DNA from: Marsupella aquatica
Lineage: Eukaryota > Plantae > Marchantiophyta
Assembly (NCBI GenBank): GCA_973895155.1
Contig: OZ316893.1
Span: 17,366,770-17,430,769 of the forward strand
Length of the DNA stretch: 64,000 nucleotides
Reading direction: 5' to 3'
A model generated the notes under the pieces. That model was not told the DNA's origin and did not search any database. It saw nothing but the letters and a program-made list of their open reading frames with translations. This document shows, one piece after another, positions 1-64,000 of the stretch. The translations under genes were made by a program, and so were the position numbers. The number at the start of each line of letters is the position of its first letter. Positions within the stretch are counted from its first letter, which is position 1.

Positions 1-1110
1 CATACAAAGAACCAGACAGTGCTCTGTTCACTAACAAGTACTACTAAGTACTACAATAACAAGTAAAGGTCTGGCCCAAGTATGAGTCTCCAGTGCTCTT
101 AATTTTCAGTAAGAAGTACTATCAGTAACAAGTAAATGTCTGGCCCTATTAGTAACATTGCTCTCCTCAGTAAGAAGTAATATCAAGTAAGATCAGTAAC
201 AAGTAAAGATCTGGCCCAAGTAATACCAGAGCTATCTTCAGTAACAAGTATGTTAAGTACTATATATCAGCAACAAGTAAAGGTCTAGCCCAAGTAATAC
301 CAGCGCTATCTTCAGTAACAAGTACTGTTAAGTACTATATATCAGCAACAAGTAAAGGTCTAGCCCAAGTAATACCAGCGCTGTCTTTACTAATAGTACT
401 ATTAAGTACTATCACTAACAAGTAAAGGTCCAGCCCAAGTAATACCAGCGCTATGTTTACTAATAGTACTATTAAGTACTATCGGTAACAAGTAAAGGTC
501 TGGCCCAAGTAATACCAGCGCTATGTTTACTAATAGTACTATTAAGTACTATCAGTAACTAGTAAAGGTCTGGCCCAAAGTTAATACCAGCGATAGGTTT
601 ACTAATTATAGTACTATTAAGTACTATTAGTAACAAGTAACTTAGGTCTGGCCCAAGTAATACCAGCGCTATCTTTACTAATAGTACTATTAATTAAGTA
701 CTATCAGTAACAAGTAAAGGTCTGGCCCAAGTAATACCAGCTGCGCTATCTTTACTAATACTACTATTAAGTCCTATCAGTAACAGGTAAAGGTCTGGCC
801 CAAGTAATATTTACCAACACTATCTTCAGTAACAAGTACTGCTATGTACTATCAATAACAAGTAACTGGAGGTCTGGCCCAAGTAATACCAACGCTCTCA
901 TCAGTAACAAGTACTGTAAAGTACTATCAGTAACAAATCAATGTCTGGCCCAAGTAGTACTAGTTCTTGTCAGTGACAAGTAGTCTAAGTAGTATTAAGT
1001 ACTATCAGTACTAAGTAGGTACTATTAAGTATTATAAAAAATACCAATATTGCGTAATATATATTAAGTACGTACTACCAGTAACAAGTAAATGACCGAG
1101 TAAGTAATAC
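1..1110. repeat. Tandem minisatellite, ~70-bp unit, ~14 diverged copies, containing the palindrome TAATAGTACTATTA
   Basis: Unit at 421-490 AGTAAAGGTCCAGCCCAAGTAATACCAGCGCTATGTTTACTAATAGTACTATTAAGTACTATCGGTAACA; AACAAGTAAAGGTC recurs every ~70-75 bp; no unique spacers. Confidence 0.95.
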
Positions 1111-1614
1111 AAGTCTAAACCAGTTTTATTGTACATAGTAGTCTTGGTAACAAAGTAGTCCACATGAAAAATAGTCTATATAGCATGTAGCAACATTACG
1201 TGCATTCAAACTAAGACCGGTGTGTACTCAAAACTATAAACCAAACTACCAAGTAGAGAAAGTATCCCTTAGCCAAAACTCCTGGTAGATGTTATCTTGC
1301 AACTTAGTGGCTTCCTGCACAGACAAACAAACAGTCAGCAAAATTTCATGGATTCTCGATGAGAACCCTTATCAATATACCGCAACCTGGAGAACTGAAA
1401 CCTGAAATCTGAAACCTGGAAAACTAAACACTTACATGCAACACCAAATAAATGATCTGAGAAATACACCTGCGTGAAGGCAGTCTGTCTGTAAACGTAC
1501 TTGCTGGCTTCCATATCCCGTAATCCAAAACTTGTAAAATATCTAACTCAGCCTGTATTTAGGCATCTTTGCCAACTACACCAGGAACCACATTAATAGA
1601 GTCTCAAACTTGTA

Positions 1615-4168
1615 TCAAGTTAAATCAAGTTTCTTCTTAGACTCTTTCGCGTTTGGCCTTCCTTTCCCTTTTGCACTACATATAGGTGGCGATACCACAT
1701 CAGACAAATTCATCACTACTAGCCTGCCGTTCATACTAGCAGGGCTATCGTCCACAGTTGCTCTCTCTGCTAATGAAAGGGAGTCATGACGAGTGACAAC
1801 TTTCCTTTGGGGGTCCCCAGTAATCAGATCTTGACTCTTCCTCTTTCTGCCTGGGGCTTTCTTCTCGGGAGTTCCCTCCTTTGATTGGCTATCCACCGAT
1901 GCCACCACACTCCCGTGCTCCACCTTCACTACAAGTTTTGACTGCCCTGAACTTCCAATAGACTGTTTCCTTCGCCCAGGTCGTTTTGTCAGTGGACTTC
2001 CCTCTCCACGTGGTAGATCTAGAGAATCTAGATCTATTACATATTTTGTTGTGGAAGACAATTGAATCAACTGTGCCTTTCGCTTGATGTCTTCAAATGC
2101 AACTTGACTATCCCCCTCCTCCTACAAACACCACATAGAAAACCACCCGGTCACAACAATAGCAATGGTGATGACAACCAAGACATACCTTGATGCTATA
2201 CATGTGCCACACTAGCAAGCCAAGACATACAAAGTAAAAGCATACCACACTAGCTAAATTACCTTGGAATATTTTATAGTCAAAGCCTTCTGCCGGTCTC
2301 TCTCCTTATCTTGCCTGGCCTTCAGCTTTTCACCCCCTCTCTGTACAATTCCCGCAATTGTTTCTCAAAAGACTTTGTCTGACCTCCCAACCCCAACGTT
2401 ACCTCCAATGCAATCAATTTTGGAGATGAATGCGCCAAGCCCCAACTTTGCAACCAATGAGGGTGAAAAATTTCATCACAAGCTACACATCGTGGAGTTT
2501 CACAGTCAGATTTTGACACTAAAGGCACAAGACACGCTGGATGGTAACAATGCCCACATGAGGTGGGAATAAAATTTTGGCAGTGAAATCCCAGGAAACA
2601 CACGGCACATGGAGACATCTTGAACAGATGTTGTCGTAATTGCAGAGCCGTTGGAATGAATTGAGGTTTCAAGGAATGAAACTCCCCCTGAAAATGGTCT
2701 GTAAGTGATTTCTTCTCAGCCTCGCAACATTCCAAACTCTGATCATCGCCCTGTTGCCTAGTTGTCAGATCCTTGAGTCTTTGCAGACCTTTCTCCTTCT
2801 GTGTACTTGCCCAACTTGCCGAAACTCCCAACGCCTCAACTTCTACGTTAGCATCAGCGAAGCTTGTTTGCAGCATTTGAACCTGTGCCAAAATTAATCG
2901 TCATAGTTTAGAACAAATCATGGTAATATTCACAGGTAACCTTGATGGCAATGTGGGAGTAAAGACTTCTAAATATGATATCATTCCGGCAAAAATCAGG
3001 ACATCTCCTCAACTATGATTTACATCCATTGAAATACGGTCTACTACCAGAATGTAAGGAATGGTACCTCAGACTCAATTTTGACCAGTTCTTTTGTGAG
3101 ATCATTGTCCTGTTGCTCTAATTCCTGCACCTGCTCCTGAGCATGATGGTCCTACACATCCCCAAAATCATGTTGTTAGTATCTGCTGTAATTACAGCAA
3201 GAACAGATTCTAACAGTTGTGAAAGAAATTCATAATGCAACACTCTTATCTACCTGTTCATCCATGGCTGCTTTGCAGTCGTCAAGCTCCATTGCAACGG
3301 CCTCCTTCTTGTCCAAAACAATTTGCAGCTCTCTTTCCCTCGCATCTAAATTGGCCTGTTGAGTAGGAATATGAGCTTCAACCTGCTCAATATTCTTTTG
3401 ATTTTCTTCCACCAACTGTGCATGCTTCTCAACCACCTGGGTGACCTCTTTAATACTTTCCAAAAATTTCAGACAATGAACTTTCAGGGATTCAATGTCA
3501 CTATCCAAGCAATCCAACATGACACAAACAAAAGTTCCTGGCTGAAGTTCATACTTCTCAGTAGTTTCTGTAGGGACCTTGGCGGTACATACAGATGAGA
3601 AAATAGTACTTCTCAGGGATGCGATAGATGTGGTTGCTGGAGCAGATGGGGGCTCCTCTGTTGTCATTGCAGGAGCAATCTTCTTGTCCTCCTGCCCAGC
3701 TGTAGCTTCAACGCGTTCCAGACTACATTGACTCGGCTGCTTGTAAACACTATCTGGCCTTACAATCGGCGGACCAAATGGTCTTGGTTTCTTGTCCGTG
3801 AAGGCTTTGTGAATCTGATTCTTATGCTTGATATCAGCAAAAGAAGCCCAATTCACAGGTTTCCGGAGAACAAAATGAGCATACAGACCCTTTATTAAAG
3901 TCTTGCCCAACATCCCATTCAAAGGGCTACTTTCGTGCCCATCCAAAACCTGCATCAAATGCACTATTTCCTCATGCGGAATGCCTGTGCAAGTACTCAA
4001 GTGAGCGCCGTTATGGGATAACGCTCCAAAACACTTCTGGTGGATTGCATGATTGAGGACTACCATTTTTCTCCTTTTTTCTCCACAAAAAGGACTCGAG
4101 TCCTTGCCATTTTGCATTAAATGTGAAACATATCCCTCAATGGCCAAGATTGAGGATACGTATATCAA
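1615..4168 (-). pseudogene. Multi-exon gene: plant-mobile-like N-terminal domain + coiled coil + RING-H2 finger + basic tail (paralog A)
   Basis: ORF 3230-4168 (FGALSHNG..C..LIKGLYA..PVNW, then coiled coil); small exon ~3070-3150 bounded by AG/GT; ORF 2322-2891 with CAVC..CGHCYHPAC..CVAC..WLQSWG (C3H2C3); last exon ~1615-2121; apparent frameshift in G-run near 2335. Confidence 0.8.
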
Positions 4169-5249
4169 AGGCTAGATTTGAACTGGTGAACTGATTCCAT
4201 TAAATGAACTTTTTTGGATTTAGTAGGACCCTAGTAAAGCTTGCACTCGTATCCTCATATAGAGTACTTATGATGTGTTTAATGTCCTCAAGGCGAGTAG
4301 CCATCGTTTACTTTTCAAAAAAAGGACTCGAAAGTCTTGGAAACCTACAATAAATGTCCTCGCAATCCCCGCCGGCCAGGACATTTTGAAAACAAGGACT
4401 CCAAGTCCTTCCAACTTTGGCGCGATAGTCTCAACAGTAGTAAGGACTCGAGGACAAAGGAGTATTATTGAGAGTTTTATGCTTGAGCTATCAAATTTTG
4501 CAAAGTGTTTCATGGTGGACACCAAGCAGCTTGAGGTCCATAGCCAAAATCAGTAGTGTTCGAGTGTTGGGGCAGGAAGAGAGAGCGACAAGAATTGCAA
4601 ACGAGTAGGTATTTTGTTGCGCATTGCAAGATTGTCCATGTCGGCCCGGCCCATTCAAACCATTGAGATAATTACAGCCCGAGAGCTCTCGTCACAGCAG
4701 AGTTTATTGGCAACAAAGGGAAGCTAGTGGAGGACGACCAACTTACTTTTGGAAGCGATTTCATTGTTTTTTTCAAATCTGAGCACTTTGACGGGTTGCT
4801 GACATAGGTTTGGTTTGCACATGATGATCAAACTCTCAAAAATGATGGCTAGCATTCTTTCGATTCCTTAGCTGACTTTTTGATAGACCGTCGTATGTAC
4901 CCCTATCTGTTCGCATGCTATTAACATGGGATTATCCGTCAGCTGCATTGGTTGGAGTAATGCAACCTTCTAATTCCATTGTGTAATGCATGTAGGCCGA
5001 GCGGGCGGTTTGTTTGAAGCCAGCGGAGGAAATTTTACCCGAGTCATTGGTGATTGAATCCAACCAACTTCCATTTTCAATCCGCAGCAGTCCTGAGGTA
5101 ATAATGTAGGTGTTGGCCCGATACGCTTGCTTATACTTTGAGTTTTCACCACAACTTTCCTCTGTACTAGCGTATTTTTGAATGTCGTCATGGATGCCTC
5201 AACTGATAATCCATAAGCTCCTAGAACTTCTACTCTTGAGCTAGGAGAA

Positions 5250-7678
5250 ATGGAGATAGGTACAATCCCAGACCCTGTTCTCCCTCGTAGCAGTAGAGTC
5301 CCGTCCACTAGCAAACCAACCACGTATGCCTCCCAAGCTACAGATTGTGCTTCTCCTGACTCTCCAGCTCTTGTAGAGAGTATCAAAACTGCAAAACCAA
5401 AGACTAAGGTGGAGCCGCCTCTAGAGCCATGGGATCCTAAAGATTATGTGAAGGACACAGAGTATTTCCATGTCACATTTGGTCTTCCAAATGAAGGTGT
5501 TAATCCTCATAAGATCAAAGACATTTCCAAGGAGCAATTGGCCGAAGTGTTTGGAGAGAAAGACAGGAATGGGTATAAGTTGAGTCTCTGTGTGGGCCTG
5601 CCAATTGAGGAGGTTTTGCAGCTATCCCAAGTCGTGGATGGTTATGATGCACCAGTGAATGGATTCTTGTCTTTCACTTTCATCAAAGGGGCATATGCAA
5701 AAAGGATCCAAAGGCGAAAGGTGGACTGGTGTGTGTATGCGGTGTCGAAGCTGAAGGGGCAAATTGCCCAATGGGAGCGAGATGGCAAGGGTAAGCCAGA
5801 TGGGCCTCCTTGCATTAGGAGGTTGCGTCTGTATTCACCACCAGTGCCTCAGGAATTTAGTGAAGATACTCAGAATCAAAAAGATTTGTATCAAGCATCA
5901 AGCGCCAGGGGACAAAGCTCATCCGGGGACAACCGATTCAGGAGCGGATTTTGGTAGCAAGGGAAGCGCACACGAGAGCGCACATCCCAAACCATTGGAG
6001 GCTGCCCTTTCTGCCCCTGCAACAACGCTTCTCCCTACCAAGCCTATTTCTCCTGTTGTCCCTATAGTGCCAAGAAGTCTTTTGCTTGCTATTCTGGATG
6101 GGCAAATAGTCACGATCAAATGCAGTCTTAGAGACACCCATGAGAGCATCAGTAAGGTTCAGAAGACTGTGCAAGACTTGGAGGCAGCAAACGAGGATCA
6201 TCCAAGACTCAGCTCTGGTCTGGTGGACCAACTTCAGAAACTACAGCAAGAATTGCAAGATGTGAGAATCAAAGTGAAGGCCGCAGACACCTTGTATGAT
6301 GACATGTCAACGGAAATAGAGCTTGAGGAGCTCAAGGGAGAGCAAGATGAGGAGGTACAATGTCAGACCATATATATACCTGTCCCTGTGTCCATCAAAC
6401 TATCTGTAGGCTGGATATATATGTTTAGTTGAGATGTTGGATTCAATTTAGCAGGACGAGGCATTGATGCATTGACGATGAGCTGCAAATAACGTTGTCG
6501 TGTGCATATTTTTTGGGGGTGGGCAGGAAAGCTATGTTGTTATCCTGCAACAGAAGTTGGAGGAGGGTAACAAGGCCATGGAGGCTTTGAAGGAATCTGA
6601 GTCATTTATCCTAAAGGGGATGGCTACATTTGAGAAGCTCATTGAGACCAGGAAGAAGCGCTTTGAACAGTTACCACACAAGGTGGCTCATTTGAAAGTT
6701 GTGGAATCACAGTTGGAAGGACATGTGAAGCGTTTGGAGTTGGCTGCAGCAGCTCAAAAGGCCGAATTGTCCATTTTGAAGCCTGTGTTGTCCAATCCAT
6801 GTCCAACCTTGCAGCCTCGATTTGTTCCCACATCAACTGCGATAGTGGGAACTGAAGTGTTCATGAGTAATTGTCCAGTTTGTTGCCACGGGTATCATTG
6901 TTTCAATTGGGTTCCAGCAAGTTGTGGCCACGCCTATCATCCGCATTGTTTATTTACCTTGTTGGGGGATAAAACAAGGACAAGTTGTTGCTTTGCTTGT
7001 GGGGAACCCTTTTGTGAAGATTGGATTCGAAGTTGGGGTCTTCCAAAGAGAGCGGTAGACAAGCTGCCGTTAGGTGAAGGCTCCTATATTCAGGATTTGA
7101 AGGCAACATATGGGGCTAACAGTGCCCAATTGGGCACACGTCGTCACCTTTTGCAACAGATGCAGTCCACGCAAGCAGTGGTATGTGTATAACCAGACTA
7201 GGCCTGCAGGTCATGTTTAGGTAGTTGGACAGTTTGAGTTTTTAGTTGGGCCATTAAGTGAATGTCGTCATTGTGTGTGCAGGAACAAGCCAAGGTCCAA
7301 ACAACTGTGTTGTTGAACAATGTGGACCACACTAGTGTGGTGCATGAACAGGGTGCGCCTGTGGATGAGTCTCCTGAATTGCTAGTGTTCAATTCCACAG
7401 CAGCCATCGGAGTGCATGTGAGGAAGAAACAGAAGCAAGAGAGTGAAGTAGCTAGCAAGGTGACCAGTACCCCATTGACATCTCTTGAGCTTGGCACCTT
7501 GCCCTTCACTCCTGAGTCTCTCTCTCATGTTTCATTCACGCAACTGTTGAGCCTTGTTCAAACTGAAGCAGGAGAAACATCTCCTCCACAGTCCAGGAGT
7601 GCAATCCAATCCCAAGTTGTTCCTCCCAAGTCATCAAACTCCAGGAAAAGATTGCAACCTCTTGTGAGAGACCCGTAG
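5250..7678 (+). pseudogene. Multi-exon gene: plant-mobile-like domain + coiled coil + RING-H2 finger (paralog B, divergent from paralog A)
   Basis: ORFs 5250-5957 (FGLPNEG..FGEKDRNGY..C..FIKGAYA..KVDW), 5764-6432 (frameshift ~5900), 6500-7192 with CPVC..CGHAYHPHC..CFAC..WIRSWG, and 7262-7678; GT..AG introns ~6355-6526 and ~7181-7282. Confidence 0.82.
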
Positions 7679-7889
7679 CAAAAGGAAGAAGGTTTTTCTC
7701 TGGGTGCTGTAAACTGAATAATATAGAAAATCGTCTTATGTGCAGCAAACTAAATCAGGGCGGAAAACAAGAGCCACTACTGTGAACTAGTTGTAGAGAT
7801 CAAGCAGGTAACTATGGGTTTCCTACCTTGTGATGTTCTTTTGTCCTTTATTTGTTTGCCTTTGGTTGTCATTATGGTTTGTCACACTA

Positions 7890-8235
7890 GCAGGACTCGG
7901 ACAATAAGGGCCAAGGAGTTCAAGTCCTTCTTAAGGACTTTCAGTTCTCGCTTGAGCACTTGAAGTCCTTATTGGAGTCGTGGGGCAAGGACTTGGAGTC
8001 CTTCGGCCATGACTAGGACTTGGAGTCCTTGGGCAGAGTCCTTGGGAAAGGACTAGTAGTCATTGGGCAAGGACCCGGAGTCCTCCCGAGTCCTTGGGCA
8101 AGGACAGGAGTCCTTGGGCAAGGACTCTTAGTCCGTCGACAAGAACACTGAGTCCTAAGTGGCTAAGTCCTTCGGTAAGGACTCTAAGGATTTACCAAGG
8201 ACTTGGAGTGAGGAAGGACTTGAAGTCCTTGGGAA
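7890..8235. repeat. Degenerate AAGGACT-N-AGTCCTT palindromic repeat cluster (same motif also at ~4090-4460, 12765-14070 and ~16830-16980)
   Basis: Many AAGGACT / AGTCCTT inverted pairs, e.g. CAAGGACTTGGAGTCCTT, AAGGACCCGGAGTCCT. Confidence 0.85.
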
Positions 8236-8344
8236 ATCCTTGCAAAAGTCTGTGGAGTGAGAAAGTGCAAGAGTCTTTGGTTAGTTTGTTTGATTCAAAT
8301 TGTTGAATTCTTGATTTTGAGAATGAGGTGCTTCAGTTTTGCAG

Positions 8345-8926
8345 ATGGAGAAGCTTAGCCTATATGATACTCTCCATGAGGTCAGGATTGATCAGATATG
8401 GGGTCTATGTGCTGGAGCCTTTACTTATGAAGGCTGTGGGGGAGTTTTGAGTGACGGCCGTCCCTGCACCTTGGGAAAGCACAAACGGAGGTTGAGAATG
8501 CAGAATCCCGAGTCACCTTTAGGTCCTCGATCACGCAACAAACTCCAGCACTCTTGTTCTAGGGATGGGGAAGGAACATATATGTACTGTTTTGCTGTGC
8601 AGGTTGGCGATGTGGTGCTTCAAGTGAATGAAGCTAATGGTCTGCAGTTGATGGGGATCTCGGGCCAGGACTATAGGGATTCTGATGATGAGAGGAGAGA
8701 TGAGATCAGGGATCAGGTTTTGGCAAGGACTTGGATCATCAGGTATGTCAAGGGTGACAAGGGAGGAGATCTGCCTCGAGCATTGTACTTTGAAGAAATC
8801 AAAGTCGAGGCTCCAGCAGACGAGTTGTCTGTGGCCGAAGTTGGCCTTAGCAAGCTTAAGAATATTGTTGCTGACCTAGGGTCAGACATACTGGAGACAT
8901 TCAGGTCTTTTAGCATCAAAAAGTAG
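8345..8926 (+). CDS. Stand-alone RPA70 C-terminal OB-fold/Zn-ribbon-like protein (Rep_fac-A_C-like)
   Basis: FTYEGCGGVLSDGRPC...HSC...YMYCFAVQVGD...EANGLQLMGISGQD...DDERRDEIRDQVL resembles the RPA70 DBD-C pattern (YxAC..C..C..C..Y.L.v.i.D..E.G..imG.sa.e); open frame; splice acceptor TTTTGCAG immediately before the ATG. Confidence 0.6.
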   Translation: MEKLSLYDTLHEVRIDQIWGLCAGAFTYEGCGGVLSDGRPCTLGKHKRRLRMQNPESPLGPRSRNKLQHSCSRDGEGTYMYCFAVQVGDVVLQVNEANGLQLMGISGQDYRDSDDERRDEIRDQVLARTWIIRYVKGDKGGDLPRALYFEEIKVEAPADELSVAEVGLSKLKNIVADLGSDILETFRSFSIKK

Positions 8927-11900
8927 GCAGTCAAACTATACAAGAGGAAGGGTTTCGGATGGCTGGGTTAAATCATCTGGTTTTGGATGATACTTTGTTA
9001 GGGATTGAGGCCTTGGGAGCCTCTTTTTCATTGTAAGACTTTTTCTTACCAACTATGTATTCATCTCAGAATTTGGTGCCTGGTTACAATTTACAGAGTT
9101 TGAAGAAAATCGCACATGTTATTCATGCCCACATTCATGTCTATTTTAATTGAGTGGTTTGGTCACGAAAGCTCCATACATTTCGTCTTTTGTTTCCACT
9201 AGGATCCTGTCTACGTGTGGGTGCTGCAAATTCCTTGCGGGATAATGTCTGGCTTCAACATGGGACACTTCTCCAGACCCGCTTTACTTTGAACTACTGG
9301 CAAAGTGCATTATTATGGTTTATGTGATTTTTTTCTATTGTTCTTAAATAGTCATGGCAAGCAACAGAACCATGCGGGTGTCCCCAACGTGATCAAAATT
9401 ATTGCCCCGCCGGTGAAATATTGAATATGTAATATTGAGTACATGCGAAAATGATAATTTAACTCTCTCAATTGAGAGACAAAGTGCCTCAAACCCAATA
9501 AAACTCCCACAGGGATAGATATTCAATATTGTCCTAGTAAAGCCCCTTCAGGGTCGGACAAGTAGAATGGGAAACCATGGAAAGAACCTGAAGATATCAA
9601 GTATTTAGGCGACAAGGAATCTGTTCATGGATATGGATGGATTTAGCATTTGTGCTACGTAAGCACTTTTCTGCAATTTTATTGAGGCACTTTAGCTACT
9701 CATAAAAAGTCTTAAAAATTGTTAGCATAGAGATTGTAGATAGTAGAAGCCACGGCTTAAGATTCACCACTTTTGGAGTTTATGATTAGAAGTGAAAAAT
9801 AGTCAAAGATGATAGATTTGTATGTTTTGTCAAAAAAGTATAATGACACTTAGTCATTCCGACACTTTTGAGGGACACTACCATTACAGCAGTACTTACA
9901 CAATGTTACTGGTTCTGCCTGACGGGTTGTGACCAACCATTGTTGATGCTAAAATGAAATGAAGGTGAAAAATAAGTCAATGCGCGCCTTACATTAAATC
10001 GATCTCTGAACAATTTTACAGTTCCATAAAAACCAGCCTTGCCTACGAGACAGAATTCTTGGAAATCTTCATGTAAGACAAAACTAGACTCACCTACAAG
10101 ACTGAAACTTTGGATATCCTCATCACACACATCTAGAACCTACAGAACCTGCACCTGCAGCGAGTCTTACAGAACCTACACCTGCAGCGAGTCATAAATG
10201 GCTTCTATAGTGTCTGAGCCTAGTGTGTAAAATCTAGCACCTCGTCCCTTGCCTCCCTTGGGCACGTCACATGGTGTCAAACCAAATTGAATGTGAATGA
10301 CTTCCCCTAGGTGGCAGTAGCTGAAAGGAGAAGCAGAATTGAAGACAAACTTGTTTTCTGATCCTGGATATGGTTGGAACCACCTCCCCTTTAAGGCCAT
10401 GTCCCCTGCCTTGAATTGTACCTGGTACCCATCAGCAAAACTCTTTGTGACTGTGTGGAGCACCTCTTCACACTGATAAATGTAGAAATCTACATTATCT
10501 TGACTCGGTTGACAAGCACGACATGCATAGAAGTCTCCCAATTGGACACATTCTGGCAGAGAGATGTTGTCAAGCAGTCCTTCACCCTCTCCCATGTTCT
10601 GTACATTAGGTCTGACATCTGCCTGTAATACCCCTTTGACCATCTCTAGGCGATACTTGCCTACCCATTCCTTGTTCTCACAATTCATTGGATCATCATC
10701 AACACAAGCTACACAAAAACAACTGAGCTCTCGAACTTGCAACAATGTTGACAAACTCTTACTAAATGCATCAAAGCAGTGCAAAGATCTACAATCCTTG
10801 ATTGGATCACAATCCCACTTCTTCCTTCTGTTTACAGTGCCAACTGGAATTTCCCAAAAAACACGTCGAACGAGTTGCACATCACCATACTCTTGCAATT
10901 GACCAACGGCAAACTTGTCTTTGCAAAACTTCACCACATCTGATGCACCCTCTAGACGATGACCATTGATGCCTTTCAGTTGCTCAGTTGCAAGCCCGGT
11001 CTTGATGTGACCTCCGAGAGCATCCTATTACAGCATACCAGAAACACAAATTAGAAGTCTCTTAGGTGTGCAAGTCTGGACATCCAACTCCATTAGAAAC
11101 TTACTACACTTCAGTTGAAAGGCGAGTATTCACAGAATTGGTTGCAAAGTGTGTTCAAAAGATACTCACAGCAACACCCTTCCCATGGCCAGAGGCATGG
11201 AAGAACCATTTCATCCGTGCACCAAACCTCGAGTAGTACCTACTGACGTAATAAAATGGTCTGTAGGCCTTGAACTGAGAGGCAGCCCCATCAGACCAAA
11301 CCCAATGTTGATCAACATGAATGCCCTGATCATCCATCCACTCCCAATGTGCATCCATGCAATGTTGCACAAAAAGAGTGTCATGACAGTTATCGTCACT
11401 AATGTAGAAATGGTAATCGGCTATAATATCACGAGTCCTATCAGCATTTTGTGCTGCTTGCACAGGCCTACCCACTGCAGCTTCAAATGAATCGGCATCT
11501 TCCCTATGTCTATAGGTAACATGGATTAACAATGTCACTTGCTTATTGTCCCAATGTTGACTCTGAATCTCATTTTGAGGCAAAAAGTGTAATTTTCTGA
11601 AAAATCTATTGAAGAAACAATTGTCCCTCTTGGAAATGTTTTGAGACATTGTCTAAATTGTTGCAACTGCCAATGTGCTCGAAAGTTATGCACAATAAAT
11701 GTTTTCATGGTATCCAACACCGCCCTCTTAAAATCTACCATGGGAGTTTTCTTATAAACCATCCTCAATTGCCTAGCCTTCTTTGTTGCGCTCTCTTTAG
11801 ACCCTTTCTTTTTCTCTCTCTTTTGTTGGGCAGTGTCATCCAGGTCATGATATTCAAACGACTGCCAATCAATCATTTGTTTCTGTGCAGGGTCCAACTC

Positions 11901-12409
11901 CTGAGTGCACCAATCCAACTTCTCTACTCCACATTTGTCACATTCACCTATAATACAGGCTTTTTGGTGCCACTCGTTCTCAGGCAATCTAGGACAGAGA
12001 GCTTCCTCTATCCAGCCACGAACTGAGGTTATGGACTTTGTAGATGCCATACAAGAAGAAATGGGTACAACACCTAAGGGTCTACAGATATCACATTCAC
12101 AAGGACAGTCCTTATTGTGCTGGTGCCACCTAAATTTGTTAATTGCCTCTTTCAGTAAGTCCATCTCCACATGTTGTTTGCAGCAACAAACATTTCGGTC
12201 CTTCATCTTGCAAACATAATATGGCTTGAAGTATATGAATGATCACATCCCTACAGACACCCCATTCTGCTCCCTTGTGCACCAGTCACGAAATGCTGAA
12301 TAGAATTGATATTGTAAACATACAGGAGAGTTTTATTAGAAATACTATAGCAAATAGACACCCTCAAATGTGCAGCCATAAAAATCCCTAGATATCTGGG
12401 TACTACTTA

Positions 12410-12747
12410 TCAATCTATTCATTAAAAGTGAATTATTATTCAATTTATGAACATTTGGGCAATAAAAAATGTACATTTGGCTTTCAAAAAGTGTACAATT
12501 AGGCAAGAAACAGAGTTGATGGCCATCAGATATATCACCATGTTCATCCTTTGTAAATGAACTAGGATGAGACTCCTAGTCAAGATCATTTTTGTCACCT
12601 CAAGTTTACAATTGATCATTTAGGTGTAGAGTATTATACCATAGTGTACCTTTTGGGTTTAAAAAGTGTACATTTAGAGATCAAAAAGTGAACATTTAGA
12701 GGCCTAAAAGTGAACAAAATAAAATACATTTTTAATGAATAGGGTGA
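12410..12747. mobile_element. 338-bp MITE-like insertion in the transposase intron
   Basis: Terminal inverted repeats TCAATCTATTCATTAAAAGTG / CATTTTTAATGAATAGGGTGA; flanking direct repeat TACTTA at 12404-12409 and 12748-12753 (alternatively 4-bp ACTT); internal AAAGTGTACATTT repeats. Confidence 0.75.
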
Positions 12748-12764
12748 TACTTACTTTTAGACTG

Positions 12765-14070
12765 AAGTCCTTCAGCAAGGGTTGGAATCCTCATTGGAAG
12801 ACTACCAGCAAAGCTTAAGGACTAAAGTCCATCAGGGAGGAGTACTACAATCATTTGGTCAAAGCGCTTCACTTGTTGACAAAGGACTAGTCTATAGACG
12901 TAACACAACCCAGGACTATAGTCCTTTACAAAGGATTAAAGTCCTTATCGAAGGACTACATAGTCCTCGGATGAGGACTAAAGACAGTCCTCGACAAAGG
13001 AGTAAAGTACTTCAATAAGGACTACAATCCTTGAATAAAGACTATAGTCCTTAGTTTACAAAGGAGTCAAGTCCTTAAGTAAGTACTATATAGTCCTTTA
13101 CAAAGGAGTAAACACTTGAGTAAGGACTATAGTCCTTTACAAAGGACTACACTTCTTGAAAGAATAAGGACTATAGTCCTTTACGAAAGCCCGTACCAAG
13201 GAGTAAAGTCCAAGGACTATTAGTAGTCCTGTTAAAAGGAGTAAAGTCCTTGAGAAAGGACTATAGTCCTTTACAAAGGAGTAAAGTCCTTGGGGAAGGA
13301 CTACAGTCCTTTACAAAGTAGTAAAGTCCTTTAGTATAAGGACTATTAATAGTCCTTCACAAAGGAGTAAAGTCCTTGAGAAAGGACTATAGTCCTTTAC
13401 AAAGTAGTAAAGTCCTTGGGGAAGGACTATAGTCCTTTACAAAGTAGTAAAGTCCTTTAGTAAGGACTATTAATAGTCCTTCACAAAGGAGTAAAGTCCT
13501 TGAGAAAGGACTATAGTTCTTTACAAAGTAGTAAAGTCCTTCAGAAAGTCCTTTACAAAGTAGTAAAGTCCTTGAGTAAGGACTATTAATAGTCCTTCAC
13601 AAAGGAGTGAAGTCCTTTACAAAGTAGTAAAGTCCTTCAGAAAGTCCTTTACAAAGCAGTAAAGTCCTTGAGTAAGGACTATTAATAGTCCTTCACAAAG
13701 GAGTGAAGTCCTTTACAAAGTAGTAAAGTCCTTTACAAAGTAGTAAAGTCCTTTGATAAGGACTATATAGTCCTGGGCAAAGGAGTACAGTCCTTTGTCT
13801 AAGGGCTATAGTCCTTGACGCTTAGTGAAGCCCTTGGCTAAGGAGTATAGTTTTTATCCAAGGAGTAAAGTCCTTTGACTAAGGACTTCACTGCTATCCA
13901 TACTACTGAGTCAAGGACTATATAGTCCTTAGTGATTAACTAGATAGTACTTTGCCAAGGACTCAACTCGTTTCTCATGCCAGACTTCACTTGACAAGGA
14001 TTCAACAGTGCTTCTTGAAGGCCTAGATAGTCAGTCCTGAAGGAATTTTCCTGGAACAAAGTCCTTCCTG
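12765..14070. repeat. Intronic palindromic minisatellite, ~20-bp basic unit (AAGGACTATAGTCCTTTACA / AAGGAGTAAAGTCCTTGAGA)
   Basis: Dozens of copies, including the perfect 16-bp palindrome AAGGACTATAGTCCTT; lies inside the ~1.9-kb intron 12312-14254. Confidence 0.95.
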
Positions 14071-15749
14071 CTAGGCTATATAGGACGTCAGGTCTCACAA
14101 AATCATTCAGATCCTACCTTAAAGAAAAAACTAGGCGGTTATAGCAGAGCACAATGGCTAAAGCACACATGAAGGAAAACTACTTCTCAACATCTGCAGA
14201 TCGTATTATGAGTTAAAATCAAAAGTGGCAAATCAATCATGGAGAATTTCTCACCTGTGTATCCTCCAGCCAGTGCACTTGATGTGTTTCATACATTTTC
14301 TGCCCTAGTCGCAATCTGGCTTCATTGTTCTTACATGGAGAAATCCGAGTGTGGGTTTCCCAAAAGTGTTCCACCTGTTTTCGAACTTCATCAGAAATCT
14401 TATCTCAACATACCTTTCTTTCCCCCATAGGATAAGCTTTTTCACGATCTTCATCAATCTGCATCCTGATCTTAGATGCCCTATGAAGATTTTGTCGTTG
14501 TATACCCAAAGCTTGAGCTAGAGAGGTCTGTTGCCTTCTATCTACACATGTCTTTCCTACAAGTGCTGACAAAACTTGGTACTTTGCAGCAAGATGGTCT
14601 TTGCGCTTCCCTTGCTTCACTATGCTCAAGGTTTTCCTCACATCACATAATGCAGCAGCTACAGCCCAATCCATTTTAGGCGAACCTAGTCTTGTAGGCT
14701 GGTACTTCTTCAAGTATTTGTGCAACTAGATACCAGATAGTACTGCCCTCCTTGCACCTACATTGAATGTAGCGGTCTTCTCCAAAATGTACCTAACTAT
14801 ATCTGATAACACAATTGTAATGCACCTTCTCTTTCGGTTGGGAGTTACACCGTCTTCTGGAACATAGCGCTTGCTCCTTTGGTACTCAAATCTCTTCCTG
14901 TCTGCATCCTTCCTCCTCTTCTCAAGAATGGAATCTTCCTGCAATTGGTCATCACAACCACAATTATCGTGCTCACCTTCATTTAGTGGATGAAGGTGGG
15001 CTGCATGCACTTGAGTGCAAGCAGTTTGGGTGCTCTGCCTTGGCATTCGAATGTGGGCGTTGACCTGTGTTGGAATGCTTGCCCTTAGGGTCCTCCGCCT
15101 AGACTCTAAAATCTCAAAATGGCATGAATGCGCAGCCTCCTTGAGATTTTCACTTTCTTCCCGGGCTGTACGCAACATCACAGTGGCAGCTTCATGAGCC
15201 TCACTAGTAATTCTCATTGCCTCTGATTGCCCAGCAGCCAATAACTCTCTTTGCCTTCGGTTGCCATCAATCACTAAATCTTGACATTGCTGCTTAGCAC
15301 TCTCCATCATGAGATTGCACTGTTGTTGTGTTTCATGAATCATTTCATCAGTGGGAACTGCCTGTTGACCACCTATGTGCTGACCGTTTGCTATTTGCTC
15401 TTGTCTTTTCAACTTGGATTTGCGATTTGCCAACCTTCGCTTCTCCAACCTCTCTCTTGCTAGGGCATCGGATACCTGATTAAGAGTAGCCATTTCAGCC
15501 TAATCATGGAGCATCAAATACGTCGGGGTGTTCAACTTCCTTTACCAATCAAAGGCCGCCCACCCTCATAGAATCAAATTCACCTACGTCCTAGGGATCC
15601 AATTTCAATTCATGACTTAGAACATACCTCACAAAATCATCACATTTAATCTCTAGACTTGCTACCCTTCCTGATCGAGTCCAATGCAACTTCTCCTCTT
15701 GAAAAAGAAAAGCCCTGAGAAAAGCCTTTCAAACTGGGAACTCCCTAAA

Positions 15750-16770
15750 TTGTGTCGATCATCAAATACTCTGTCTAGCTAGTGTCCTTGCTTCTCCAGT
15801 CCAAAGAAACTTCTCCTCTTCAAAACAAAAGCAAATCAATTTAATTTAATGTACCTCAATTCTGTTCACGATAGCTGCCAATACTGATTTGATTGACTGC
15901 TTGACCTTCCTCTCCATGCTCTTTCTTGAAGTTCCTATTCGGATTCAAATTAATGTACGTCGGCAGCAAAGCTTCAGACCCTAATAAATGTGCAACTTCA
16001 TCGAACCTCCTTTTTGCACTCATTCCCCATGCTCTGAAGGCAACACGGATTTATCAAAGCATGGATCTCACATCACACCACGGATCTTGCTCTTTCAATC
16101 AATTTAACCCAATCATAGAACTTTCCAGAGTTGCTACCTATTTTGCGTTCCACAAGGCTAGGTATTTTAAAGGCCACTGTTGGTCATTCCAGAATTTAAC
16201 GCAACTTGAACTCTTGTTAACAAACAAAGCCTTTCAAAATTTAAGCTACTCTGATTTTGTCAATCATCACATACTCTGTCCAACGTCCTTGCTTCTTCAG
16301 TGCAAAGAAAAATCTCCTCTTTGAAAACAAAAGCATTGAGGCATATATTTACCTCAATTGTGCCGATGATGGCTGCTAGTGAGTGATTTGAGTCAATGTT
16401 CAACCCTTTGATCCTCTTCAGACCTCCTTCGCACTCTTTCCCGAAGTTCCCGTCATCATCAGCAATGCTTCAGACCCTAATAAAACTTGCAGCTTCATTG
16501 CCCTCCTTTTTGCGCTCATTCCCCTTGCTCATGCTCGGATTTGAATGTCATCCGCGAAGCTTCAGACGCAAATTAAATCTGCAGCTTGATTGGCTGTTTG
16601 GCAGAGCGCGCTTGAACAGGTAAACCTTACCCTCCTTTTTGCATGAGCTCATTCCCCATGCTTTGAAGGCAACACAAATTAGAACATCTTGAATCTCACA
16701 TCATTGCACGACTGCTCTTGAATGAATTCTCACAGAGGCATCCATCTTGTGCTTCACGAGGCTAAGTATG
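15750..16770. repeat. Diverged ~500-bp tandem duplication upstream of the transposase
   Basis: ATACTCTGTC..GTCCTTGCTTC..CTCCTCTT..AAAACAAAAGC..TACCTCAATT..CTTCAGACCCTAATAAA..CTCATTCCCC occurs at ~15760-16030 and again at ~16270-16525. Confidence 0.75.
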
Positions 16771-17118
16771 GACCCTTGCGCTCAGCTTTGATACTTTCTA
16801 AACAAATTGTAGCTCGCGCCTAAGTGAGAAGGACTCTCACTCCTAGATTTTGAAAATTCCTGCGGAACTAGTAGCGCCAACGACATTCTCCCACATAACT
16901 AGTTGTCCAACTGTAAATTACATGTCGGGACAAAAAATGAGTTTCCACAAAGGACTTTGACTCCTTGTTTTTGAAAAGTCCTCCACGCAGAACTAATAGC
17001 GCCAACACTCTCCTAGAGAACCGGTTGTCCTTCACTCATAAATTATAGTTGCGACAAGAAAGGGGTTACCTCGGGAGCTGAAATACTAATGAATGCGTCT
17101 TATACGCATTTGATTTGT

Positions 17119-17560
17119 TTAAGTCCTTTTTGACTTTAGATGTGCTAATCTTGGCCGTTGACAGTCCTTTGGATTAGTGAAAGGACTGGGGACTTTTTGC
17201 CTCCTTTGGTAGTCCTCAATCTTGCAATGCACCTTCTGTAACATAGCCTTGGAGACGAGAGAATCTGGAATTGCACCAGGTTTCAATCCGTGGTCAGGAA
17301 GACAACATACTTTGGTCCAATAATCTTTAGGTTTCCTGAAGTCTTCCTCCCGCCAAGGAATCCAGTCGTCATTGGAAGGATCAGCAATGGCCTTTCCTTT
17401 CTGGAGTGGTACAAGCTTTGCAGATTTCTCGCTCTCTGTCTTCATAGAGCTAGTGCTGCTTTGCGATCACTTCTATGACCGGTCTGCCTTGCCGCCATTG
17501 TTGCTCACCTTAACTTGAGCCTCCCCTGCCTCTACTGCCTCTACTACCTCTAGTTCCTGC
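17119..17560 (-). pseudogene. Third, truncated paralog of the RING-gene N-terminal domain
   Basis: PWREEDFRKPKDYWTKVCCLPDHGLKPGAIPDSLVSKAML aligns with PWDPKDYVKDTEYFHVTFGLPNEGVNPHKIKDISKEQL of ORF 5250-5957; in-frame stops upstream of 17445. Confidence 0.65.
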
Positions 17561-17639
17561 CCTTTGATTGCCATTGCTCCCACCTCCCCACCTCCAATGC
17601 CACCAACCTCAACGTTTGAGCAAGCAATGAAAAAATGAG

Positions 17640-17955
17640 CCGAAAGCAAGCCTCAAACTTCCGCTGCCTTGAACGTCCGTAGCTCTTGAACGTCTGCAGC
17701 CCCGCAGCCTCAAACATCCATAGCCCCGCAACCTTGAACTTCCATAGCCTCGCAGCCTTGAACGTCCGCAGCTCTTGAACGTCTGCAGCCCCGCAGCCTC
17801 AAATGTCCACAGCCCCGCAACCTCGAACTTCCATAGCCTCGCAGCCTCAAATTTCTGCAGCCCCGCAACCTCAAACTTCCGCCGCTTGCAGCCTCAAACT
17901 TCTGTAGCGCCGCGGCCTCAAACTTCCGCAACCTCTTCGTAGCCTCAAACTTCAT
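17640..17955. repeat. GCAGCCTCAAACTTCC-type minisatellite (~21-24-bp units)
   Basis: Repeated CCGCAGCCTCAAAC(T/A)TCC / CCTTGAACGTCCGCAG units; explains the repetitive ORF 17710-17955. Confidence 0.9.
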
Positions 17956-18248
17956 AGAGGCTTCGACTAAATTGTCTCATGTCAAGCATTTCCTTCACAA
18001 ATTCAGGCCTCGAGCATTTCCTTCACATTGCACTCTGTTCAAAAGTCGTGCATTCGGTTCTCCCACATTTTTGCAATAGCCCTTACCTCCTACCTCATAC
18101 ATCACCGTTAGATCATCTCATCTCATCTAACGGTTGCAACGTGATTTCGTATTCAAAGTACAAGTTTCAAGAGGCCCCACATTGGAACCAATGGATCAAA
18201 AAAATCAATGGTTGTTTGTATTTTTTTGAATATCATTTTAATTACTTA

Positions 18249-19415
18249 TGAGGGTTGGTAAACAGAGTTTATTAGTTGGAGACAAAGGGCACTCATAAAC
18301 ATTTACTTATTGATACTTCTAGTCTACTACTTAAGGTACCAAAAGCTGCACCCTTTGGACCTCCTCTAGCTTGCAAAGGGCCAGGGCTAAGCTTGAGAAG
18401 GAAGAGGTGGTCCATGCTTAGTGTGGAGAATGTGTAGTGAACTTTTGTTGTAAAGGTGATACAATAAAAGGAGACTTGTCAATCTTCATTGTGACCATTA
18501 AGTGTGAGTGCATTTGAAGTGTATGAGAGCAAGAGAAGAGTTCATGCTATGGTGTAATCTTGGTCTAAGCTCAAAGGGGATGTGCTATTACAAAACCAAG
18601 GCCAAGGAGACAAGGTTAAGGTAGAGCACTACTTTGAGACTTAGAAAGGATTATAGCTTGAGGGTGGAAAGTACTTTGTTTGGTGTGTGGTGTTAATAAG
18701 AAGTAAGAACAAGAGGAAGAGTCCTTAGATAGAGGAGCCTTCTCTAGAGCTCAAAGGGGATGTGTGGACCCAAAACCAATGCCAGGGGGGGCAAGGTTGA
18801 GGAGTAACACTACTTTGAGGGTCTTGAGGAGACTTAAGCTTGAAGAGGAAAGTACTTTGGGTTCTTGGGTGTTTGGGTGAGAATCTACTCTAAGGTGACA
18901 GCTTGGAGTGGAGATCCCCTTGCTGATCCTTGGAGTAGAGGAGAGGGGAAGGGTGTGAGTGCAAAAGTAGTCAAGGGGACTACCTCTCTAGAAGTAGAGA
19001 GTTGGAACTACTATGCATGGAGTGATTAGACATTTTAAGCACATTTCAGAAGTTTTGTCAATCCTTTGTGACCCTGGTATGACATGGAGCAGGTAGTAGG
19101 TAGTTTTTAGGAGAAAAGTCCCTTAAGCTCCTTGACAAGTGTTTGACATAGAGTCCCACCCTTGTTTTTGGCGCCGCTGCCGGGGACAACTCCTTGCAAT
19201 TTTTGTTGTGGGAGTGGAGCCACAAGACTTGGAGGTGTGTTTGCAGGTTGGTTGTTCAAGAGGAGGGAGATAAGAAGGTGATTGTGAGTGGCATGCCCAC
19301 TACAAGGAGTCAAGCACTGAGAGAAGCCTCTCTTAGTTTTAACTTTGGGGACCAGTTGGAGCAACCAGATTGGGTGGACATTCATTTGCAAGCTGAAGCG
19401 GAACCTCTGTCTCCA
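18249..19415 (+). mobile_element. Truncated Ty3/gypsy Athila-like element: 5' LTR (~18249-19164), tRNA-Asp PBS, start of gag
   Basis: PBS TGGCGCCGCTGCCGGGGA at 19169-19186; LTR begins TGAGGGT and ends ACCCTTG (degenerate inverse); ~180-bp internal duplication in the LTR (18565/18745); gag-like start MPTTRSQ near 19293; breaks off at ~19415. Confidence 0.75.
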
Positions 19416-19553
19416 ATATACCTACAACAAAAGAAATTAGTATAAGTATTTTGAAATGAATATAAAGGTTGTAAGTGTTGGACTTTTTAACATCTTGGGA
19501 ATATCTACACAGACAATGAGCAGTCAAATTCAACTGGAGGGGAATAATTGTAG

Positions 19554-20467
19554 TTAAATCTCACCTAGATCATTTGGACCAATAACAAGAAGAATAGCCA
19601 GCAAAGCATGACCTTCTGGCAAACTTCTAAGACTGCAATTAATATTGTCAATTGTCATGACTAAAGGCCAACCCTGAGTTCTCTTGTTGTGAGACAAGGC
19701 AGTCTGATCAGAATATAAAATGATGGGTGAAATCACTCCTCCTTTGCAAGTAAATTCAACGTCTTGCTCCATTTCCCTCCACCACTCAGCGGATTGCAAA
19801 GTAGTGTACAATCTCTCACTGCCCTCTATAGCAACTGAAGAGTGAAGTGCAAACTCTTCTTTATTTTTAGGAGAAGAAAATAGATCTTCCAAAACATGTA
19901 ATGGATCATGATGCAACAAATGAACTGGAGCACTTTCAGTCTCCTCGCGGACTTCAACCTTTTCCCAATTTTGGTCACCCGGGCACTTGTTAAACTTTCC
20001 TCATATTTACAAACCTCAGCAGCAGTATGAACCTGAACTTTTTTGGTATCGAATTGAGGGTGGTGCAGCAGCCAAAATAATCTGTTCATATCTTTGTGAG
20101 ATAATCCTCCTCCGTTGTGGCATTGTCTCATAAAGGAGACAAGTTGAAAAGTAACATCAAATTTTTCATTACATTGGGCAGGAGATGTGAATTCATTCTC
20201 AAACAGGTCCATGAATTCCTCAGAGGACTGCTCTCCAACTGTCTCAACATTGGCCTGTATAGATCCCGGTATAGATGTATTCCCAATGTTTACACTCGTA
20301 CCCAACCCCTCGTGCTCTGCCTCCATCACATGATCAGTCTGTCCAGCCCTTTGCACATCTCTCTGTTTTGCTAAGCAGAGTCCATTTTGTCCTTGGTGGG
20401 TCCGCAAAGCTGTATAATCCAGAAATCCCAAAGCTCCACAAAAATTACACTTAAAGTTTGAAGCCAT
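19554..20467 (-). mobile_element. Plavaka-type (CACTA-related) transposase, N-terminal part, frameshifted and truncated
   Basis: N-terminal Zn finger CNFC..H..C; core ERLYTTLQSAEWW..GGVISPIILYSDQT..GWPLVMTIDNI..R..HALLAIL matches the Plavaka pattern; frameshift ~19980; splice donor at ~19563. Confidence 0.8.
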
Positions 20468-21799
20468 AAAAAATCATATTGTCCCTACACAGTACAAATT
20501 CAATACAATGTATTGATACCACTACTCTGCACATTGTTACTTATTGTTGATTACATTCATTTGAAGCTCATAAAATATTCATGGCTCTCTTTCACCAGGA
20601 CTTCACGCTGAATCGATAGCCTTGACATATACCTGGCCTGAATATAGGTTCAAGCTTGGTTCTAGCATAGTCCACATGTCACTCCAAGTCACCCCTGAAT
20701 GTCTCAACTGTGACAAAATTAGCCAGAATTAGCCATTACATAACGCTCACAATTTGACGTTGAGGCTCTGTGGTGCAAATTCAAAGGAGAGAAGCTAACT
20801 GGCAAGGGATGACGCTTAGGGACTGACGGAGGCCATGATCAGACATATTATGAGTGAAGAGTATGGTTAAGTGCAGGAACAGGTCATAGATACTTACTGT
20901 AGGAGTATGAGGAGAAAGGAGGAGTGAACACTTGAGATACAATTGCTCAGAGGAGGAGGAAAGGAAGGACAAGAAATGGCAATGCTGAAGTGCCGGTTGA
21001 GGGATTTGATTGTTCTTGGACTATGGACTCCTTTAATAATCCTCCCCTACTTCCTTGTAATGCATACTATGATGCTTAGCCAGGAATCACTAGGCCGTTT
21101 AAATGGTAAAACCAGGAGGGTATCTTGAAAACACATTAGTATAGTAACAAAAACAAGGAAAATATAAACAATTAAGGGTGACTATGGAACCCGAGCCGAG
21201 GCCGGAAGTAAGGACGCCATGGCAGGGAACACGATTAGGGTTAGGGCAAGCTAAGTGCCGGCGGCTATGGGTAACCAATGGGCAGATCGACCGAGTGGGG
21301 GGGGGGTAAGGCAAGCCAAACCAGGAAGGACGGCTCACATTTGCACCTCGAGCAAGCAAAGTGCAAGCAGAAGCCAACAACTGTCAGCTACAGAGGAGAA
21401 CACGGGAGGGACATAAGCAGCTATCGAGCACGGCCAAAGAAGGGAATGAGCAACATCAATCAAGCAGCACATTTTTGGGGATGCCTATTCAAACGGGCAA
21501 GTGGGTACATTGTGACTTACGAAGAAGAAGAATCAAAAAGAGCAGCCCGCGAGCGACAAGAACTTGCTCAACTATGGGAACTGTAGAAGACGGCCTTTTT
21601 AGGAGGAGAACTCATCAAGGCTGAATTCCTGTGGACACCTATTGGCGACGAGCTTGACAACCTTCTAATTCAAGACAACCGAATCGTCGGCATCCGACAA
21701 GCCATCCACAACTGCTACGATGAACATTGGGGCCTGAAGGGTTGCACAACGGCGTGGACAAAAGCAACAGTATTGGGAGAATCTTCAGGTGCCGCTGAA

Positions 21800-24669
21800 A
21801 TGAAGAGGAAGATGACCAATAATGAAGAAAACACACCGGCCAAGAGGACGAGGTCGGCAGTATCAAGGAAGCCAGCCAAACAGGGGAAGCAGAGGGAGGA
21901 GGAACCCGAGGAACAAGAAGTCAACCCAGTCAATGTCGTCCCTACCCGAGACGACACCTAGAAGGGATGGGCGGCAATGATACCACTGGCGGTACAACTA
22001 CATTTTGCATGAGAGGAGGATGCATGCTTTACGGCCATGCAGACCAAGAAGTACGAGGGCTTCATGGCCGGATAAGGCTTGGAGAGCTTTGTAAGACTGC
22101 CGTGGCTGGAGAAGGAGGTGCCAGAATCGGACTTACTGGAATTCATGGGATCATGGGACCACAAGACCAGCTCCACAAAGATCTACAAGAGGGACTTCTA
22201 TCTCACCTCCAACGTGATTGCCGAAGTGTTTGGCTTGCCCAAGGGCAACAAAGCTAAGGTAGAAACTCGGAAGAACTTGCCGGCAAAGGAGTTTAGATCG
22301 TTCCCCGGACCGTCAACAAAGAACGGCTTCCTCAGGAGCACCTGCACCAACCCGCATATAGGAGAAATGATTGATTTCTTCTGGGTAACGATGCATTGCA
22401 ATTGGCCGAAGCCAGAGATTGGCAAAGCACAGGTTTACCTGGCATAGAGGCCAGACCCAAGCCGGGATTACAATGGGTACCTCCTCAACCAACTCAGAAA
22501 GATATTAAAGGAGGAATAGCTTGTGATTAGCCAAGGAAAAGTATCCCGGCTTGGTTATCACATGCCGTTGTTATGCCGGTATGCCCGAAGTCAAATCTTT
22601 GAATCGATTCTTCCCCTACAGGCTAGAGCGCTAGAAGAGGAATCAGACCTGAGAGCGGCAGCAAAGTAGCCCAACCCGCCAGGTAGTCCCACGATAACTC
22701 AGGTCTTCTGACAGGTGCCAGAAGCTGGGCCAATGCAACAACCGGCCATGCAAAGCCTCCTGCATATACTGACCAAGGAGAAGGCGACTCTAGCACCAAA
22801 GGCAGCAACAACGGGCACCAGAAAAATGACAAGGGAAAACCCCTTTACCGGAGCCAAAGAAAGAAGGAGGCCGGAACACGAGTCGGGGGTGCGGATGTAT
22901 GTAGGAGCCTCTAGTGACTCAGAGGAACTAGGACCCAGGGTTCCCAATCCTGAAAAGGAGGGCGGAAGTCAGGTACATAAGCCGGAAGAGCAAGCCGCAT
23001 GCCTGTATAATCCTCGGCAGGAGACCCGGGTTTACGGCTAGTCCTAGAGAGGACCAACAAGCACCAGGACGCCCGAAGGACGGGGAATACGAGGAGGAAT
23101 ACCACGAGGACTTGGGTTATGGGTCGGATCGCTTGGTACCAGGAGTGTGGACCTGCGGCCATTTTATTCCCAGACTACCAAGGGTGCTGCGGGGGGATCC
23201 ACAACAGCAGGGGAGCTCGGACGTACCTCCACCAATGTTTGACGGAAGACAACAGGCCAATCAAGAGTCGCAGCAGCGATTCATGGACCTGGAGGAAGCA
23301 ACCCTGGTCAAGGAGAAGGACTTGCCAGGTGGTGGATGGCCGGAGCACATTCAGCAACTGGCAAGGGTTCAAGCCGTGCCCTTGCCCACGATTAAGGAGA
23401 TAAGAAGGGCGGCTTGGACAGTAAGGCAATGTTGGGAGATGCCGACATCTCCTAACCACTCCACCTATGCACGTTCCAGAGCCCTGGAGTATGGGAGGAT
23501 GTGCGGGCTACTTGCCCTCGATATCTTTGGGGCAGAATTGGAGACAGGGCCTTTTGTCCATAAGGAGATGTTGGAGAAAAGCCAGTTGACGGACGCACTA
23601 GCCTTGGAGAGGATGAAGAAGGAGGAAGTCATCCGACGGCTAAGAGAGAAGGAAGCCGAGGCCGGAGAGTTAAGGGTGGCCAAGCAGGCCCAGGACAAGC
23701 TACGAGTTAGGAAGCATGAAATAAGTATCATGCACGGGCAACTAGCCCAGACTCAGGAAGACTTGGCCGAAGCCCTCAAGGAGAAGGAGAAGTGGAAGCA
23801 GGAACTGAAGAAGGCAGAAGGCAGAAGCAACTCAGATAACGGCTTGCAACAAAGCCATGACCGAGGCCCATAGGAAGGAGCGGGCACTGAAGGATGAGAT
23901 CGAAGAATGCCGCAAGGCCCTTCATCAAAAACAAGCCAAACTTGATGAGACCTACAAGGGCATCGCCAAGTTGAAGGGAGACCTGGAGGACCTATCGGCC
24001 AACTTTCAAGCCGAACTGCGAAAGAAGGATGACATGCTCGATCAAACCTACGACAAAATGAATAAAATCAAGTTTGATGTTGTCCATGAGCTCAACGCAG
24101 AACTAAAGGCAACCCTTGGGGGGGTCACTTCCATGGAAGTGGCATATCATGTGCGACAAAGTATAGGGCCATTTAAATGGTTTTGGCGGAAGACTTATTA
24201 AGTCTTCTATGGAAATATAGGGTTGTTTAATTGCAAAATGCATATGTGTCATCACATGATTGGTGTCGTATAACTTTCTAGAAAGTGACTTAGGGGGGTC
24301 ATAAATGACCCAAACCGTCGCACGTGATGTATGTCCCTTCATATAGTGACCCCCCAAGAGGCAACCCAGGAGGAGAGGGCAGCCTTACGAAAGGAGTTGG
24401 ACGACAACCTAGTAGAGTTGGAGCAAGCCCGTGGGGATTTAGACAAAGCCCTGGTGGACCTGGAGGAAGCCAACCAAAAGATAGAGAATCTGCAGAGGCG
24501 GGCAGACCACCAAACTGAGCGGTTGAAGAAGCAGTCCAAGGAGCTAAATTGGCTGGCCGCAACAAGTGGACCCCCGGTAGTGGCAACAGGGTCTGAGGGC
24601 GTGGTACTAATTGAGCGACAAGCCGTGGTACCCTCACCCTTGCCGGAAGAAACCGACAAGGGGAAGGCA
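21800..24669 (+). pseudogene. Retroelement extra-ORF-type gene (plant-mobile/Transposase_32-like domain + coiled coil), 5' part; continues at 48820-49020
   Basis: ESFVRLPW..LEFMGSWD..IAEVFGLPKG..KNGFLRSTC; several in-frame stops and frameshifts; phase-1 intron 24161-24346 joins ..VRQ-M-TPQE..; frame ends at DKGKA at the CACTA TIR. Confidence 0.75.
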
Positions 24670-25528
24670 CACTAGTAGAAACCGGGGGGTATTTAGACCC
24701 CATTAAACGACTATTCAGTACCGTATAGGACTTGGAAACGATTGGGAAGGACTCCAGTCCTTTATAGGACTGCGAGTCGTATGTTTTGTTACTATAATCA
24801 ATTGAGTCCTTTATAGAACTGGTTTGTAAGTCGTTTAATAGACTGGATTTTCAGTCTATTGTAGTCTTTGTGTGGGTAGCTTTGGTGAGTCGTTTTCAGT
24901 CTTTTATAGGCTGCGATGGTGAGTCGTTCAGAATGACTAAAAAGGTTATGGAGGGTAGTCTTTAAATATACTTTGTGGGTTTATAAAACGACTAAAGTAA
25001 ACATTTTGTGGGGTATGTATAAGTCTTTCATGTCAACTGGATATGAGTGATGAAGACCCCACTATACTACTTGGAATGAACTCACTCTTGTGCACAAATA
25101 ACACATTTCATTCATGTTTTATTGTGTACTTGGAATGAACTCACTCTATAAGCTCACCATTCATCATGTTAACATTAGAACACATAGAGTTTTAGAAAGC
25201 CATCTTCTATACCATGTACACTAATATGAATTCACAGATTCAAACATCATAGACTACAAAGAAGGTCACAAAGTATTCCTCTATACCATACACACTAATA
25301 CTGAAATGATACAAAACAGATTCAAGTATCATAGACAATCACCATAGAGCCATAGTTTGACATCAATCACTTGTTTCATACATACAGAATTCAGAAATAT
25401 CAATGTCACACAGGCTCCTTCATCCTCTTTACCAAATGGAAAAATTGGTACAGATATTTCTTGGATCTTTCCAAGGCAATGTCAAAATGTGACACAATTC
25501 ACATGATTCTATCTACACTTGCATTCAG

Positions 25529-28500
25529 TCACTGCAGACTAACACACTCTGATGGCCAGAGCACAAGAGATCTTACTGCATCTGCAATTATTTCCTGAGG
25601 TGGATCATCGTCTCTATTTGGAAATGACAAATTACAATCAGATACAATCACTGTACTCAACAACACTACTACATGGTCATCCGGGACCACTTTGCCATGG
25701 AATTTAGCATGATCCGGTCGCAAAATGCCTGTACCCACACATACTTGTGAGTCATCCTCCCATGATAGAAGATTATGGACTGGCTCTACTGTGGCTATCA
25801 CCTTCACCTTACCCTGGCTATTTTTCTTGGCTTTCCTGGGTGGCTTATACATGACATTATTCATACCTTGGTTGCGAGTCATGACTTTGGCACGAGTGTT
25901 TTGTGCTAGTGATCAAGAATTGGCTACACTCTTCTTCAAAGAATCTGCATCCATATTTGACACTTCCGATTGTGTAGCAGGATTTCCCTGCAACATCATC
26001 TCAGTATCTGCCAACATTGTACTTGCTTCAATTGAAGCATCTACAATCTTACTTGCATCCAATGTTGCTCCCAAGTTTTGACGTCGCTTCACCCTGCTCC
26101 CACTTGGTTGAGAGTCTGTCAACTCTGCATCAACTACAATTCAGTGTCATATCCAACATAAGTCAATCACTCATCACATGTGCTAAATGTACATGTCACC
26201 AACCACAAAGTTGTCACTATCTCCTTACCATTATGAACAGCCTTCTTCCCCTTCTTTGCCATTGCCATATCCTCCATGTCTGCTTCTGTTGATCAATTTA
26301 CACACCACAATATTCAGGTTGAATCTATTAACCACTGAATTGTTTCTCAACATTCATATAGAGGAATTTAAAGCATCAGCTTACCTAATACCTCCTTGGC
26401 TATGGTCACTGAGGCACTGGGCACATCTTTTTCATTATTTCTCTTTGAATCACCTGATAATTCAATCATGATGTCACTTCAGATCCCAGTTGATCCAACC
26501 AGTTCTTACAGAAAAGATTACCTCCAACCTGCTTAAGCTTCACAAACTCCATGCACTTTTCAAATGATTCATACTGGATCATAGCAGGTTACCTGTCTCA
26601 GCAACCTTCTTGCCCTTCTGCTTACTGATTACAGGGTCCTTCTCTGCCTCCACTCTTCCTACATTCAAACCATTCACTCAATTCATGAAAACTTAGTTCT
26701 AACATTTGAACATAGGACACAATGAACAATGGGCCGGTGTCATTTCCATACATGTGTCAGATTTGCCAATTCCCTTTTATGTTAACAAGGGCACACTTTG
26801 TACAATGTTGCCCTCATTGTTTGGTTGGGAACCACCCAATTTTTCAATTACAAGCTTGAAATTAGATTCCACTGATGCAAGAAGGTTCGCTACAGATGCC
26901 TCCACAATATCCAAACGATCAGCCAATTTGTTTCCACTCGAGGGAGTCCACACTCTAATGACTTCAACCGTTCATACATCTCTATGAGAGTTGTAACAGT
27001 TCCCTGTCATAACACAGCTTACGTATCTCAGATAACTGTCCCCAAGAACTGGTTGCTTACTTCGTACTACATTTCTTTCTGATGCTCAAGGCCAAATAGT
27101 CACAGAACATACAAAATTACAACATAATCACCGGTTTGGAAGTCACACTTGTCACCTCACTCCTTTGTTTCATGATCGAACTCCTCTCTCACTTCTTGTG
27201 CTGATGGTTCTTCACCTGTCAATTTCTTCTGCAGTCCACATCAACATACATATGCATGAAACCAAGTGTTGATTGTCAATGAAAATGTAATAATGGTAGC
27301 AAGATGATAAGTTTGAGGCTTACTATCAGGCATGTCACTGCCTTACCAATTGTTCTTTCACTGGAGCATAACTTCCTCTCCCAGCCTGTGAAAGGTGTTT
27401 CACTTTGCCTCGAGCATTTGACATCACTTCACTCTTGCTCTGTCCAACCTCCGACATGAACCCTTTGATTAACCGTGTCCATTGATCCAGTTCCAATGAT
27501 GGGGGTGGTGACATTCTCCTGTTAGAACCATTGTCTATCCACATCCTTTTCAACCTATGCCTCTCTTGTTTCAAAATCCTCATTGCATAATCTGATATGC
27601 AATCTTCAACTGGGCCCTTACCATCATTACCAACATAGTCCCACCGTTCAAGAATGTCCTTGCAGATAGCAGCCCAATCAGCTTTGTTCTGACTCCTAAG
27701 CTCTGTAATGCTCAAATCTAACCAACGCAATACTTCTCCTCTTAGGTCAGAATGCCAACGGTTCTTACCATCACATGTGGGAGTTATCCAACCATCGGAA
27801 TTCACTTCTATTTTTTACCAAATTTGTTACTGTCTCCTGCCTTGGTACTCCCTGAAGTGCTACTAGGTGTCCCTCCACGGCCTGGTGTCCCCCCACGGCC
27901 TGGGGTCCCTCCACGGCCTGATCTCCCCCCATGGCCTGGATTGCATTGTCCAAACCTCCCTGGAGTCCCTGCACATTTACAGGATCCATTAGGTAAGTAT
28001 GAAGCATAAATTTTGCTGCCAAATATACACTGGACTTCAGAGCAATTCTGCAATGACCAAGTTACCTCTCCCTTGGCGCATAGATGGTTCTGGACCACCT
28101 GTCCAATTGCTTTGTCTTGATGAATTAGCGTCGTTTCTCCTGCCTATGAATGATTGCCTCCTATCTGAACATGGATGGCCTTTGTTGTTTTTGTGATTGT
28201 CCCAATCAGAGTCTACATAACAACAGGTACATGCCACACTGATGGACCTGTAAGATAAACTCTTTGCCATAGCTAGACATCAGATAAGTCCATATTGAGC
28301 TAAATCTCTACTACCATCACAAAATCACTAGCACAAGGCACTTACTTGTCCAATCATCCTCCTCACCTTTCCATTGCCCTCTGTACCCAACTCTACCACG
28401 CTCTGGGTGTTCATATTCATCCCATCCATCTTCTGCTCCATCATAGTCATCATCATAATCATCAGGCGTCCCTTGCCAATAACTCTGGCTCCTTCTAGGG

Positions 28501-28700
28501 TATGGATTATGTGATTTCTCTCTAGCTGCCCACCTACCTGGCACTTGATGAGGGCCCTGTGCATCCTGCACAGGTGCATTTTTCTGTGAGCCCCCTGCAT
28601 CTGGATCTCCATCCATATCCAATCTTTCCTCTTCACCCCACTCTCCAAGCCCCATGTCTGTCTCCATGTCATCACCCTCTTCCCCCATAGCTTCTGCACA
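25529..28700 (-). pseudogene. CACTA second gene (TnpA/Ptta-like, multi-exon)
   Basis: 27335-27805 WTRLIKGFMS..SEVMSNARGKVKHLSQAGRGSYA (Transposase_24-like); 25529-25882 FHGKVVPDDHVVV..LSFP..IADAVRSLVLWP (Tnp1/En/Spm C-terminal-like); acidic and GRGG-repeat exons 27800-28700. Confidence 0.8.
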
Positions 28701-28865
28701 GCACCCACAACCAAATAGGGAGAATCAGCACACTAGATTCAAAGTATCAATCAATTTCATGCATATCCAACTATCCTAAACATCATTCCAGGCAGCAATT
28801 CCCGTTCTGTGACTCTGTGCAGGTAGTCATCCTCAACCTCATACTTGCCAATCGCCAGCTGTTGC

Positions 28866-31800
28866 CTATTGCACATCATCAACCTCATCATATTCCATCT
28901 CCCCAGGTTCATCATATGTCTCTCTCAATGTTAACGGGATGAAGTCGGTCCTTGCCCGAGTTGGAACTACAGTCTCCTGACTAGGATGCTCGAATGCAAC
29001 ATGGTCGTCCAAACTGAACTCTACTTTACTTCCATCCATCCGCCTGTTCCGTGCTTGGCTATGGCATACCACCCTCCAGTCATGTGACCCCTCCACATCT
29101 AGAAAGAAAGCCTGTTCAACTTGGCTAGGGAAAACAAAAGGCTCAGACCATTCTGGTACTCTGGACCTAAAATTGGCCAACAAGAACCCATCAGGATCAC
29201 GCTTCATGGTGGCCCTTGGCCACTGCCATTCTGATTTCACCCATGCTCCCTTCATCAATATTACAGGGACACTTGTGTTACCATAATTCAAGACCCAAAT
29301 GTCTGTCAACTCCCCCACGTAACCCATCTTCATCCACCCCCTCTGTTCTTCAGAGGTTCTCTGCTCAAACACAAATATCAAACCACAATCATATGATACA
29401 CAATGGTCACCCTGCTCATCCCTCACTCGATAATGATTTCCATAAGCTCTCATCCGTTTGTAGGTCAGAATAGACAATCGTGGTGGCACAGATAGAAGAT
29501 ACAAATCCTTCTCCATATTTGGGTGATGTCTACTATGCTCTCGAATTGCCACCCGAATCCACTGCTCGAACTATGGGAAGGGATCCTGCTGCCCAGAGTG
29601 TGCAGTTTTTTGCATATCATATTCCCTGCAATATGAGGTATAGGCATAGTTAGGTCTAAACAACACATGACAACCTAAGATCACCCTTGGAATAGACAAG
29701 AAGCATCACAACAAAGGCAAGTCAATTCAATCACTCACCTCCACCATGGTTGCATAGGCTCTGTGTTTGCCAGCACATATGAATGAGCCTTGTCTCGAAT
29801 CGCAATAGACAGTTGCACAGCACATCCCACACCTTCAACAACCTCGCCACTCACTCCATCATCTTCACCAGATTTCCAAACTCTTGTCATAGCTTCACCA
29901 GACCCAGCCATGTACTCTGTTAGGAACCCCAACGTCTCATCCTTAATGTACCCCAATGCCATGGAAGCCTCTGGCCTGTAGTATGTTCTCACATGACCTT
30001 TCAACAACTTCATGTATCGCTCCATAGGGTACATCCATCTCGTACTGACTGGCCCATACTGCCGTAGCTCTTCTACCACATGGATTAGGAGATGAGTCAT
30101 AACATCAAAGAAAGCAGGGGGAAGTATATCTCCAAGTCACAGAGGACATAAGCAACATCATGCTTCAACTGCTCCAATCCTTGGGGATCCCACACTTTCA
30201 CACATATACGGCGAAATACATTGCACAGTCGAATAATGACATTACGGACTGGTTTTTGCACGAGACCTCTGAGGCATAGGGGCAAAATGTGCTGCATCAA
30301 CACATGGTAGTCATGTGTTTTCATACTGCCAAGTTTATTCTTTGTAATATGCTTCTTGAAGGCACCAGCATAGCCAGAGGGCACTTTCAGACAGCTCAAT
30401 CTATACAAGAATGTCTTCCATTCTTCCTGTGTGCACACATAGGGAGCTTGGACTTGAGAAGTACATTGGGATTGCTTGCATGGGGCTTCAACCAAAGGTG
30501 AGGGTGAATCCCCTTCTGTTGCATATCAGCTCAAACTGCTCCTGTATCTTTCTCACCCGACAAGAACTTCAGCAAGCTCTCACAAATATTTTTCTCAATG
30601 TGCATGACGTCCACATTGTGTTTGCTGGGCTCGAATTCCTGCACTCCACAAAGCAAAGAATTCAACAACAGAAACACTAATTAACCAAATAGGAGGATTG
30701 TAACCAACATCAATCCACCATTGCTCCAATCTAAAATGTAGATCATACAGGGGCTGAAGGCTAAGTACATTACCCTCCAGTACTTCAACTCCAAGTCCAT
30801 CAAGGTCTGTCTTTTCACATCGTGTTTCACCACTGGATCCTCAGGTTCTCGATCATGGCACTACTCTTGTCCCAATCAGCCTTCCTGGCTGCCCACCTCA
30901 GGACTTGCTCTCTGGTGACCCTCTGTGGTGGGCCACGAAGCTCTGTTTTGTTGTTGAAGTGTGCAATTTGAGACCGTGTGTGCCTGTAAGGATGATTAGC
31001 AAGCAGATACCTTCTATGCCCCTGAAATTTCATACTGTGTAGGGCATGTGACCACTCACTTGTCACATTTTTCCCACATGGTGTGCACCCCACATAGCCC
31101 TTTGTCACTCGTCCAGATATGATGCCATGGCCTGGGTAATCTGCTATATCCAGCAAACAAATTGCATGGAGTCTAAAGGGGCTGGGTCGAAGAAGCCCCT
31201 TCAGAACATCATGGGTTAACACCCCTTCTATCCACAAAGTCTTCCACTCTTCCACTGCTGGAGCCAACATGATATCTATGAATTGCTCGGTCACAGAAGC
31301 TGGTCCAGGGATTAGCAGCACCATCATCACAAAAAACCTCTTTGTAGTCATCCATGGGGGAAGGTTGTAATTTAGCAGCGTAATTGGCCAACATGAATAA
31401 CGGTTGTTTTTGTCTCCAAATGGGTTTACTCCATCCAGTGATAGACCAAATTGAAAGTTCCGCTTCTCTACAGCAAACTATGGCCACCTCTCATCAACAA
31501 ATTTCCAATGGTTGGAATCTCCAATGTGACGCTGCAGGCCATCACTGCTGTTGTTATCAGAAGTCCATGTCATCAGCTTGGAAATGGTAGGGCATCTAAA
31601 CAGACGTTGTAGTCTAGGAATGAGAGGAAAATGATGAAGAACCTTGGCAGGGTGTGTACATTTCCCTACATTCTTGTACTTGTGCTTACCACAATGAGGG
31701 CATGTCAATTTATCTGCATGCTCTTTGCGAAAGAGAACACACCCATCAGGGCATGCGTCAATAGACACATAGTTCAGCCCAAGGTTAGACATCAATTTCC

Positions 31801-32575
31801 TAGCCTCGTACATATTTTTTGGAATTAAATTACCATCTGGTAACACATTTCGGCACAGGAAGGTCAACAACTCTGTCACAAATATATTGGGAACATTGTG
31901 ATTGCCACAGATGTTCAACAACAACACAACAAAACCCAACTTGGAGCAGTTTGACCCCTCGTAGATAGGAATGCAAGCTTCTTTGATGTGTTTTGGGCCC
32001 CCAAACACCCACTCCCTCTCTGCTGCACCTTCCCCGATGTCAAAGTCAGGTTCAGGTGGGCCTACTCCAATGTGTGGTTGCGGTTCATTGTCCTTTTCTG
32101 ATTCCACTGTGTCGTAATAAGCATCAAGGTCTTCAAAAATCTCTTGAACCATTCTTGGGACATCCATCCCACCGTCCTCAGTGACTGCCTCTGCATCTCC
32201 ATCTTGGTCATCCACGTTCTCATGTTGTACCCCAGGACCATCCTCTGCACCGTCTATGTCCTGCTCTACGTAGTCTCTACGCCTAGCTGTATTAGAATCC
32301 ACAAAGTCAGCTCTCCACTCTTCATCAGAGGAGTCTTCTTCTGCTGGTACATTCCAAACCCTCCACCTAGGGTGCCTTTCATGCCGCAGCAGGTGAAGGT
32401 GCACAGTGTTCAAACTCAACGACTTGAATCCTTGGCACTGTGTGCATGGGCATCTCATCCTCCTACTCCTACCTTGGGCGGCCCAGGCTTGTTCACGCAT
32501 CCACAATTTAGAATCATGATGCCTAATCCTAAATGGGTTGTGAAGAGGCAACCTTGGAGCCATCACTATACACAC
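28866..32575 (-). pseudogene. CACTA TnpD transposase (Transpos_assoc, Transposase_21, DUF4218, DUF4216)
   Basis: RCPCTQC; IDACPDGC; LSLDGVNPFG..YNLPPW; DYPG..CTPC; DVMHIEKN; MKTHDYH; RWMYPMERYM; EPFVFPSQVEQAFF; in-frame TAG at 31478-31480, further frameshifts and introns. Confidence 0.95.
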
Positions 32576-32774
32576 GCACTTAGCGCTTTGTCATTTTATT
32601 ATGCGAGTGAAAAATACACTCCCTGTTAAGGATTTCACCCCTGACTATACTTGCCAAAAGACGTAGCATAGCATTCCAAAAAAACAAAAAAACAAAAAAT
32701 ATAGGTGCCAGAGTCATGTACCTATTCTCAAGTGAATGAGACAAAATTCCTAAATGTTTGAGGGTGTCAACTCC

Positions 32775-35700
32775 TGTCGCACCCCTACCCTGGGCCTTAA
32801 ATCCGGGTTAGTGTCGTGGTGCGACCTCGACCACCAGTAGGGGTGAGGGTTCGGGCAAGGAGGTGTGTAGTGACCTTCAATAGCCCTAAGTCGGGCTAAG
32901 CCGCTATACTTACTGGTATAACACTCGCATAATTCGTACTTGTCATAGGTATATTTATTTTCCACCGCTGGAATTTTCCCTCAGTTAGTGACGCGGACTA
33001 ACTCCCGACTTGGGGCTTTTCAAGCCATCGACGTGACAGGACCTTGTGACATGCAATGAGTGGCAATCCCTACCATTAGTCCGCACCCGGTACGTCCCTT
33101 AAAATGGCGCCTTTGCCCGGACAAAGCATACACACAACACCAGTTACTCTCAGAAACATTAAGGGGAAAAGACTACATTTACTCAGCGAAGCATCAGCTT
33201 ACATGGTTGACTCGACTTCAAAGGGGGTCAGCAGGCCCAACGGCAGTCGATGCCCAGTCTCTACGAGGCCCTGCCTCGCACTTGCCCAGCAAGCTTGACT
33301 CTGGCTCTCACTCCTTGGTACACGCTGACCCTACTCAGGCCGGGACTCCCCGTGCCTCGCCTTTCTTCTACTGAGATAACTAAGCCTTCTCCCCCTTCCC
33401 ATCGCGGAAGGGGAAGCCTAAATACTACCATAGCGGAAGAGAACCAGAGGATACTACCTTCCGGGGTACTACCTACTGACTAACTAACTGCTGACTACCG
33501 GTCGCGCTGCACTGACTGGTTGACCGTCGACTACGAGTGTGCCAACCGGAATGGCAGCGGCCAAGCCTACTGACAAACTCTAGTCCGTTGATGGACTCAA
33601 TCCTACGTTGGCTGATCCTAACTGACCGGCCCTAATTCTTCCTACTGCCGCTAATCGACGCCTAATGACAGTCATTCTGTCGTTACGCCTAACTAAAAGA
33701 TGCCGCTGACTTAACCGCCTTGCGTGGCGCCTGCTTCTACCCTTCGCTAACTACCCCTTACGTGTGTGCAGTGGTTGGACCAGGGCTGGTCCCCTTGTCG
33801 GGGCGAGACCTCGAGCCGCCTTGATCAGAGGTGGGCCCAGGTTTTCCCCGCTGGAGGACGAGCAGGGTGACGCGGTCCTGCAAAGCCTTGTTGTCCCGTA
33901 ATGCTTCCTCCGCCTCGTTTGCAGCTTCATCGGCTTCGGTCTGGAGCCGCGCCACCTCCAAGTTGAGCTGGTCGATGGCGTCGCGATGGACCTGGTCCTG
34001 CGCTAGCAATTTATCTCGTTCGGCGGAGAGACTAGCCACCTGCTGTGCTGCCTGCAGGAATTGTTTGTTGAGGTCGGTCAGGCTGGTAACCCGAGCCGAA
34101 GATTCTGAGTGTAATTGAAGCACGGTGTCGTCCAGCTTCTTGAGTTCGGCCTGCGCTCCGCTTAACTCCTAGGTTAGTCTGTCCCTCTGTTCGACAGTGC
34201 GGACTAAATCCTCGCGGCGGGTCGTTGCCTCCTCCTCGAGGTGCTCTACCAGCATCTGGAGACGCCCGATCTCATTCCCCTTCGCCATGAGTTCTTCTTC
34301 CAAGCGGCTGACGATCCGTGGTTGGTGCTCTAACATGAAGAAGGCTGGCTGAAAGTACGCCGAGACTTGTTGTCCGATGTATGTTGCCAACTCCCCAGAC
34401 ATAGTCTGGCTAAACTTCTGGACCAGGTCGTAGGCCATGGTCCCCAGGGCTACTTGGTAGTCCTCCATCCTCTCGGGTACCGGTGGTTCCTCGGCAGGGG
34501 CAATGAGCTCCTCCGTAGTCAGCGCTGGGGAGGGGAAGGTTTCTTCAGGTGGTGGAGGGATTGGGGGTGGTTGTACTGCAGGTAGCGGAGGCTCAACGGA
34601 AGGAGGCGGTGGAATTTCCATAGGGGGCGGTTGCGGAGTATTAGTCGGGGCTTCCGGCTCGAGGTTTGTCCGAGGGACAGTAGTCCGCGTAGTCGGGGTT
34701 GCCTCTGGGGCGGGGGTGACATTACCCGGGGCTGAGGTGGCCGTATTCTTTCCTCTGGCCTCCCGCCGTGCCTTGTACCAGGCGAGGATAATGGCGATAT
34801 GACTCCCCAAGTAAGTCTTCCCTCCAATAGCCATACCACCCTGAGCCCGCTTTAGCTCCCCCGAGAATCTTCGGTAGAAGAATTGGGCCCAGTTTCGTCG
34901 TTTGTACTGTTCCACCTGCACTATCGTGCAGAGGGAAATCTCGGATCGTGGCTCAATCATGTGTAGGGTAGTCCGTATGAAGTTAAGCCGCTCCATACAG
35001 GTTAAGTTGGTGCACGCCCCCTGCTTGTATCCGTTGTCCGTCTTACCCTCGGGTTTGAAGTGCCGCGGCGTATACTCCTTATCCCAAATTCGGATTTCCA
35101 CCGGCACCGGCCCGGTTGGTAGGCCAAAAATTTGCGTTAACCGATGCTCCGTGAGTGATAAGGTCTGCCCCGAAACCTTGGTGGTTGACGCATCAGTATC
35201 GAAATTGGAGATGAACTCACAAATCTCCTTCGGCCCGACGGCGCACGGCCTCCATAGTAAGTGGGCGAACTGCTCCAACTGATGCTCCTTGAGATAGTCC
35301 GCATGTTTGAGTTTCTTGATCGCGATCCAGACTACCTCGGGGACGCGGATTACCTGTAATAAGTTGGACTTCGGGTTATCCGGGGGCCGTCGGGTCTGGT
35401 TGGTCGGGGGGTTTGCCGGGGCAGGTGCAGGCGCGGCGTCGGTCCGTGTTGATTCGGGGGCCGTCGTAGTCCTTGACCGCTTATGAGGACGCTGTTCGAG
35501 TTGCGAACTAGCTCGCTCGGAACCCGAAGAACACTCCGCGTTGATTACTGGACGGACTTGGGACTGGTTTGGCGGTACTCCGGTGGTCATCGGTTGAGGC
35601 GCTGGGGTAGCCATATCCCAGTTGAAGGCGTTGGAGCTTTCCCCGAGGAACGTGAGATTACGCGCTGCTTCCCGTTGTCTGCTGATATCTTCTTGGCGCT

Positions 35701-36609
35701 TTTCGGCTGTGATCTGCTGGTCTAGGTACCCCGGAATCTTGTCGAACTTTGCTTGAGTAAGCTGCTGGTTGCCCTTCAGCTTAAAGAACTTAGCTGGAAC
35801 CTCAAGAATCGCCTCTGCTACCGATCTAAGCCCTTCCTCGCTGAGATATAGTTCGGTGATGTAGTCTCGCAGCTCGTTATAGCTAGAATCCCTGGTGATG
35901 GCTGTCCTTTCGCAATTAACCAGTGCTACCTTGGTTACCAGCTTCGCGTACCTTCGTTCGTAAGCGGCTTTCTCGGGGCAAGAGTACCAGTAAGTCTCGG
36001 AGAACTTAGCACCTACCTCGCCAAACAAGGTCCAAAATCCCAAGGCTGTGAGGGTCATACTAACCTCGTAGTCCGGTTCATTGCGTCCACGTTCCCACCT
36101 GGCTGGTCCTTTCTCGCGGAGGCCTCGCTCGTCTTGACTAAATCTCGCCACATTCCGCTCTTCTCCCTCGATAATTTCCTCGTAAAGGTCGACTGGATTC
36201 AATCAAAAAGGCGAGCGGATGGCAGCGTCCGTGAATTCCAAAAAGGTAAATGTGAGCGAATGGCCCGCAGTGCCATCGGCTCCTCTCTTATGGGGGTGCC
36301 CGGACGAGCCCGAGCGTGAGAAGGTCAGGCCGTTTGGTCATTGATAACGAGCTGAAGTCGGTGTCTCGGTCCAAGCGTGATTCTTCTAACTGATTTTTAC
36401 TCCGCTGCCGCCACCGTACCTCGGTCGTGCGTAATAATCCCTTTCCTGAACTCGTAATTATTCGGTTATCTTAACCTACTCCTAATCTAATCATAATGGC
36501 AACTTGACGGCTATACGTGCTATTCTACGCTATGGCTACGGTCCTAATGACCGTATAAGTCCTAATCTACGACCTGGGTTCGGTCAAGTGACACGTTACC
36601 CGTGTCACA
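32775..36609. mobile_element. 3,835-bp solo-LTR-like insertion with 5-bp TSD
   Basis: Begins TGTCGCAC, ends GTGTCACA; TSD ACTCC at 32770-32774 and 36610-36614; no terminal direct repeats, no gag/pol. Confidence 0.88.
33758..36202 (-). pseudogene. ~815-codon gene inside the solo-LTR-like unit: plant-mobile/Transposase_32-like domain, Pro-rich linker, coiled coil
   Basis: ORFs 34169-36202 and 33758-34123 are in the same frame, separated by one TAG; ICEFISNFD..LTQIFGLPTG..DNGYKQGAC..RNWAQFF motif. Confidence 0.8.
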
Positions 36610-36614
36610 ACTCC

Positions 36615-37304
36615 TCCGCTGTCCCCACATGTACTGCCTCTGCACGTACATCCATGACCATATCAGAGTCCAATCATGTATAGTCATAGACACAGGTGCC
36701 AGGTGCGAGACCGGTGTGAGATGTCCTCATCTTACTACCACATCAAATACGGATACCAATCCTGTTGTCGATGCCACTCAGCCCTGAGGTACTCAGGCAT
36801 GTACATTAAGTCATCAAGGTCTAAACCCTGCTCATGCCATGGTGGTCTTCGATCCGTGCCTACAGGCAGTGGCAGCAGTGCCCTCCACGGTGCACATGTT
36901 GCTACCAAGTCCCTCCACTGGGTACTAATTAGTCTATATTTGCATATATCTTGTGCGCCAGACACCACAAGAACCCTCGGCCAGACATGTGTAAGAACTA
37001 TATCATCTGCCCAATCAGGCAACAAGGAACCACCTACAGCATCGTGCTTGTCTAACTCATTTGCTGAAAAGTAAATGTCCTCTTCGGACTGTGCATCCTC
37101 ATTCACCACAACATTCACAACACATCCAAGGTCTGTAGGCATTATCTCGGATGGAGCTACACTCTGTCTGGTTACCAATCCACACATGTAAGCCCAAGCA
37201 GTAGCCATGCACAATGCAACCCGTAGGAGGATCCTACATAGGGCCTGTCGGTCTGGAAGAGGCAGCATACCCACCAAAGTCTTCAGCCAAACAGAGCCCA
37301 GCAA
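36615..37304 (-). pseudogene. F-box domain cargo gene (last codons displaced to 32750-32774 by the insertion)
   Basis: LLPDWADDIVLTHVWPRV..ICKYRLISTQWRDLV..W is an F-box pattern; downstream frame reads ..VHVGTAEE/LTPSNI* across the ACTCC target site. Confidence 0.7.
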
Positions 37305-37499
37305 GTAGATTCACAGTCACACCCCACGCAGCAGGAAACAACAATCACTTCAACTGCGACCAACCATGACAAGATGAGTTAGTTCAAGGATCACATTTAT
37401 TACAAAATTGTGATTTATACAAAAATATGAGGGACTCCTACTCCCCACTCTCTCCCACCATTGCTAAGCATACATCTCTGTTGAATCTTGGAGGGCCAG

Positions 37500-38306
37500 G
37501 CCTCAAAAATATCAAAGTCCCAAGAATTCTGTCACTTCCCTCTCGCTACTGATTCCAGAAGCCAATCAGGGGAATGCACCCAAAGATTGTTGTTCATGAC
37601 AAAATGACGCACTATTGTCTTAAAGAATTTTCTGCATATTTTCATGTATGACAGACCTACAACATGAGTGGAGGTTTCTGTTAGACTCTCCTCCACTGTC
37701 CCACCTAGCTCAACAACTGTGGACTTGTACAGTCTGCACTTAGTCTCCCCAATTCCCTCTTCTGCAAATACCACACTGAACCCCTTCATAATGGTATTTC
37801 TCTCCTTGCCATGCTCATTCAATATAGCATCTGCACGCATAGGATGGTGTCCTATGTTGACAACAGGTCCATATTGGACAAGCAAAGTTGGGTTTCTCTG
37901 CCGCTGCTTCATAGGCTTCCTTTTCAGCCAAAGCCTCTATAGTGGCCTCCTCACTCTCCCACAACTCATATTGCTCAGTACTCTGTACACACCTATGATT
38001 AACAGAATCAGTCAGCCAAGAGACTTCAACTACTTTTAGACCTTGGTTGGTAATGGCAAAATCAATGAAGGACCATGACCACTTGTTCATCACATCCAGC
38101 CATGTCCCCGCAACAACATGTGTAGTCTGTGGAGTGATGTCCTTGACTTCAGTCCCATGGAACTCTGAGAATTGTTTTTGTACGATTGGCCAACTCACTT
38201 GGGTGAACCCATAGTGGCCAGGAATCAAAATGGCTTTGATTCCAGCCAACAGAGGCGGGTGGTCAACCTTTGTACGTTTCCTAGAGGTCATGTACACATG
38301 GGCCAC
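37500..38306 (-). pseudogene. Tandem BRCT-domain cargo gene
   Basis: BRCT1 LLAGIKAIL..HGTEV..TTHVVA..VVEVSWLTDSV..EQYEL; BRCT2 MKGFSVVF..ELGGTVEESLTETSTHVVG..VHSPDWLLESV; frameshift between ORFs 37815-38306 and 37532-37912. Confidence 0.88.
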
Positions 38307-38888
38307 CTAATCACTGCAGACCGGAAGATAATGCGTTCACCTGATAATTGGAGGGCCCTTAAAATGTTGCGTTTATAACTTGGTCCAGTCCAGTCGTCTG
38401 GTGAGTCTCTGCTCCGATTCCAAACGGGAGAAATATTGGGACAAACGTACTAGACACCTGCAAGGATGCACCTCATAGTTTGAATATGTGCCTTCACAAT
38501 ATTGAAGGTGACAAGTGAAATTGTTTTGTGATGCCACATACAGATGTTGTAAATGGGCAGACATTCAATGAGAATACAAAATGTTGGTACACTTTAAGGG
38601 AATTCTCGCAAATTAAATAGCCTGTAACTTATATGCTCATAATGAGAAGTCCTGATTTAATTTAAGCAGTGTCATGTAAGTTGTGATCAAAATGATTGCA
38701 GAGTTAAAAAAGTTCCTAGAAGGCTTAAGGGGAGTTTTTGAAGGCATGTACCCAGGAACAAGTAATGAACTTAGGGAACTTGTTGCCTAAGCATCCTCTC
38801 CTACAGAGGTCCTTCTTCTCAAAATTGGAATGTCTGCAATCTCCAAGGTATCCACATCAGGTGCACTATGCATGTATAGTATTCAGGT

Positions 38889-39567
38889 TCAAAGCCAAGA
38901 AATGTGATCTCTCATGGGAGTGTGCAAAGTAGGATCTATGGCATGGCGATGACAATAGAAGATCCATCGATCAACACCATGTGCAGAGTGATGATAGATG
39001 TGTCTGTCACAAGCATAGCCTTCTGCTTGACGCTCCTTCAAACAATGAAAGTGCCACATGGTGGGACACCTAACACAGTGGACTATGTCCACCCAGAAAT
39101 CTTCATCGTGCTAACCACATGCCTTGCACTTATGAAGTGGGCAAGCTGTGGCAAGATCGGGCAAACATGAAAAACAAAAGAACCTCACAATATCTGTCAA
39201 GGCATTTCCTAACAAGTGGTGGAGCATCAACAGAGCCCTCATAAGACCCCAACATCCCACACTCTGCACACTTAGCTTGCTTCTCCAAACAATCAGTGCA
39301 CATCCAGCCTCCCTGGTGTGCTGACGGGAGGCCCACCCCTGGACAGTTGTTTTCTATAGCAAGGTCAAACTCCGGGTTGAGGTGGAAATGCCTCATCCAA
39401 GGGCCCTCACATATGGCTAAGCCCCCACCATCGTCACAAATGGCACAACAATGAGCTGCCTTCTGGAAAATCTGACGTGCGGAGAAGTTACTACCATCTG
39501 GCCCAACTACACCTGTGTTGCTCACCTCTGTCCCCCGCTTCTTGGCTCGGATTTTAGGGCGTGCCAT
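38889..39567 (-). pseudogene. EDM2-type PHD-finger cluster cargo gene
   Basis: CAICDDGGGLAICEGPWMRHFH..C..WMCTDC..KCAECGMLGS..C..C; after a 1-nt frameshift (~39185) FFCFSC..ACPLHKCKACG*..CVRCPTMWHFHCL..IFYCHRHAIDPTLHTPMRDHI, which follows the EDM2 PHD region and its ID..L.TP.RDH tail; TAG at 39111-39113. Confidence 0.82.
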
Positions 39568-40238
39568 GCCTACGCATGAGATAGATAGTACAATTTAGCA
39601 GAGTGCAGAGACAATACGATTTAGCAGTGTACAAAAAGTACAGTGTAGCATATAGACTAGAGTGGCAATTGCTACTGCAATGAAATGTTCACACACAGAT
39701 ACAGAGTAGACATACTTTTTGGTTTGTTGAGCCCACACTGAAAACTGATCCCCTAGTACAATAGCTCCACCTACACCTCAATTTTGTGGCTATGATTCAC
39801 CAAAGGAGATTTGCAGCAAGATTTAATGCATTTGAATCACATACAATAGTCGTGACATGTAAAACAGACTTTTTTGGAACAGGATTGGTATCAAGCAGTG
39901 TGATCAGGGTTGTAATTTATACATCCTAAATAGGCTATGATAGTGAATGAGACAAATAAGTTAGGCATAAATCACTTTTTCCATGTTATCACATGGCCCA
40001 TTAATTCCAATCTTTGAAAGGAGACTTTTAAGTGAGCTTGCTAGCCTCTTAAATTAGGATATATATTCTACTTAGTGTAGCCATAAGAGGATAAGTTATG
40101 TACTGTTGACCCTAAACCCTGGACCCAAAATTGCTCAAAATTCAAAATTTTAAGTAAATATCCTCTCTGTTCAAGTCAAAGTGTTAAGTTATAGGTCAAT
40201 GGTCTGTGGTCTATGCATGCAGTGTGACAAGTGGTCCT

Positions 40239-40688
40239 CTAGAGCGTGTGATCCAAACATGTGTAGACACCAAAGTCACCGGTGGTGGGGTCTGGGAGGG
40301 CAGGACAAGTGACATCGCCAGGCACACTACAGGATGGCGAGTGGTTCCAGATGATACATTGTGCTCTGTGCAAAAACCAACATCCAAGAGAACGGTCATC
40401 CAACTCTGGGCCAGAAACCCTACAGGCAGGACAGTCATATTGGCAACTATGCACACACCCTTGGCACCTAATTTGTGGTGGGTCATGTACAAGAGACAGG
40501 AATACCAAGGATGTCGGGAAGGGTACTGAAGCAGGTAGAGGCCGGCTGTAGTTGTTCCTAGCAACAACAGGGTACTCAAAGTACCATGCAGACTGGGCTG
40601 GAAGGATCCCAAGTCTGACATACTCAAGGTGCAACATCTCTTCCTTGCGTGCAAGTTGCACATGTTCAGCATTGCGGGTCCTCACCAT
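40239..40688 (-). CDS. Cys/His-rich protein of unknown function (probable cargo gene)
   Basis: Open 149-aa frame with CQGC..CPAC..C..H..C..H..C..C..C..H; same strand as the other cargo genes; no family recognised. Confidence 0.45.
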   Translation of the reverse strand: MVRTRNAEHVQLARKEEMLHLEYVRLGILPAQSAWYFEYPVVARNNYSRPLPASVPFPTSLVFLSLVHDPPQIRCQGCVHSCQYDCPACRVSGPELDDRSLGCWFLHRAQCIIWNHSPSCSVPGDVTCPALPDPTTGDFGVYTCLDHTL

Positions 40689-42502
40689 AAGTGTTGCTTT
40701 TGTGGAGATGTCCTGTGTTCATGTCCTCTGATGAGCACCTTCAATCAGCAAGGTGAGCAGGAGCTGTATTTGCCTCACCAACAGCAACCAACCTTAAATT
40801 ATCAGTTCCCACTCACTGTGTCATTCCCCTGGTTCCAACTAGAGGTCACAGTATAAACATAGCATGAAACAGTCCTAATCAACTTGCTTACAAACTACAA
40901 TATCCAGAAAGAGTGAAAGTCTCACCCTGCAGTGAGCAACAGAGACGTAGTTCACTGGATGTGTTGATATGCAGTTAAACCTCCACTATTGCTTACTTCC
41001 AGTGTATGCTGCTCAGAAGAAGACATCTTAGTAGCAAAAAATGTAGTCTTACTAATACTTCACCTTCTGACTGAATTCTAGAGGAGAGTTGAATTGCCAA
41101 TTATAGCAGGATGAGAATGAGTGTGAGAAAAATGCCGACACCATAGGCAAACAATGAAAAAGTAACAGGGTTGGGCAACGTACTCCACCTACCACCCTGC
41201 ACTTAGGCCGCCAACCAGCACTTGGTGTAGCGGCCTGAACTTTCACGGTCAAACGTACACTTGGACAATTAAAACATATAAACTTTCGCTAGGAAACTTT
41301 GATCAGTCTAGGGAGGGGATAAATGCTCTCAGTTCATATTGAGGCTCAATTTTTGTTTCAGTTGATTGGAATGATGGCAGAATGCCTTATTCACTTTGCT
41401 GAAATTCAGCAGGTCAAAGCAACAGTTGCAATGAAGGACACTATGTACATAGACACAATTAAGACAAGAATACTTCAATCTATACTGGAATCCAGGTTGC
41501 ACAACTTACCAGGAAAAAGGGGCAGTTGGAGCAGGAGCTCTGCAACAAAGGCACCACCACAAAGAATGCTAAAAGATGTCAACCGCCCATAGTTGAAGGT
41601 AAACACTGTGAGCTTTTGAAAACAGACAAGGCATGAGGGATTCATCCAATGTCCCACTTCAAGGCAAGACAAAACTATTCATCCATCACAGCAGTGCTCC
41701 ACAGGAATGAAACCAAGCAAAATTTGGTGACCTCGGCCGATGACAAGGCCAATGTAGTTCACAATCCTTGACCGATCAGGATATGGATTGGAATTACAAT
41801 TAGTCAGCTCTTCTTCTTTGTTTTCTAACTCTGGGGCAAATGAGCATGACCAGGGAATTCTCTGAGAAATAGAAATGCACAGGGAAAATGAAATTGGCTC
41901 ATTGAGTTGCGCAAGACCGACCACTGCAGCATACTTGGACAGTTGTTCCGCAAACCATAAAATACCCTGACTTACATGCAATCTGTACACAACTTCTGTT
42001 GGCTGTCCTGCATCACGGCAGTGGCGTTGGGACAAGGTAAGTGAATATTGCCATAGCTGAAGCACATTGAGCGTGCAGCAAGAAGTGAAGGAGCATGGCC
42101 GAAAGCAGAAAAGAAAGACAGACAGGTTTTACAAGAAGAAAACTAACAACCGCCAATCTGCTCAAATCCGTTGCACAGATCAAACCCTTTGAACTACACA
42201 GCCCTCCTTTGAAAACAATCCAATGTGCTTTGGCTGGTGGATGACAAGGACTGGGAGAAGAGGAAACGTCTGAACAATCAATCCAAATGACGGGACACAG
42301 AGACCAGGCACAGAGAGGATTTGTGCTTAGACAAAAACCACAAATTGTAGCATGGGCACCATAGCATGGGCGCCATAGCATTGGGCGGCAACGGGAAGAA
42401 TTACATCAAATGAGTGGACAAAGAATGAACAGTCCGGTTATAGGCAAACGGCGACTGATGCCCTGATGCAATGAAACATGCATTGACATAGCGAAGGGAC
42501 AT

Positions 42503-43160
42503 AAAAACTACATAAGCCAACTTATTGACCCTTTAAGGCCCACAATTTCAAGGGGAGGGACAAAGACAGCAATAACAGACACAAAGACAAAGCTGTACTC
42601 TGTCAATTGAGTAGGCAAGTGGGTGGGTGAAGATCAACAACCAATGTAGCAGCGCAGCCAGAGTAGCAACAAAGAAGCAACTTGCCCTCAGTCTCCTATT
42701 TTGCAAGCAGATTGTGCTCGCCCTTAATCTCCTATTCTGCAAGCAGCTCACGCTCGTCCCTCTTGTTCTGCAAGCAGGTCATTCTTGTCGGTGATGGTGC
42801 AAGCTGTCCTCCTAAACTCTGAAACCCAAAATGAATGTCAAGACCAAGCACCTCCAATCTGTTCGATCCCTTCTGCAAGCAGCCGAGCGGCAGACGACAA
42901 TGTAGGGATCAAGAACCAAGTGCAAGGCGGACATTGCACAAAATGAGGAACGGGGGCAGAGACAAAATCTACCAAAATCTACTTCCTGGGGTCCAGCCCA
43001 CGGATCAGCTGAAAGATGCGCGAAGGGGAGAAAAACTACATAAGCCAACTGACCTTTTTAAGGCCCACAATTTCAAGGGGAGGGAAAAAGAGACAAAGTT
43101 GTACTCACTAGATTGAGTAGGCAAGTGGGTGGACGAAGATCAACAACCGCAATAGCAGCA
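42503..43160. repeat. ~140-bp direct repeat spaced ~530 bp apart
   Basis: AAAAACTACATAAGCCAAC..TAAGGCCCACAATTTCAAGGGGAGGG..ATTGAGTAGGCAAGTGGGTGG..AAGATCAACAACC at ~42503 and ~43031. Confidence 0.85.
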
Positions 43161-43449
43161 AAGCCAGAGAGGAAACAAAGGGGAAATTTGAGCAAAGGTA
43201 AGCGACACCGACAACTCACCCTCCGCCTCACCCTCCGTCTCACCCTCCCAGCTCCAAAGTTGCAAGAGCAAGCAGTCAAACACACTGAAACAAAGCGGGT
43301 GGCAGTTTCAGTATCTCAGGCAATGCAAAATTAATCCATACTTAATCAGCCCTGGTCGCATGTTCCTTCAAAGCCCCTCATACTAGCAAGCAGGTCTGGC
43401 CTGTGAATCTTGTAGTGCTTAACGATACAAAGCCTTCCCAAGTACCAAT

Positions 43450-46400
43450 TGTAGTATTGCATTAAGGACATAAATCAGCATTTAATGCCCAAAACTCGGT
43501 ATTCGTTCCCATGGAAGAACATGTTGGGAATGGTTTTCTATCAATTAACACTTATGAATGACTAAGGTGTTGAAAACACAAAAGTGAGCCTTTTACTATG
43601 GATGCTCAGCAAGGCATAGATTTAAATGTTTGCTTAACATTATAAATACGATTAACAAAATGGAATAAATTAACAAAACACAAGAAAATCTTGAGGTATG
43701 ATGAGGGAATTTGGAATAGACCAAGGTAACTCCTCAACAACACTTAATTTGTGATGATTTAAGGTGATAAATCCGTAAGAACATTTCTGGAATGAAATAC
43801 TTTACTAGGATAATTATTAAAATGCCGTCAACATATCTTAACCTTTCCTTCCAAGGTACTCAGTTAGGATTAATAACCAATCACTTCAGCATCCAGTCGG
43901 TACTCCGAGTCACGAATAATGAACACCATCATCGTCAAACTAAAGTCATAGGTAATTGGTCAATAACATTCTTTGCATCCCGTGCGAAAGCAATGTCATG
44001 CCAAAAACTTATGCATCAAGAACTTAGGAATGTATAGCCTTCACCAATTAAGGAATCTATCTCCATACATTCAAAAGATTTCATCATTTCACAAGGTTTT
44101 ACTTCTCTGGTTTGATCTCCAACATTCAAACACAAGGAAGGGGGAAGAATTCCTTTGTATTAATCACTCATGCAAATACAGAGTTTCTCTCTACAAAGTG
44201 AAGCCTTGTCATGCTGCAAATTTGCAACATAGTGCTTACATAATTCTTTCACATTTCAAATGACATAAATTCTACTTTATATAGGCTGGTAGAAACCCAA
44301 GGAGAGAGAAAATGAAAGGACATGCCCTTTCATGCCTCAAGGGTTCTTGAACTAAAGTAAAAATAACAAAGGTGTGCTATAGTAGTACCTAAGGGTCACA
44401 TGAGGGTTCCTGGTATATAAAACTAACCAAAAGGTATTGCAAATGTGAACTAATGTAAAAGTGACATTACGGTAAAACTAATGAATAGTGGCTTTGTCCT
44501 AATTTTAGTTTCTAAACCAAATATCAGTTTGAGATGAAACATTCCCAGAGTATTCTCTTAGGTATAGTCTTCATGCTGGTAAAATCTCAGACTTTTCTGA
44601 GGTGTTTAGGTACTTCAATAAAATACCAAAAAGTACCGGAAATAAAGAACTATAGAAAATCGAAAAAAATTCTAAGTGTTTAAGGCATAAACACGTATAC
44701 ACGTAAACCCGTAAAAGCGTAAACTCGTAAAATCGTAAAATCGTAAAGACGTAATCGCGGTGCAGCAAAAACTTAGCAGATTCAAACATTTTTAACTTCC
44801 TAGCTATAAGTCGGCTTGAGCTGAAACTTTCAAGGATGATTCTACTGCATAATGACTACCTCCTGAAAAAGTGTGAAACTTTTCTGACCATGAGAACTAT
44901 TTAACTAAAATATCAGAGATCGGCTGATCGTGGTAATTGCACACACAGCTCATTTTTGATGAAGTGCTTTGGAGTCCGGCTCTTGAATCTTCTAGTCTGC
45001 ATTGCTTCTCCAATGATGTCCAGTCTTCTTTCTTGGTAGCATGCAAAGAGCAAGGATTTATATGGCGATCCTTGTCCAATAGAGGCAATAGCCTCCGATG
45101 AAGCATAACATCAGGTAAAATGTTCAGTTGATCTAAATTGTTACAAAAGGTAGCTATATTACACCTTTGAGCTAGAAAAAGTTCAAAATTCATAAATTTT
45201 CCATCATTTCCAACTAATCTTACTGCAAATCGATCTTCTTTCCGGATTTTCCCTCAGCGCTTTATCTTCTTTTATCGTTCGTTCAATCTGACATTGTTTT
45301 CTTTCTTTGCCAGTTTTGCACTGTCGCTTCTCTGCTCTTCTCAGATCGCATTTCTCATTGTAGTTCTGTTTCCAGCACCAGCTCCTCTCTCACATCCGCC
45401 ATAGTCTTCGACTCTTCACTTGAAAATTTCCTCTTTTCACAATCATGTTGTCCTGCGCTGTTTCTCTCTCCAAAAGAATCTCAATAATGCTCTTCTGGAG
45501 TACCCATTTCAGACATGTTCTAGTTCTTCAAAAGAAAACATCAACAGCGAAAATCAATGCAGCTCCAATTCCTTCTCAGCTCTCAGCATCTCGCCTGCTC
45601 CGCCTTTTGTCTGCACCGCTTTCTACAGCTACAACAAAAATGAATGATTTTCTCCCAAGCCCGAGCTCCTTAGCTCTTTTCTATTTGTCTTGCTCACTGG
45701 TTCTCTTTGCCTTCACCATAGCCCTGATTCTTCACGACCAATCTTCCCCTATTCCCCAAAAAACGACTACGGCTATTCACACTCGCGAATTTCATCAGAA
45801 CTTTCTCCTCTTCCAGTGACATTTTTCCGAATTCCATTCATGATCCGTTCTCGTTTCCTACCACCCTCCAGTCCTTCACTGCTCATCCACAAGTTCAAAA
45901 GTTATCTCTCACCCATGTTCGCATCACGCAACCACCACAATCAAGCACACCAAATCTCCAAGTTCTCCTCGACTGCCTCTGGACGCCCTTCTTTTCTCAG
46001 TTCCACACTCCATCCCGTTCGATCTTACGTCCTCTATCCTTAGCCTCAGATGATCACTTCAACACGATCACAGCCTCCCGAAACAACTGATCGACTTTGC
46101 TGTAATTTCATTTCCCACATTTGAACACCTTCTCTGTCCTTAAGCTATCGGTTATTCATTTTTGCCATCTCATCAAAACAGGAGCTTGTCAACACCATTA
46201 CCCTTCGCTTCCGCCACACCTGCTTTGCCCTATATATTAACCCAGAAAATTTCCAACAGCATCCACGACTACCAAGCTCCGAATTCCTTATCGGACCTTA
46301 GCCTTCTCCCAAGATCCAAAATCACAGCGCACCACACTCTTCGGCCTATCCCCTCTCTTCTTTTCCTCTGAACTCCCTGGCGCACACACATCACTCACAA

Positions 46401-46962
46401 CCCATCTCCACAGCTCCTTTGATCTGCCGTTTTTCTTTCCTTCACTTTATTCCAATGCTCGCCATCGCCCACCTTCCAATTCCTCTTTTCTGCTGAAGTT
46501 TAACTTTCACCATGTTTCCATGAACATCCCTTCATTCTATGGCCGACCCTCATCACTCACTCCTTCCACTGTAACGATCACCTCCGTTACTTCCATAGCA
46601 GTCGCGACCAGACGAGTAATGACCACGCGCCTCCGCCACTCGAAAAAAAATTCTCCAGATCTCCACACACAACGACCATCATCCTCGGCTGAATCTCACT
46701 CAATCACCCTGAGCTCTCTAGCGCGCCCACTTCCCGAGAATTTTTCTAACTCCCTCTGCGTGTCTAACTGCTATCTCCAACATGTCCTTATGAATTCGAA
46801 TACTCCCAGGCCGCCACATGTCACTTCCACATTAAATGCCTCAATTTCCTTAAGCCTAAGCTTCAACTTTCACCCTTTTATTCCTCTTTTGTCTCAATAA
46901 CCTTCATCTCAAGTTCAGTTTCCTCTTTGTTTCTTTCTTTCACAAAACAGAGAAATATTACA
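43450..46962. mobile_element. Possible degenerate long LTR nested in the CACTA
   Basis: TGTAGTAT ... ATATTACA inverted ends, non-coding LTR-like composition, CGTAAA micro-repeats ~44690-44750, minus-strand CTATATAAA ~44277; no matching TSD. Confidence 0.35.
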
Positions 46963-47414
46963 TTCCGAGCCGGTCAAAAGTAAGTCGACTAGATCCAGCA
47001 CACTCCACTTCAATTGTCAAACATTTTTCCCGACGACACCGGTGGGTAATATGTGGGGTTTCAATGAACAATGGGCCAGTTTGAGAATGATTAAGAAGCG
47101 CGCACCCCACGTTCTTGGGTGGTGGTTGGGTGGGGTTTTGTTTGATAGAAGAAGAAATCACCATTCTCTTCTGGAAGAAAGAAAATCGCAGGAAACAGTG
47201 GGCGGGAGAACAAGGCATGTAATAGAGAACAACAAGGCATGTAATAGAGTACTTGTGGTTACTCTAACGGTGCACGAACACTCACCTTTGTCTTCCGCTT
47301 TGTCTGCTGTGGCTAACAAATCCCAGAGCGCTGCCGAGCTCGGTGGTTGCTCGATGGTTGAAAGTGCGCAGCTCACGTCCCTACCTCAATGTTCAACTCA
47401 ATGTGGGATGCAAC

Positions 47415-47492
47415 AGCTCCTCTTGGTCGCATCTCCTCTTGGTTGCATCTCCTCTTGGTCGCATCTCCTCTTGGTCACAACTCCTCTTGGTT
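47415..47492. repeat. 16-bp microrepeat CTCCTCTTGGTCGCAT x5
   Basis: Direct inspection. Confidence 0.85.
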
Positions 47493-48819
47493 CACAGCTA
47501 GCGCGCAGCAGCGCTCGATGGTTGACAATGCGCAGCTGAGCTAGGAGAAGAACTGAATGACTGTGGCTGCTTTTCTCTACTGCCGAAGCACTCGGCTGGC
47601 AGCTCTGCAAACATTGATCGTAGCTGCAATCTCTACTCCATTGATTGAAGAGCCTCCCTCTTCAAAGCTTGGTTGACCTAGCTCTACGATTGATGGAGCT
47701 TGTCATCCTCTGCATCAAAAACCCTCCACCACCCGACCTTGCACGTTACACAAAGCTCCTTACCACCAAGCGCTTCTCAGGGATGCCTCGCAACAATGTC
47801 CTTACCACCTAACGACTCTCAAGGCTGACTCACCCAAACCAATGCAAACCCCTTGCAATCTAATACACTGTGTCCAAACAGAGGCAAAACTGTCAAAAGC
47901 GCTCGCAGTAGTGGATGCAAAAATGTGAAGTGAATGAGCTCCGACCTTCCCTCGCAAAATGCTTACCCTAAACTCTGCTTGTATGCTAAACTCACAAACA
48001 TGAAGCAGGTCGTTCTGTTGCAAAGCACAAATGATGGGTCCCAAACGCTTGGGGTGCGGACACTCAATAGTTCCCTTCACAAAAACGGAGTTTGATACGA
48101 TGACCAAGGCATACTCACCCTAACCCAAGACTTAGTGCAAACAGGACCCTAAACGCTAATCAAGGGCCCGTTTCCGTTGAGTTGAGCTGTTAGGCTTGAT
48201 AAGTCCTGGCTAGAGTCTTCATGTAGGGGAACAATGTGGACTTAATTAGGCAACAAATGAGTACATTTGGGTGAGGGTAAAGGATAATTTTAAATAAATC
48301 CCTCTCTGTTCAAGTATGGGGCCACTTAATCAGTTGTGCCCCACCCTAACCCCCCCTCCGGGCCCCCCTCATGGAATTACCTCTATCAAAAGTACCCTAA
48401 GTTATGAAAAGTACCCGTTACATGGATCTTTACGGTGCAATGTTAGTTAACGTTGGTGATATATACAAGGCATGTTCCTTAAGCACTGCGGCCAAAATGT
48501 AGCACGTCAACCGGTCCTTTTGAAGTACACTCTTATGATGAACCCTTGTAAGACTATCGAGTGTCCTAGTCTTTGTGTGGACCTTTATTGTGGATTCCAA
48601 GAATAAAATCCATGATATATGTGTAGAGTGTTCACCCTTCACAAAATAGCAAGTACACTTTTCATAGTCTTTAACTAAACCGGGAAACATTCAAAGTCTT
48701 TTATAGTCTTTAAGAAAACCTTGGCAATGGATGCGAGTCGTTTAAAGTATGGAAGAAGGACTTAGTGGGCTTAGTCCTATAAGGTATGGTCTAAATTGCC
48801 CCGGTTTCTACTAGTGGCA

Positions 48820-49020
48820 CCAGCTATTTGGGTGGGGAAGGACAAAAAGCGGAAGCCTTCTGGGTCAGGGAGCCACACCATTTGCCAGGCCACTGTGGCT
48901 GAGGTAGAGAGCATGGCACCAGCCTTATGCGAGGTTGTGGCCGTCAAGGAAGCAGTCCGAGAGGTAGGCCAAGAGGACCAGTTAAGGGAGGCCATGACAG
49001 GCACCAACCCAAGGTTGTGA
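48820..49020 (+). pseudogene. 3' end of the gene interrupted by the CACTA element
   Basis: PAIWVGKDKKRK..TNPRL* continues in frame from ..EETDKGKA at 24669. Confidence 0.85.
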
Positions 49021-51648
49021 ACCATTGATCGACATCAATTAACTGCAACCTTGGGAAGACAAGACAACCCGACTCATAGAACAAGCCTATGAGGAGGACC
49101 ACTACGGCAAGGTAGCCAATGCCAGGAAGGAGAAAATAGAAGCCGCAGGGGTGGGACCCCCATAGATAGAAGCCGGACAGGCCAAAGCCGGGTTAGTGGA
49201 AGCCGAGGAAGTTGAGGCCGAGGTAGTAGTGGGGCCCGGACACGCCAAAAAAGGGTTGACCAGGTTAGGAGTGGATAACCTGTCAGAGAACGGGAGGCCC
49301 ACATTGATCACCGAGGAAGGATTGGGGGCGTCCATTGAGGACCAGCCACCAGTGTCATGACGGTGTAAGGGCACCGTCCCTTTTAAAAAGGGCGGACGTG
49401 GAGGTAGGAGGCGTGAGTGGGCAGGGCTGGCTCAAATCTCCAAGTCTCAAATCTCCAAGTTTAGAATTAGGATCAGGACCAAGAGGCGGCCCTGACACTT
49501 AGATTAGTGGGATTGCGGATCCACTGGTAAGAGCAACACTTGTGCTCCTGCCTCGCTGTACATAGCCTGTAGATTACAATTAGGATAGATTAGGCTTACG
49601 CTACAAGGAATTAGGCGGATCCACTGCCAGGATAAGTACCTGGGCAGCAGGGAGTTCAGGGCCTTCTTCTTTAGCAAGTTTGTAGTGCACCAGCAGGGCT
49701 GGGATCAAGTAGTAAAAGAAGCTCTCGGTTAGTTGTACACTTACCCTTGTGTATATTCATGTTTCGTCATGCCTAAGAGATGAATAGAGTTGGCCTCACG
49801 GCTTAGTTCGCAGATCTTGTGTATGAGAAGTACTGTTTGTATGGCAAGTGCATGGTATAACTCAGTCAGAAGGAGTCATTTTGCTATTTGTGTGTCGCAT
49901 TAACTTGTTTGAAGATTGCCCACATCAACCAAGAGAGAAGGAAGTAAGCAAGGTAGTAAGAGTTGGATGTGTCGAGCTGAGAGAGGTCTTAGCGGCTAAC
50001 CCAAGCCAGTTGGGGATCATTCCGGAGGCGGAATCCAAACATACCTAAAGAAGATAAGGAGAGGAATACAAGGGAAGGCATAGAATAGGCCGGCTATGTA
50101 TCTCATGACCCAATGAAGGATCTGTCCAGTATATGTGTGTAAAATGTTAGTAGAAGAGAGTTAGCAGCGTCCCATGCCGCTAAGCCGCGGAACCGGCCTC
50201 GCCGAGAGCGAAACCTGCGGGAATCGGCTTGTGCAGGGGGGTTTCTTGGGTTTAGGGAGCCATGGGTCGCACCACACATACTTCCACTATGATGGTTGTC
50301 CAAAATGCACTGGCTAATTGGTTCAATTATTTCCTGGGGACGAACACCATGGAGAGGGAAGAGAGAATTTATCTGACGAGGGAGGATCCTCTGCAAATCA
50401 GACAACCAAATTCAGTCCACCTTTGTTTCAAACTAAATTGACCAGCATGAATTTTTCAGCTGTAAGTTCCATCTGTCCTCATCCATCTCAATCTATATTG
50501 ACCTGTCTCTCGCTGTAGATTTCCTAGAGTGATGCTTCATTGCAGTCGTCGTGGGGTGATAATGTGCACATCCATGTTCCTCTTGTAGTCATACCTACAA
50601 GAGGTTAAATTGAACACAACACTGAGAATTTCAGAACTAGGTATTTCTAAGAACTCTGGCTCAAGCAATAAAATAAGACCCCACTCTTTCCTTCCATGAT
50701 TTTGGAATTTATCCTCGCGATGGGCCCAATCCTTGGCCAGTTGAGCCAGACCAGCTATCCTACTTCAGTTGGTTTGATTCAGTGTTTTGCTCTGGTCTTA
50801 ACACTTTTCTCAAGGTGAATAGGATTTATATCATAAGAATTGATTACCACATAGCGACAACAACAAAAACCTGCTTCTCTAGTCCAGGGGATCGAGTTTT
50901 ATATGATTTATAGGGTTTTCATGATGATTCTTCTGGCACTCTAGCATGAGCTGTTAGAAGAATAAGGTCCACCCTGGGATGGGCTGAACCTGTATAAATG
51001 AAAGCTAGATTGGTTTTTAAGAAAACATTCTATCATTAATAAGGAATCAGGTATGCGCACCATAGCGCTAGGCCCTGTGTGTACGAGCCCAATATGAAGA
51101 CCCCTTCTCACCAAAACTATCATGAGCACAGGATCTGATTCCCAACCTTGGTTCCTAGAGATTGAGCTTGGGTGATATGTGACAGAGTCTTGCTATGATA
51201 GTCTGGTGTTAAGGGCATAAACTAGTGTTTACCAGCCTTCATAACATCCCTTCATGATCCTCAAGTACAAGGAGATGGTTTTGGCACCCAATAGTGACAT
51301 TTTTGGTGTTAAGACCCATGCCAATCGCTTGACACTGAGAAGTACACAAAGAGGCAAAAATCTTGGTTTGTAGATGATAGAGTAGTAGAGGTAGACTACA
51401 ATGAAAGTGAAAGTGTCAGCAATGATAGTGAAGAGATAGCTCACCCTTCTATTGTGATATATAGCTCAGATGAAGATGATGCCTAATGCCATGTTGTTCC
51501 CTCCTATGCAGCACATGGTGGGAATACCCGGATACCTCGGTCATTTGCTGAAGTAGTCTGCTCTCAGGAATTTTCCGACATAGTATCCACATGTCTATCT
51601 ACAGACCTCCCAGATGAGGAAGTAGTATTCAACTTCGTAGAGTACAAG

Positions 51649-52278
51649 TTGACCAGGGCGTCAATGAGATGCTTGTTTGAAGGAAGAACATCAGCTCAAT
51701 GGCTACATTCAGATATCATCGATGCATACTTGGCCTTGTTGCAGTTTAGGGGGAGATCAGGAGGCTATCCAAAGTGTACATTTTTTATCATAGCATTCTA
51801 CACGTTGCTTTCATCACCCCTATACTATTTTGCCAATGTTGCTCGATGGACCAAAACAAAAAACATATTTGACTATGATAGGATATTGGTCCCTATCCAC
51901 CAGGCAAACAGGGAGCATTGGGTGTTGGCAGTGATTGATTTAACTGGAAAAGAGGTGTTGTCCTAGATTTTCTTGCATGAGGAGAAATCAGACCACTTTT
52001 GGGCAACTCAAAATGAGTATCTCATGTATACTCTAGCTAGGTACATCAACGATGAAGCAAGTCAAAGAGGCATGCCCACACTAGGTGCATACCACTGGCC
52101 TAGAACTTTAGTGTCAGGCCTTCCATCACAAGAAGATAGTGTAAATTATGGGGTATTTATCCTTAACTATGCAGAGCGCATAAGTCGAGATGCTCCTATA
52201 GATTTTGATGGCAGTCAAGTAAGAAACTTGCGAAAGAAGATTATTTATGACTTGTGCACATATCAGATAACAAAATAA
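51649..52278 (+). pseudogene. Ulp1/SENP-like SUMO protease (Peptidase_C48), transposon cargo
   Basis: WLHSDIIDAY..ILVPIH..EHWVLAVID..PSQEDSVNYGVF; catalytic Cys position reads Tyr; in-frame TAG at 51964-51966. Confidence 0.9.
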
Positions 52279-52399
52279 AGTGGTGGCCAATAGGAGTTAG
52301 CTTTAGAGAAGGTAGCAATGATGAAGTGTTGTTGTTTACACATTGTAATATATATGAGAACTGAATGTGATGTGTATCACTTGCAAATTTTATGTATTT

Positions 52400-52855
52400 G
52401 TATCTTGGAGAGGCTCTTTGAGATGGTCTTAGAAATGGAATGGGAAAGTCAAAGATGGTTTGCAAAGTGACTTGGTATCTCGGAGAGGCGCTCTGAGATG
52501 GTCTGAGAAATGGAACGAAAACCTGAGGCTCAAGAAGCAAAGTGATCTGGTATAATTTTGGAGAGCCTCTTCAAGATGATCTGAGAAATAGAATGGGAAA
52601 GTCAGAGATGGTTCGCAAAGTGACTTGGTATCTTGGAGAGGCTCTCTGAGATGGTGAGCAAACCAACTTGGTATCTCCAAGATACTCCTGGAAGGGTGTC
52701 AGGATCTCGGAGAGCCTCTCCAAGATTGCCAAAATAAATGTCGGGATCTTGGAGAGCCTCTCTGAGATTGCCAAAATAAATGTCAGGATCTCGGAGAGCC
52801 TCTCCAAGATTGTCAAAAAACAATGTCGCCATCTCGGAGAGGTCTTCGAGATTGC
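52400..52855. repeat. Tandem arrays of hairpin units ATCT(C/T)GGAGAG(G/C)CTCTC(T/C)(G/A)AGAT (~70-75-bp, then ~43-bp period)
   Basis: About eight copies of the near-palindrome; explains repetitive ORFs 52241-52877. Confidence 0.9.
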
Positions 52856-52939
52856 CCCCCAAAAGGGGGGCCATTGATATTAGTGACTGATAACTGATGG
52901 ATTACCTAAGCCCCTTGATCTGGATCGAAATCCACCACT

Positions 52940-53446
52940 TATAACATCCATTTCCAATATCCAAAGTAATGGGAAAGATGCAATTCTAGTTCTTACGGAC
53001 ACCAATATCCATTATCCCCGACATCGGACCCTTGTTTAAATTCTCACCCAAGATGGGTTCAATACTATCTACTTTGGATCACTTCTGATAAACTATTTAT
53101 TGCATCATATTTGAGTAGCATATTCTATTGCAAAACAAAATCCCTTATAATCAATATCGGAGCGTGTCCAATATTTTATGCAATGCAATAAATATCCAAT
53201 TTCATCAGATGCCTTTGCCACAATTTTAGTCTTGGTTTATGATATATTTTGTTTTGAACAAAATCCAAAGGTATTTGTATGAGATACATGTTGCAATAGT
53301 CAACATATGAGAACTATTTGTCCGATGGGTTTAGTATCGGACCTTACAATGGGTTTAATATCGGACAATGTCCAATGCTTTTGGCTTCAGGCACGTAAAA
53401 ACTACCGCGGTTTGAGCATCGGAAAGAGGCCAAAAATGTACTAGTG
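52940..53446. mobile_element. Right terminus of a second CACTA-type element (subterminal ATCGGA/TCCGAT/TCCAAT repeats + ...GTACTAGTG end)
   Basis: ACTAGTG ends at 53446 (reverse complement CACTAGTACATTTTTGGCC), preceded by clustered short motifs in both orientations; no partner left end seen in the window. Confidence 0.7.
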
Positions 53447-53565
53447 CAAAACTCCACCAATTTGGATCCCTTTGGAGAATCTATCAACAACTGGCTTGCC
53501 AATGTCCATTCTAAAAACCAATGGCATTGGCGCAGGGCTTACTACGCAGGAAACTACCACAAAAC

Positions 53566-56500
53566 TGTTATAATCCCCACGTCTAGTCACCATTTACCCT
53601 GGTTAAGTCACCCTAACCAAGGGTGTACATGATACATACACCTATATATAAAACCTCCCGGACTAGAAGATCAGTTGGAGACTCATTACCTCACGACACG
53701 TTATCAGCACGAGACTCACCGAGGCTGAGCAAGGAGGCTAAGATTTTTTTTCGAGGACCCAGCGGAGCGCAAGAAATTAAGAAAAGCAAGAATCGAGACT
53801 CATAAGGAAACAGATCGATAAGGCTTAAAGGAAAGGATAGGGGAGAAAATGCCCAATGACGAATGAAGGAAACAGACCCGAAAAGTGATAAGAGGAGCGC
53901 GAGAGGTTGAGAAGCAGAGAACCAAGGGTAGAGAAACAAAAACAACATTCATAAGGATATGCCAAAAGATAACCACGGAGCACCGAGCGCAGAAAATTGA
54001 ATTGCAATGGTGAATGGGATTGTATAAGATTAACGATCAGACTGAGCGGAGTGAATCGAGAAGAACCAATAGAAAACAAAAAGAGTAGGCAGGATTGAAT
54101 GAGAACGATTAGTAGCAAGGCGAATCCAGGAATCATGAGGAAATAAGAATTGAGAGACTAGGATCGAAGATCTGTAAGAGCCGAAAAAGGAAAAGACAGG
54201 CAGCACCGAAATTTCAAAGAAATGCCACAGGGACATTGAGACTTGAACTCGTAAGGACAATATAGCAGAACAACGAAGAGGCAAAGAAACTTGAGAGGGG
54301 CTATGGAGATTCCAGGAAATGGTTGGATTTAAAGGAAGACGAATTCAGGATAGCGTTGTGACACAGGCGAAGGAAGGCGCAGCCCTACCATTTGATCCTC
54401 TGACCATCAAAAAGGCAGTCCCATGGAGCTTGTGTAGAAATAAGGCGAAGAAAGCGCTCAGGAAAGTCACAGCGAGAATCGGTACCTTGAGAATCTGGAA
54501 GAAACTATCGACAAAGAGAAGCAAAGGAGCAACCGCGGTTGATTGGAGAACCTCAAGAAGACATTGCTCGAGAGAGGATATGAAATCGTGATCGAAGGAG
54601 CCCCGGAAGCAAGACGGCACCTCGACAAATCTCGCAACAAAATTGCAAAAACGTCGAGAAAACCTCGAGAACCGCTGCTAAGTGTAAAACCTCTTTAACT
54701 GCAAAATCCGTCAAAGAAATTTCAATTACAAAGGAAAAGTTGCACTTAACCAAATAAGCGCACATAACCGCAAAACCTCCATAACTGCATCCCGTAACAA
54801 AGAAAAATAACTTTACAAAGCCGAAAGTGCAATTAACCAGGGTACGAGTAAAGAATCACCCATAACTGCACAGACTGCAAAACTTCATTACTGCACAGTT
54901 TAACAAAGGAAAGAGCAAATACAAAGGAAACTTTGCAGTTAACCAAATACCAAGGAAAACCTAAATCCTAAGTGCAAACCCTAAAATTGAATTTTGGATT
55001 TGCATGCTCTCTCCACCCAGCCCCACCTTGCATGCCGCAGAAATGTGCTTTGTCATTTCCTACTATACCTACTAGTAAATAAGCCTAAAGTACCACTAAA
55101 AGGAATCGAGCCACCACCCCAATGACCAACCTAGAGAAACTTAACTTTCCAGCCCTAGAAATAGATGGCGGCAACTACCTAGAATGGTCCATGAACCTAA
55201 AAGAAAACCTAACCTCGCTAACCCTACTCCCTGCAATAGGGCTCGCTCAACCCATCCTTGCCGGTGAACCACAACCAGACCCATTAACTAAAGCCAACGA
55301 ATCAAAAGCCCTAGTATTCCTGAGACGCCACATCCATAGATTCCTACAGAGACAATACATGCACCTTTTGACTCCTCGCGAACTATGGATAGCGCTCCAG
55401 ACCCGATTCGACCACCAAAAACTGGTTGAATTACCTAGAGCCAGGCAAGACTGGCTCAACCTGCGGGTCCAGGACTTTACCTCTATTTCAGCCTACAATA
55501 GCGAACTCTTTAGAATAACATCAACCCTCGCACTATGTGGCGAGCCGGTCACAGACAAGGATCTGCTAGAGAAGACCTTGTCAACATTTCATTCATCGAA
55601 TGTGTGGCTATCAACTCAGTATCGAAACATGAAGTTTGGGCAATACTCCGAGCTCATAGCCCACCTCCTAGTCACCGAAAGAAACCAAGAACTCCTCTTA
55701 GTTAACTCTAGAAAATGTCCTGCGGGCACACTGCCCTCAGGATCACAGAGTGAAACACATCTTACCGACACCGCTGAACCCTCCACATCAAGGCAGGGCA
55801 TTAAGCGAAGTAGGAATGGCAACCATAGAAACCACCCCAACAGGGGGAGTTTCTTTAACCAACGCCCACAATACAATTTCAGACGGTCCTTTAGTGGACG
55901 CGGAGGATGCGGAGGACGTGGAGGACGAGGCAGACGCGGAGGACGAGGCAGACACGGAGGACGAGGCAGACGCGGAGGACGAGGTGGATGCGGCAGACGC
56001 GGCGATGGAAGAACATATAACAACAACCGCCAAAATAATTGGTCACAATCCCAACCACAACGGGAACGCCCAAAATGCCATGCATGTGGCATGACCAACC
56101 ACCTAGCCAGAAATTGTAGAATCCCACAACACCTTAAAGAGCTATATCAACGATCCCTCAGGGACGGACAAACCTCTAGGGCACCACCCCGTGAAACCCA
56201 CGGGGCGTTTATGGGGTCCAGCGACCCATTCCAAGACTTTTCAGATCTACCTGCCCAACCCGAAGCACACTTAGTGGCAAGTAGTTCCACAACCCCAGAT
56301 CTAAATAGCCCCAGCACATGTATTATAGATAGTGCAACCACGCACACTATCCTTCGGGATCGACACCTTTTTCACAAGATCACACCCTCACGTCGATCCC
56401 TAACCACTATTAATGGCCCTAGCCAAATAGAAGAGGGCTTTGGCCCAGCTTCCATTAGACTCCCGCAGGGTACAGCTATACACATAGAATCTGCTATTTT

Positions 56501-59500
56501 TGCCCCGAACGCAACGCGTAATCTCCTCAATTTTAGAGATATACGAGCAAACAGACTACATGTCCAGACGGGCGATACCAGAGATCAGGAAGTGATACAC
56601 TTGGTTGAAAATACCCCTACGGGGAATATCATTAAAGAAACCCTTTTCTCATACCTTTGTGGGTTTTATGTAACTCATATTGAATGCTTGCATAACAATG
56701 CCAACACAAGTGAATTGCCCGCGCTTTGGCATGCACGCCTTGGCCACCCCGGCCAATCAATGCTAAGCAAAATACTTAAGAATTTAAGTGGCATTCCAAT
56801 CAATACACGCCACATTCCAGCTAGCACCCCATGCACTGCATGCTCACGCGGCAAATTAATAACAAGGCCCACGACATCAAAATTGCCAACCAAAATACCC
56901 AAATTCTTGGAAATAATCCACGCCGATGTTTGCGGGCTGATCAACCCACCGAGCGGACCCTTCCGCTACTTCATGGTATTAATCGACGCATCAACTAAAT
57001 GGTCAAATGTGACATTGCTTTCAACGAGGAACATGGTTATGCCTCGTATCTTGGCGCAAATCCTGCGCGTGAAAGCACAATTCCCAGACCACCCCATTAA
57101 GACACTAAGGGTGGACAATACAGGGGAATTCACATCCGAAACATTTGATGACTTCTGCACATCACTTGGCATTGACGTACAATATCCTGTACCTCACGTG
57201 CATTTTCAGAACGGACTAGCTGAAGCGGTCATTAAACGCCTTCAGTTAATTGCACTCCCACTATTAATGCAGTCGAAACTCCCTGTCTCAGTATGGGGAC
57301 ACGCCATATTACAGGCTAATGCATTAATCCAATACCGCCCATCGGCCTTTAATACCTATAGCCCATACCAAATTGCTAATGGTATTAAACCTGACCTATC
57401 ACATCTTCGTTCATTTGGATGTCAAGTAATGGTCCCCATTACTCCACCCAAACGAACCAAGATGGGACCCCAACGACAGTCGAGGATATACATCGGATTT
57501 GACTCACCGTCCATAATCCGATATATAGAGCCTACAACTGGCGATGTTTTTAAAGCCAGATTCCTAGATTGCCATTTTGATGAGCATATTTACCCATCAT
57601 TAATAACCCCCGAACACCCACAACCACCTTTGGAGTGGGAAAGACACTCGCCATTTTGGCAAGACCTTAGAACGAATCAAGGGGAGAAAGAAGTTCAAAG
57701 AATTTTGCAACTCCACAAGATTGTGGAAGAACTTCCTGACGCTTTCATTGACACATCACAAATTACCCGCTCACATATTCCAACTGCGAGAGCATCTGCT
57801 CGCATCGAATTATCAAGTGAGCCAGCAAGTACATCCCAACCTCGTGCAAAATGAGGTAGACCCTTGGGATCAAAAGATAAACAACCACGAAGGCGTGATT
57901 CATCTATACCACCTTCACCTGATGTCAATCATACCGAATCTACATCCCATGAAGAGATCTCTATCCACTACGCAGACACAGGTGCGATGTGGGATAGAAA
58001 TACTACTTCAATAGATGATGCTTTTGCATTAATGGTGGCAACACATATCACAGACGAAACACCAGAACCAATATCCATCTTAGAATGCCAAAACAGACCA
58101 GATTGGCCTGAATGGCAAAAAGCTATAAATGGAGAATTAGATTCCCTACTAAGCAGACACACTTTTGGCCCAGTCGAGCCAACACCGCAAGACGTACACC
58201 TCATTGGCTACAAGTGGACATTCGTCCGCAAAAGAAATGATAAAGGCCAAGTTGTACGCTACAAAGCACGTCTGGTAGGGAAAGGATTTACCCAACAACC
58301 GGGAATTCATTACGATGAAACTTACTCACCGGTTATGGATAGCACAACATTTCGATACCTTATCGGATTTGTCATTTTCCATAAACTACAAATGCGACAA
58401 CTGGATGTTGCAACCACATATCTATATGGAACTTTAGACACTTGTCTATACATGCGATCACCTCCCGAGTTGGAGCAACGACGCCGAGCCTTAGCTCAAG
58501 GCGCTAAATCGCATATCCCATATTTACATAAGATTATCACACAATTATCTCAAGTTACACCTCATGTGTCATCTACACATGTAACTCATAATAATGACAC
58601 CGCTGTGTCAATCGTACGGAATACTCGCCGTGGACTAGCTATCCGCATGTTGAAGGCATTATATGGCCTGAAACAAAGTGGCAGAGTATGGTATCAAAGA
58701 TTTACTGATGAAATGATTGCCATGGGTTTTTCCCATGATGCCATTACACCATGTTTATTTATTAAACATGTGGATGATGAATATGTCATCGTTTCTATTT
58801 ATGTTGATGACTTAAATATATTTGGGACACCCCAACTTACAGAAGATACTATTACCAGTCTTAAATCCATATTTGAGATGAAAGACCTTGGACATACAAA
58901 CTTTTGCTTAGGCTTACAACTAGAGATCCTACCCACTGGCATGATGCTCCATCAGACCACACAAACCGAAAAGATCCTAAAACAGTTCAATATGAACCTA
59001 GCACACCCATTGACGTCACCAATGGTTGTACGTTCATTAGAAAATAATACTGATGTTTTTCGCAAGCGCGAAGAACATGAACCACTATTAGGACCAGAAA
59101 CACCATACCTTTCCGCAATAGGAGCATTAATGTATCTAGCAAATCAGACACGACCAGACATTGCATTTGCAGTTAACTTACTAGCCAGACATAGTGCAAC
59201 TCCCACAGCCAGACACTGGAATGGAGTTAAGCACGTATTTAGATATCTATGTGGAACCACCGATACCGGGTTATTTTACTCATTCGGTGCAAACCACGAG
59301 TTAATAGGATACGCGGATGCCGGATACCTCTCCGACACTGATACCGCAAAATCCCAAACCGGATATGTTTTTACCATAGGGGGTACCGCTTTCTCTTGGA
59401 AAAGCGTGAAACAAACCCTAACAGCAACTTCATCGAATCACTCAGAAATCTTAGCTCTACATGAGGCTAGTCGTGAAGCCGTTTGGTTACGATCCTTTAT

Positions 59501-60292
59501 AAACCACATCAACACCAAATGCGACCTACCACCACTAACGAAGCCTACTAACATTTTTGAGGATAACGCAGCATGTATACAGCAGATCACGAAAGGATTC
59601 ATCAAAGGCGATCGCGTGAAGCACATAGCTCCAAAATTTTTCTACACTCACGAGTTACATGGAAAAGAGATCAACATTTTGCAGATTTCAAGTGCAGACA
59701 ACTGTGCGGATCTCTTCACCAAATCATTATCACCATCAGTCCATCACCGACACTGCCAGGCGATTGGACTACGGAGCGTGCGACGCATGATGACCGTGGA
59801 GGCTGCTGCTCCACATGATACTTGATGATGTTGACGACATGATGCTGATGATATGCTGCTGATGACCTACTGATGAGACAAATGTTAAAAGCTAGATTTA
59901 CTATAGCATCTAACTTTACTTAACATTGATATTTATTACGACGAGGACTGTTAGACTGCACTCTTTTTCCTTTAGCACTCATATTTTTCTCTACTACACT
60001 GGTAGAGTTTTTACTAAGCTAGACTTGATAAAGGTTTTTTAACGAGGCAGTCCTCCTCGCTTGTACACCTATCATATACACTCCATAAACATAATCAACA
60101 AAGACTAGACTCATAGGATTAGTTGTCTACATAGCTACCACTATTTAGCCAAGGGGGAGTGTTATAATCCCCACATCTAGTCACCGTTTACCCTGGTTAA
60201 GTCACCCTAACCAGGGGTGTACATGATACATACACCTATATATAAAACCTCCCGGACTAGAAGATCAGTTGGAGACTCATTACCTCACGACA
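53566..60292 (+). mobile_element. Full-length Ty1/copia LTR retrotransposon, Bianca lineage
   Basis: 133-bp LTRs 53566-53698 and 60160-60292 (3 differences, all G/A); TSD AAAAC; PBS CGTTATCAGCACG; PPT AAGGGGGAG 60151-60159. Confidence 0.97.
55122..59825 (+). pseudogene. Copia gag-pol polyprotein (Gag, RGG repeats, CCHC knuckle, protease, integrase, RT, RNase H) with one nonsense codon
   Basis: CHACGMTNHLARNC; IDSATTH; WHARLGHP..CTAC; IHADVCG..VDN..NGLAE; YVDD; YADA..SEILAL..EDN..ADLFTK; both ORFs share a frame, and TGA at 57852-57854 sits in K*GRPLGSKDK. Confidence 0.95.
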
Positions 60293-61557
60293 AAAACATA
60301 CTTTGTTTACCCCTTCAAATTGTTGGACCACCGCCGGAAAAGTGCTCTTGGATTTTGAGGAATCCCACGGCAGATTCCTAACTAGGGGCCATTCCCCTTG
60401 TACGTACTAGGGCCTCCTGCCCGTGTGTGATATTGATTGTTGGATCGATGAGGATTGGCGGTTGTCGGATCTTCTTGATTGGACGGTTGCAATGAATCAC
60501 GGGTTGACGGGATTGGGGAATCTAGACCATTGGATCATAGAGGATTGATGGCCAATACTGAACCATGGGTGACAGGCGGGATCCAGCCCATCCCGCAGCC
60601 CATGATGTGTAACGGATCCAGCATGGTGGGCGAGGACCGTTCAATCATGCCAATCAAACAATTGCAATCAAGCAATGAGCGCAAGATGGGTAATTGGCTA
60701 CTGCGCCTGTTTCTGGCCATTGGATCTGCGTGATCGACGGTCCAAATCCTTGGGAGTCAAAATTAGGGGCACACACATACGGCTACTGCAATCGTTGGTG
60801 ATTGATGGCTACAGTTGATTGAGGGTGGGCAATTTGGGGATGGTCACATGCGTATGTGGTTCGTCGGGAGCCTGACACTTATATGGGCCCTAAAATGCGT
60901 TTCTTGGCACCATGACTTGCATACACTTAAAAAACCATCATCAACTCAAGAAATGCAACATCAAAAAATGTCCACCTTCATCTCTTGATGAAGAGATGTC
61001 ATAATCCTGTCACCGTCACACACTTAAGTGCTCCAACTCAATTTTGTCGATTGCTTCGCTTTTGCTCCTTTGCTGTAGCTACTCTTGAGCTCAAAATGAT
61101 CACACCGCTTCAGGCTCTCTTTGAACCTCACTTTTTAGAAGTATTAATGCTTGCTTCAACTGCTATTCTGAAAACTTGTCTGCAACCCCTCTTCACTCTA
61201 TAGCTTTCAAAATTTCAAGAAAGCTACAACTCCTTTGTGTGAAGTTGTTGCTTGTCCATTTTGTGCGTTCTGCCCACCAAAAACAACCTCTCTTGTGCCT
61301 ACTGTCACACGACTTTTACTGGTCTATGTTGCAATGACAATGCTCACCGCATTCGACAAACGATCAATCAAGAATCATAAAAAAACATTGAATCAAGAAA
61401 CGGTTGCAACTCTCAATTTTACTCTCAATTTTTAAGCATGTAGACCTCCTGAATGCACCCCCTCAAATGTCCACACAATGAGACCACCGGGAGACTCAAA
61501 TGTGTTGATCATCGCCTTGCTGAAATTGCTTCTCCAAATTGTCACCGCCCAACCATA

Positions 61558-62217
61558 GCTCTAATACCAATTGTTGGGATAAAGTGTTAGTGAGAAAACA
61601 ACCACAAGGACAATAAACAAGCATGCACACACCGACACCAAGAGATACGTGGTTCATCTTCATCAAGGCTACGTTCATGGGAACATACAATAGCTTTACT
61701 AAGCTTTGGCCACCATGGCCACACAAAGTCTCCTTGCACAAGCTCTCCTCTTAGCACCTAGCTAGCTCCCTCAACAATGAGCATGAGTCTCCAAGAGGAG
61801 CTCTCCCTAGCCCCTCTGTATGCTAGATGCAAGAGTCTCGGCTAATTGTTTACACCCTAATGGCAATTTAGCCTAAGTATCAAGAAAGTAACCCAAGATT
61901 GGAGTTAACCCTAACAGTCGCCTCAAACGGTTTCCCGGATAATGGGAACACACGAGAGCTTTATTGTACTCTAGGCCCGTCGGCCATATCAAGTCTCTGC
62001 AATACAAGATATTCCTATCTCTCAATTGGCTCCGTACGTAACAATGAGCTTGAGTTCTTCCTATCCAAGCAAACACCACTTGGGGATATATTGTGTAGCA
62101 CGGCTAACCTAACCAAGGCTGCAACTAAGGTAAATCCTAACTACATTAACAGTAGTAAGTCTAGGCTTAAGAATAAATGCCTAACTTACCCTCTCAAACT
62201 GCCTAAAACTATGCACA
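61558..62217 (-). mobile_element. Copia-like LTR remnant with tRNA-iMet PBS
   Basis: Minus strand reads ..CCCAACA-AT-TGGTATTAGAGC (PBS 61558-61569, one change from TGGTATCAGAGC); distal LTR boundary uncertain. Confidence 0.55.
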
Positions 62218-64000
62218 ATGAGTCACAACAAGGCAAGGAGAGACAGGCCCAGGGATACACTGCAGGTCATGGAGGGAGTGTTGAGCCATACTAGGAGGGG
62301 TGTTTTTGGCAGATCTAATGGTTCAAGACAACCAGTAGTTCAGCAAGCCGCTAGGATTGCTTTCTGCATAGATGGCAATTTGTAAAAACATGACGTAGGA
62401 GAATGGGAACAATTGCATAATTATTATAGTGTTGTATGTTTGTACATGTAATTAAAACTAATCTACACACTAATTTTACCTTTGGCATGACATGAATGCA
62501 CGACATTACCTTTTATTTACAAAACTTGATCTTGTAAATGATGTAAGATGTAATGGTGAGAAATAGATGCCCAGTATTTAGCAAGCAAACATGCAATTGC
62601 ACACTAGTTATTGTTGTGCATAAATTTTTGTTTGTGCAAGGAATTTTTTATTGTCCCCTCACACTCTACAATGACCCTGCCCTAGTAGGGTCATGTGAAT
62701 AAAAAGAGGGGGTCATGTGAATAGAACTTTGCTTGTGCAATGAATGTTTTTATTGTTTCCGGCTCTCTAACCCTACAATGACCCCAGTGCAGCCCTACCC
62801 ACACCAGTCTTTGCACAAGTGCTCACTTACAAAATAGATGTGGATGTTTCAATTAAATAGATCTAGCGTTCATATTTTATTTATTTAGCGGATGACGGGT
62901 ATGACAGAATTTTAAGATTTACTACTTAAGGACTCTTCACGACTTCTAAAATTATATACCGTAGTAGCCCTGACTACCCATGAACGCGAATGGAGCGGAG
63001 GACAATAAAAATATCACCAAAATATATACCTTACTCATATTATTTGAATGAAAAGAGAAAACCATCATACATGTCATCATTTTAATAATCATTCATAACA
63101 TATTGTATATACTTTTTTCTATGCACATCTCTCTTTCTATACAAATATGTTATGGCGTGGACATAAAACTCATTTTTTAATGTAAATAAAAATCATGATA
63201 AAAGATATGTATGATTATCATTTGACATACATCATAGACATGAGTTTTCCATCTACACAATGAATCATGGAATTACCACAAGCCTTCACTCTAGAAGTTC
63301 ACTCTCGAAAGCTAGGCCACACTTTGGAAACCTAGGCACCTAGGCCACCACTCCGCTTTATACGCAAGATTATATTGAAGCCTAGCCCACCACTGCGCTT
63401 TATAAGCAAGATTATATTGCCACACTGAAAATGGTCGACCTAGTAATAACAGAGAGGGTTCAGATAGGACGGAGGGCCCTTTGTTCCAGTCGATGATTCA
63501 GTCTGCCTCGTCTTTTCTGTTCCCCAAGTTGCACTGTTGTTACAGGTGACCTGGCACCGGTGCCTGTCGTCCATTGTTCTCCACTCAGCTTTGAATGCTG
63601 GTCGGTGTCGGTGATTCTCCTCCTAGAAAGATAGGTCGGTACTGACTTGTTGGCGAGCAAACGGTGCAGTTCAGTACGGTATCGACCAACTGATCGGATA
63701 CGGATTGGGAGTGCCAATTCGCGTTCCTGCCCTGTTTTGCGAGTCAGCAATTCTAGACTGTTCTGCCGCTGGACAAGTTCATTGCCGCCTGTGCTGCTTG
63801 AAGGTGCGTTTTCCCGTCTAGCCAACTTCCGTGGGCTGATGACTGACTGACTGACTGAACATCTCACGGCTTGGAAAAGTGCGTCAGTATCTGCGTTGAA
63901 ATCGGCTGAGTTCGGGTGTCGTGGGAGAGAAGGGAGATTAGCTTGAAGATCGGTTTGTATTTCTCAGACCCTTATCTTGATCAGTTGCACGGACTCATGT

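Follow-up and report, generated by a model that had tools for sequence, protein, structure and literature searches.

A probable 13.2-kb Sola2-type transposon with two accessory genes, nested in a split RING-type gene of a liverwort genome

Described relatives and comparison with the locus

Several traits of the locus described here have precedents. Sola2 elements that carry Fanzor1 were described in 2013, together with a 4-bp target site duplication (TSD) as a Sola2 feature and a preference of amoebozoan Sola2 for AWWT targets (PMC3627910). In Ectocarpus, a 21.5-kb Sola1 with an accessory gene has been described (PMC12477816), and in a cypress, Sola2 is reported to outnumber every other superfamily of DNA transposons. 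Family-specific clustered motifs are bound by VANC in Arabidopsis VANDAL elements (PMC5735166) and by Spm TnpA and the AtMu1 TPase (bioRxiv 10.64898/2026.08.24.746577). The view of Sola2 as single-gene elements of animals and protists, given in the original prediction for this locus, is partly outdated by the Sola2-Fanzor1, cypress and Ectocarpus Sola1 reports. Sola2 in a plant, Sola2 with cargo and a giant Sola1 are each already published; their combination was not found in the literature searched, nor was any plant Sola2 whose accessory genes are of RING or RPA-like type, and repeat libraries or supplements may hold such elements.

We analyzed a window of 64,000 nucleotides from Marsupella aquatica (contig OZ316893.1), which probably carries a decayed 13.2-kb Sola2-type cut-and-paste transposon with both ends intact and two accessory genes. 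For the anatomy of the element and its Sola2 identity, our confidence is high. The element resembles published Sola2 (PMC3627910, Additional file 10) in the motif series VC.C..H, DF[AS]ENY..Q.E.QS.HW, SD...H, SDGAASQ[YF]K and W.F.A..HGK..D..GG, and in short terminal inverted repeats (TIRs) starting with G next to a 4-bp TSD. It differs by a spliced land-plant gene, two accessory genes and large intronic motif arrays, and its TSD is TTCT, not AWWT. With the amoebozoan Sola2-Fanzor1 elements DFa and PPa, it shares a transposase accompanied by a second gene, short imperfect TIRs and a 4-bp TSD, but their cargo is Fanzor/TnpB-like, and RING, OB and arrays are not described in Additional files 10 and 11 of that paper (PMC3627910).

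Sola1-1_Ec32 of Ectocarpus (PMC12477816) is also a giant Sola with an opposite-strand accessory gene, in that case proposed to bind and modify its own DNA, but it is a Sola1 of a brown alga with ParB and DNA methyltransferase cargo. VANDAL/VANC (PMC5735166) and Spm TnpA/AtMu1 TPase (bioRxiv 10.64898/2026.08.24.746577) are similar in having an accessory gene and family-specific motifs clustered in intronic or terminal tandem repeats, a likeness of working only: those elements are Mutator and CACTA and their function was tested, whereas accessory gene B of our element, with no VANC homology detected, is known from sequence. Giant size, a conserved accessory cassette and inverted-repeat arrays also occur in the Bostrychia Plavaka with PAG1-3 (bioRxiv 10.1101/2025.02.11.637652), but this belongs to the EnSpm lineage of a red alga and has methylase/SET and ParB/oxygenase cargo.

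Boundaries of the element and the gene around it

The features that define the insertion are as follows.

1..1100: array of 70-75-bp tandem repeats with 15 AAGTACT and 0 AAGGACT, downstream of the target gene
1615..4034, minus strand: 3' part of the target gene, a paralog of gene B that lies outside the element; holds the remaining N-domain, the coiled coil and RING-H2
4035..4038, plus strand: left TSD copy, TTCT, 4 bp
4039..17233: whole Sola2-type element, 13,195 bp, delimited by the TIR and TSD pair, an empty-site contig and depth steps
4039..4065, plus strand: left TIR, 27 bp, beginning with GGTG and with the AGGACT core inside
4066..4500: left subterminal region (6 AAGGACT in 4039-4500)
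16781..17206: right subterminal region (5 AAGGACT in 16781-17233)
17207..17233, minus strand: right TIR, 27 bp, matching the left arm at 25 of 27 positions
17234..17237, plus strand: right TSD copy, TTCT, 4 bp
17238..17574, minus strand: 5' half of the target gene, outside the element, earlier taken for a third family member

The TIR/TSD pair at 4039/17233 is the only such pair within 1-26,000, and the left subterminal region shows patchy inverted similarity to the right end across ~400 bp. Both termini, which had not been identified before, lie within the window. A 5'-GRG terminus and an AT-rich AWWT target are usual for Sola2. The terminus here is GGTG beside a TTCT duplication, and the ends of amoebozoan Sola2 also vary after the first G, so that GRG may not be strict. 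Among 80 related loci, none matched the TIR pattern of the window, and a TIR/TSD scan of the same loci returned low-complexity or LTR-like pairs, none of them convincing.

Contigs of public sequencing runs show depth steps at both element ends. Runs X5 and X6 contain loose ends with varied flanks behind 17233/17234, which point to other insertion sites, and records of X2 and X6 also begin at 17233. Contig depth was alike over the ends, the cargo and the transposase, at roughly 10-13x the single-copy level, depth not being equivalent to copy number. In X2, the listed pieces inside the element stood at depth 145-181, except for two diverged pieces (18.7), while three target-gene pieces stood at 49-56 and two zero-difference pieces at 13.9-14.5; the depth ratio in X1 was similar. 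Tiling and depth covered the element on either side of 12,801-16,299. No second full-length copy was seen among the listed pieces, the longest of which inside the element was 1,151 nt, so that cargo and transposase are linked in other copies through tiling and depth.

The gene that the insertion split is a paralog of the element's RING gene. Paralogy of 1615-4168 and 5250-7678 is seen in both domains (E 2e-21 for the N-domain, E 5e-21 for the RING region), with 39-43% identity between the target-gene paralog and gene B, and 17119-17466 weakly matches 5217-5954 (E 1e-5). Three Riccia proteins align the two halves of the target gene back to back. In X5, a contig of 1,513 nt (depth 5.68) places its letters 357-853 on 17233-17727 and 851-1513 on 3380-4036; equal length and depth point to a single record, which would represent the unsplit target gene, that is, the empty site, although it is only ~90-92% identical to the window and may be a paralog. 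A homologue search with 3233-4171, restricted in length and word matching, gave no homologue in 675 candidates, and a later profile search recovered 16. The split gene probably belongs to an older relative of the inserted element, and we infer that the array at 1-1100 likely served as motif array in such an older element.

The original prediction had read 1-18248 as one giant unit of more than 18 kb in which three members of a private gene family flank the transposase. Two of these members are indeed paralogs, but the third is half of the split gene, and the family cannot be called private, since homologues occur in Riccia sorocarpa (gene models KAL3701862.1, KAL3688661.1 and KAL3681661.1) and in metagenome loci. 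In principle, a composite unit might still move, as the target gene and the 1-1100 array probably come from a related element and fixed nested insertions are reported in giant transposons (PMC12477816). However, the inner TIR/TSD, the depth steps at both inner ends, the unsplit target gene in X5 and the X2 and X6 records beginning at 17233 all argue for the nested 13.2-kb element, and there is no terminus at 18248: contigs run across this position, and only at 18383 does another boundary follow, the start of an LTR-like repeat of high depth. The giant unit is therefore highly improbable.

Transposase and accessory genes

Inside these ends, the following genes and introns were delimited.

10176..15493, minus strand: Sola2-type DDD transposase, three exons, broken
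12312..14254, minus strand: transposase intron 1, with a 20/40-bp array holding 59 AAGGACT
11025..11169, minus strand: transposase intron 2, immediately before the third catalytic Asp
5250..7678, plus strand: accessory gene B, with a helical N-domain, coiled coil and RING-H2 (~6870-7000), convergent with the transposase
7809..8344, plus strand: probable GT-AG intron with a 21-bp array and 16 AAGGACT; the start codon of the OB ORF follows directly
8345..8926, plus strand: ORF of 193 aa, predicted OB fold, RPA70 C-terminal-like

This composition agrees with the expected large, intron-containing, cargo-bearing Sola2-type element of a land plant, and both the RING and the RPA-like gene lie between the termini. 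The spliced DDD transposase that had been predicted was found on the minus strand with the two introns listed above. The acceptor of intron 1 is AA in this copy and its position was deduced from homologues; homologues P0003-P0005 read GHGKGVADALGG across the position of intron 2. The catalytic Asp residues lie in SIDFSEN (~11606), WSDGAASQFK (~11300) and GHGKGVA/DALGG (11024, the stroke marking intron 2). The gene is broken by a frameshift near 11581 and by in-frame stops, which lie near 14726, 14405 and 12243; its identity with proteins of Calypogeia is 75%. Every motif of the published Sola2 alignment is present in order, and Sola2 membership was assigned from this comparison, made by eye, the tree holding only relatives found here. 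Upstream of the catalytic core, a Cys/His-rich region with NVCCCKQHVEM and CIIGECDKC (in 11538-12242) matches the Sola2 patterns VC.C..H and C...C..C. Pfam returned nothing informative for the transposase or its homologues, none of 122 pattern matches in viral contigs was confirmed as a transposase relative, and a search of prokaryotic genomes gave no related transposase locus.

Gene B is probably spliced, and its reading frame is broken near 5877 in this copy. The C3H2C3 ligand pattern is present in both gene B and the target gene, and UniRef labels four Riccia homologues as RING-type; Pfam gave no RING match on the window ORFs and no match for gene B, PMD, Myb and the VANC domains DUF1985 and DUF287 included. 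The N-domain model (pLDDT 84) had no significant structural match in PDB or BFVD (best Z 4.5), and a PDB sequence search with the N-domain profile was not informative. As modelled, the domain thus matches no known fold, which does not prove that its fold is new. The genes at 22076 and 34172-36202 were considered as further homologues of the N-domain, but this relation is doubtful (hhalign 45%).

The RING-type gene recurs beside related transposases, but no convincing OB match was found in those loci. Of the 19 locus clusters that extend 4 kb or more downstream of a related transposase, 11 carry a RING or N-domain, always in convergent orientation, the co-oriented RING of locus L009 being left out of this count, and none was matched upstream of the transposase, though 20 clusters offered 4 kb there. 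No accessory gene was detected in the other 8 of these 19 informative clusters, absences that short contigs make unreliable. The accessory-gene profile match was 95.7%, with a RING profile iterated on the loci and 30-residue fragments as the weakest matches. Given this presence in 11 of 19 clusters, the RING-type gene is an old second gene of this Sola2 lineage; the neighboring transposases are only ~40-50% identical. In a quick tree of the relatives (121 columns), the clade with gene B neighbors includes Ceratodon, and the accessory label was not clustered (276 of 500 shuffles as low). The locus provides a multigene Sola2 that is complete and has defined ends, in a liverwort-type genome, and its conserved accessory gene also occurs across liverwort and moss-like lineages.

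The RPA gene that had been predicted is supported at 8345-8926 by its predicted fold. The model (pLDDT 83; Foldseek E 1.3e-4) aligned with human RPA70 450-616 (VIA Z 11.8) and with U. maydis RPA70 (VIA Z 11.7, rmsd 3.0, 124 aligned), and predicts an OB fold with a helical insertion as in RPA70 DBD-C. Identity of the ORF with RPA chains is 9-12%, and it is a stand-alone domain without the full RPA1 architecture; its product would at most work like an RPA domain, and it is not a host RPA1 gene. The search for homologues gave 59, and the OB gene was seen only among liverwort-labelled proteins. Neither the ORF nor 19 homologues had a Pfam match, Rep_fac-A_C included, and a PDB sequence search with the ORF was not informative. 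Splice signals suggest that 7809-8344 is removed as an intron, and in the Riccia gene models the counterparts of gene B and the OB ORF are joined.

AAGGACT arrays and their possible readers

AAGGACT/AGTCCTT clusters are present at the four places where they had been noticed (~4.1-4.5, 7.9-8.2, 12.8-14.1 and 16.8-17.0 kb), and 89 matches were counted in 4039-17233, where shuffled sequences gave a mean of 1.8 and a maximum of 6. The motif is absent from 1-4038 and 17238-18382, so that it marks the inner 13.2 kb and not a unit of more than 18 kb. Outside the coding exons are 86 of the 89 copies, in the subtermini and two introns; the two large arrays sit in the transposase intron and the probable intron, and not in spacers as had been described. 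The motif core also lies within both TIRs, and the neighboring array at 1-1100 uses AAGTACT in place of the AAGGACT of the inner element. Near related transposases, 18 of 46 arrays contain a G[GT]ACT core, picked after some arrays had been seen, where 7.9 would be expected; the other 28 are without it, as are all 10 distant or control arrays.

As in the Sola2 family generally, the transposase would excise and reinsert the element via its DDD triad. The AAGGACT arrays probably serve as docking sites for the element's own proteins, and by analogy with the systems above, it is quite likely that an element-encoded protein binds them. Since the core lies inside both TIRs, the transposase would be the likeliest binder of AAGGACT-NN-AGTCCTT, and we give its role as putative array binder slightly less than an even chance. 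As the 75 intronic copies lie far from the ends, they would serve self-recognition, keeping the genes of the element active in silenced chromatin, and not cutting. The RING gene product could be a ubiquitin-ligase helper in this self-recognition, an anti-silencing role that we propose tentatively, and the OB protein may bind single-stranded DNA at breaks. Taken together, we consider this explanation of the locus moderately probable.

It is also conceivable, if somewhat unlikely, that the N-domain/RING protein and not the transposase reads the arrays, as a VANC-like, family-specific anti-silencing system that arose in the Sola2 lineage. The position of the arrays in introns and terminal non-coding DNA, as in VANDAL21, the AAGGACT inside against AAGTACT beside a 39-43% identical paralog, and the retention of the gene in a clade including Ceratodon are consistent with it. 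The atlas features of a Riccia homologue lean to Myb/SANT/MADF clusters (0.83-0.85), which is a lead only, and VANC21 (9lnk) appeared at rank 49 with 122 aligned residues and rmsd 5.9, but its Z of 2.8 is within noise. The Pfam result for DUF1985, PMD and Myb and the core within the TIRs, which the transposase must bind, argue against this reading, as do core-bearing arrays in loci, many of them short, without a detected accessory gene. That the RING and OB genes are host-captured passengers and the arrays neutral minisatellite expansions of a subterminal word is improbable. Tandem arrays are common in other elements of the window, 8 of 19 informative clusters lack the gene and the Riccia homologues are annotated as ordinary gene models; however, even beside transposases of such low identity, the gene has stayed on one side and in convergent orientation, the divergence of the stand-alone OB ORF from RPA chains is unlike a recent capture, and arrays of differing periods share one core and avoid exons.

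In its widest form, our proposal is an ancient land-plant Sola2 lineage with its own sequence-specific self-protection, independent of VANC and TnpA. Family-specific G[GT]ACT palindrome arrays would be read by a fusion of a new DNA-binding domain with a RING ubiquitin ligase, joined in liverworts by an RPA-like partner, the nested AAGGACT/AAGTACT pair representing two specificities; we consider it unlikely as a whole. Few self-recognition systems of transposons have been tested, and those compared here are all from flowering plants. The window offers a natural pair of related families with motifs that differ by one letter, which makes protein-motif specificity directly testable. Finally, these results suggest that some RING-type models annotated as host genes in Riccia and Calypogeia may be transposon cargo, which would inflate gene-family counts.

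Ends of the element and the split target gene

Self-comparison of the window revealed an inverted 27-mer at 4039 and 17233. The two terminal inverted repeat arms agree at 25/27 positions, both are flanked by TTCT, and patchy inverted similarity extends inward from them for about 400 bp. This is the sole pair of terminal repeat and duplication in 1-26,000, and 19 of 20 block shuffles contained none. The features concerned are as follows.

4039-17233: Sola2-type element
5250-7678 (+): accessory gene B
8345-8926 (+): ORF of 193 aa with a predicted OB fold (OB ORF)
10176-15493 (-): DDD transposase gene, with intron 1 at 12312-14254
17574-17238 and 4034-1615: halves of the target gene, a paralog of gene B

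When the target gene was rejoined without the insert and one duplication copy, a 345-codon open frame was obtained, with 39% identity to gene B over 158 aa (E 3e-32), and the two halves align back to back on the Riccia proteins P0084, P0101, and P0119. Public contigs from several sequencing runs were compared with the window. In run X5, a record of 1,513 nt (depth 5.68) matches 17233-17727 with its letters 357-853 and 3380-4036 with its letters 851-1513; because length and depth are equal, we infer that both matches belong to one contig, which shows the target gene unsplit at about 90-92% identity to the window. Records beginning at 17233 also occur in X2 and X6, and loose ends with other flanks were observed behind 17233/17234 in X5 and X6.

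The terminal repeats, the duplication, the rejoined frame, the Riccia alignments, and the contigs thus establish that the Sola2-type element is real, carries several genes, and is bounded at both ends, with a length of 13,195 bp. The genes and motif clusters lie where the original prediction had placed them; the single unit of more than 18 kb with neither terminus identified in the window is replaced by this bounded element, and the left and right members of its supposed three-member family are halves of one target gene. Nor is 18248 a boundary, as contigs run across it and a high-depth LTR-like repeat starts at 18383.

Transposase relationships and copies

The transposase gene lies on the minus strand and has three exons; this copy is interrupted by stops and a frameshift. 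Upstream of the gene (15664-16720), stretches of 300 and 85 bp are duplicated internally and have diverged. A search with its core returned 46 proteins, the top named one being from Calypogeia fissa (75% identity) and the next from Klebsormidium, Taxus, Ceratodon, and Adiantum (39-55%). In a quick tree of the relatives found here, built without Sola2 references, it groups with the Calypogeia rows (SH-aLRT 96). From these relationships, the host is probably a leafy liverwort. The GGTG terminus of the element differs from the GRG given for Sola2, a feature that may not be strict. Compared by eye, the transposase motifs follow the same order as in the alignment of Sola2 proteins in Additional file 10 of PMC3627910. 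The 4-bp duplication is in keeping with Sola2 as described in that paper; the target published there is AWWT, and that of this element is TTCT.

Contig depth in X2 was 13.9-14.5 on zero-difference pieces (17504-18432), 49-56 on three target-gene pieces, and 145-181 on the main pieces, which cover both ends of the element, gene B, the OB end, and the 3' end of the transposase gene. In X1, it was 36.6-38 on zero-difference pieces and 414-468 on several inner pieces. Within the element, the comparison covered the parts outside 12,801-16,299, and X1 and X2 may derive from the window's own source. This pattern suggests about ten near copies with cargo and ends equally represented, although depth is no copy number and no piece spans the element. 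Within intron 1, 12418-12800 has very high depth and is a short repeat common to many other loci. In X6 (organism C), depth is very high at 17147-17300 over the terminal repeat only, and the loose ends to either side of it vary; a high-copy, short, non-autonomous family with the same terminal inverted repeat is the likely source.

Accessory genes, motif arrays, and a possible mechanism

The gene B product combines an N-domain, a coiled coil, and a RING-H2 pattern. The N-domain has a confident predicted fold, and its model gave no significant structural match in PDB or BFVD. From 229 transposase relatives in metagenomes, 80 loci were kept, forming 52 clusters. A RING profile matches 12 of the 80 loci (11 of these matches being convergent and downstream of the transposase), and an N-domain profile built from the loci alone matches five, with gene B as the top full-length match outside them (E 0.019); the profile-profile match between the two N-domains is 95.7%. 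Nineteen clusters extend 4 kb or more downstream, and 11 of these carry RING or the N-domain. Since most of these 11 fall in a clade with a Ceratodon protein in the quick tree, the accessory-bearing loci are likely moss elements; no termini were definable in them.

Other ORFs were observed in this context. Locus L009 carries a different RING-bearing ORF (3658-4917, +), co-oriented and directly downstream of a related transposase. A convergent ORF with the motif LVLDLNGLL, putatively FCP1/NIF phosphatase-like, adjoins related transposases in L005 (2767-3972, -) and L019 and is a second type of cargo. In the window, two related genes at 22076-24670 (+) and 33758-36202 (-) (32% over 117 aa; FGLP...NG...C domain and coiled coil) gave a weak 45% profile match to the gene B N-domain and no Pfam family.

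The OB ORF has 59 homologs, the named ones from Calypogeia and Riccia, and six Riccia models fuse such a homolog to the N-domain, RING, or both. Its predicted model fits the RPA70 C-terminal OB fold at an identity of only 9-12%. The domain had no convincing match in the 80 metagenome loci.

AAGGACT occurs 89 times in 4039-17233 versus 1.8 in shuffles (left end 6, 7809-8344 16, transposase intron 1 59, right end 5), and is absent from 1-4038 and 17238-18382. It often lies within the palindrome AAGGAST-NN-AGTCCTT; distinct sites of this kind number 18 in the window, 17 of them inside the element, versus 0.01 expected. The array at 1-1100, which lies downstream of the target gene, holds 15 AAGTACT and 0 AAGGACT, pointing to a related but older family that uses a word of its own. 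Near related transposases (-5 to +8 kb), 18 of 46 tandem arrays contain a G[GT]ACT core, where 7.9 would be expected (P about 1e-4); none of 10 distant or control arrays does (0.7 expected). Because the core was chosen after some arrays had been seen, this enrichment is suggestive of a core common to arrays of related elements.

The family of the element, its ends, and its duplication point to cut-and-paste transposition. The transposase may dock on the arrays; the copies within introns would then allow self-activation, and the RING and OB proteins would be putative helpers. As the main alternative, gene B may act in a VANC-like way. Each proposal is drawn by analogy with VANDAL (PMC5735166) and Spm/AtMu1 (bioRxiv 10.64898/2026.08.24.746577). 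Docking of the transposase is favoured, since the motif core sits in both terminal inverted repeats.

Known Sola elements and neighbouring transposons

In the available portions of the literature, a survey from 2015 (PMC4438587) records Sola2 solely among animals, reviews place Sola1 in Physcomitrella and give Sola sizes of 2-9 kb, some >15 kb (PMC9033089, PMC10741241), a fern genome table includes Sola (PMC6890710), and a 2026 preprint on cypress names Sola2 as the commonest DNA-transposon superfamily; the accessible part of bioRxiv 10.1101/2021.09.26.461848 holds nothing further on Sola2 hosts. Excerpts of other reports describe Sola2 with Fanzor1 cargo (PMC3627910), a giant Sola1 that carries an accessory gene (PMC12477816), and red-algal Plavaka cassettes (bioRxiv 10.1101/2025.02.11.637652). 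The literature searched, to which Repbase and bioRxiv supplements did not belong, showed no Sola2 element of a plant that carries RING or RPA-like genes.

Plant transposons of the Plavaka, CACTA, and copia types are nested in the window; the following were observed.

18383-about 19125: LTR-like repeat, then a tggcgccg primer-binding-like site, breaking up the region upstream of the target gene
19554-20473 (-): broken Plavaka transposase (Pfam PF18759, E 8.6e-19)
24672-about 32600: CACTA element with a CACTAG end at 24672 (Transposase_21, E 3e-51)
24747: one AAGGACT-NN-AGTCCTT palindrome, near the CACTA element end
36735-40718 (-): clustered BRCT, PHD-like, and F-box-like ORF pieces that another element may carry as cargo
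51487-51963 (+): Ulp1/Peptidase_C48 fragment (E 1.1e-11), adjoining 42- and 75-bp arrays at 52.4-52.9 kb
53566-60292: copia retrotransposon; its direct repeats are short (133 bp) and 98% identical

Follow-up and report, generated by a model that had tools for sequence, protein, structure and literature searches.

The window analyzed here is a 64,000-nt stretch of DNA from Marsupella aquatica (contig OZ316893.1), and all coordinates below are positions within it. It contains a CACTA element in which four accessory genes lie ahead of the transposase gene TnpD (Table 1).

Table 1. Features of the CACTA element and their positions in the window
Feature	Position	Strand	Remarks
Left target-site duplication, 3 bp	24667..24669		GCA
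CACTA TIR, 18 bp	24670..24687	+	3' end relative to the element's genes
TnpA-like pieces	25529..27814	-	Pfam Transposase_24 at 27338-27814, weak
TnpD transposase	28866..32563	-	broken in window copy; Transposase_21, DUF4218, DUF4216, Transpos_assoc
Nested TG..CA insertion	32775..36609	-	3,835 bp; own 5-bp target duplication; 677+136-codon ORF
F-box-like ORF	about 36735..37142	-	~110-135 codons, start uncertain
Two-BRCT gene	37532..38291	-	253 codons in family; frameshift near 37879 in window copy
Stand-alone NSD/EDM2-type triple-PHD gene	38889..39567	-	226 codons in family
Histone-H3-like N-terminus of PHD gene	39538..39567	-	MARPKIRAKK
Cys-rich ORF	40239..40688	-	149 codons, intact, start MVRT
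Upstream internal region	41036..48300		contig depth drop at 41036
Second CACTA TIR, 18 bp	48799..48816	-	
Right target-site duplication, 3 bp	48817..48819		GCA

The element and its accessory genes

The element is bounded by identical 18-bp TIRs, CACTAGTAGAAACCGGGG, with outer ends at 24670 and 48816 and GCA on both sides, and a host ORF is continuous across the empty site once the element is removed. These boundaries are those of the original prediction. CACTA...TAGTG termini, short TIRs, a 3-bp target duplication, and TnpD identify the element as CACTA/EnSpm. TnpD matched Transposase_21 (E 3e-51), DUF4218 (E 2.6e-23), DUF4216, and Transpos_assoc, and it is interrupted by at least two stops (31478-31480 and 30531-30533) and two frame changes (near 30447 and 30118). 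In the TnpA-like region, downstream of TnpD, the match to Transposase_24 fell under the cut-off (E 0.025).

From 40688 to 36735, the cargo reads Cys-rich, PHD, two-BRCT, and F-box-like, followed by TnpD, with all genes on the same strand and spacers of 671, 597, and 389 nt between the four cargo ORFs. This order confirms that four co-oriented ORFs lie upstream of TnpD. Within the span first assigned to the cassette (32750-40688), the four ORFs stood, but 3,835 of the 7,939 nt belong to a separate nested insertion that is unrelated to the cassette. Contigs in three of four runs (X1, X3, and X5) skip this insertion, with joints at 32767-36608 and 32769-36611, and its CpG observed/expected ratio is 0.92, compared with 0.21-0.40 for the cargo and 0.31 for TnpD. 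The similar CpG depletion of TnpD and all four cargo genes is what would be expected from long shared residence.

The cassette is a trait of a multi-copy CACTA family and not a capture by one copy. We compared contigs from runs X1, X2, X3, and X5, representing three organisms, over a region split into 30 bins; runs X4, X6, X10, and X11 were outside this comparison. Records matching the cassette region numbered 12,157 in X1, 6,795 in X2, 3,770 in X3, and 379 in X5, with 30/30 bins covered. The dominant X3 contigs had similar depth (1,767-1,912) over TnpD, F-box, and BRCT. In 3/4 runs, contigs connected sequence flanking the F-box with sequence flanking TnpD, and none of those listed linked two cargo ORFs. 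In X7, a relative with 88-97% identity spans all four genes; the cargo occurs family-wide (4/4 runs plus X7) rather than only in the window copy. Coverage in X8 and X9 was patchy (24/30 and 7/30 bins), and these were excluded as holders of the whole cassette. Beyond 41036, where contigs have loose ends, depth drops ~30-60-fold (upstream stretch compared, 41086-41400), and the region up to 48300 is likely atypical for the family. At 16 distant CACTA loci (TnpD 35-52% alike, many short), there was no cargo match (0/16). A DNA-PKcs-like fragment upstream of one distant CACTA, L016, was rejected because it is not common to the copies.

The window copy itself is dead. Lesions had been thought to be few, which proved wrong, since PHD, BRCT, and TnpD are all broken in it. 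Specifically, the PHD gene is interrupted by a frameshift near 39185 and a stop at 39111-39113, and one of its Cys codons has become Trp. The contigs repair both cargo frameshifts (+2 at 39185 in 4/4 runs; +2 at 37879 in 3/4, X1, X3, and X5) and restore the PHD Cys at 39397. Judging from the contigs, cargo frames are open in most family copies. Nearly all of the near-fixed coding differences between the window copy and the contig majority (10/11) were non-synonymous. Among the coding changes listed for all cassette genes, 9/28 were synonymous (p 0.52), and the synonymous counts come from variant tables of 40 rows each. The tiling in 4/4 runs, the mostly open frames, and the full-length relatives of the PHD and Cys-rich proteins uphold the view that the cargo does not consist of random Pack-type fragments.

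The PHD protein and its N-terminus

An intact relative of the PHD protein, P0002, is identical at 177/226 positions (78%) and collinear without introns. It contains PF23011, PF22908, and PF23004 in NSD-type order, each under its Pfam cut-off, while P0006 and P0011 have NSD-type PHD families above the cut-offs. Full-length relatives range from 43 to 64% identity, and 17 short family-like proteins are among the best 150 matches. Relatives P0002-P0012 are known as protein sequences and need not reside in CACTA elements; no locus for P0002 was found in metagenome or viral contigs. Outside the family, matches are nearly all to EDM2-like plant proteins, several with a DNMT1-RFD domain. This domain occurs in long matches only, and the PHD gene product has neither the N-terminal RFD nor the long C-terminal part. 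As to near-identity with intron-bearing host genes, the PHD gene is intronless, and the best host-like proteins, which are EDM2-like proteins of other plants, are 31-42% identical to it, apart from three short-stretch matches of 47-50%.

In the phylogenetic tree, the short PHD family lies on one side of a 100/99 branch and host proteins on the other. The free tree places the family outside the land-plant EDM2 clade; AU p values were 0.23 for grouping it with land-plant EDM2-like rows and 0.46 and 0.038 for grouping it with each of two liverwort paralogue groups, values that neither reject nor establish descent from host EDM2. By its sequence, the PHD gene belongs to an old and separate lineage whose short proteins consist of PHD fingers only. 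Purifying selection on it is implied, although the conservation of its PHD Cys/His sites (35/39) did not differ significantly from that of other sites (142/187; p 0.085).

The first finger, PHD1, is similar to PHD1 of AIRE (E 9e-4), which has an acidic patch before it. Such a patch has a role in binding H3 Lys4. At the six positions before PHD1, acidic residues are absent from 15/15 family members, whereas at least one is present in 120/120 other proteins. In addition, the His ligand of PHD2 is replaced by Cys in 9/18 family members and 0/133 others.

The family also has a histone-H3-like N-terminus. The H3 register R2, K4, A7, and K/R8 is kept in 10/16 family N-regions (one of them off-register) versus 0/86 host-like ones. 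In 5,000 shuffles, the motif R-x-K-x-x-[AS]-[RK] occurred 0.16 times on average and at most 3 times, and other spacings reached at most 2. Because all family members have a single origin, these counts measure retention and not repeated invention. A7 is present in 11/16 N-regions and K9 in 8/16, position 3 is Pro in 8/16 and Thr in 2/16, and positions 10-20 are unconserved. The start Met-Z-R-x-K occurs in 8/16 family rows, 7 of those 8 at the predicted start, while 7/16 rows have no Met directly preceding the motif. A start of the form M[ATV]RxK also occurs in 3/132 host-like matches. The window copy begins with MARPK and falls within the H3TM definition, iM-Z-R-X-K. A profile of 11 N-termini, selected for carrying the motif, had histone H3 1-10 as its top match in PDB, which was not significant (E 0.54). 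A complex prediction pairing the PHD fingers with the protein's N-tail (score 0.14, mark 0.34) spoke neither for nor against their binding. The short basic motif could instead be a nuclear localization signal (NLS). Overall, the protein resembles a mimic of the H3 tail whose own reading pocket has degenerated more than it does the plain mark reader first proposed.

The Cys-rich, BRCT, and F-box-like genes

The Cys-rich protein has two full-length relatives with 52-53% identity, in which 7 Cys and 3 His are invariant. Its start, MVRTR, is shared by 3/3 sequences; with Arg and not Lys at position 4, it lies outside the H3TM rule iM-Z-R-X-K and fits the VRT cassette only. Among the changes listed for this gene, 7/10 were synonymous (p 0.013), a pattern that shows purifying selection from sequence variation. 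Family and homologue searches returned no known family or host homologue, and a comparison of its alignment with viral contigs gave no locus. Two candidate identities were rejected, namely a second PHD and a RAD18-like RING (E 0.14, not significant).

Of the domains first named, the EDM2-type PHD and the two BRCT repeats were recovered. Against a BRCT cut-off of 21.3 bits, one repeat scored 30.5 and the other, narrowly short of it, 19.8. The F-box match in Pfam stayed under its threshold, at 13.5 bits against 20.5 (E 0.07, model positions 19-42 only). The joint two-repeat profile matches BRCA1 BRCT (E 8e-5). The BRCT frame is open in most X3 and X5 contigs and covered in X7. No relatives of the second repeat were found among proteins of lengths 73-235 (the family protein has 253 aa). 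Visual inspection of the alignments to BRCA1 showed no clear phosphoserine pocket motif. Structure models were poor (pLDDT 38 and 42, the latter for BRCT), and fold searches with them gave nothing significant, the weak rows being filled by BRCT chains. A supposed likeness to the BRCT of DNA polymerase lambda was set aside, being absent from the profile matches and ranking 28 in the fold search. For the F-box-like ORF, a 191-codon frame reaching 37310 was rejected as the gene model, with a 5' end that is probably noncoding.

The expectation of selection on the cargo was borne out for the Cys-rich gene, where it is shown, and for PHD, where it is implied, but not for the other two. Synonymous changes made up 1/5 of those listed for BRCT, with no synonymous excess, and 1/9 for F-box, where the 8/9 non-synonymous changes lie within 37111-37255. 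A repair role for BRCT and an SCF role for the F-box-like protein are weak proposals that have so far gained no support; the F-box-like ORF has a sub-threshold Pfam match and no match in PDB. Host origin was established for 0/4 of the supposedly host-derived regulators, the Cys-rich protein being without a host homologue, and nothing so far favors the four acting together as a single toolkit.

Proposed histone mimicry, its alternatives, and known systems

The explanation we prefer, though tentatively, is that the window copy is a dead member of a multi-copy CACTA family in which four accessory genes stably precede TnpD, and that one of them, the PHD gene, likely encodes an H3-tail decoy that would blunt silencing of the element. 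We infer this decoy, anti-silencing role from the protein's sequence. Removal of Met would free an A-R-x-K end that may tie up the host proteins reading or writing the H3 tail; the EDM2-like zinc fingers would be a scaffold that localizes the protein or holds partners, without itself reading H3. With its VRT start, the Cys-rich protein could be a second mimic, like PAF15/DPPA3, and the BRCT and F-box-like proteins may be secondary adaptors, which is the least supported step. It is possible, if doubtful, that mimicry extends to two proteins, each exposing an H3-like N-terminus (ARxK on a scaffold derived from EDM2 and no longer reading H3, VRT on a new zinc-binding protein), and that these ends titrate or misdirect silencing readers; the BRCT and F-box-like proteins would then deliver captured factors to sites of repair or to degradation.

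We consider it unlikely that the PHD protein works as a small-scale EDM2, reading heterochromatic H3 marks on the element and securing full-length transcripts or steering the transpososome, with a basic N-terminus that is no more than an NLS. Three NSD/EDM2-type fingers retained in order, the EDM2-like and partly DNMT1-RFD-bearing matches, and the AIRE-like PHD1 speak for such a reader, and EDM2, according to the available text (PMC7529245), binds to chromatin marked by H3K9me2 and represses polyadenylation at proximal sites. Yet the acidic patch that 120/120 host-like proteins and AIRE retain is gone from the family, the PHD2 ligand has changed in half of its members, and an NLS has no need of exact H3 spacing.

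Slightly less probable is the absence of any single toolkit, with PHD and Cys-rich as selected accessory genes that pass from one transposon lineage to another, and with the BRCT and F-box-like ORFs as passengers or decaying older cargo. The lack of synonymous excess in the latter two, the missing BRCT relatives (lengths 73-235), the sub-threshold F-box, and the 16/16 distant loci without cargo are consistent with it, and the available accounts of red algae and fungi describe accessory genes that hop lineages (10.1101/2025.02.11.637652, PMC12730594). However, the BRCT frame is open in most X3/X5 contigs and covered in X7, CpG depletion of the four genes resembles that of TnpD, as with long joint residence, and the synonymous counts draw on tables of 40 rows each. 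It is very improbable that the cargo consists of host gene fragments captured neutrally, in the Pack-type manner, and amplified with the element. The window copy does decay neutrally (10/11), and Pack-CACTA capture is described as common in the available text of PMC13317346. Nevertheless, the cargo ORFs are compact, each with its own start and stop; PHD is collinear and intronless relative to the intact 226-aa protein; host-like proteins are distant, whereas full-length relatives exist for PHD and Cys-rich; Cys-rich has a synonymous excess; and the cargo is the same across 4/4 runs of three organisms and X7. Neutral capture is largely refuted for PHD and Cys-rich.

Several known systems resemble the one we prefer to see here, as far as their available accounts go. 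Giant Plavaka elements of red algae (EnSpm/CACTA superfamily) have accessory genes PAG1-3 (bioRxiv 10.1101/2025.02.11.637652). These elements, 17-19 kb long, share with our family the CACTA superfamily, a conserved set of several accessory genes that likely act on chromatin, one of them without known family, and mostly degenerate copies; Plavaka cargo moves between TE lineages. The PAG proteins are enzymes (adenine methylase-SET, ParB-2OG oxygenase), unlike the non-enzymatic modules and plant TnpD found here, and the available Plavaka text mentions no PHD, BRCT, or F-box (10.1101/2025.02.11.637652). Fungal EnSpm, ESTA, and Plavaka transposons bear a TET/JBP gene (PMC12730594), a proposed counter-silencing gene in the CACTA superfamily that is common to several transposon lineages; it is a single DNA-modifying enzyme, in contrast to our reader-like or mimic proteins. 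In plants, TE-encoded anti-silencing includes VANC of VANDAL (PMC6719617), miR820 of a rice CACTA (PMC13317346), and TnpA of Spm (bioRxiv 10.64898/2026.08.24.746577). TnpA and miR820 reside in CACTA elements, as does our cassette. Unlike it, VANC and TnpA act via short DNA motifs and miR820 via mRNA, with function demonstrated, and these sources describe none of the three as mimicking a histone or as having a PHD. Arabidopsis EDM2/ELP1 share the triple NSD-type PHD arrangement (PMC3632883, PMC7529245), and among long proteins the nearest relatives are RFD+PHD proteins of plants. Unlike them, the PHD protein is 226 aa, PHD-only, intronless, and on its own long branch, and it has lost the acidic patch and gained an H3-like N-terminus. 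H3TM proteins are defined by the start iM-Z-R-X-K (PMC8166343), the VRT of PAF15/DPPA3 binds the UHRF1 PHD like H3 ART (PMC7060239, PMC9757060), and viral histone mimics are known (PMC13165374). The PHD gene shares the first type of start and the Cys-rich gene the VRT, although the available accounts concern human or viral proteins whose binding was assayed, and ours are predicted from a plant transposon.

Accessory chromatin cassettes were already known in the CACTA superfamily from Plavaka PAG1-3 and TET-bearing EnSpm. What is new, at the level of sequence, is the H3 register at the PHD N-terminus together with loss of the acidic patch. To our knowledge, proven transposon counter-silencing factors are few and work through DNA motifs or small RNAs. 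If correct, a conserved TE-borne protein that exposes an H3-like N-terminus on a scaffold of EDM2 type would extend these means to histone mimicry, as a virus-style counter-defense cassette within a transposon. Short peptides would suffice to test the mimicry reading directly, and it would lead to the host readers by which non-model plants silence transposons. The PHD family also provides a naturally occurring, pared-down version of the EDM2 PHD module.

The cassette as a family trait

The four-gene cassette ahead of TnpD is real, old and present at the level of the family, and it constitutes a new variant among accessory-gene-bearing CACTA elements. Parts of the stretch occurred in nine sequencing runs from seven studies (seven of the eleven listed runs were compared). 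In assembled runs X1, X2, X3 and X5 (organisms A, B, B and C, with one run possibly being the window's own source), 12,157, 6,795, 3,770 and 379 contig records were placed, and 30 of 30 bins were covered in each. The dominant X3 contigs had depths of 1,767 to 1,912 on TnpD, the F-box-like gene and the BRCT gene, and likewise on the joint across the nested insertion, although contig depth is not equal to copy number. Run X7 held a relative at 88 to 97% identity with pieces on all four cargo genes; cover in X8 and X9 was patchy. Cargo confined to a single copy, the outcome that would have undermined the original prediction, is thus not what we found. No contig among those listed joins two cargo ORFs, so the order of the genes in the family is read from tiling that is continuous.

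The predicted boundaries of the element were recovered, and it is inserted in another repeat, within an ORF for a coiled coil that stays in frame across the empty site. The span first assigned to the cassette (32750 to 40688) does hold the cassette ORFs, but about half of it is a foreign TG..CA insertion, at which contigs of X1, X3 and X5 skip 3,840 to 3,848 nt. CpG observed/expected is 0.92 in this insertion versus 0.21 to 0.40 in the cargo genes and 0.31 in TnpD. With the insertion removed, the cassette is 3,954 nt long, and 331 nt separate its end from the start of TnpD. The nested element is itself high-copy, with one long ORF and many internal deletions among contigs; its ORF is 28 to 36% alike to one in the repeat hosting the CACTA insertion, and no LTR pair, reverse transcriptase or integrase was found within it. 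Past 41036, contig depth drops about 30- to 60-fold with loose ends, and therefore the upstream part of the window copy is probably atypical for the family.

The window copy is dead, but the family is not. Lesions had been described as few, a description that does not survive comparison with the contigs. Restoring two letters at 39185 (4/4 runs) yields a PHD gene of 226 codons, and restoring two at 37879 (3/4 runs) yields a BRCT gene of 253. PHD residue 57 is Trp in the window copy and Cys in contigs, while the PHD stop at 39111, where the intact 226-aa relative P0002 has Glu, is not among the 40 listed of 1,155 variants. TnpD carries at least two stops and at least two frame changes; the TnpA-like match downstream of it is weak (E 0.025). 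The transposase domains, together with the named relatives of the PHD module, point to a land-plant host. Ten of 11 near-fixed coding differences in cargo frames are nonsynonymous, which fits decay after insertion.

Features of the window
Feature	Position	Strand	Remarks
CACTA element	24670-48816		Identical 18-bp CACTA TIRs, GCA target duplication
Upstream region	41036-48300		Most copies diverge from window copy
Cys-rich ORF	40688-40239	minus
PHD ORF	39567-38889	minus
Two-BRCT ORF	38291-37532	minus
F-box-like ORF	~37142-36735	minus
GT..AG 43-mer	37060-37106		A 43-nt segment here is absent from some X1 and X5 contigs
Nested TG..CA insertion	32775-36609		5-bp target duplication; separate from cassette
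TnpD	32563-28866	minus	Transposase_21 (E 3e-51), DUF4218, DUF4216, Transpos_assoc
ORF of repeat hosting CACTA	22019-22420
Large decayed DNA element(s)	27-15499		Repeat arrays 27-960, 12894-13876
Broken transposase, presumably DDE-like	10179-15499		No Pfam match
RING-like ORFs	2325-2900, 6482-7189
Ulp1-type protease fragment	51487-51963		Peptidase_C48 (E 1e-11); outside CACTA
Ty1/copia	53566-60292		Near-intact; LTR ends 98% alike; single stop between two long ORFs

Selection and lineage of the cargo genes

Purifying selection is shown for the Cys-rich gene and implied for the PHD gene by protein-level conservation. Our counts draw on 28 changes in cargo frames, from 40 listed of 270 variants. 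Seven of 10 listed changes in the Cys-rich gene are synonymous (p 0.013 against an expectation of 0.31), and two of the three nonsynonymous ones share a codon. Its two full-length relatives have 52 to 53% identity, with 7 invariant Cys and 3 invariant His; the PHD gene is identical to P0002 at 177 of 226 residues. Among listed changes, synonymous ones numbered 0/4 in PHD, 1/5 in BRCT and 1/9 toward the 5' end of the long F-box frame, the last of which argues for a later start of that gene; no listed change falls in the F-box core. Support for selection accordingly covers two of the four ORFs, the listed changes showing no synonymous excess in the BRCT gene or the F-box 5' part. Pooled across cargo frames, 9 of 28 were synonymous (p 0.52).

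A full HMMER search with P0002 returned 248 matches (E 0.001). Seven short proteins (166 to 245 aa, 43 to 64% identity) lead the list, each either unnamed or annotated as hypothetical; below them come long proteins of plants, most with 31 to 42% identity and many carrying an RFD domain, as EDM2 does. Eighteen of the best 150 score higher on the family profile than on the host profile, one being a long borderline protein. The short-PHD family forms one side of a branch in 3/3 trees (SH-aLRT 99 with 56 rows, 90 with 148 and 100/99 with 31, the 56- and 31-row sets being subsampled or hand-chosen). The EDM2-type label is apt for the module; descent from host EDM2 is one possibility. AU tests reject only one of four groupings and do not single out a donor.

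For the other two genes, the predicted repair-steering and SCF roles are readings of domain names. Both BRCT repeats were confirmed (30.5 and 19.8 bits; joint profile against BRCA1, E 8e-5). The F-box-like motif lies below the Pfam cut-off and has no match in PDB; SCF adaptor is at most a putative role. If the GT..AG 43-mer were removed, the F-box-like motif would share a reading frame with a Cys-rich start lying upstream.

Histone H3-like N-termini and competing readings

The window PHD gene begins MARPKIRAKK, which fits the iM-Z-R-X-K definition of H3 N-terminal mimicry, a pattern reported for 48 of ~21,000 human proteins (PMC8166343). Three of 132 host-like matches share such a start. A profile of 11 N-termini chosen for the motif gave two PDB matches; residues 1-10 of histone H3 (MARTKQTARK) ranked first, though without significance (E 0.54). 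Without such selection, 10 of 16 family N-regions carry R-x-K-x-x-[AS]-[RK] (one match is off-register; the 16 include the long borderline protein, and the members are of one origin) versus 0 of 86 host-like regions; shuffled controls averaged 0.16 with a maximum of 3 in 5,000, and other spacings gave at most 2. In rows hand-anchored on R-x-K, A7 is found in 11/16, K9 in 8/16 and A1 in 8/16, with Pro (8/16) or Thr (2/16) at position 3; positions 10 to 20 mostly do not agree. Among the six residues before PHD1, at least one is acidic in 0/15 family members and in 120/120 others, and AIRE has three acidic ones at the same place. Acidic pre-PHD residues can bind Lys4 of the H3 tail. The acidic surface of UHRF1 also binds the H3 tail (PMC7060239), and its PHD binds PAF15 VRTK and DPPA3 VRT in the manner of H3 ARTK (PMC9757060). 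The Cys-rich protein has MVRTR in 3/3 (internal in P0004, one of its relatives).

These motifs suggest, as a tentative first choice, that the PHD protein could use an EDM2-like scaffold to present a decoy of the H3 tail, which would likely lower silencing of the CACTA family. The Cys-rich protein may be another such mimic. Judged from sequence, histone mimicry would be the striking and testable part of the finding. The short basic motif could alternatively be a nuclear localization signal. It is rather unlikely that the PHD protein is instead a miniature EDM2-like reader, a role for which EDM2 itself, a binder of H3K9me2 chromatin that also suppresses proximal polyadenylation (PMC7529245), offers a precedent. 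A slightly less probable arrangement is that only the PHD and Cys-rich genes are selected and the BRCT and F-box genes are passengers, as their synonymous counts would allow. Neutral capture of the cargo we regard as very improbable beside the constraint on the Cys-rich gene.

Related elements and neighboring sequences

Accessory genes are described elsewhere in the CACTA superfamily, including the Plavaka PAG1-3 cassette (bioRxiv 10.1101/2025.02.11.637652), fungal EnSpm elements bearing TET (PMC12730594) and Chondrus En/Spm elements with 4 to 5 ORFs (PMC6431247). Described factors include miR820 and VANC for transposable elements (PMC6719617) and TnpA for CACTA (bioRxiv 10.64898/2026.08.24.746577); related papers deal with the EDM2/ELP1 PHD module (PMC3632883) and viral histone mimics (PMC13165374; see also PMC11738798). 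PHD and F-box are absent from the accessible text of PMC13317346 and PMC13547354. Neither the four-gene cassette nor a transposon-encoded histone mimic appeared in the titles and abstract openings of the papers that literature searches listed, a scope outside which lie most subscription papers and Repbase. Such genes may be present in the 2026 TnpA preprint's structure survey of 962 Spm proteins or in the Plavaka tables.

Ulp1-type protease domains, one fragment of which lies outside the CACTA element, are known as transposon cargo. The broken transposase at 10179-15499 is presumably DDE-like, judging by its motifs. Among 16 distant CACTA loci (TnpD 35 to 52% alike), one (L016, 3196-3516, minus strand) has a weak DNA-PKcs N-terminal match upstream of TnpD (E 0.007, below cut-off), which is probably flank because other loci are without it. 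Four loci of a distant CACTA family (L002, L008, L013 and L016) share, upstream of TnpD, a broken low-complexity ORF on the opposite strand that belongs to no family.

Follow-up and report, generated by a model that had tools for sequence, protein, structure and literature searches.

A CACTA transposon of Marsupella aquatica carries, in a row of cargo genes ahead of its TnpD transposase, a small PHD-only gene of the EDM2 family. The copy found in the window, by which we mean the whole stretch of 64,000 nucleotides that was analyzed (positions 17,366,770 to 17,430,769 of contig OZ316893.1), is a pseudogene, and it has intact relatives. Judged by its conserved ligands, the family is a predicted non-enzymatic zinc module that is conserved and packed with other cargo ahead of TnpD. 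We put at about one half the probability that intact copies work in trans on chromatin, as a decoy or adaptor without enzymatic activity, and so ease the host silencing of the element.

The PHD gene is part of a CACTA element

The element spans 24,147 bp and both of its ends are inside the window. Its TIRs begin with CACTA and are perfect over 18 bp, and a 3-bp TSD, GCA, flanks both ends; the PHD gene lies between them, as supposed when it was called transposon-borne from the sequence alone. The features of the element are the following:

24670-24687, plus strand: CACTA TIR, 3′ end of the element; TSD GCA at 24667-24669
27335-27814, minus strand: weak TnpA-like exon; Transposase_24, E 0.025, below cut-off
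28866-32563, minus strand: TnpD transposase, its frame interrupted by a stop at 31478-31480; Transposase_21, E 3e-51, and DUF4218, E 2.6e-23
32775-36609, no strand assigned: nested TG...CA insert of 3835 bp with a 5-bp TSD, ACTCC; outside the CACTA cassette
36735-37268, minus strand: weak F-box-like ORF; PF00646, E 0.12, below cut-off
37532-38291, minus strand: two-BRCT gene, frameshifted here; PF00533, E 1.5e-3 and 4.2e-7
38889-39567, minus strand: PHD-only gene of the EDM2 family, broken copy; 225 aa when read through
40239-40688, minus strand: Cys-rich ORF of 149 aa with no Pfam family, 671 bp upstream of the PHD gene
48799-48816, minus strand: CACTA TIR, 5′ end of the element; TSD GCA at 48817-48819

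The TnpD region also gave DUF4216 and Transpos_assoc matches below the cut-off. All the cargo genes lie on the TnpD strand, in the order Cys-rich ORF, PHD gene, two-BRCT gene, F-box-like ORF and TnpD, and the gaps along this row are 671, 597, 263 and 331 bp, the last one being the distance from the stop of the F-box-like ORF to the TnpD ATG once the nested insert is removed. A YAG is found 2 nt before both the PHD and the TnpD ATGs, compared to 11 of the 568 ATGs that the element has on the same strand. In a search for subterminal repeat arrays, no 9-mer occurred more than twice in either terminal 800 bp of the element.

Contigs of public runs, which come from three coded organisms, were mapped to the region in two sets, X1, X2, X3 and X5 in one and X1, X2, X4 and X5 in the other. 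Between 417 and 12,921 contigs per run mapped on positions 33000-48900 in all four runs of the former set, PHD gene included, and these hundreds to thousands of contigs per run indicate that the PHD gene is a standard component of a repeated family. The region of the Cys-rich ORF, whose product begins with M-V-R-T-R, is likewise covered by many contigs in 4/4 runs, and other copies of the two-BRCT gene have two bases more at 37879. The stretch 41036-41681 is skipped or replaced in other copies (the joint was seen in two of the four runs) and is a variable part of the 5′ region of the element.

The nested insert is likely a solo LTR, and other copies pass from position 36608 straight into the sequence found at 32743-32767. 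It is GC-rich and contains ORFs of 677 and 136 aa with no Pfam family, part of one being similar to 22019-22423 (29 % over 138 aa); its CpG o/e of 0.92 is barely depleted, compared to 0.2-0.3 in the CACTA genes. The 677-aa ORF (34169-36202) was considered as CACTA cargo and rejected, because it sits within this insert.

The window copy of the PHD gene is a pseudogene

The PHD gene starts with the ATG at 39567 and its frame is open to a Cys codon at 39189-39187, past which the Cys/His pattern resumes one base over, in a frame that runs from 39185. This shifted frame meets a TAG at 39113-39111 and ends at the TGA stop at 38891-38889. Translated with an X at both breaks (frameshift and TAG), the gene gives 225 aa with a basic start, a cluster of Cys/His residues and a tail, in agreement with the continuous protein of ca. 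225 aa that the sequence-only reading had obtained by mending both breaks. The same reading described the gene as apparently intronless; the family members are all single ORFs, which is consistent with an uninterrupted coding sequence. The parts of the protein are:

39538-39564, minus strand: basic motif at the N-terminus (residues 2-10), matching the register of H3 residues 1-9; putative mimic and/or NLS
39289-39447, minus strand: PHD1 (Cys41-Cys93), with Trp57 at 39399-39397 in place of a conserved Cys
39132-39270, minus strand: PHD2 (Cys100-His145), shorter than that of host EDM2, with the frameshift (ca. 39185) inside
39042-39128, minus strand: variant PHD3 (Cys147-Cys175), with the TAG at 39113-39111 inside
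38892-38966, minus strand: C-terminal tail of EDM2 type, its Cys/His conserved; present in EDM2-like proteins and not in NSD-type comparisons

Three of 52 candidates are intact relatives of 217-226 aa, with identities of 77, 71 and 38 % over 97-100 % of the length. All three have Cys at the position of Trp57, an open frame at the site of the shift and no stop at the site of the TAG. Additionally, the read-through protein could be aligned to an EDM2-like protein of 1295 aa with 30 % identity over 211 columns (pairwise E 3e-23); this match and the intact relatives exclude a chance reading of the gene. Pfam gave only sub-threshold NSD-like PHD matches on the read-through protein (E 2e-4 and 2.7e-3), and a PDB search with this single sequence gave no match.

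The column of Trp57 is Cys in 14/14 family members and 18/18 host proteins, and essentially all the depth at position 39397 encodes Cys in the four runs of the survey. Behind 39185, two extra bases are present in 4/4 runs, with 39-100 % of the depth. At position 39113 a Glu codon has 65-91 % of the depth and the TAG letter of the window ca. 9-35 %, depth not being read as copy number. By depth arithmetic, the window letter in X2 equals the depth of one contig (1977.8) that has an intact frame and is four letters off the window, and in X4 it likewise matches one intact-frame contig (2883.9); in X2 the TAG-bearing contig has a depth of 1978 vs. 1813 for the Glu-bearing contig. Trp57 and the frameshift look private to the window copy, whereas the TAG is common to an amplified subfamily. 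The lesions first noted, one frameshift and one TAG, are thus both present, but the second one is shared by that subfamily. Of 94 contig differences from the window in the PHD region, 40 were listed, and these were 14 synonymous and 26 non-synonymous; the count was not kept as a test of selection, since many of the rows differ from the window in a near-fixed way and thereby mirror the decay of the window copy itself.

A family of short PHD-only proteins

A profile made from the three intact members found 376 proteins at E ≤ 0.001, and the best six of the 150 matches listed were of 166-245 aa, with 161-250 bits. With a wider profile, 18 of 458 candidates were of 109-304 aa, and any names they had were only "hypothetical." The family totals ca. 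30 short relatives, some of them partial; the complete ones have 206-245 aa (with one call of 304 aa) and share the position of the stop, ending in a motif similar to H-I-S-W. When 15 family modules were aligned with 18 from hosts, the zinc ligand columns proved to be kept in 13-14 of 14 family members and in 17-18 of 18 hosts, and one ligand of PHD2 was swapped from His to Cys in 14/14 family members. Identities within the family run down to 29-45 % with the ligand columns kept, which implies long selection. The Trp had raised the suspicion that the family consensus might lack zinc ligands; it occurs only in the window copy.

The location in a transposon is established for the window copy, the other members being known as proteins from short contigs. 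Searches for the genomic context of family members in metagenome scans gave 0/97 and then 1/202 (L001, a match of 23 residues that was not used), and 0/54 in viral contigs. An AlphaFold model of the member P0002 had a pLDDT of 64, with residues 1-48 under 50. Its fold neighbors included the PZP domains of JADE1 and BRPF1 and PHD tandems of NSD proteins, several of them H3-bound; with query TM-scores under 0.3 and a middling model, these matches give a hint about the class of fold only.

The module probably derives from an EDM2-like gene

Searches for longer relatives returned 12 of 3842 candidates, with 28-32 % identity; five are named EDM2, ten have PF12047 (RFD-like domain) and none lists SET. 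Human NSD2 and NSD3 match only positions 20-173 of the 223 of the family profile (47-54 bits), and the other non-family proteins, nearly all of them EDM2-like, reach 72-184 bits. Moreover, a profile of the family tail matches 133 of 151 non-family proteins and misses P0056, an oomycete protein of NSD type. Pfam found neither SET nor PWWP in the 225-aa ORF or in the family. An origin from NSD was rejected on account of the domain content and of the EDM2-type tail, and we classify the module, from these comparisons, as EDM2-type and not NSD-type. The expectation that EDM2 and EDM2-like proteins would be better matches than NSD-type ones was borne out by the bit scores, PF12047 and the tail; the best hits are not unrelated PHD proteins.

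EDM2 consists of 2.5 atypical PHD repeats and a methyltransferase-like ELP domain (PMC7529245). Neither this domain nor the RFD-like N-terminal domain is found in the 225-aa ORF and its relatives, so the description of the gene as PHD-only stands and, since the ELP domain is absent, the gene is not an EDM2 orthologue.

A careful tree was built with 33 rows, taken from a set of 44 after removing six flagged long branches and five rows that were redundant or odd. The family formed one clade (100/100) on a long stem, sister (93/87) to proteins of 620-770 aa without a methyltransferase region, of which the named ones are Marchantia MARPO_0005s0286, Riccia R1sor_003797 and Calypogeia CAM6087769.1. 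A quick mixture-model tree of the 44 rows left the family unplaced, and two alternatives survived AU tests: the family branching off outside every host EDM2-like protein (p 0.133), or grouping with the full-length EDM2 of liverworts (p 0.275). Identity between the family and any host protein is only ca. 30 %. The comparison with host EDM2 proposed at the outset hence delivers a single family clade, tentatively placed beside the liverwort paralogue. Derivation of the module from the EDM2 family is well supported by the sequence comparisons; a canonical EDM2 orthologue is no more than a candidate source, because the tree places the family beside a paralogue and the AU tests (p 0.13 and 0.28) leave the alternatives in place. 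The module may have been captured from a bryophyte EDM2-like gene.

The liverwort paralogue without methyltransferase resembles the family in that it ends soon after the PHD module, with 31 % identity, and in that the three named proteins start with M-A-R. It differs in being a host gene whose product, of 620-770 aa, has a long N-terminal region and keeps the acidic residues before PHD1.

Changes in the module relative to host EDM2

With Arabidopsis EDM2/ELP1 and EDM2-like proteins the family shares an atypical multi-PHD arrangement, the same Cys/His columns and the C-terminal tail (PMC7529245, PMC7472560, PMC4980392, PMC3632883). It is nevertheless of ca. 220 aa rather than ca. 1300, is carried by a transposon, and its coding sequence is uninterrupted, whereas ELP1 has 17 introns (PMC3632883). 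The PHD2 of the family lacks an insert of ca. 25 aa present in host EDM2, besides having the His-to-Cys swap, and the acidic run before PHD1 is gone: the six residues before the first Cys are acidic in 0/15 family members vs. 18/18 hosts. In AIRE, the stretch that aligns to these residues is acidic. Acidic residues before the first Cys grip H3K4 in fingers of the AIRE/BHC80 type. Because they are missing from the family, histone reading by the module may have been lost or changed. EDM2 is reported to bind H3K9me2 (PMC7472560, PMC4980392), and this activity is, given the altered sequence, probably not simply transferable to the transposon module.

The basic start follows the register of histone H3

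The start of the PHD protein is basic, as the sequence-only reading had noted in calling it NLS-like, but an NLS is not the only fit, because it also fits a mimic of the H3 tail. It follows the pattern A-R-x-K-x-x-A-K-K, in the register of H3 1-ARTK-4 and 7-ARKS-10 (PMC6028506). The motif used for the tests also included positions 5-6 of H3, between these two tetrapeptides.

A usable leader was present in 27 of 30 members. In their best windows, position 1 was A in 16 or S in 5, position 2 was R in 20, position 4 was K in 23, position 7 was A in 17 or S in 6, and position 9 was K in 17, column counts that are inflated by the choice of the best-scoring window. The motif scored better than in the members' own shuffles, at p under 0.05, in 16/27 cases. 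The H3 order had a mean score of 4.56 vs. 3.39 ± 0.20 for permuted orders, with two of 3000 permutations as high, in a test that was devised after the motif had been seen and on members that are related. When the first Ala, favored by the Kozak context, was left out, 8/2000 and 0/2000 permutations were as high. The re-test with host controls used a changed set of rows (7 dropped and 12 added), and in the controls themselves, made of 90 host leaders and 94 host N-termini, 28/300 and 29/300 permutations were as high. The motif comes directly after the Met in 11/27 members, including the window copy, and sometimes has 2-6 extra residues ahead; at least four of the 27 lack it or have only part of it. 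Prediction of a complex between the 30 N-terminal residues of one member and its own PHD module gave 0.43, 0.01 and 0.02 in separate runs, and was counted neither for nor against the mimic.

Similar starts were also seen outside the family. A separate clade of short, PHD-only EDM2 derivatives of 270-401 aa (P0037, P0039, P0041, P0055, P0065, P0067, P0122, P0144, P0181, and P0182) is nested in seed-plant EDM2, its named members being from grasses (Eleusine and Miscanthus), and three of these ten proteins start with M-A-R-x-K. Short EDM2 derivatives led by A-R-x-K may have arisen a second time in grasses. The EDM2-like proteins P0025-P0027, P0031, P0047, and P0064, labeled as from liverworts and Mesotaenium, start with M-A-R. 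In all, 15 of 151 non-family proteins have this start, and angiosperm EDM2 mostly starts acidic.

A possible role in easing host silencing

For intact copies we favor, at roughly even odds, an action in trans as a decoy or adaptor. The PHD protein would be made from the transcript of the element itself, would enter the nucleus and would bind either chromatin or the host readers and writers of the H3 tail. Acting at the level of H3-tail recognition, it might make silenced copies more expressible, to the benefit of the element. The amplification of the subfamily bearing the TAG is what one would predict for a trans-acting gene; the large share of depth of this subfamily also means that an element can do without the full-length protein in cis, and that this protein may be dispensable. 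A narrower version, which we advance tentatively and consider doubtful as it stands, would have bryophyte DNA transposons encode a histone mimic, in which the H3(1-9)-like tail is joined to a rewired PHD module of EDM2, the heterochromatin reader of the host; it would sequester or divert the writers and readers of H3K4/H3K9 as well as the EDM2 pathway.

Other roles are conceivable for the same protein. The module might be a targeting subunit: it would hold the TnpD/TnpA transpososome at a given chromatin state and so guide where insertion or excision takes place, and the BRCT protein may contribute by engaging break repair. The reader-type fold neighbors, several of them H3-bound, agree weakly with this (TM-score under 0.3), as do the BRCT pair adjoining the PHD gene and a window made up almost wholly of nested transposons; we think it rather unlikely, as the protein is a separate ORF not joined to the transposase and a subfamily with the TAG has still been amplified. 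The role in processing the TnpD/TnpA transcript that the sequence-only reading had proposed is also unlikely. In it, the module would imitate EDM2 in the ASI1-AIPP1-EDM2 pathway and carry Pol II beyond proximal poly(A) sites, which would yield TnpD/TnpA transcripts of full length from methylated chromatin; but the RFD-like and methyltransferase (ELP) domains are missing, the host proteins closest to the family are paralogues with no methyltransferase either, and the acidic patch of PHD1 and the insert of PHD2 are gone. Nevertheless, the cargo lies head to tail upstream of TnpD, on one strand and 263-671 bp apart, the YAG before the PHD and TnpD ATGs hints weakly at common splicing under a single promoter, and the AAE complex favors distal polyadenylation over intronic heterochromatin (PMC7472560).

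The loss of the acidic residues before PHD1 could instead mean that the module has moved past histone reading and is a zinc-binding scaffold that acts, with the BRCT and F-box-like cargo, on targets other than chromatin, the start being an NLS and nothing else. The motif is indeed basic, some members have 2-6 extra residues ahead of it and others lack it, and residues 1-48, which include the start of PHD1, were modeled at a pLDDT under 50; but a plain NLS is not expected to have small residues at positions 1 and 7, to give the result of the order test, or to have a parallel in three of the ten proteins of an independent grass clade that also start with M-A-R-x-K, and we hold this to be quite improbable. 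Capture of host genes by Pack-CACTA elements is well known (PMC13317346), and the three lesions of the window copy and the stop in one subfamily might suggest that the gene is a neutral, transduplicated fragment of host EDM2. This explanation is largely refuted, and we give it hardly any weight, by the complete ORFs with their own start and a common stop position, by ligands that are near-invariant at 29-80 % identity, by an identity of only ca. 30 % to any host protein, and by the long common stem (100/100).

Comparison with known systems

Action of intact copies as a decoy or adaptor would have precedents in VANC of VANDAL and TnpA of Spm, which are element-encoded anti-silencing proteins (PMC13317346; bioRxiv 10.64898/2026.08.24.746577). 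As with these, the PHD gene is a separate accessory gene in a plant DNA transposon with a proposed trans action against silencing. VANC and TnpA, the best-characterized plant proteins of this kind, differ in being sequence-specific DNA binders that cause hypomethylation, whereas the PHD family is a zinc-finger module derived from the host, has no detected DNA-binding domain and has a role that is a prediction; it would act on the readers and writers of histone marks instead of recognizing DNA. Searches of the open-access literature yielded no paper on a transposon-borne EDM2 PHD module, although repeat databases or subscription papers may have one; PHD and EDM2 are absent from the main text of PMC13547354. 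PMC10241880 confirms the role of EDM2 at intragenic transposons and makes no mention of such cargo.

The histone mimics of influenza NS1 and of G9a are similar in having a short motif that resembles H3 1-4 and 7-10 (PMC6028506). In our case the putative mimic is N-terminal, covers both K4 and K9 in the right register, precedes a PHD module in the same protein and is encoded by a transposon; if the histone-mimic reading is true, a plant transposon would have its own version of the histone mimicry known from viruses. The hAT elements of Dothideomycetes that have captured histone H3 are also DNA transposons amplifying an H3-related sequence, but they carry whole H3, mostly inactivated (PMC6710886), compared to a likeness over nine residues on a conserved, unrelated protein. 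The PHD1-3 cassette of NSD1/2/3 (PDB 29hg, 7cro, and 7crp) is a homologous triple PHD (E 2e-13 to 2e-11), yet the match ends at profile position 173, there is no EDM2-type tail, and the family has no SET or PWWP. No plant EDM2 entry was among the matches of the PDB search, and the family offers a compact handle on the EDM2 PHD module. The protein is small and easily expressed, and intact versions exist in many sources, so that the persistence of CACTA elements in heterochromatin could be tested directly with it.

Other elements in the window

Two related ORFs coding for a coiled coil plus a RING-like region, at 2322-2900 (minus strand) and 6482-7192 (plus strand), are divergent and are probably cargo of another element. 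Broken transposase-like frames without a Pfam match occupy 10176-12242 (minus strand), next to an array of repeats with a 20-bp unit at 12912-13818; from their motifs, we take these frames to be presumably of the Sola type of DDE transposases. A fragment of a Plavaka transposase (PF18759, E 8.6e-19) is found at 19554-20473 (minus strand) and, outside the CACTA element, there is a fragment of a Ulp1 protease (PF02902, E 1.1e-11) at 51487-51966 (plus strand). Finally, a Copia retrotransposon spans 53566-60292, with direct repeats of 133 nt that are 98 % alike and a stop between the frames for integrase and reverse transcriptase.
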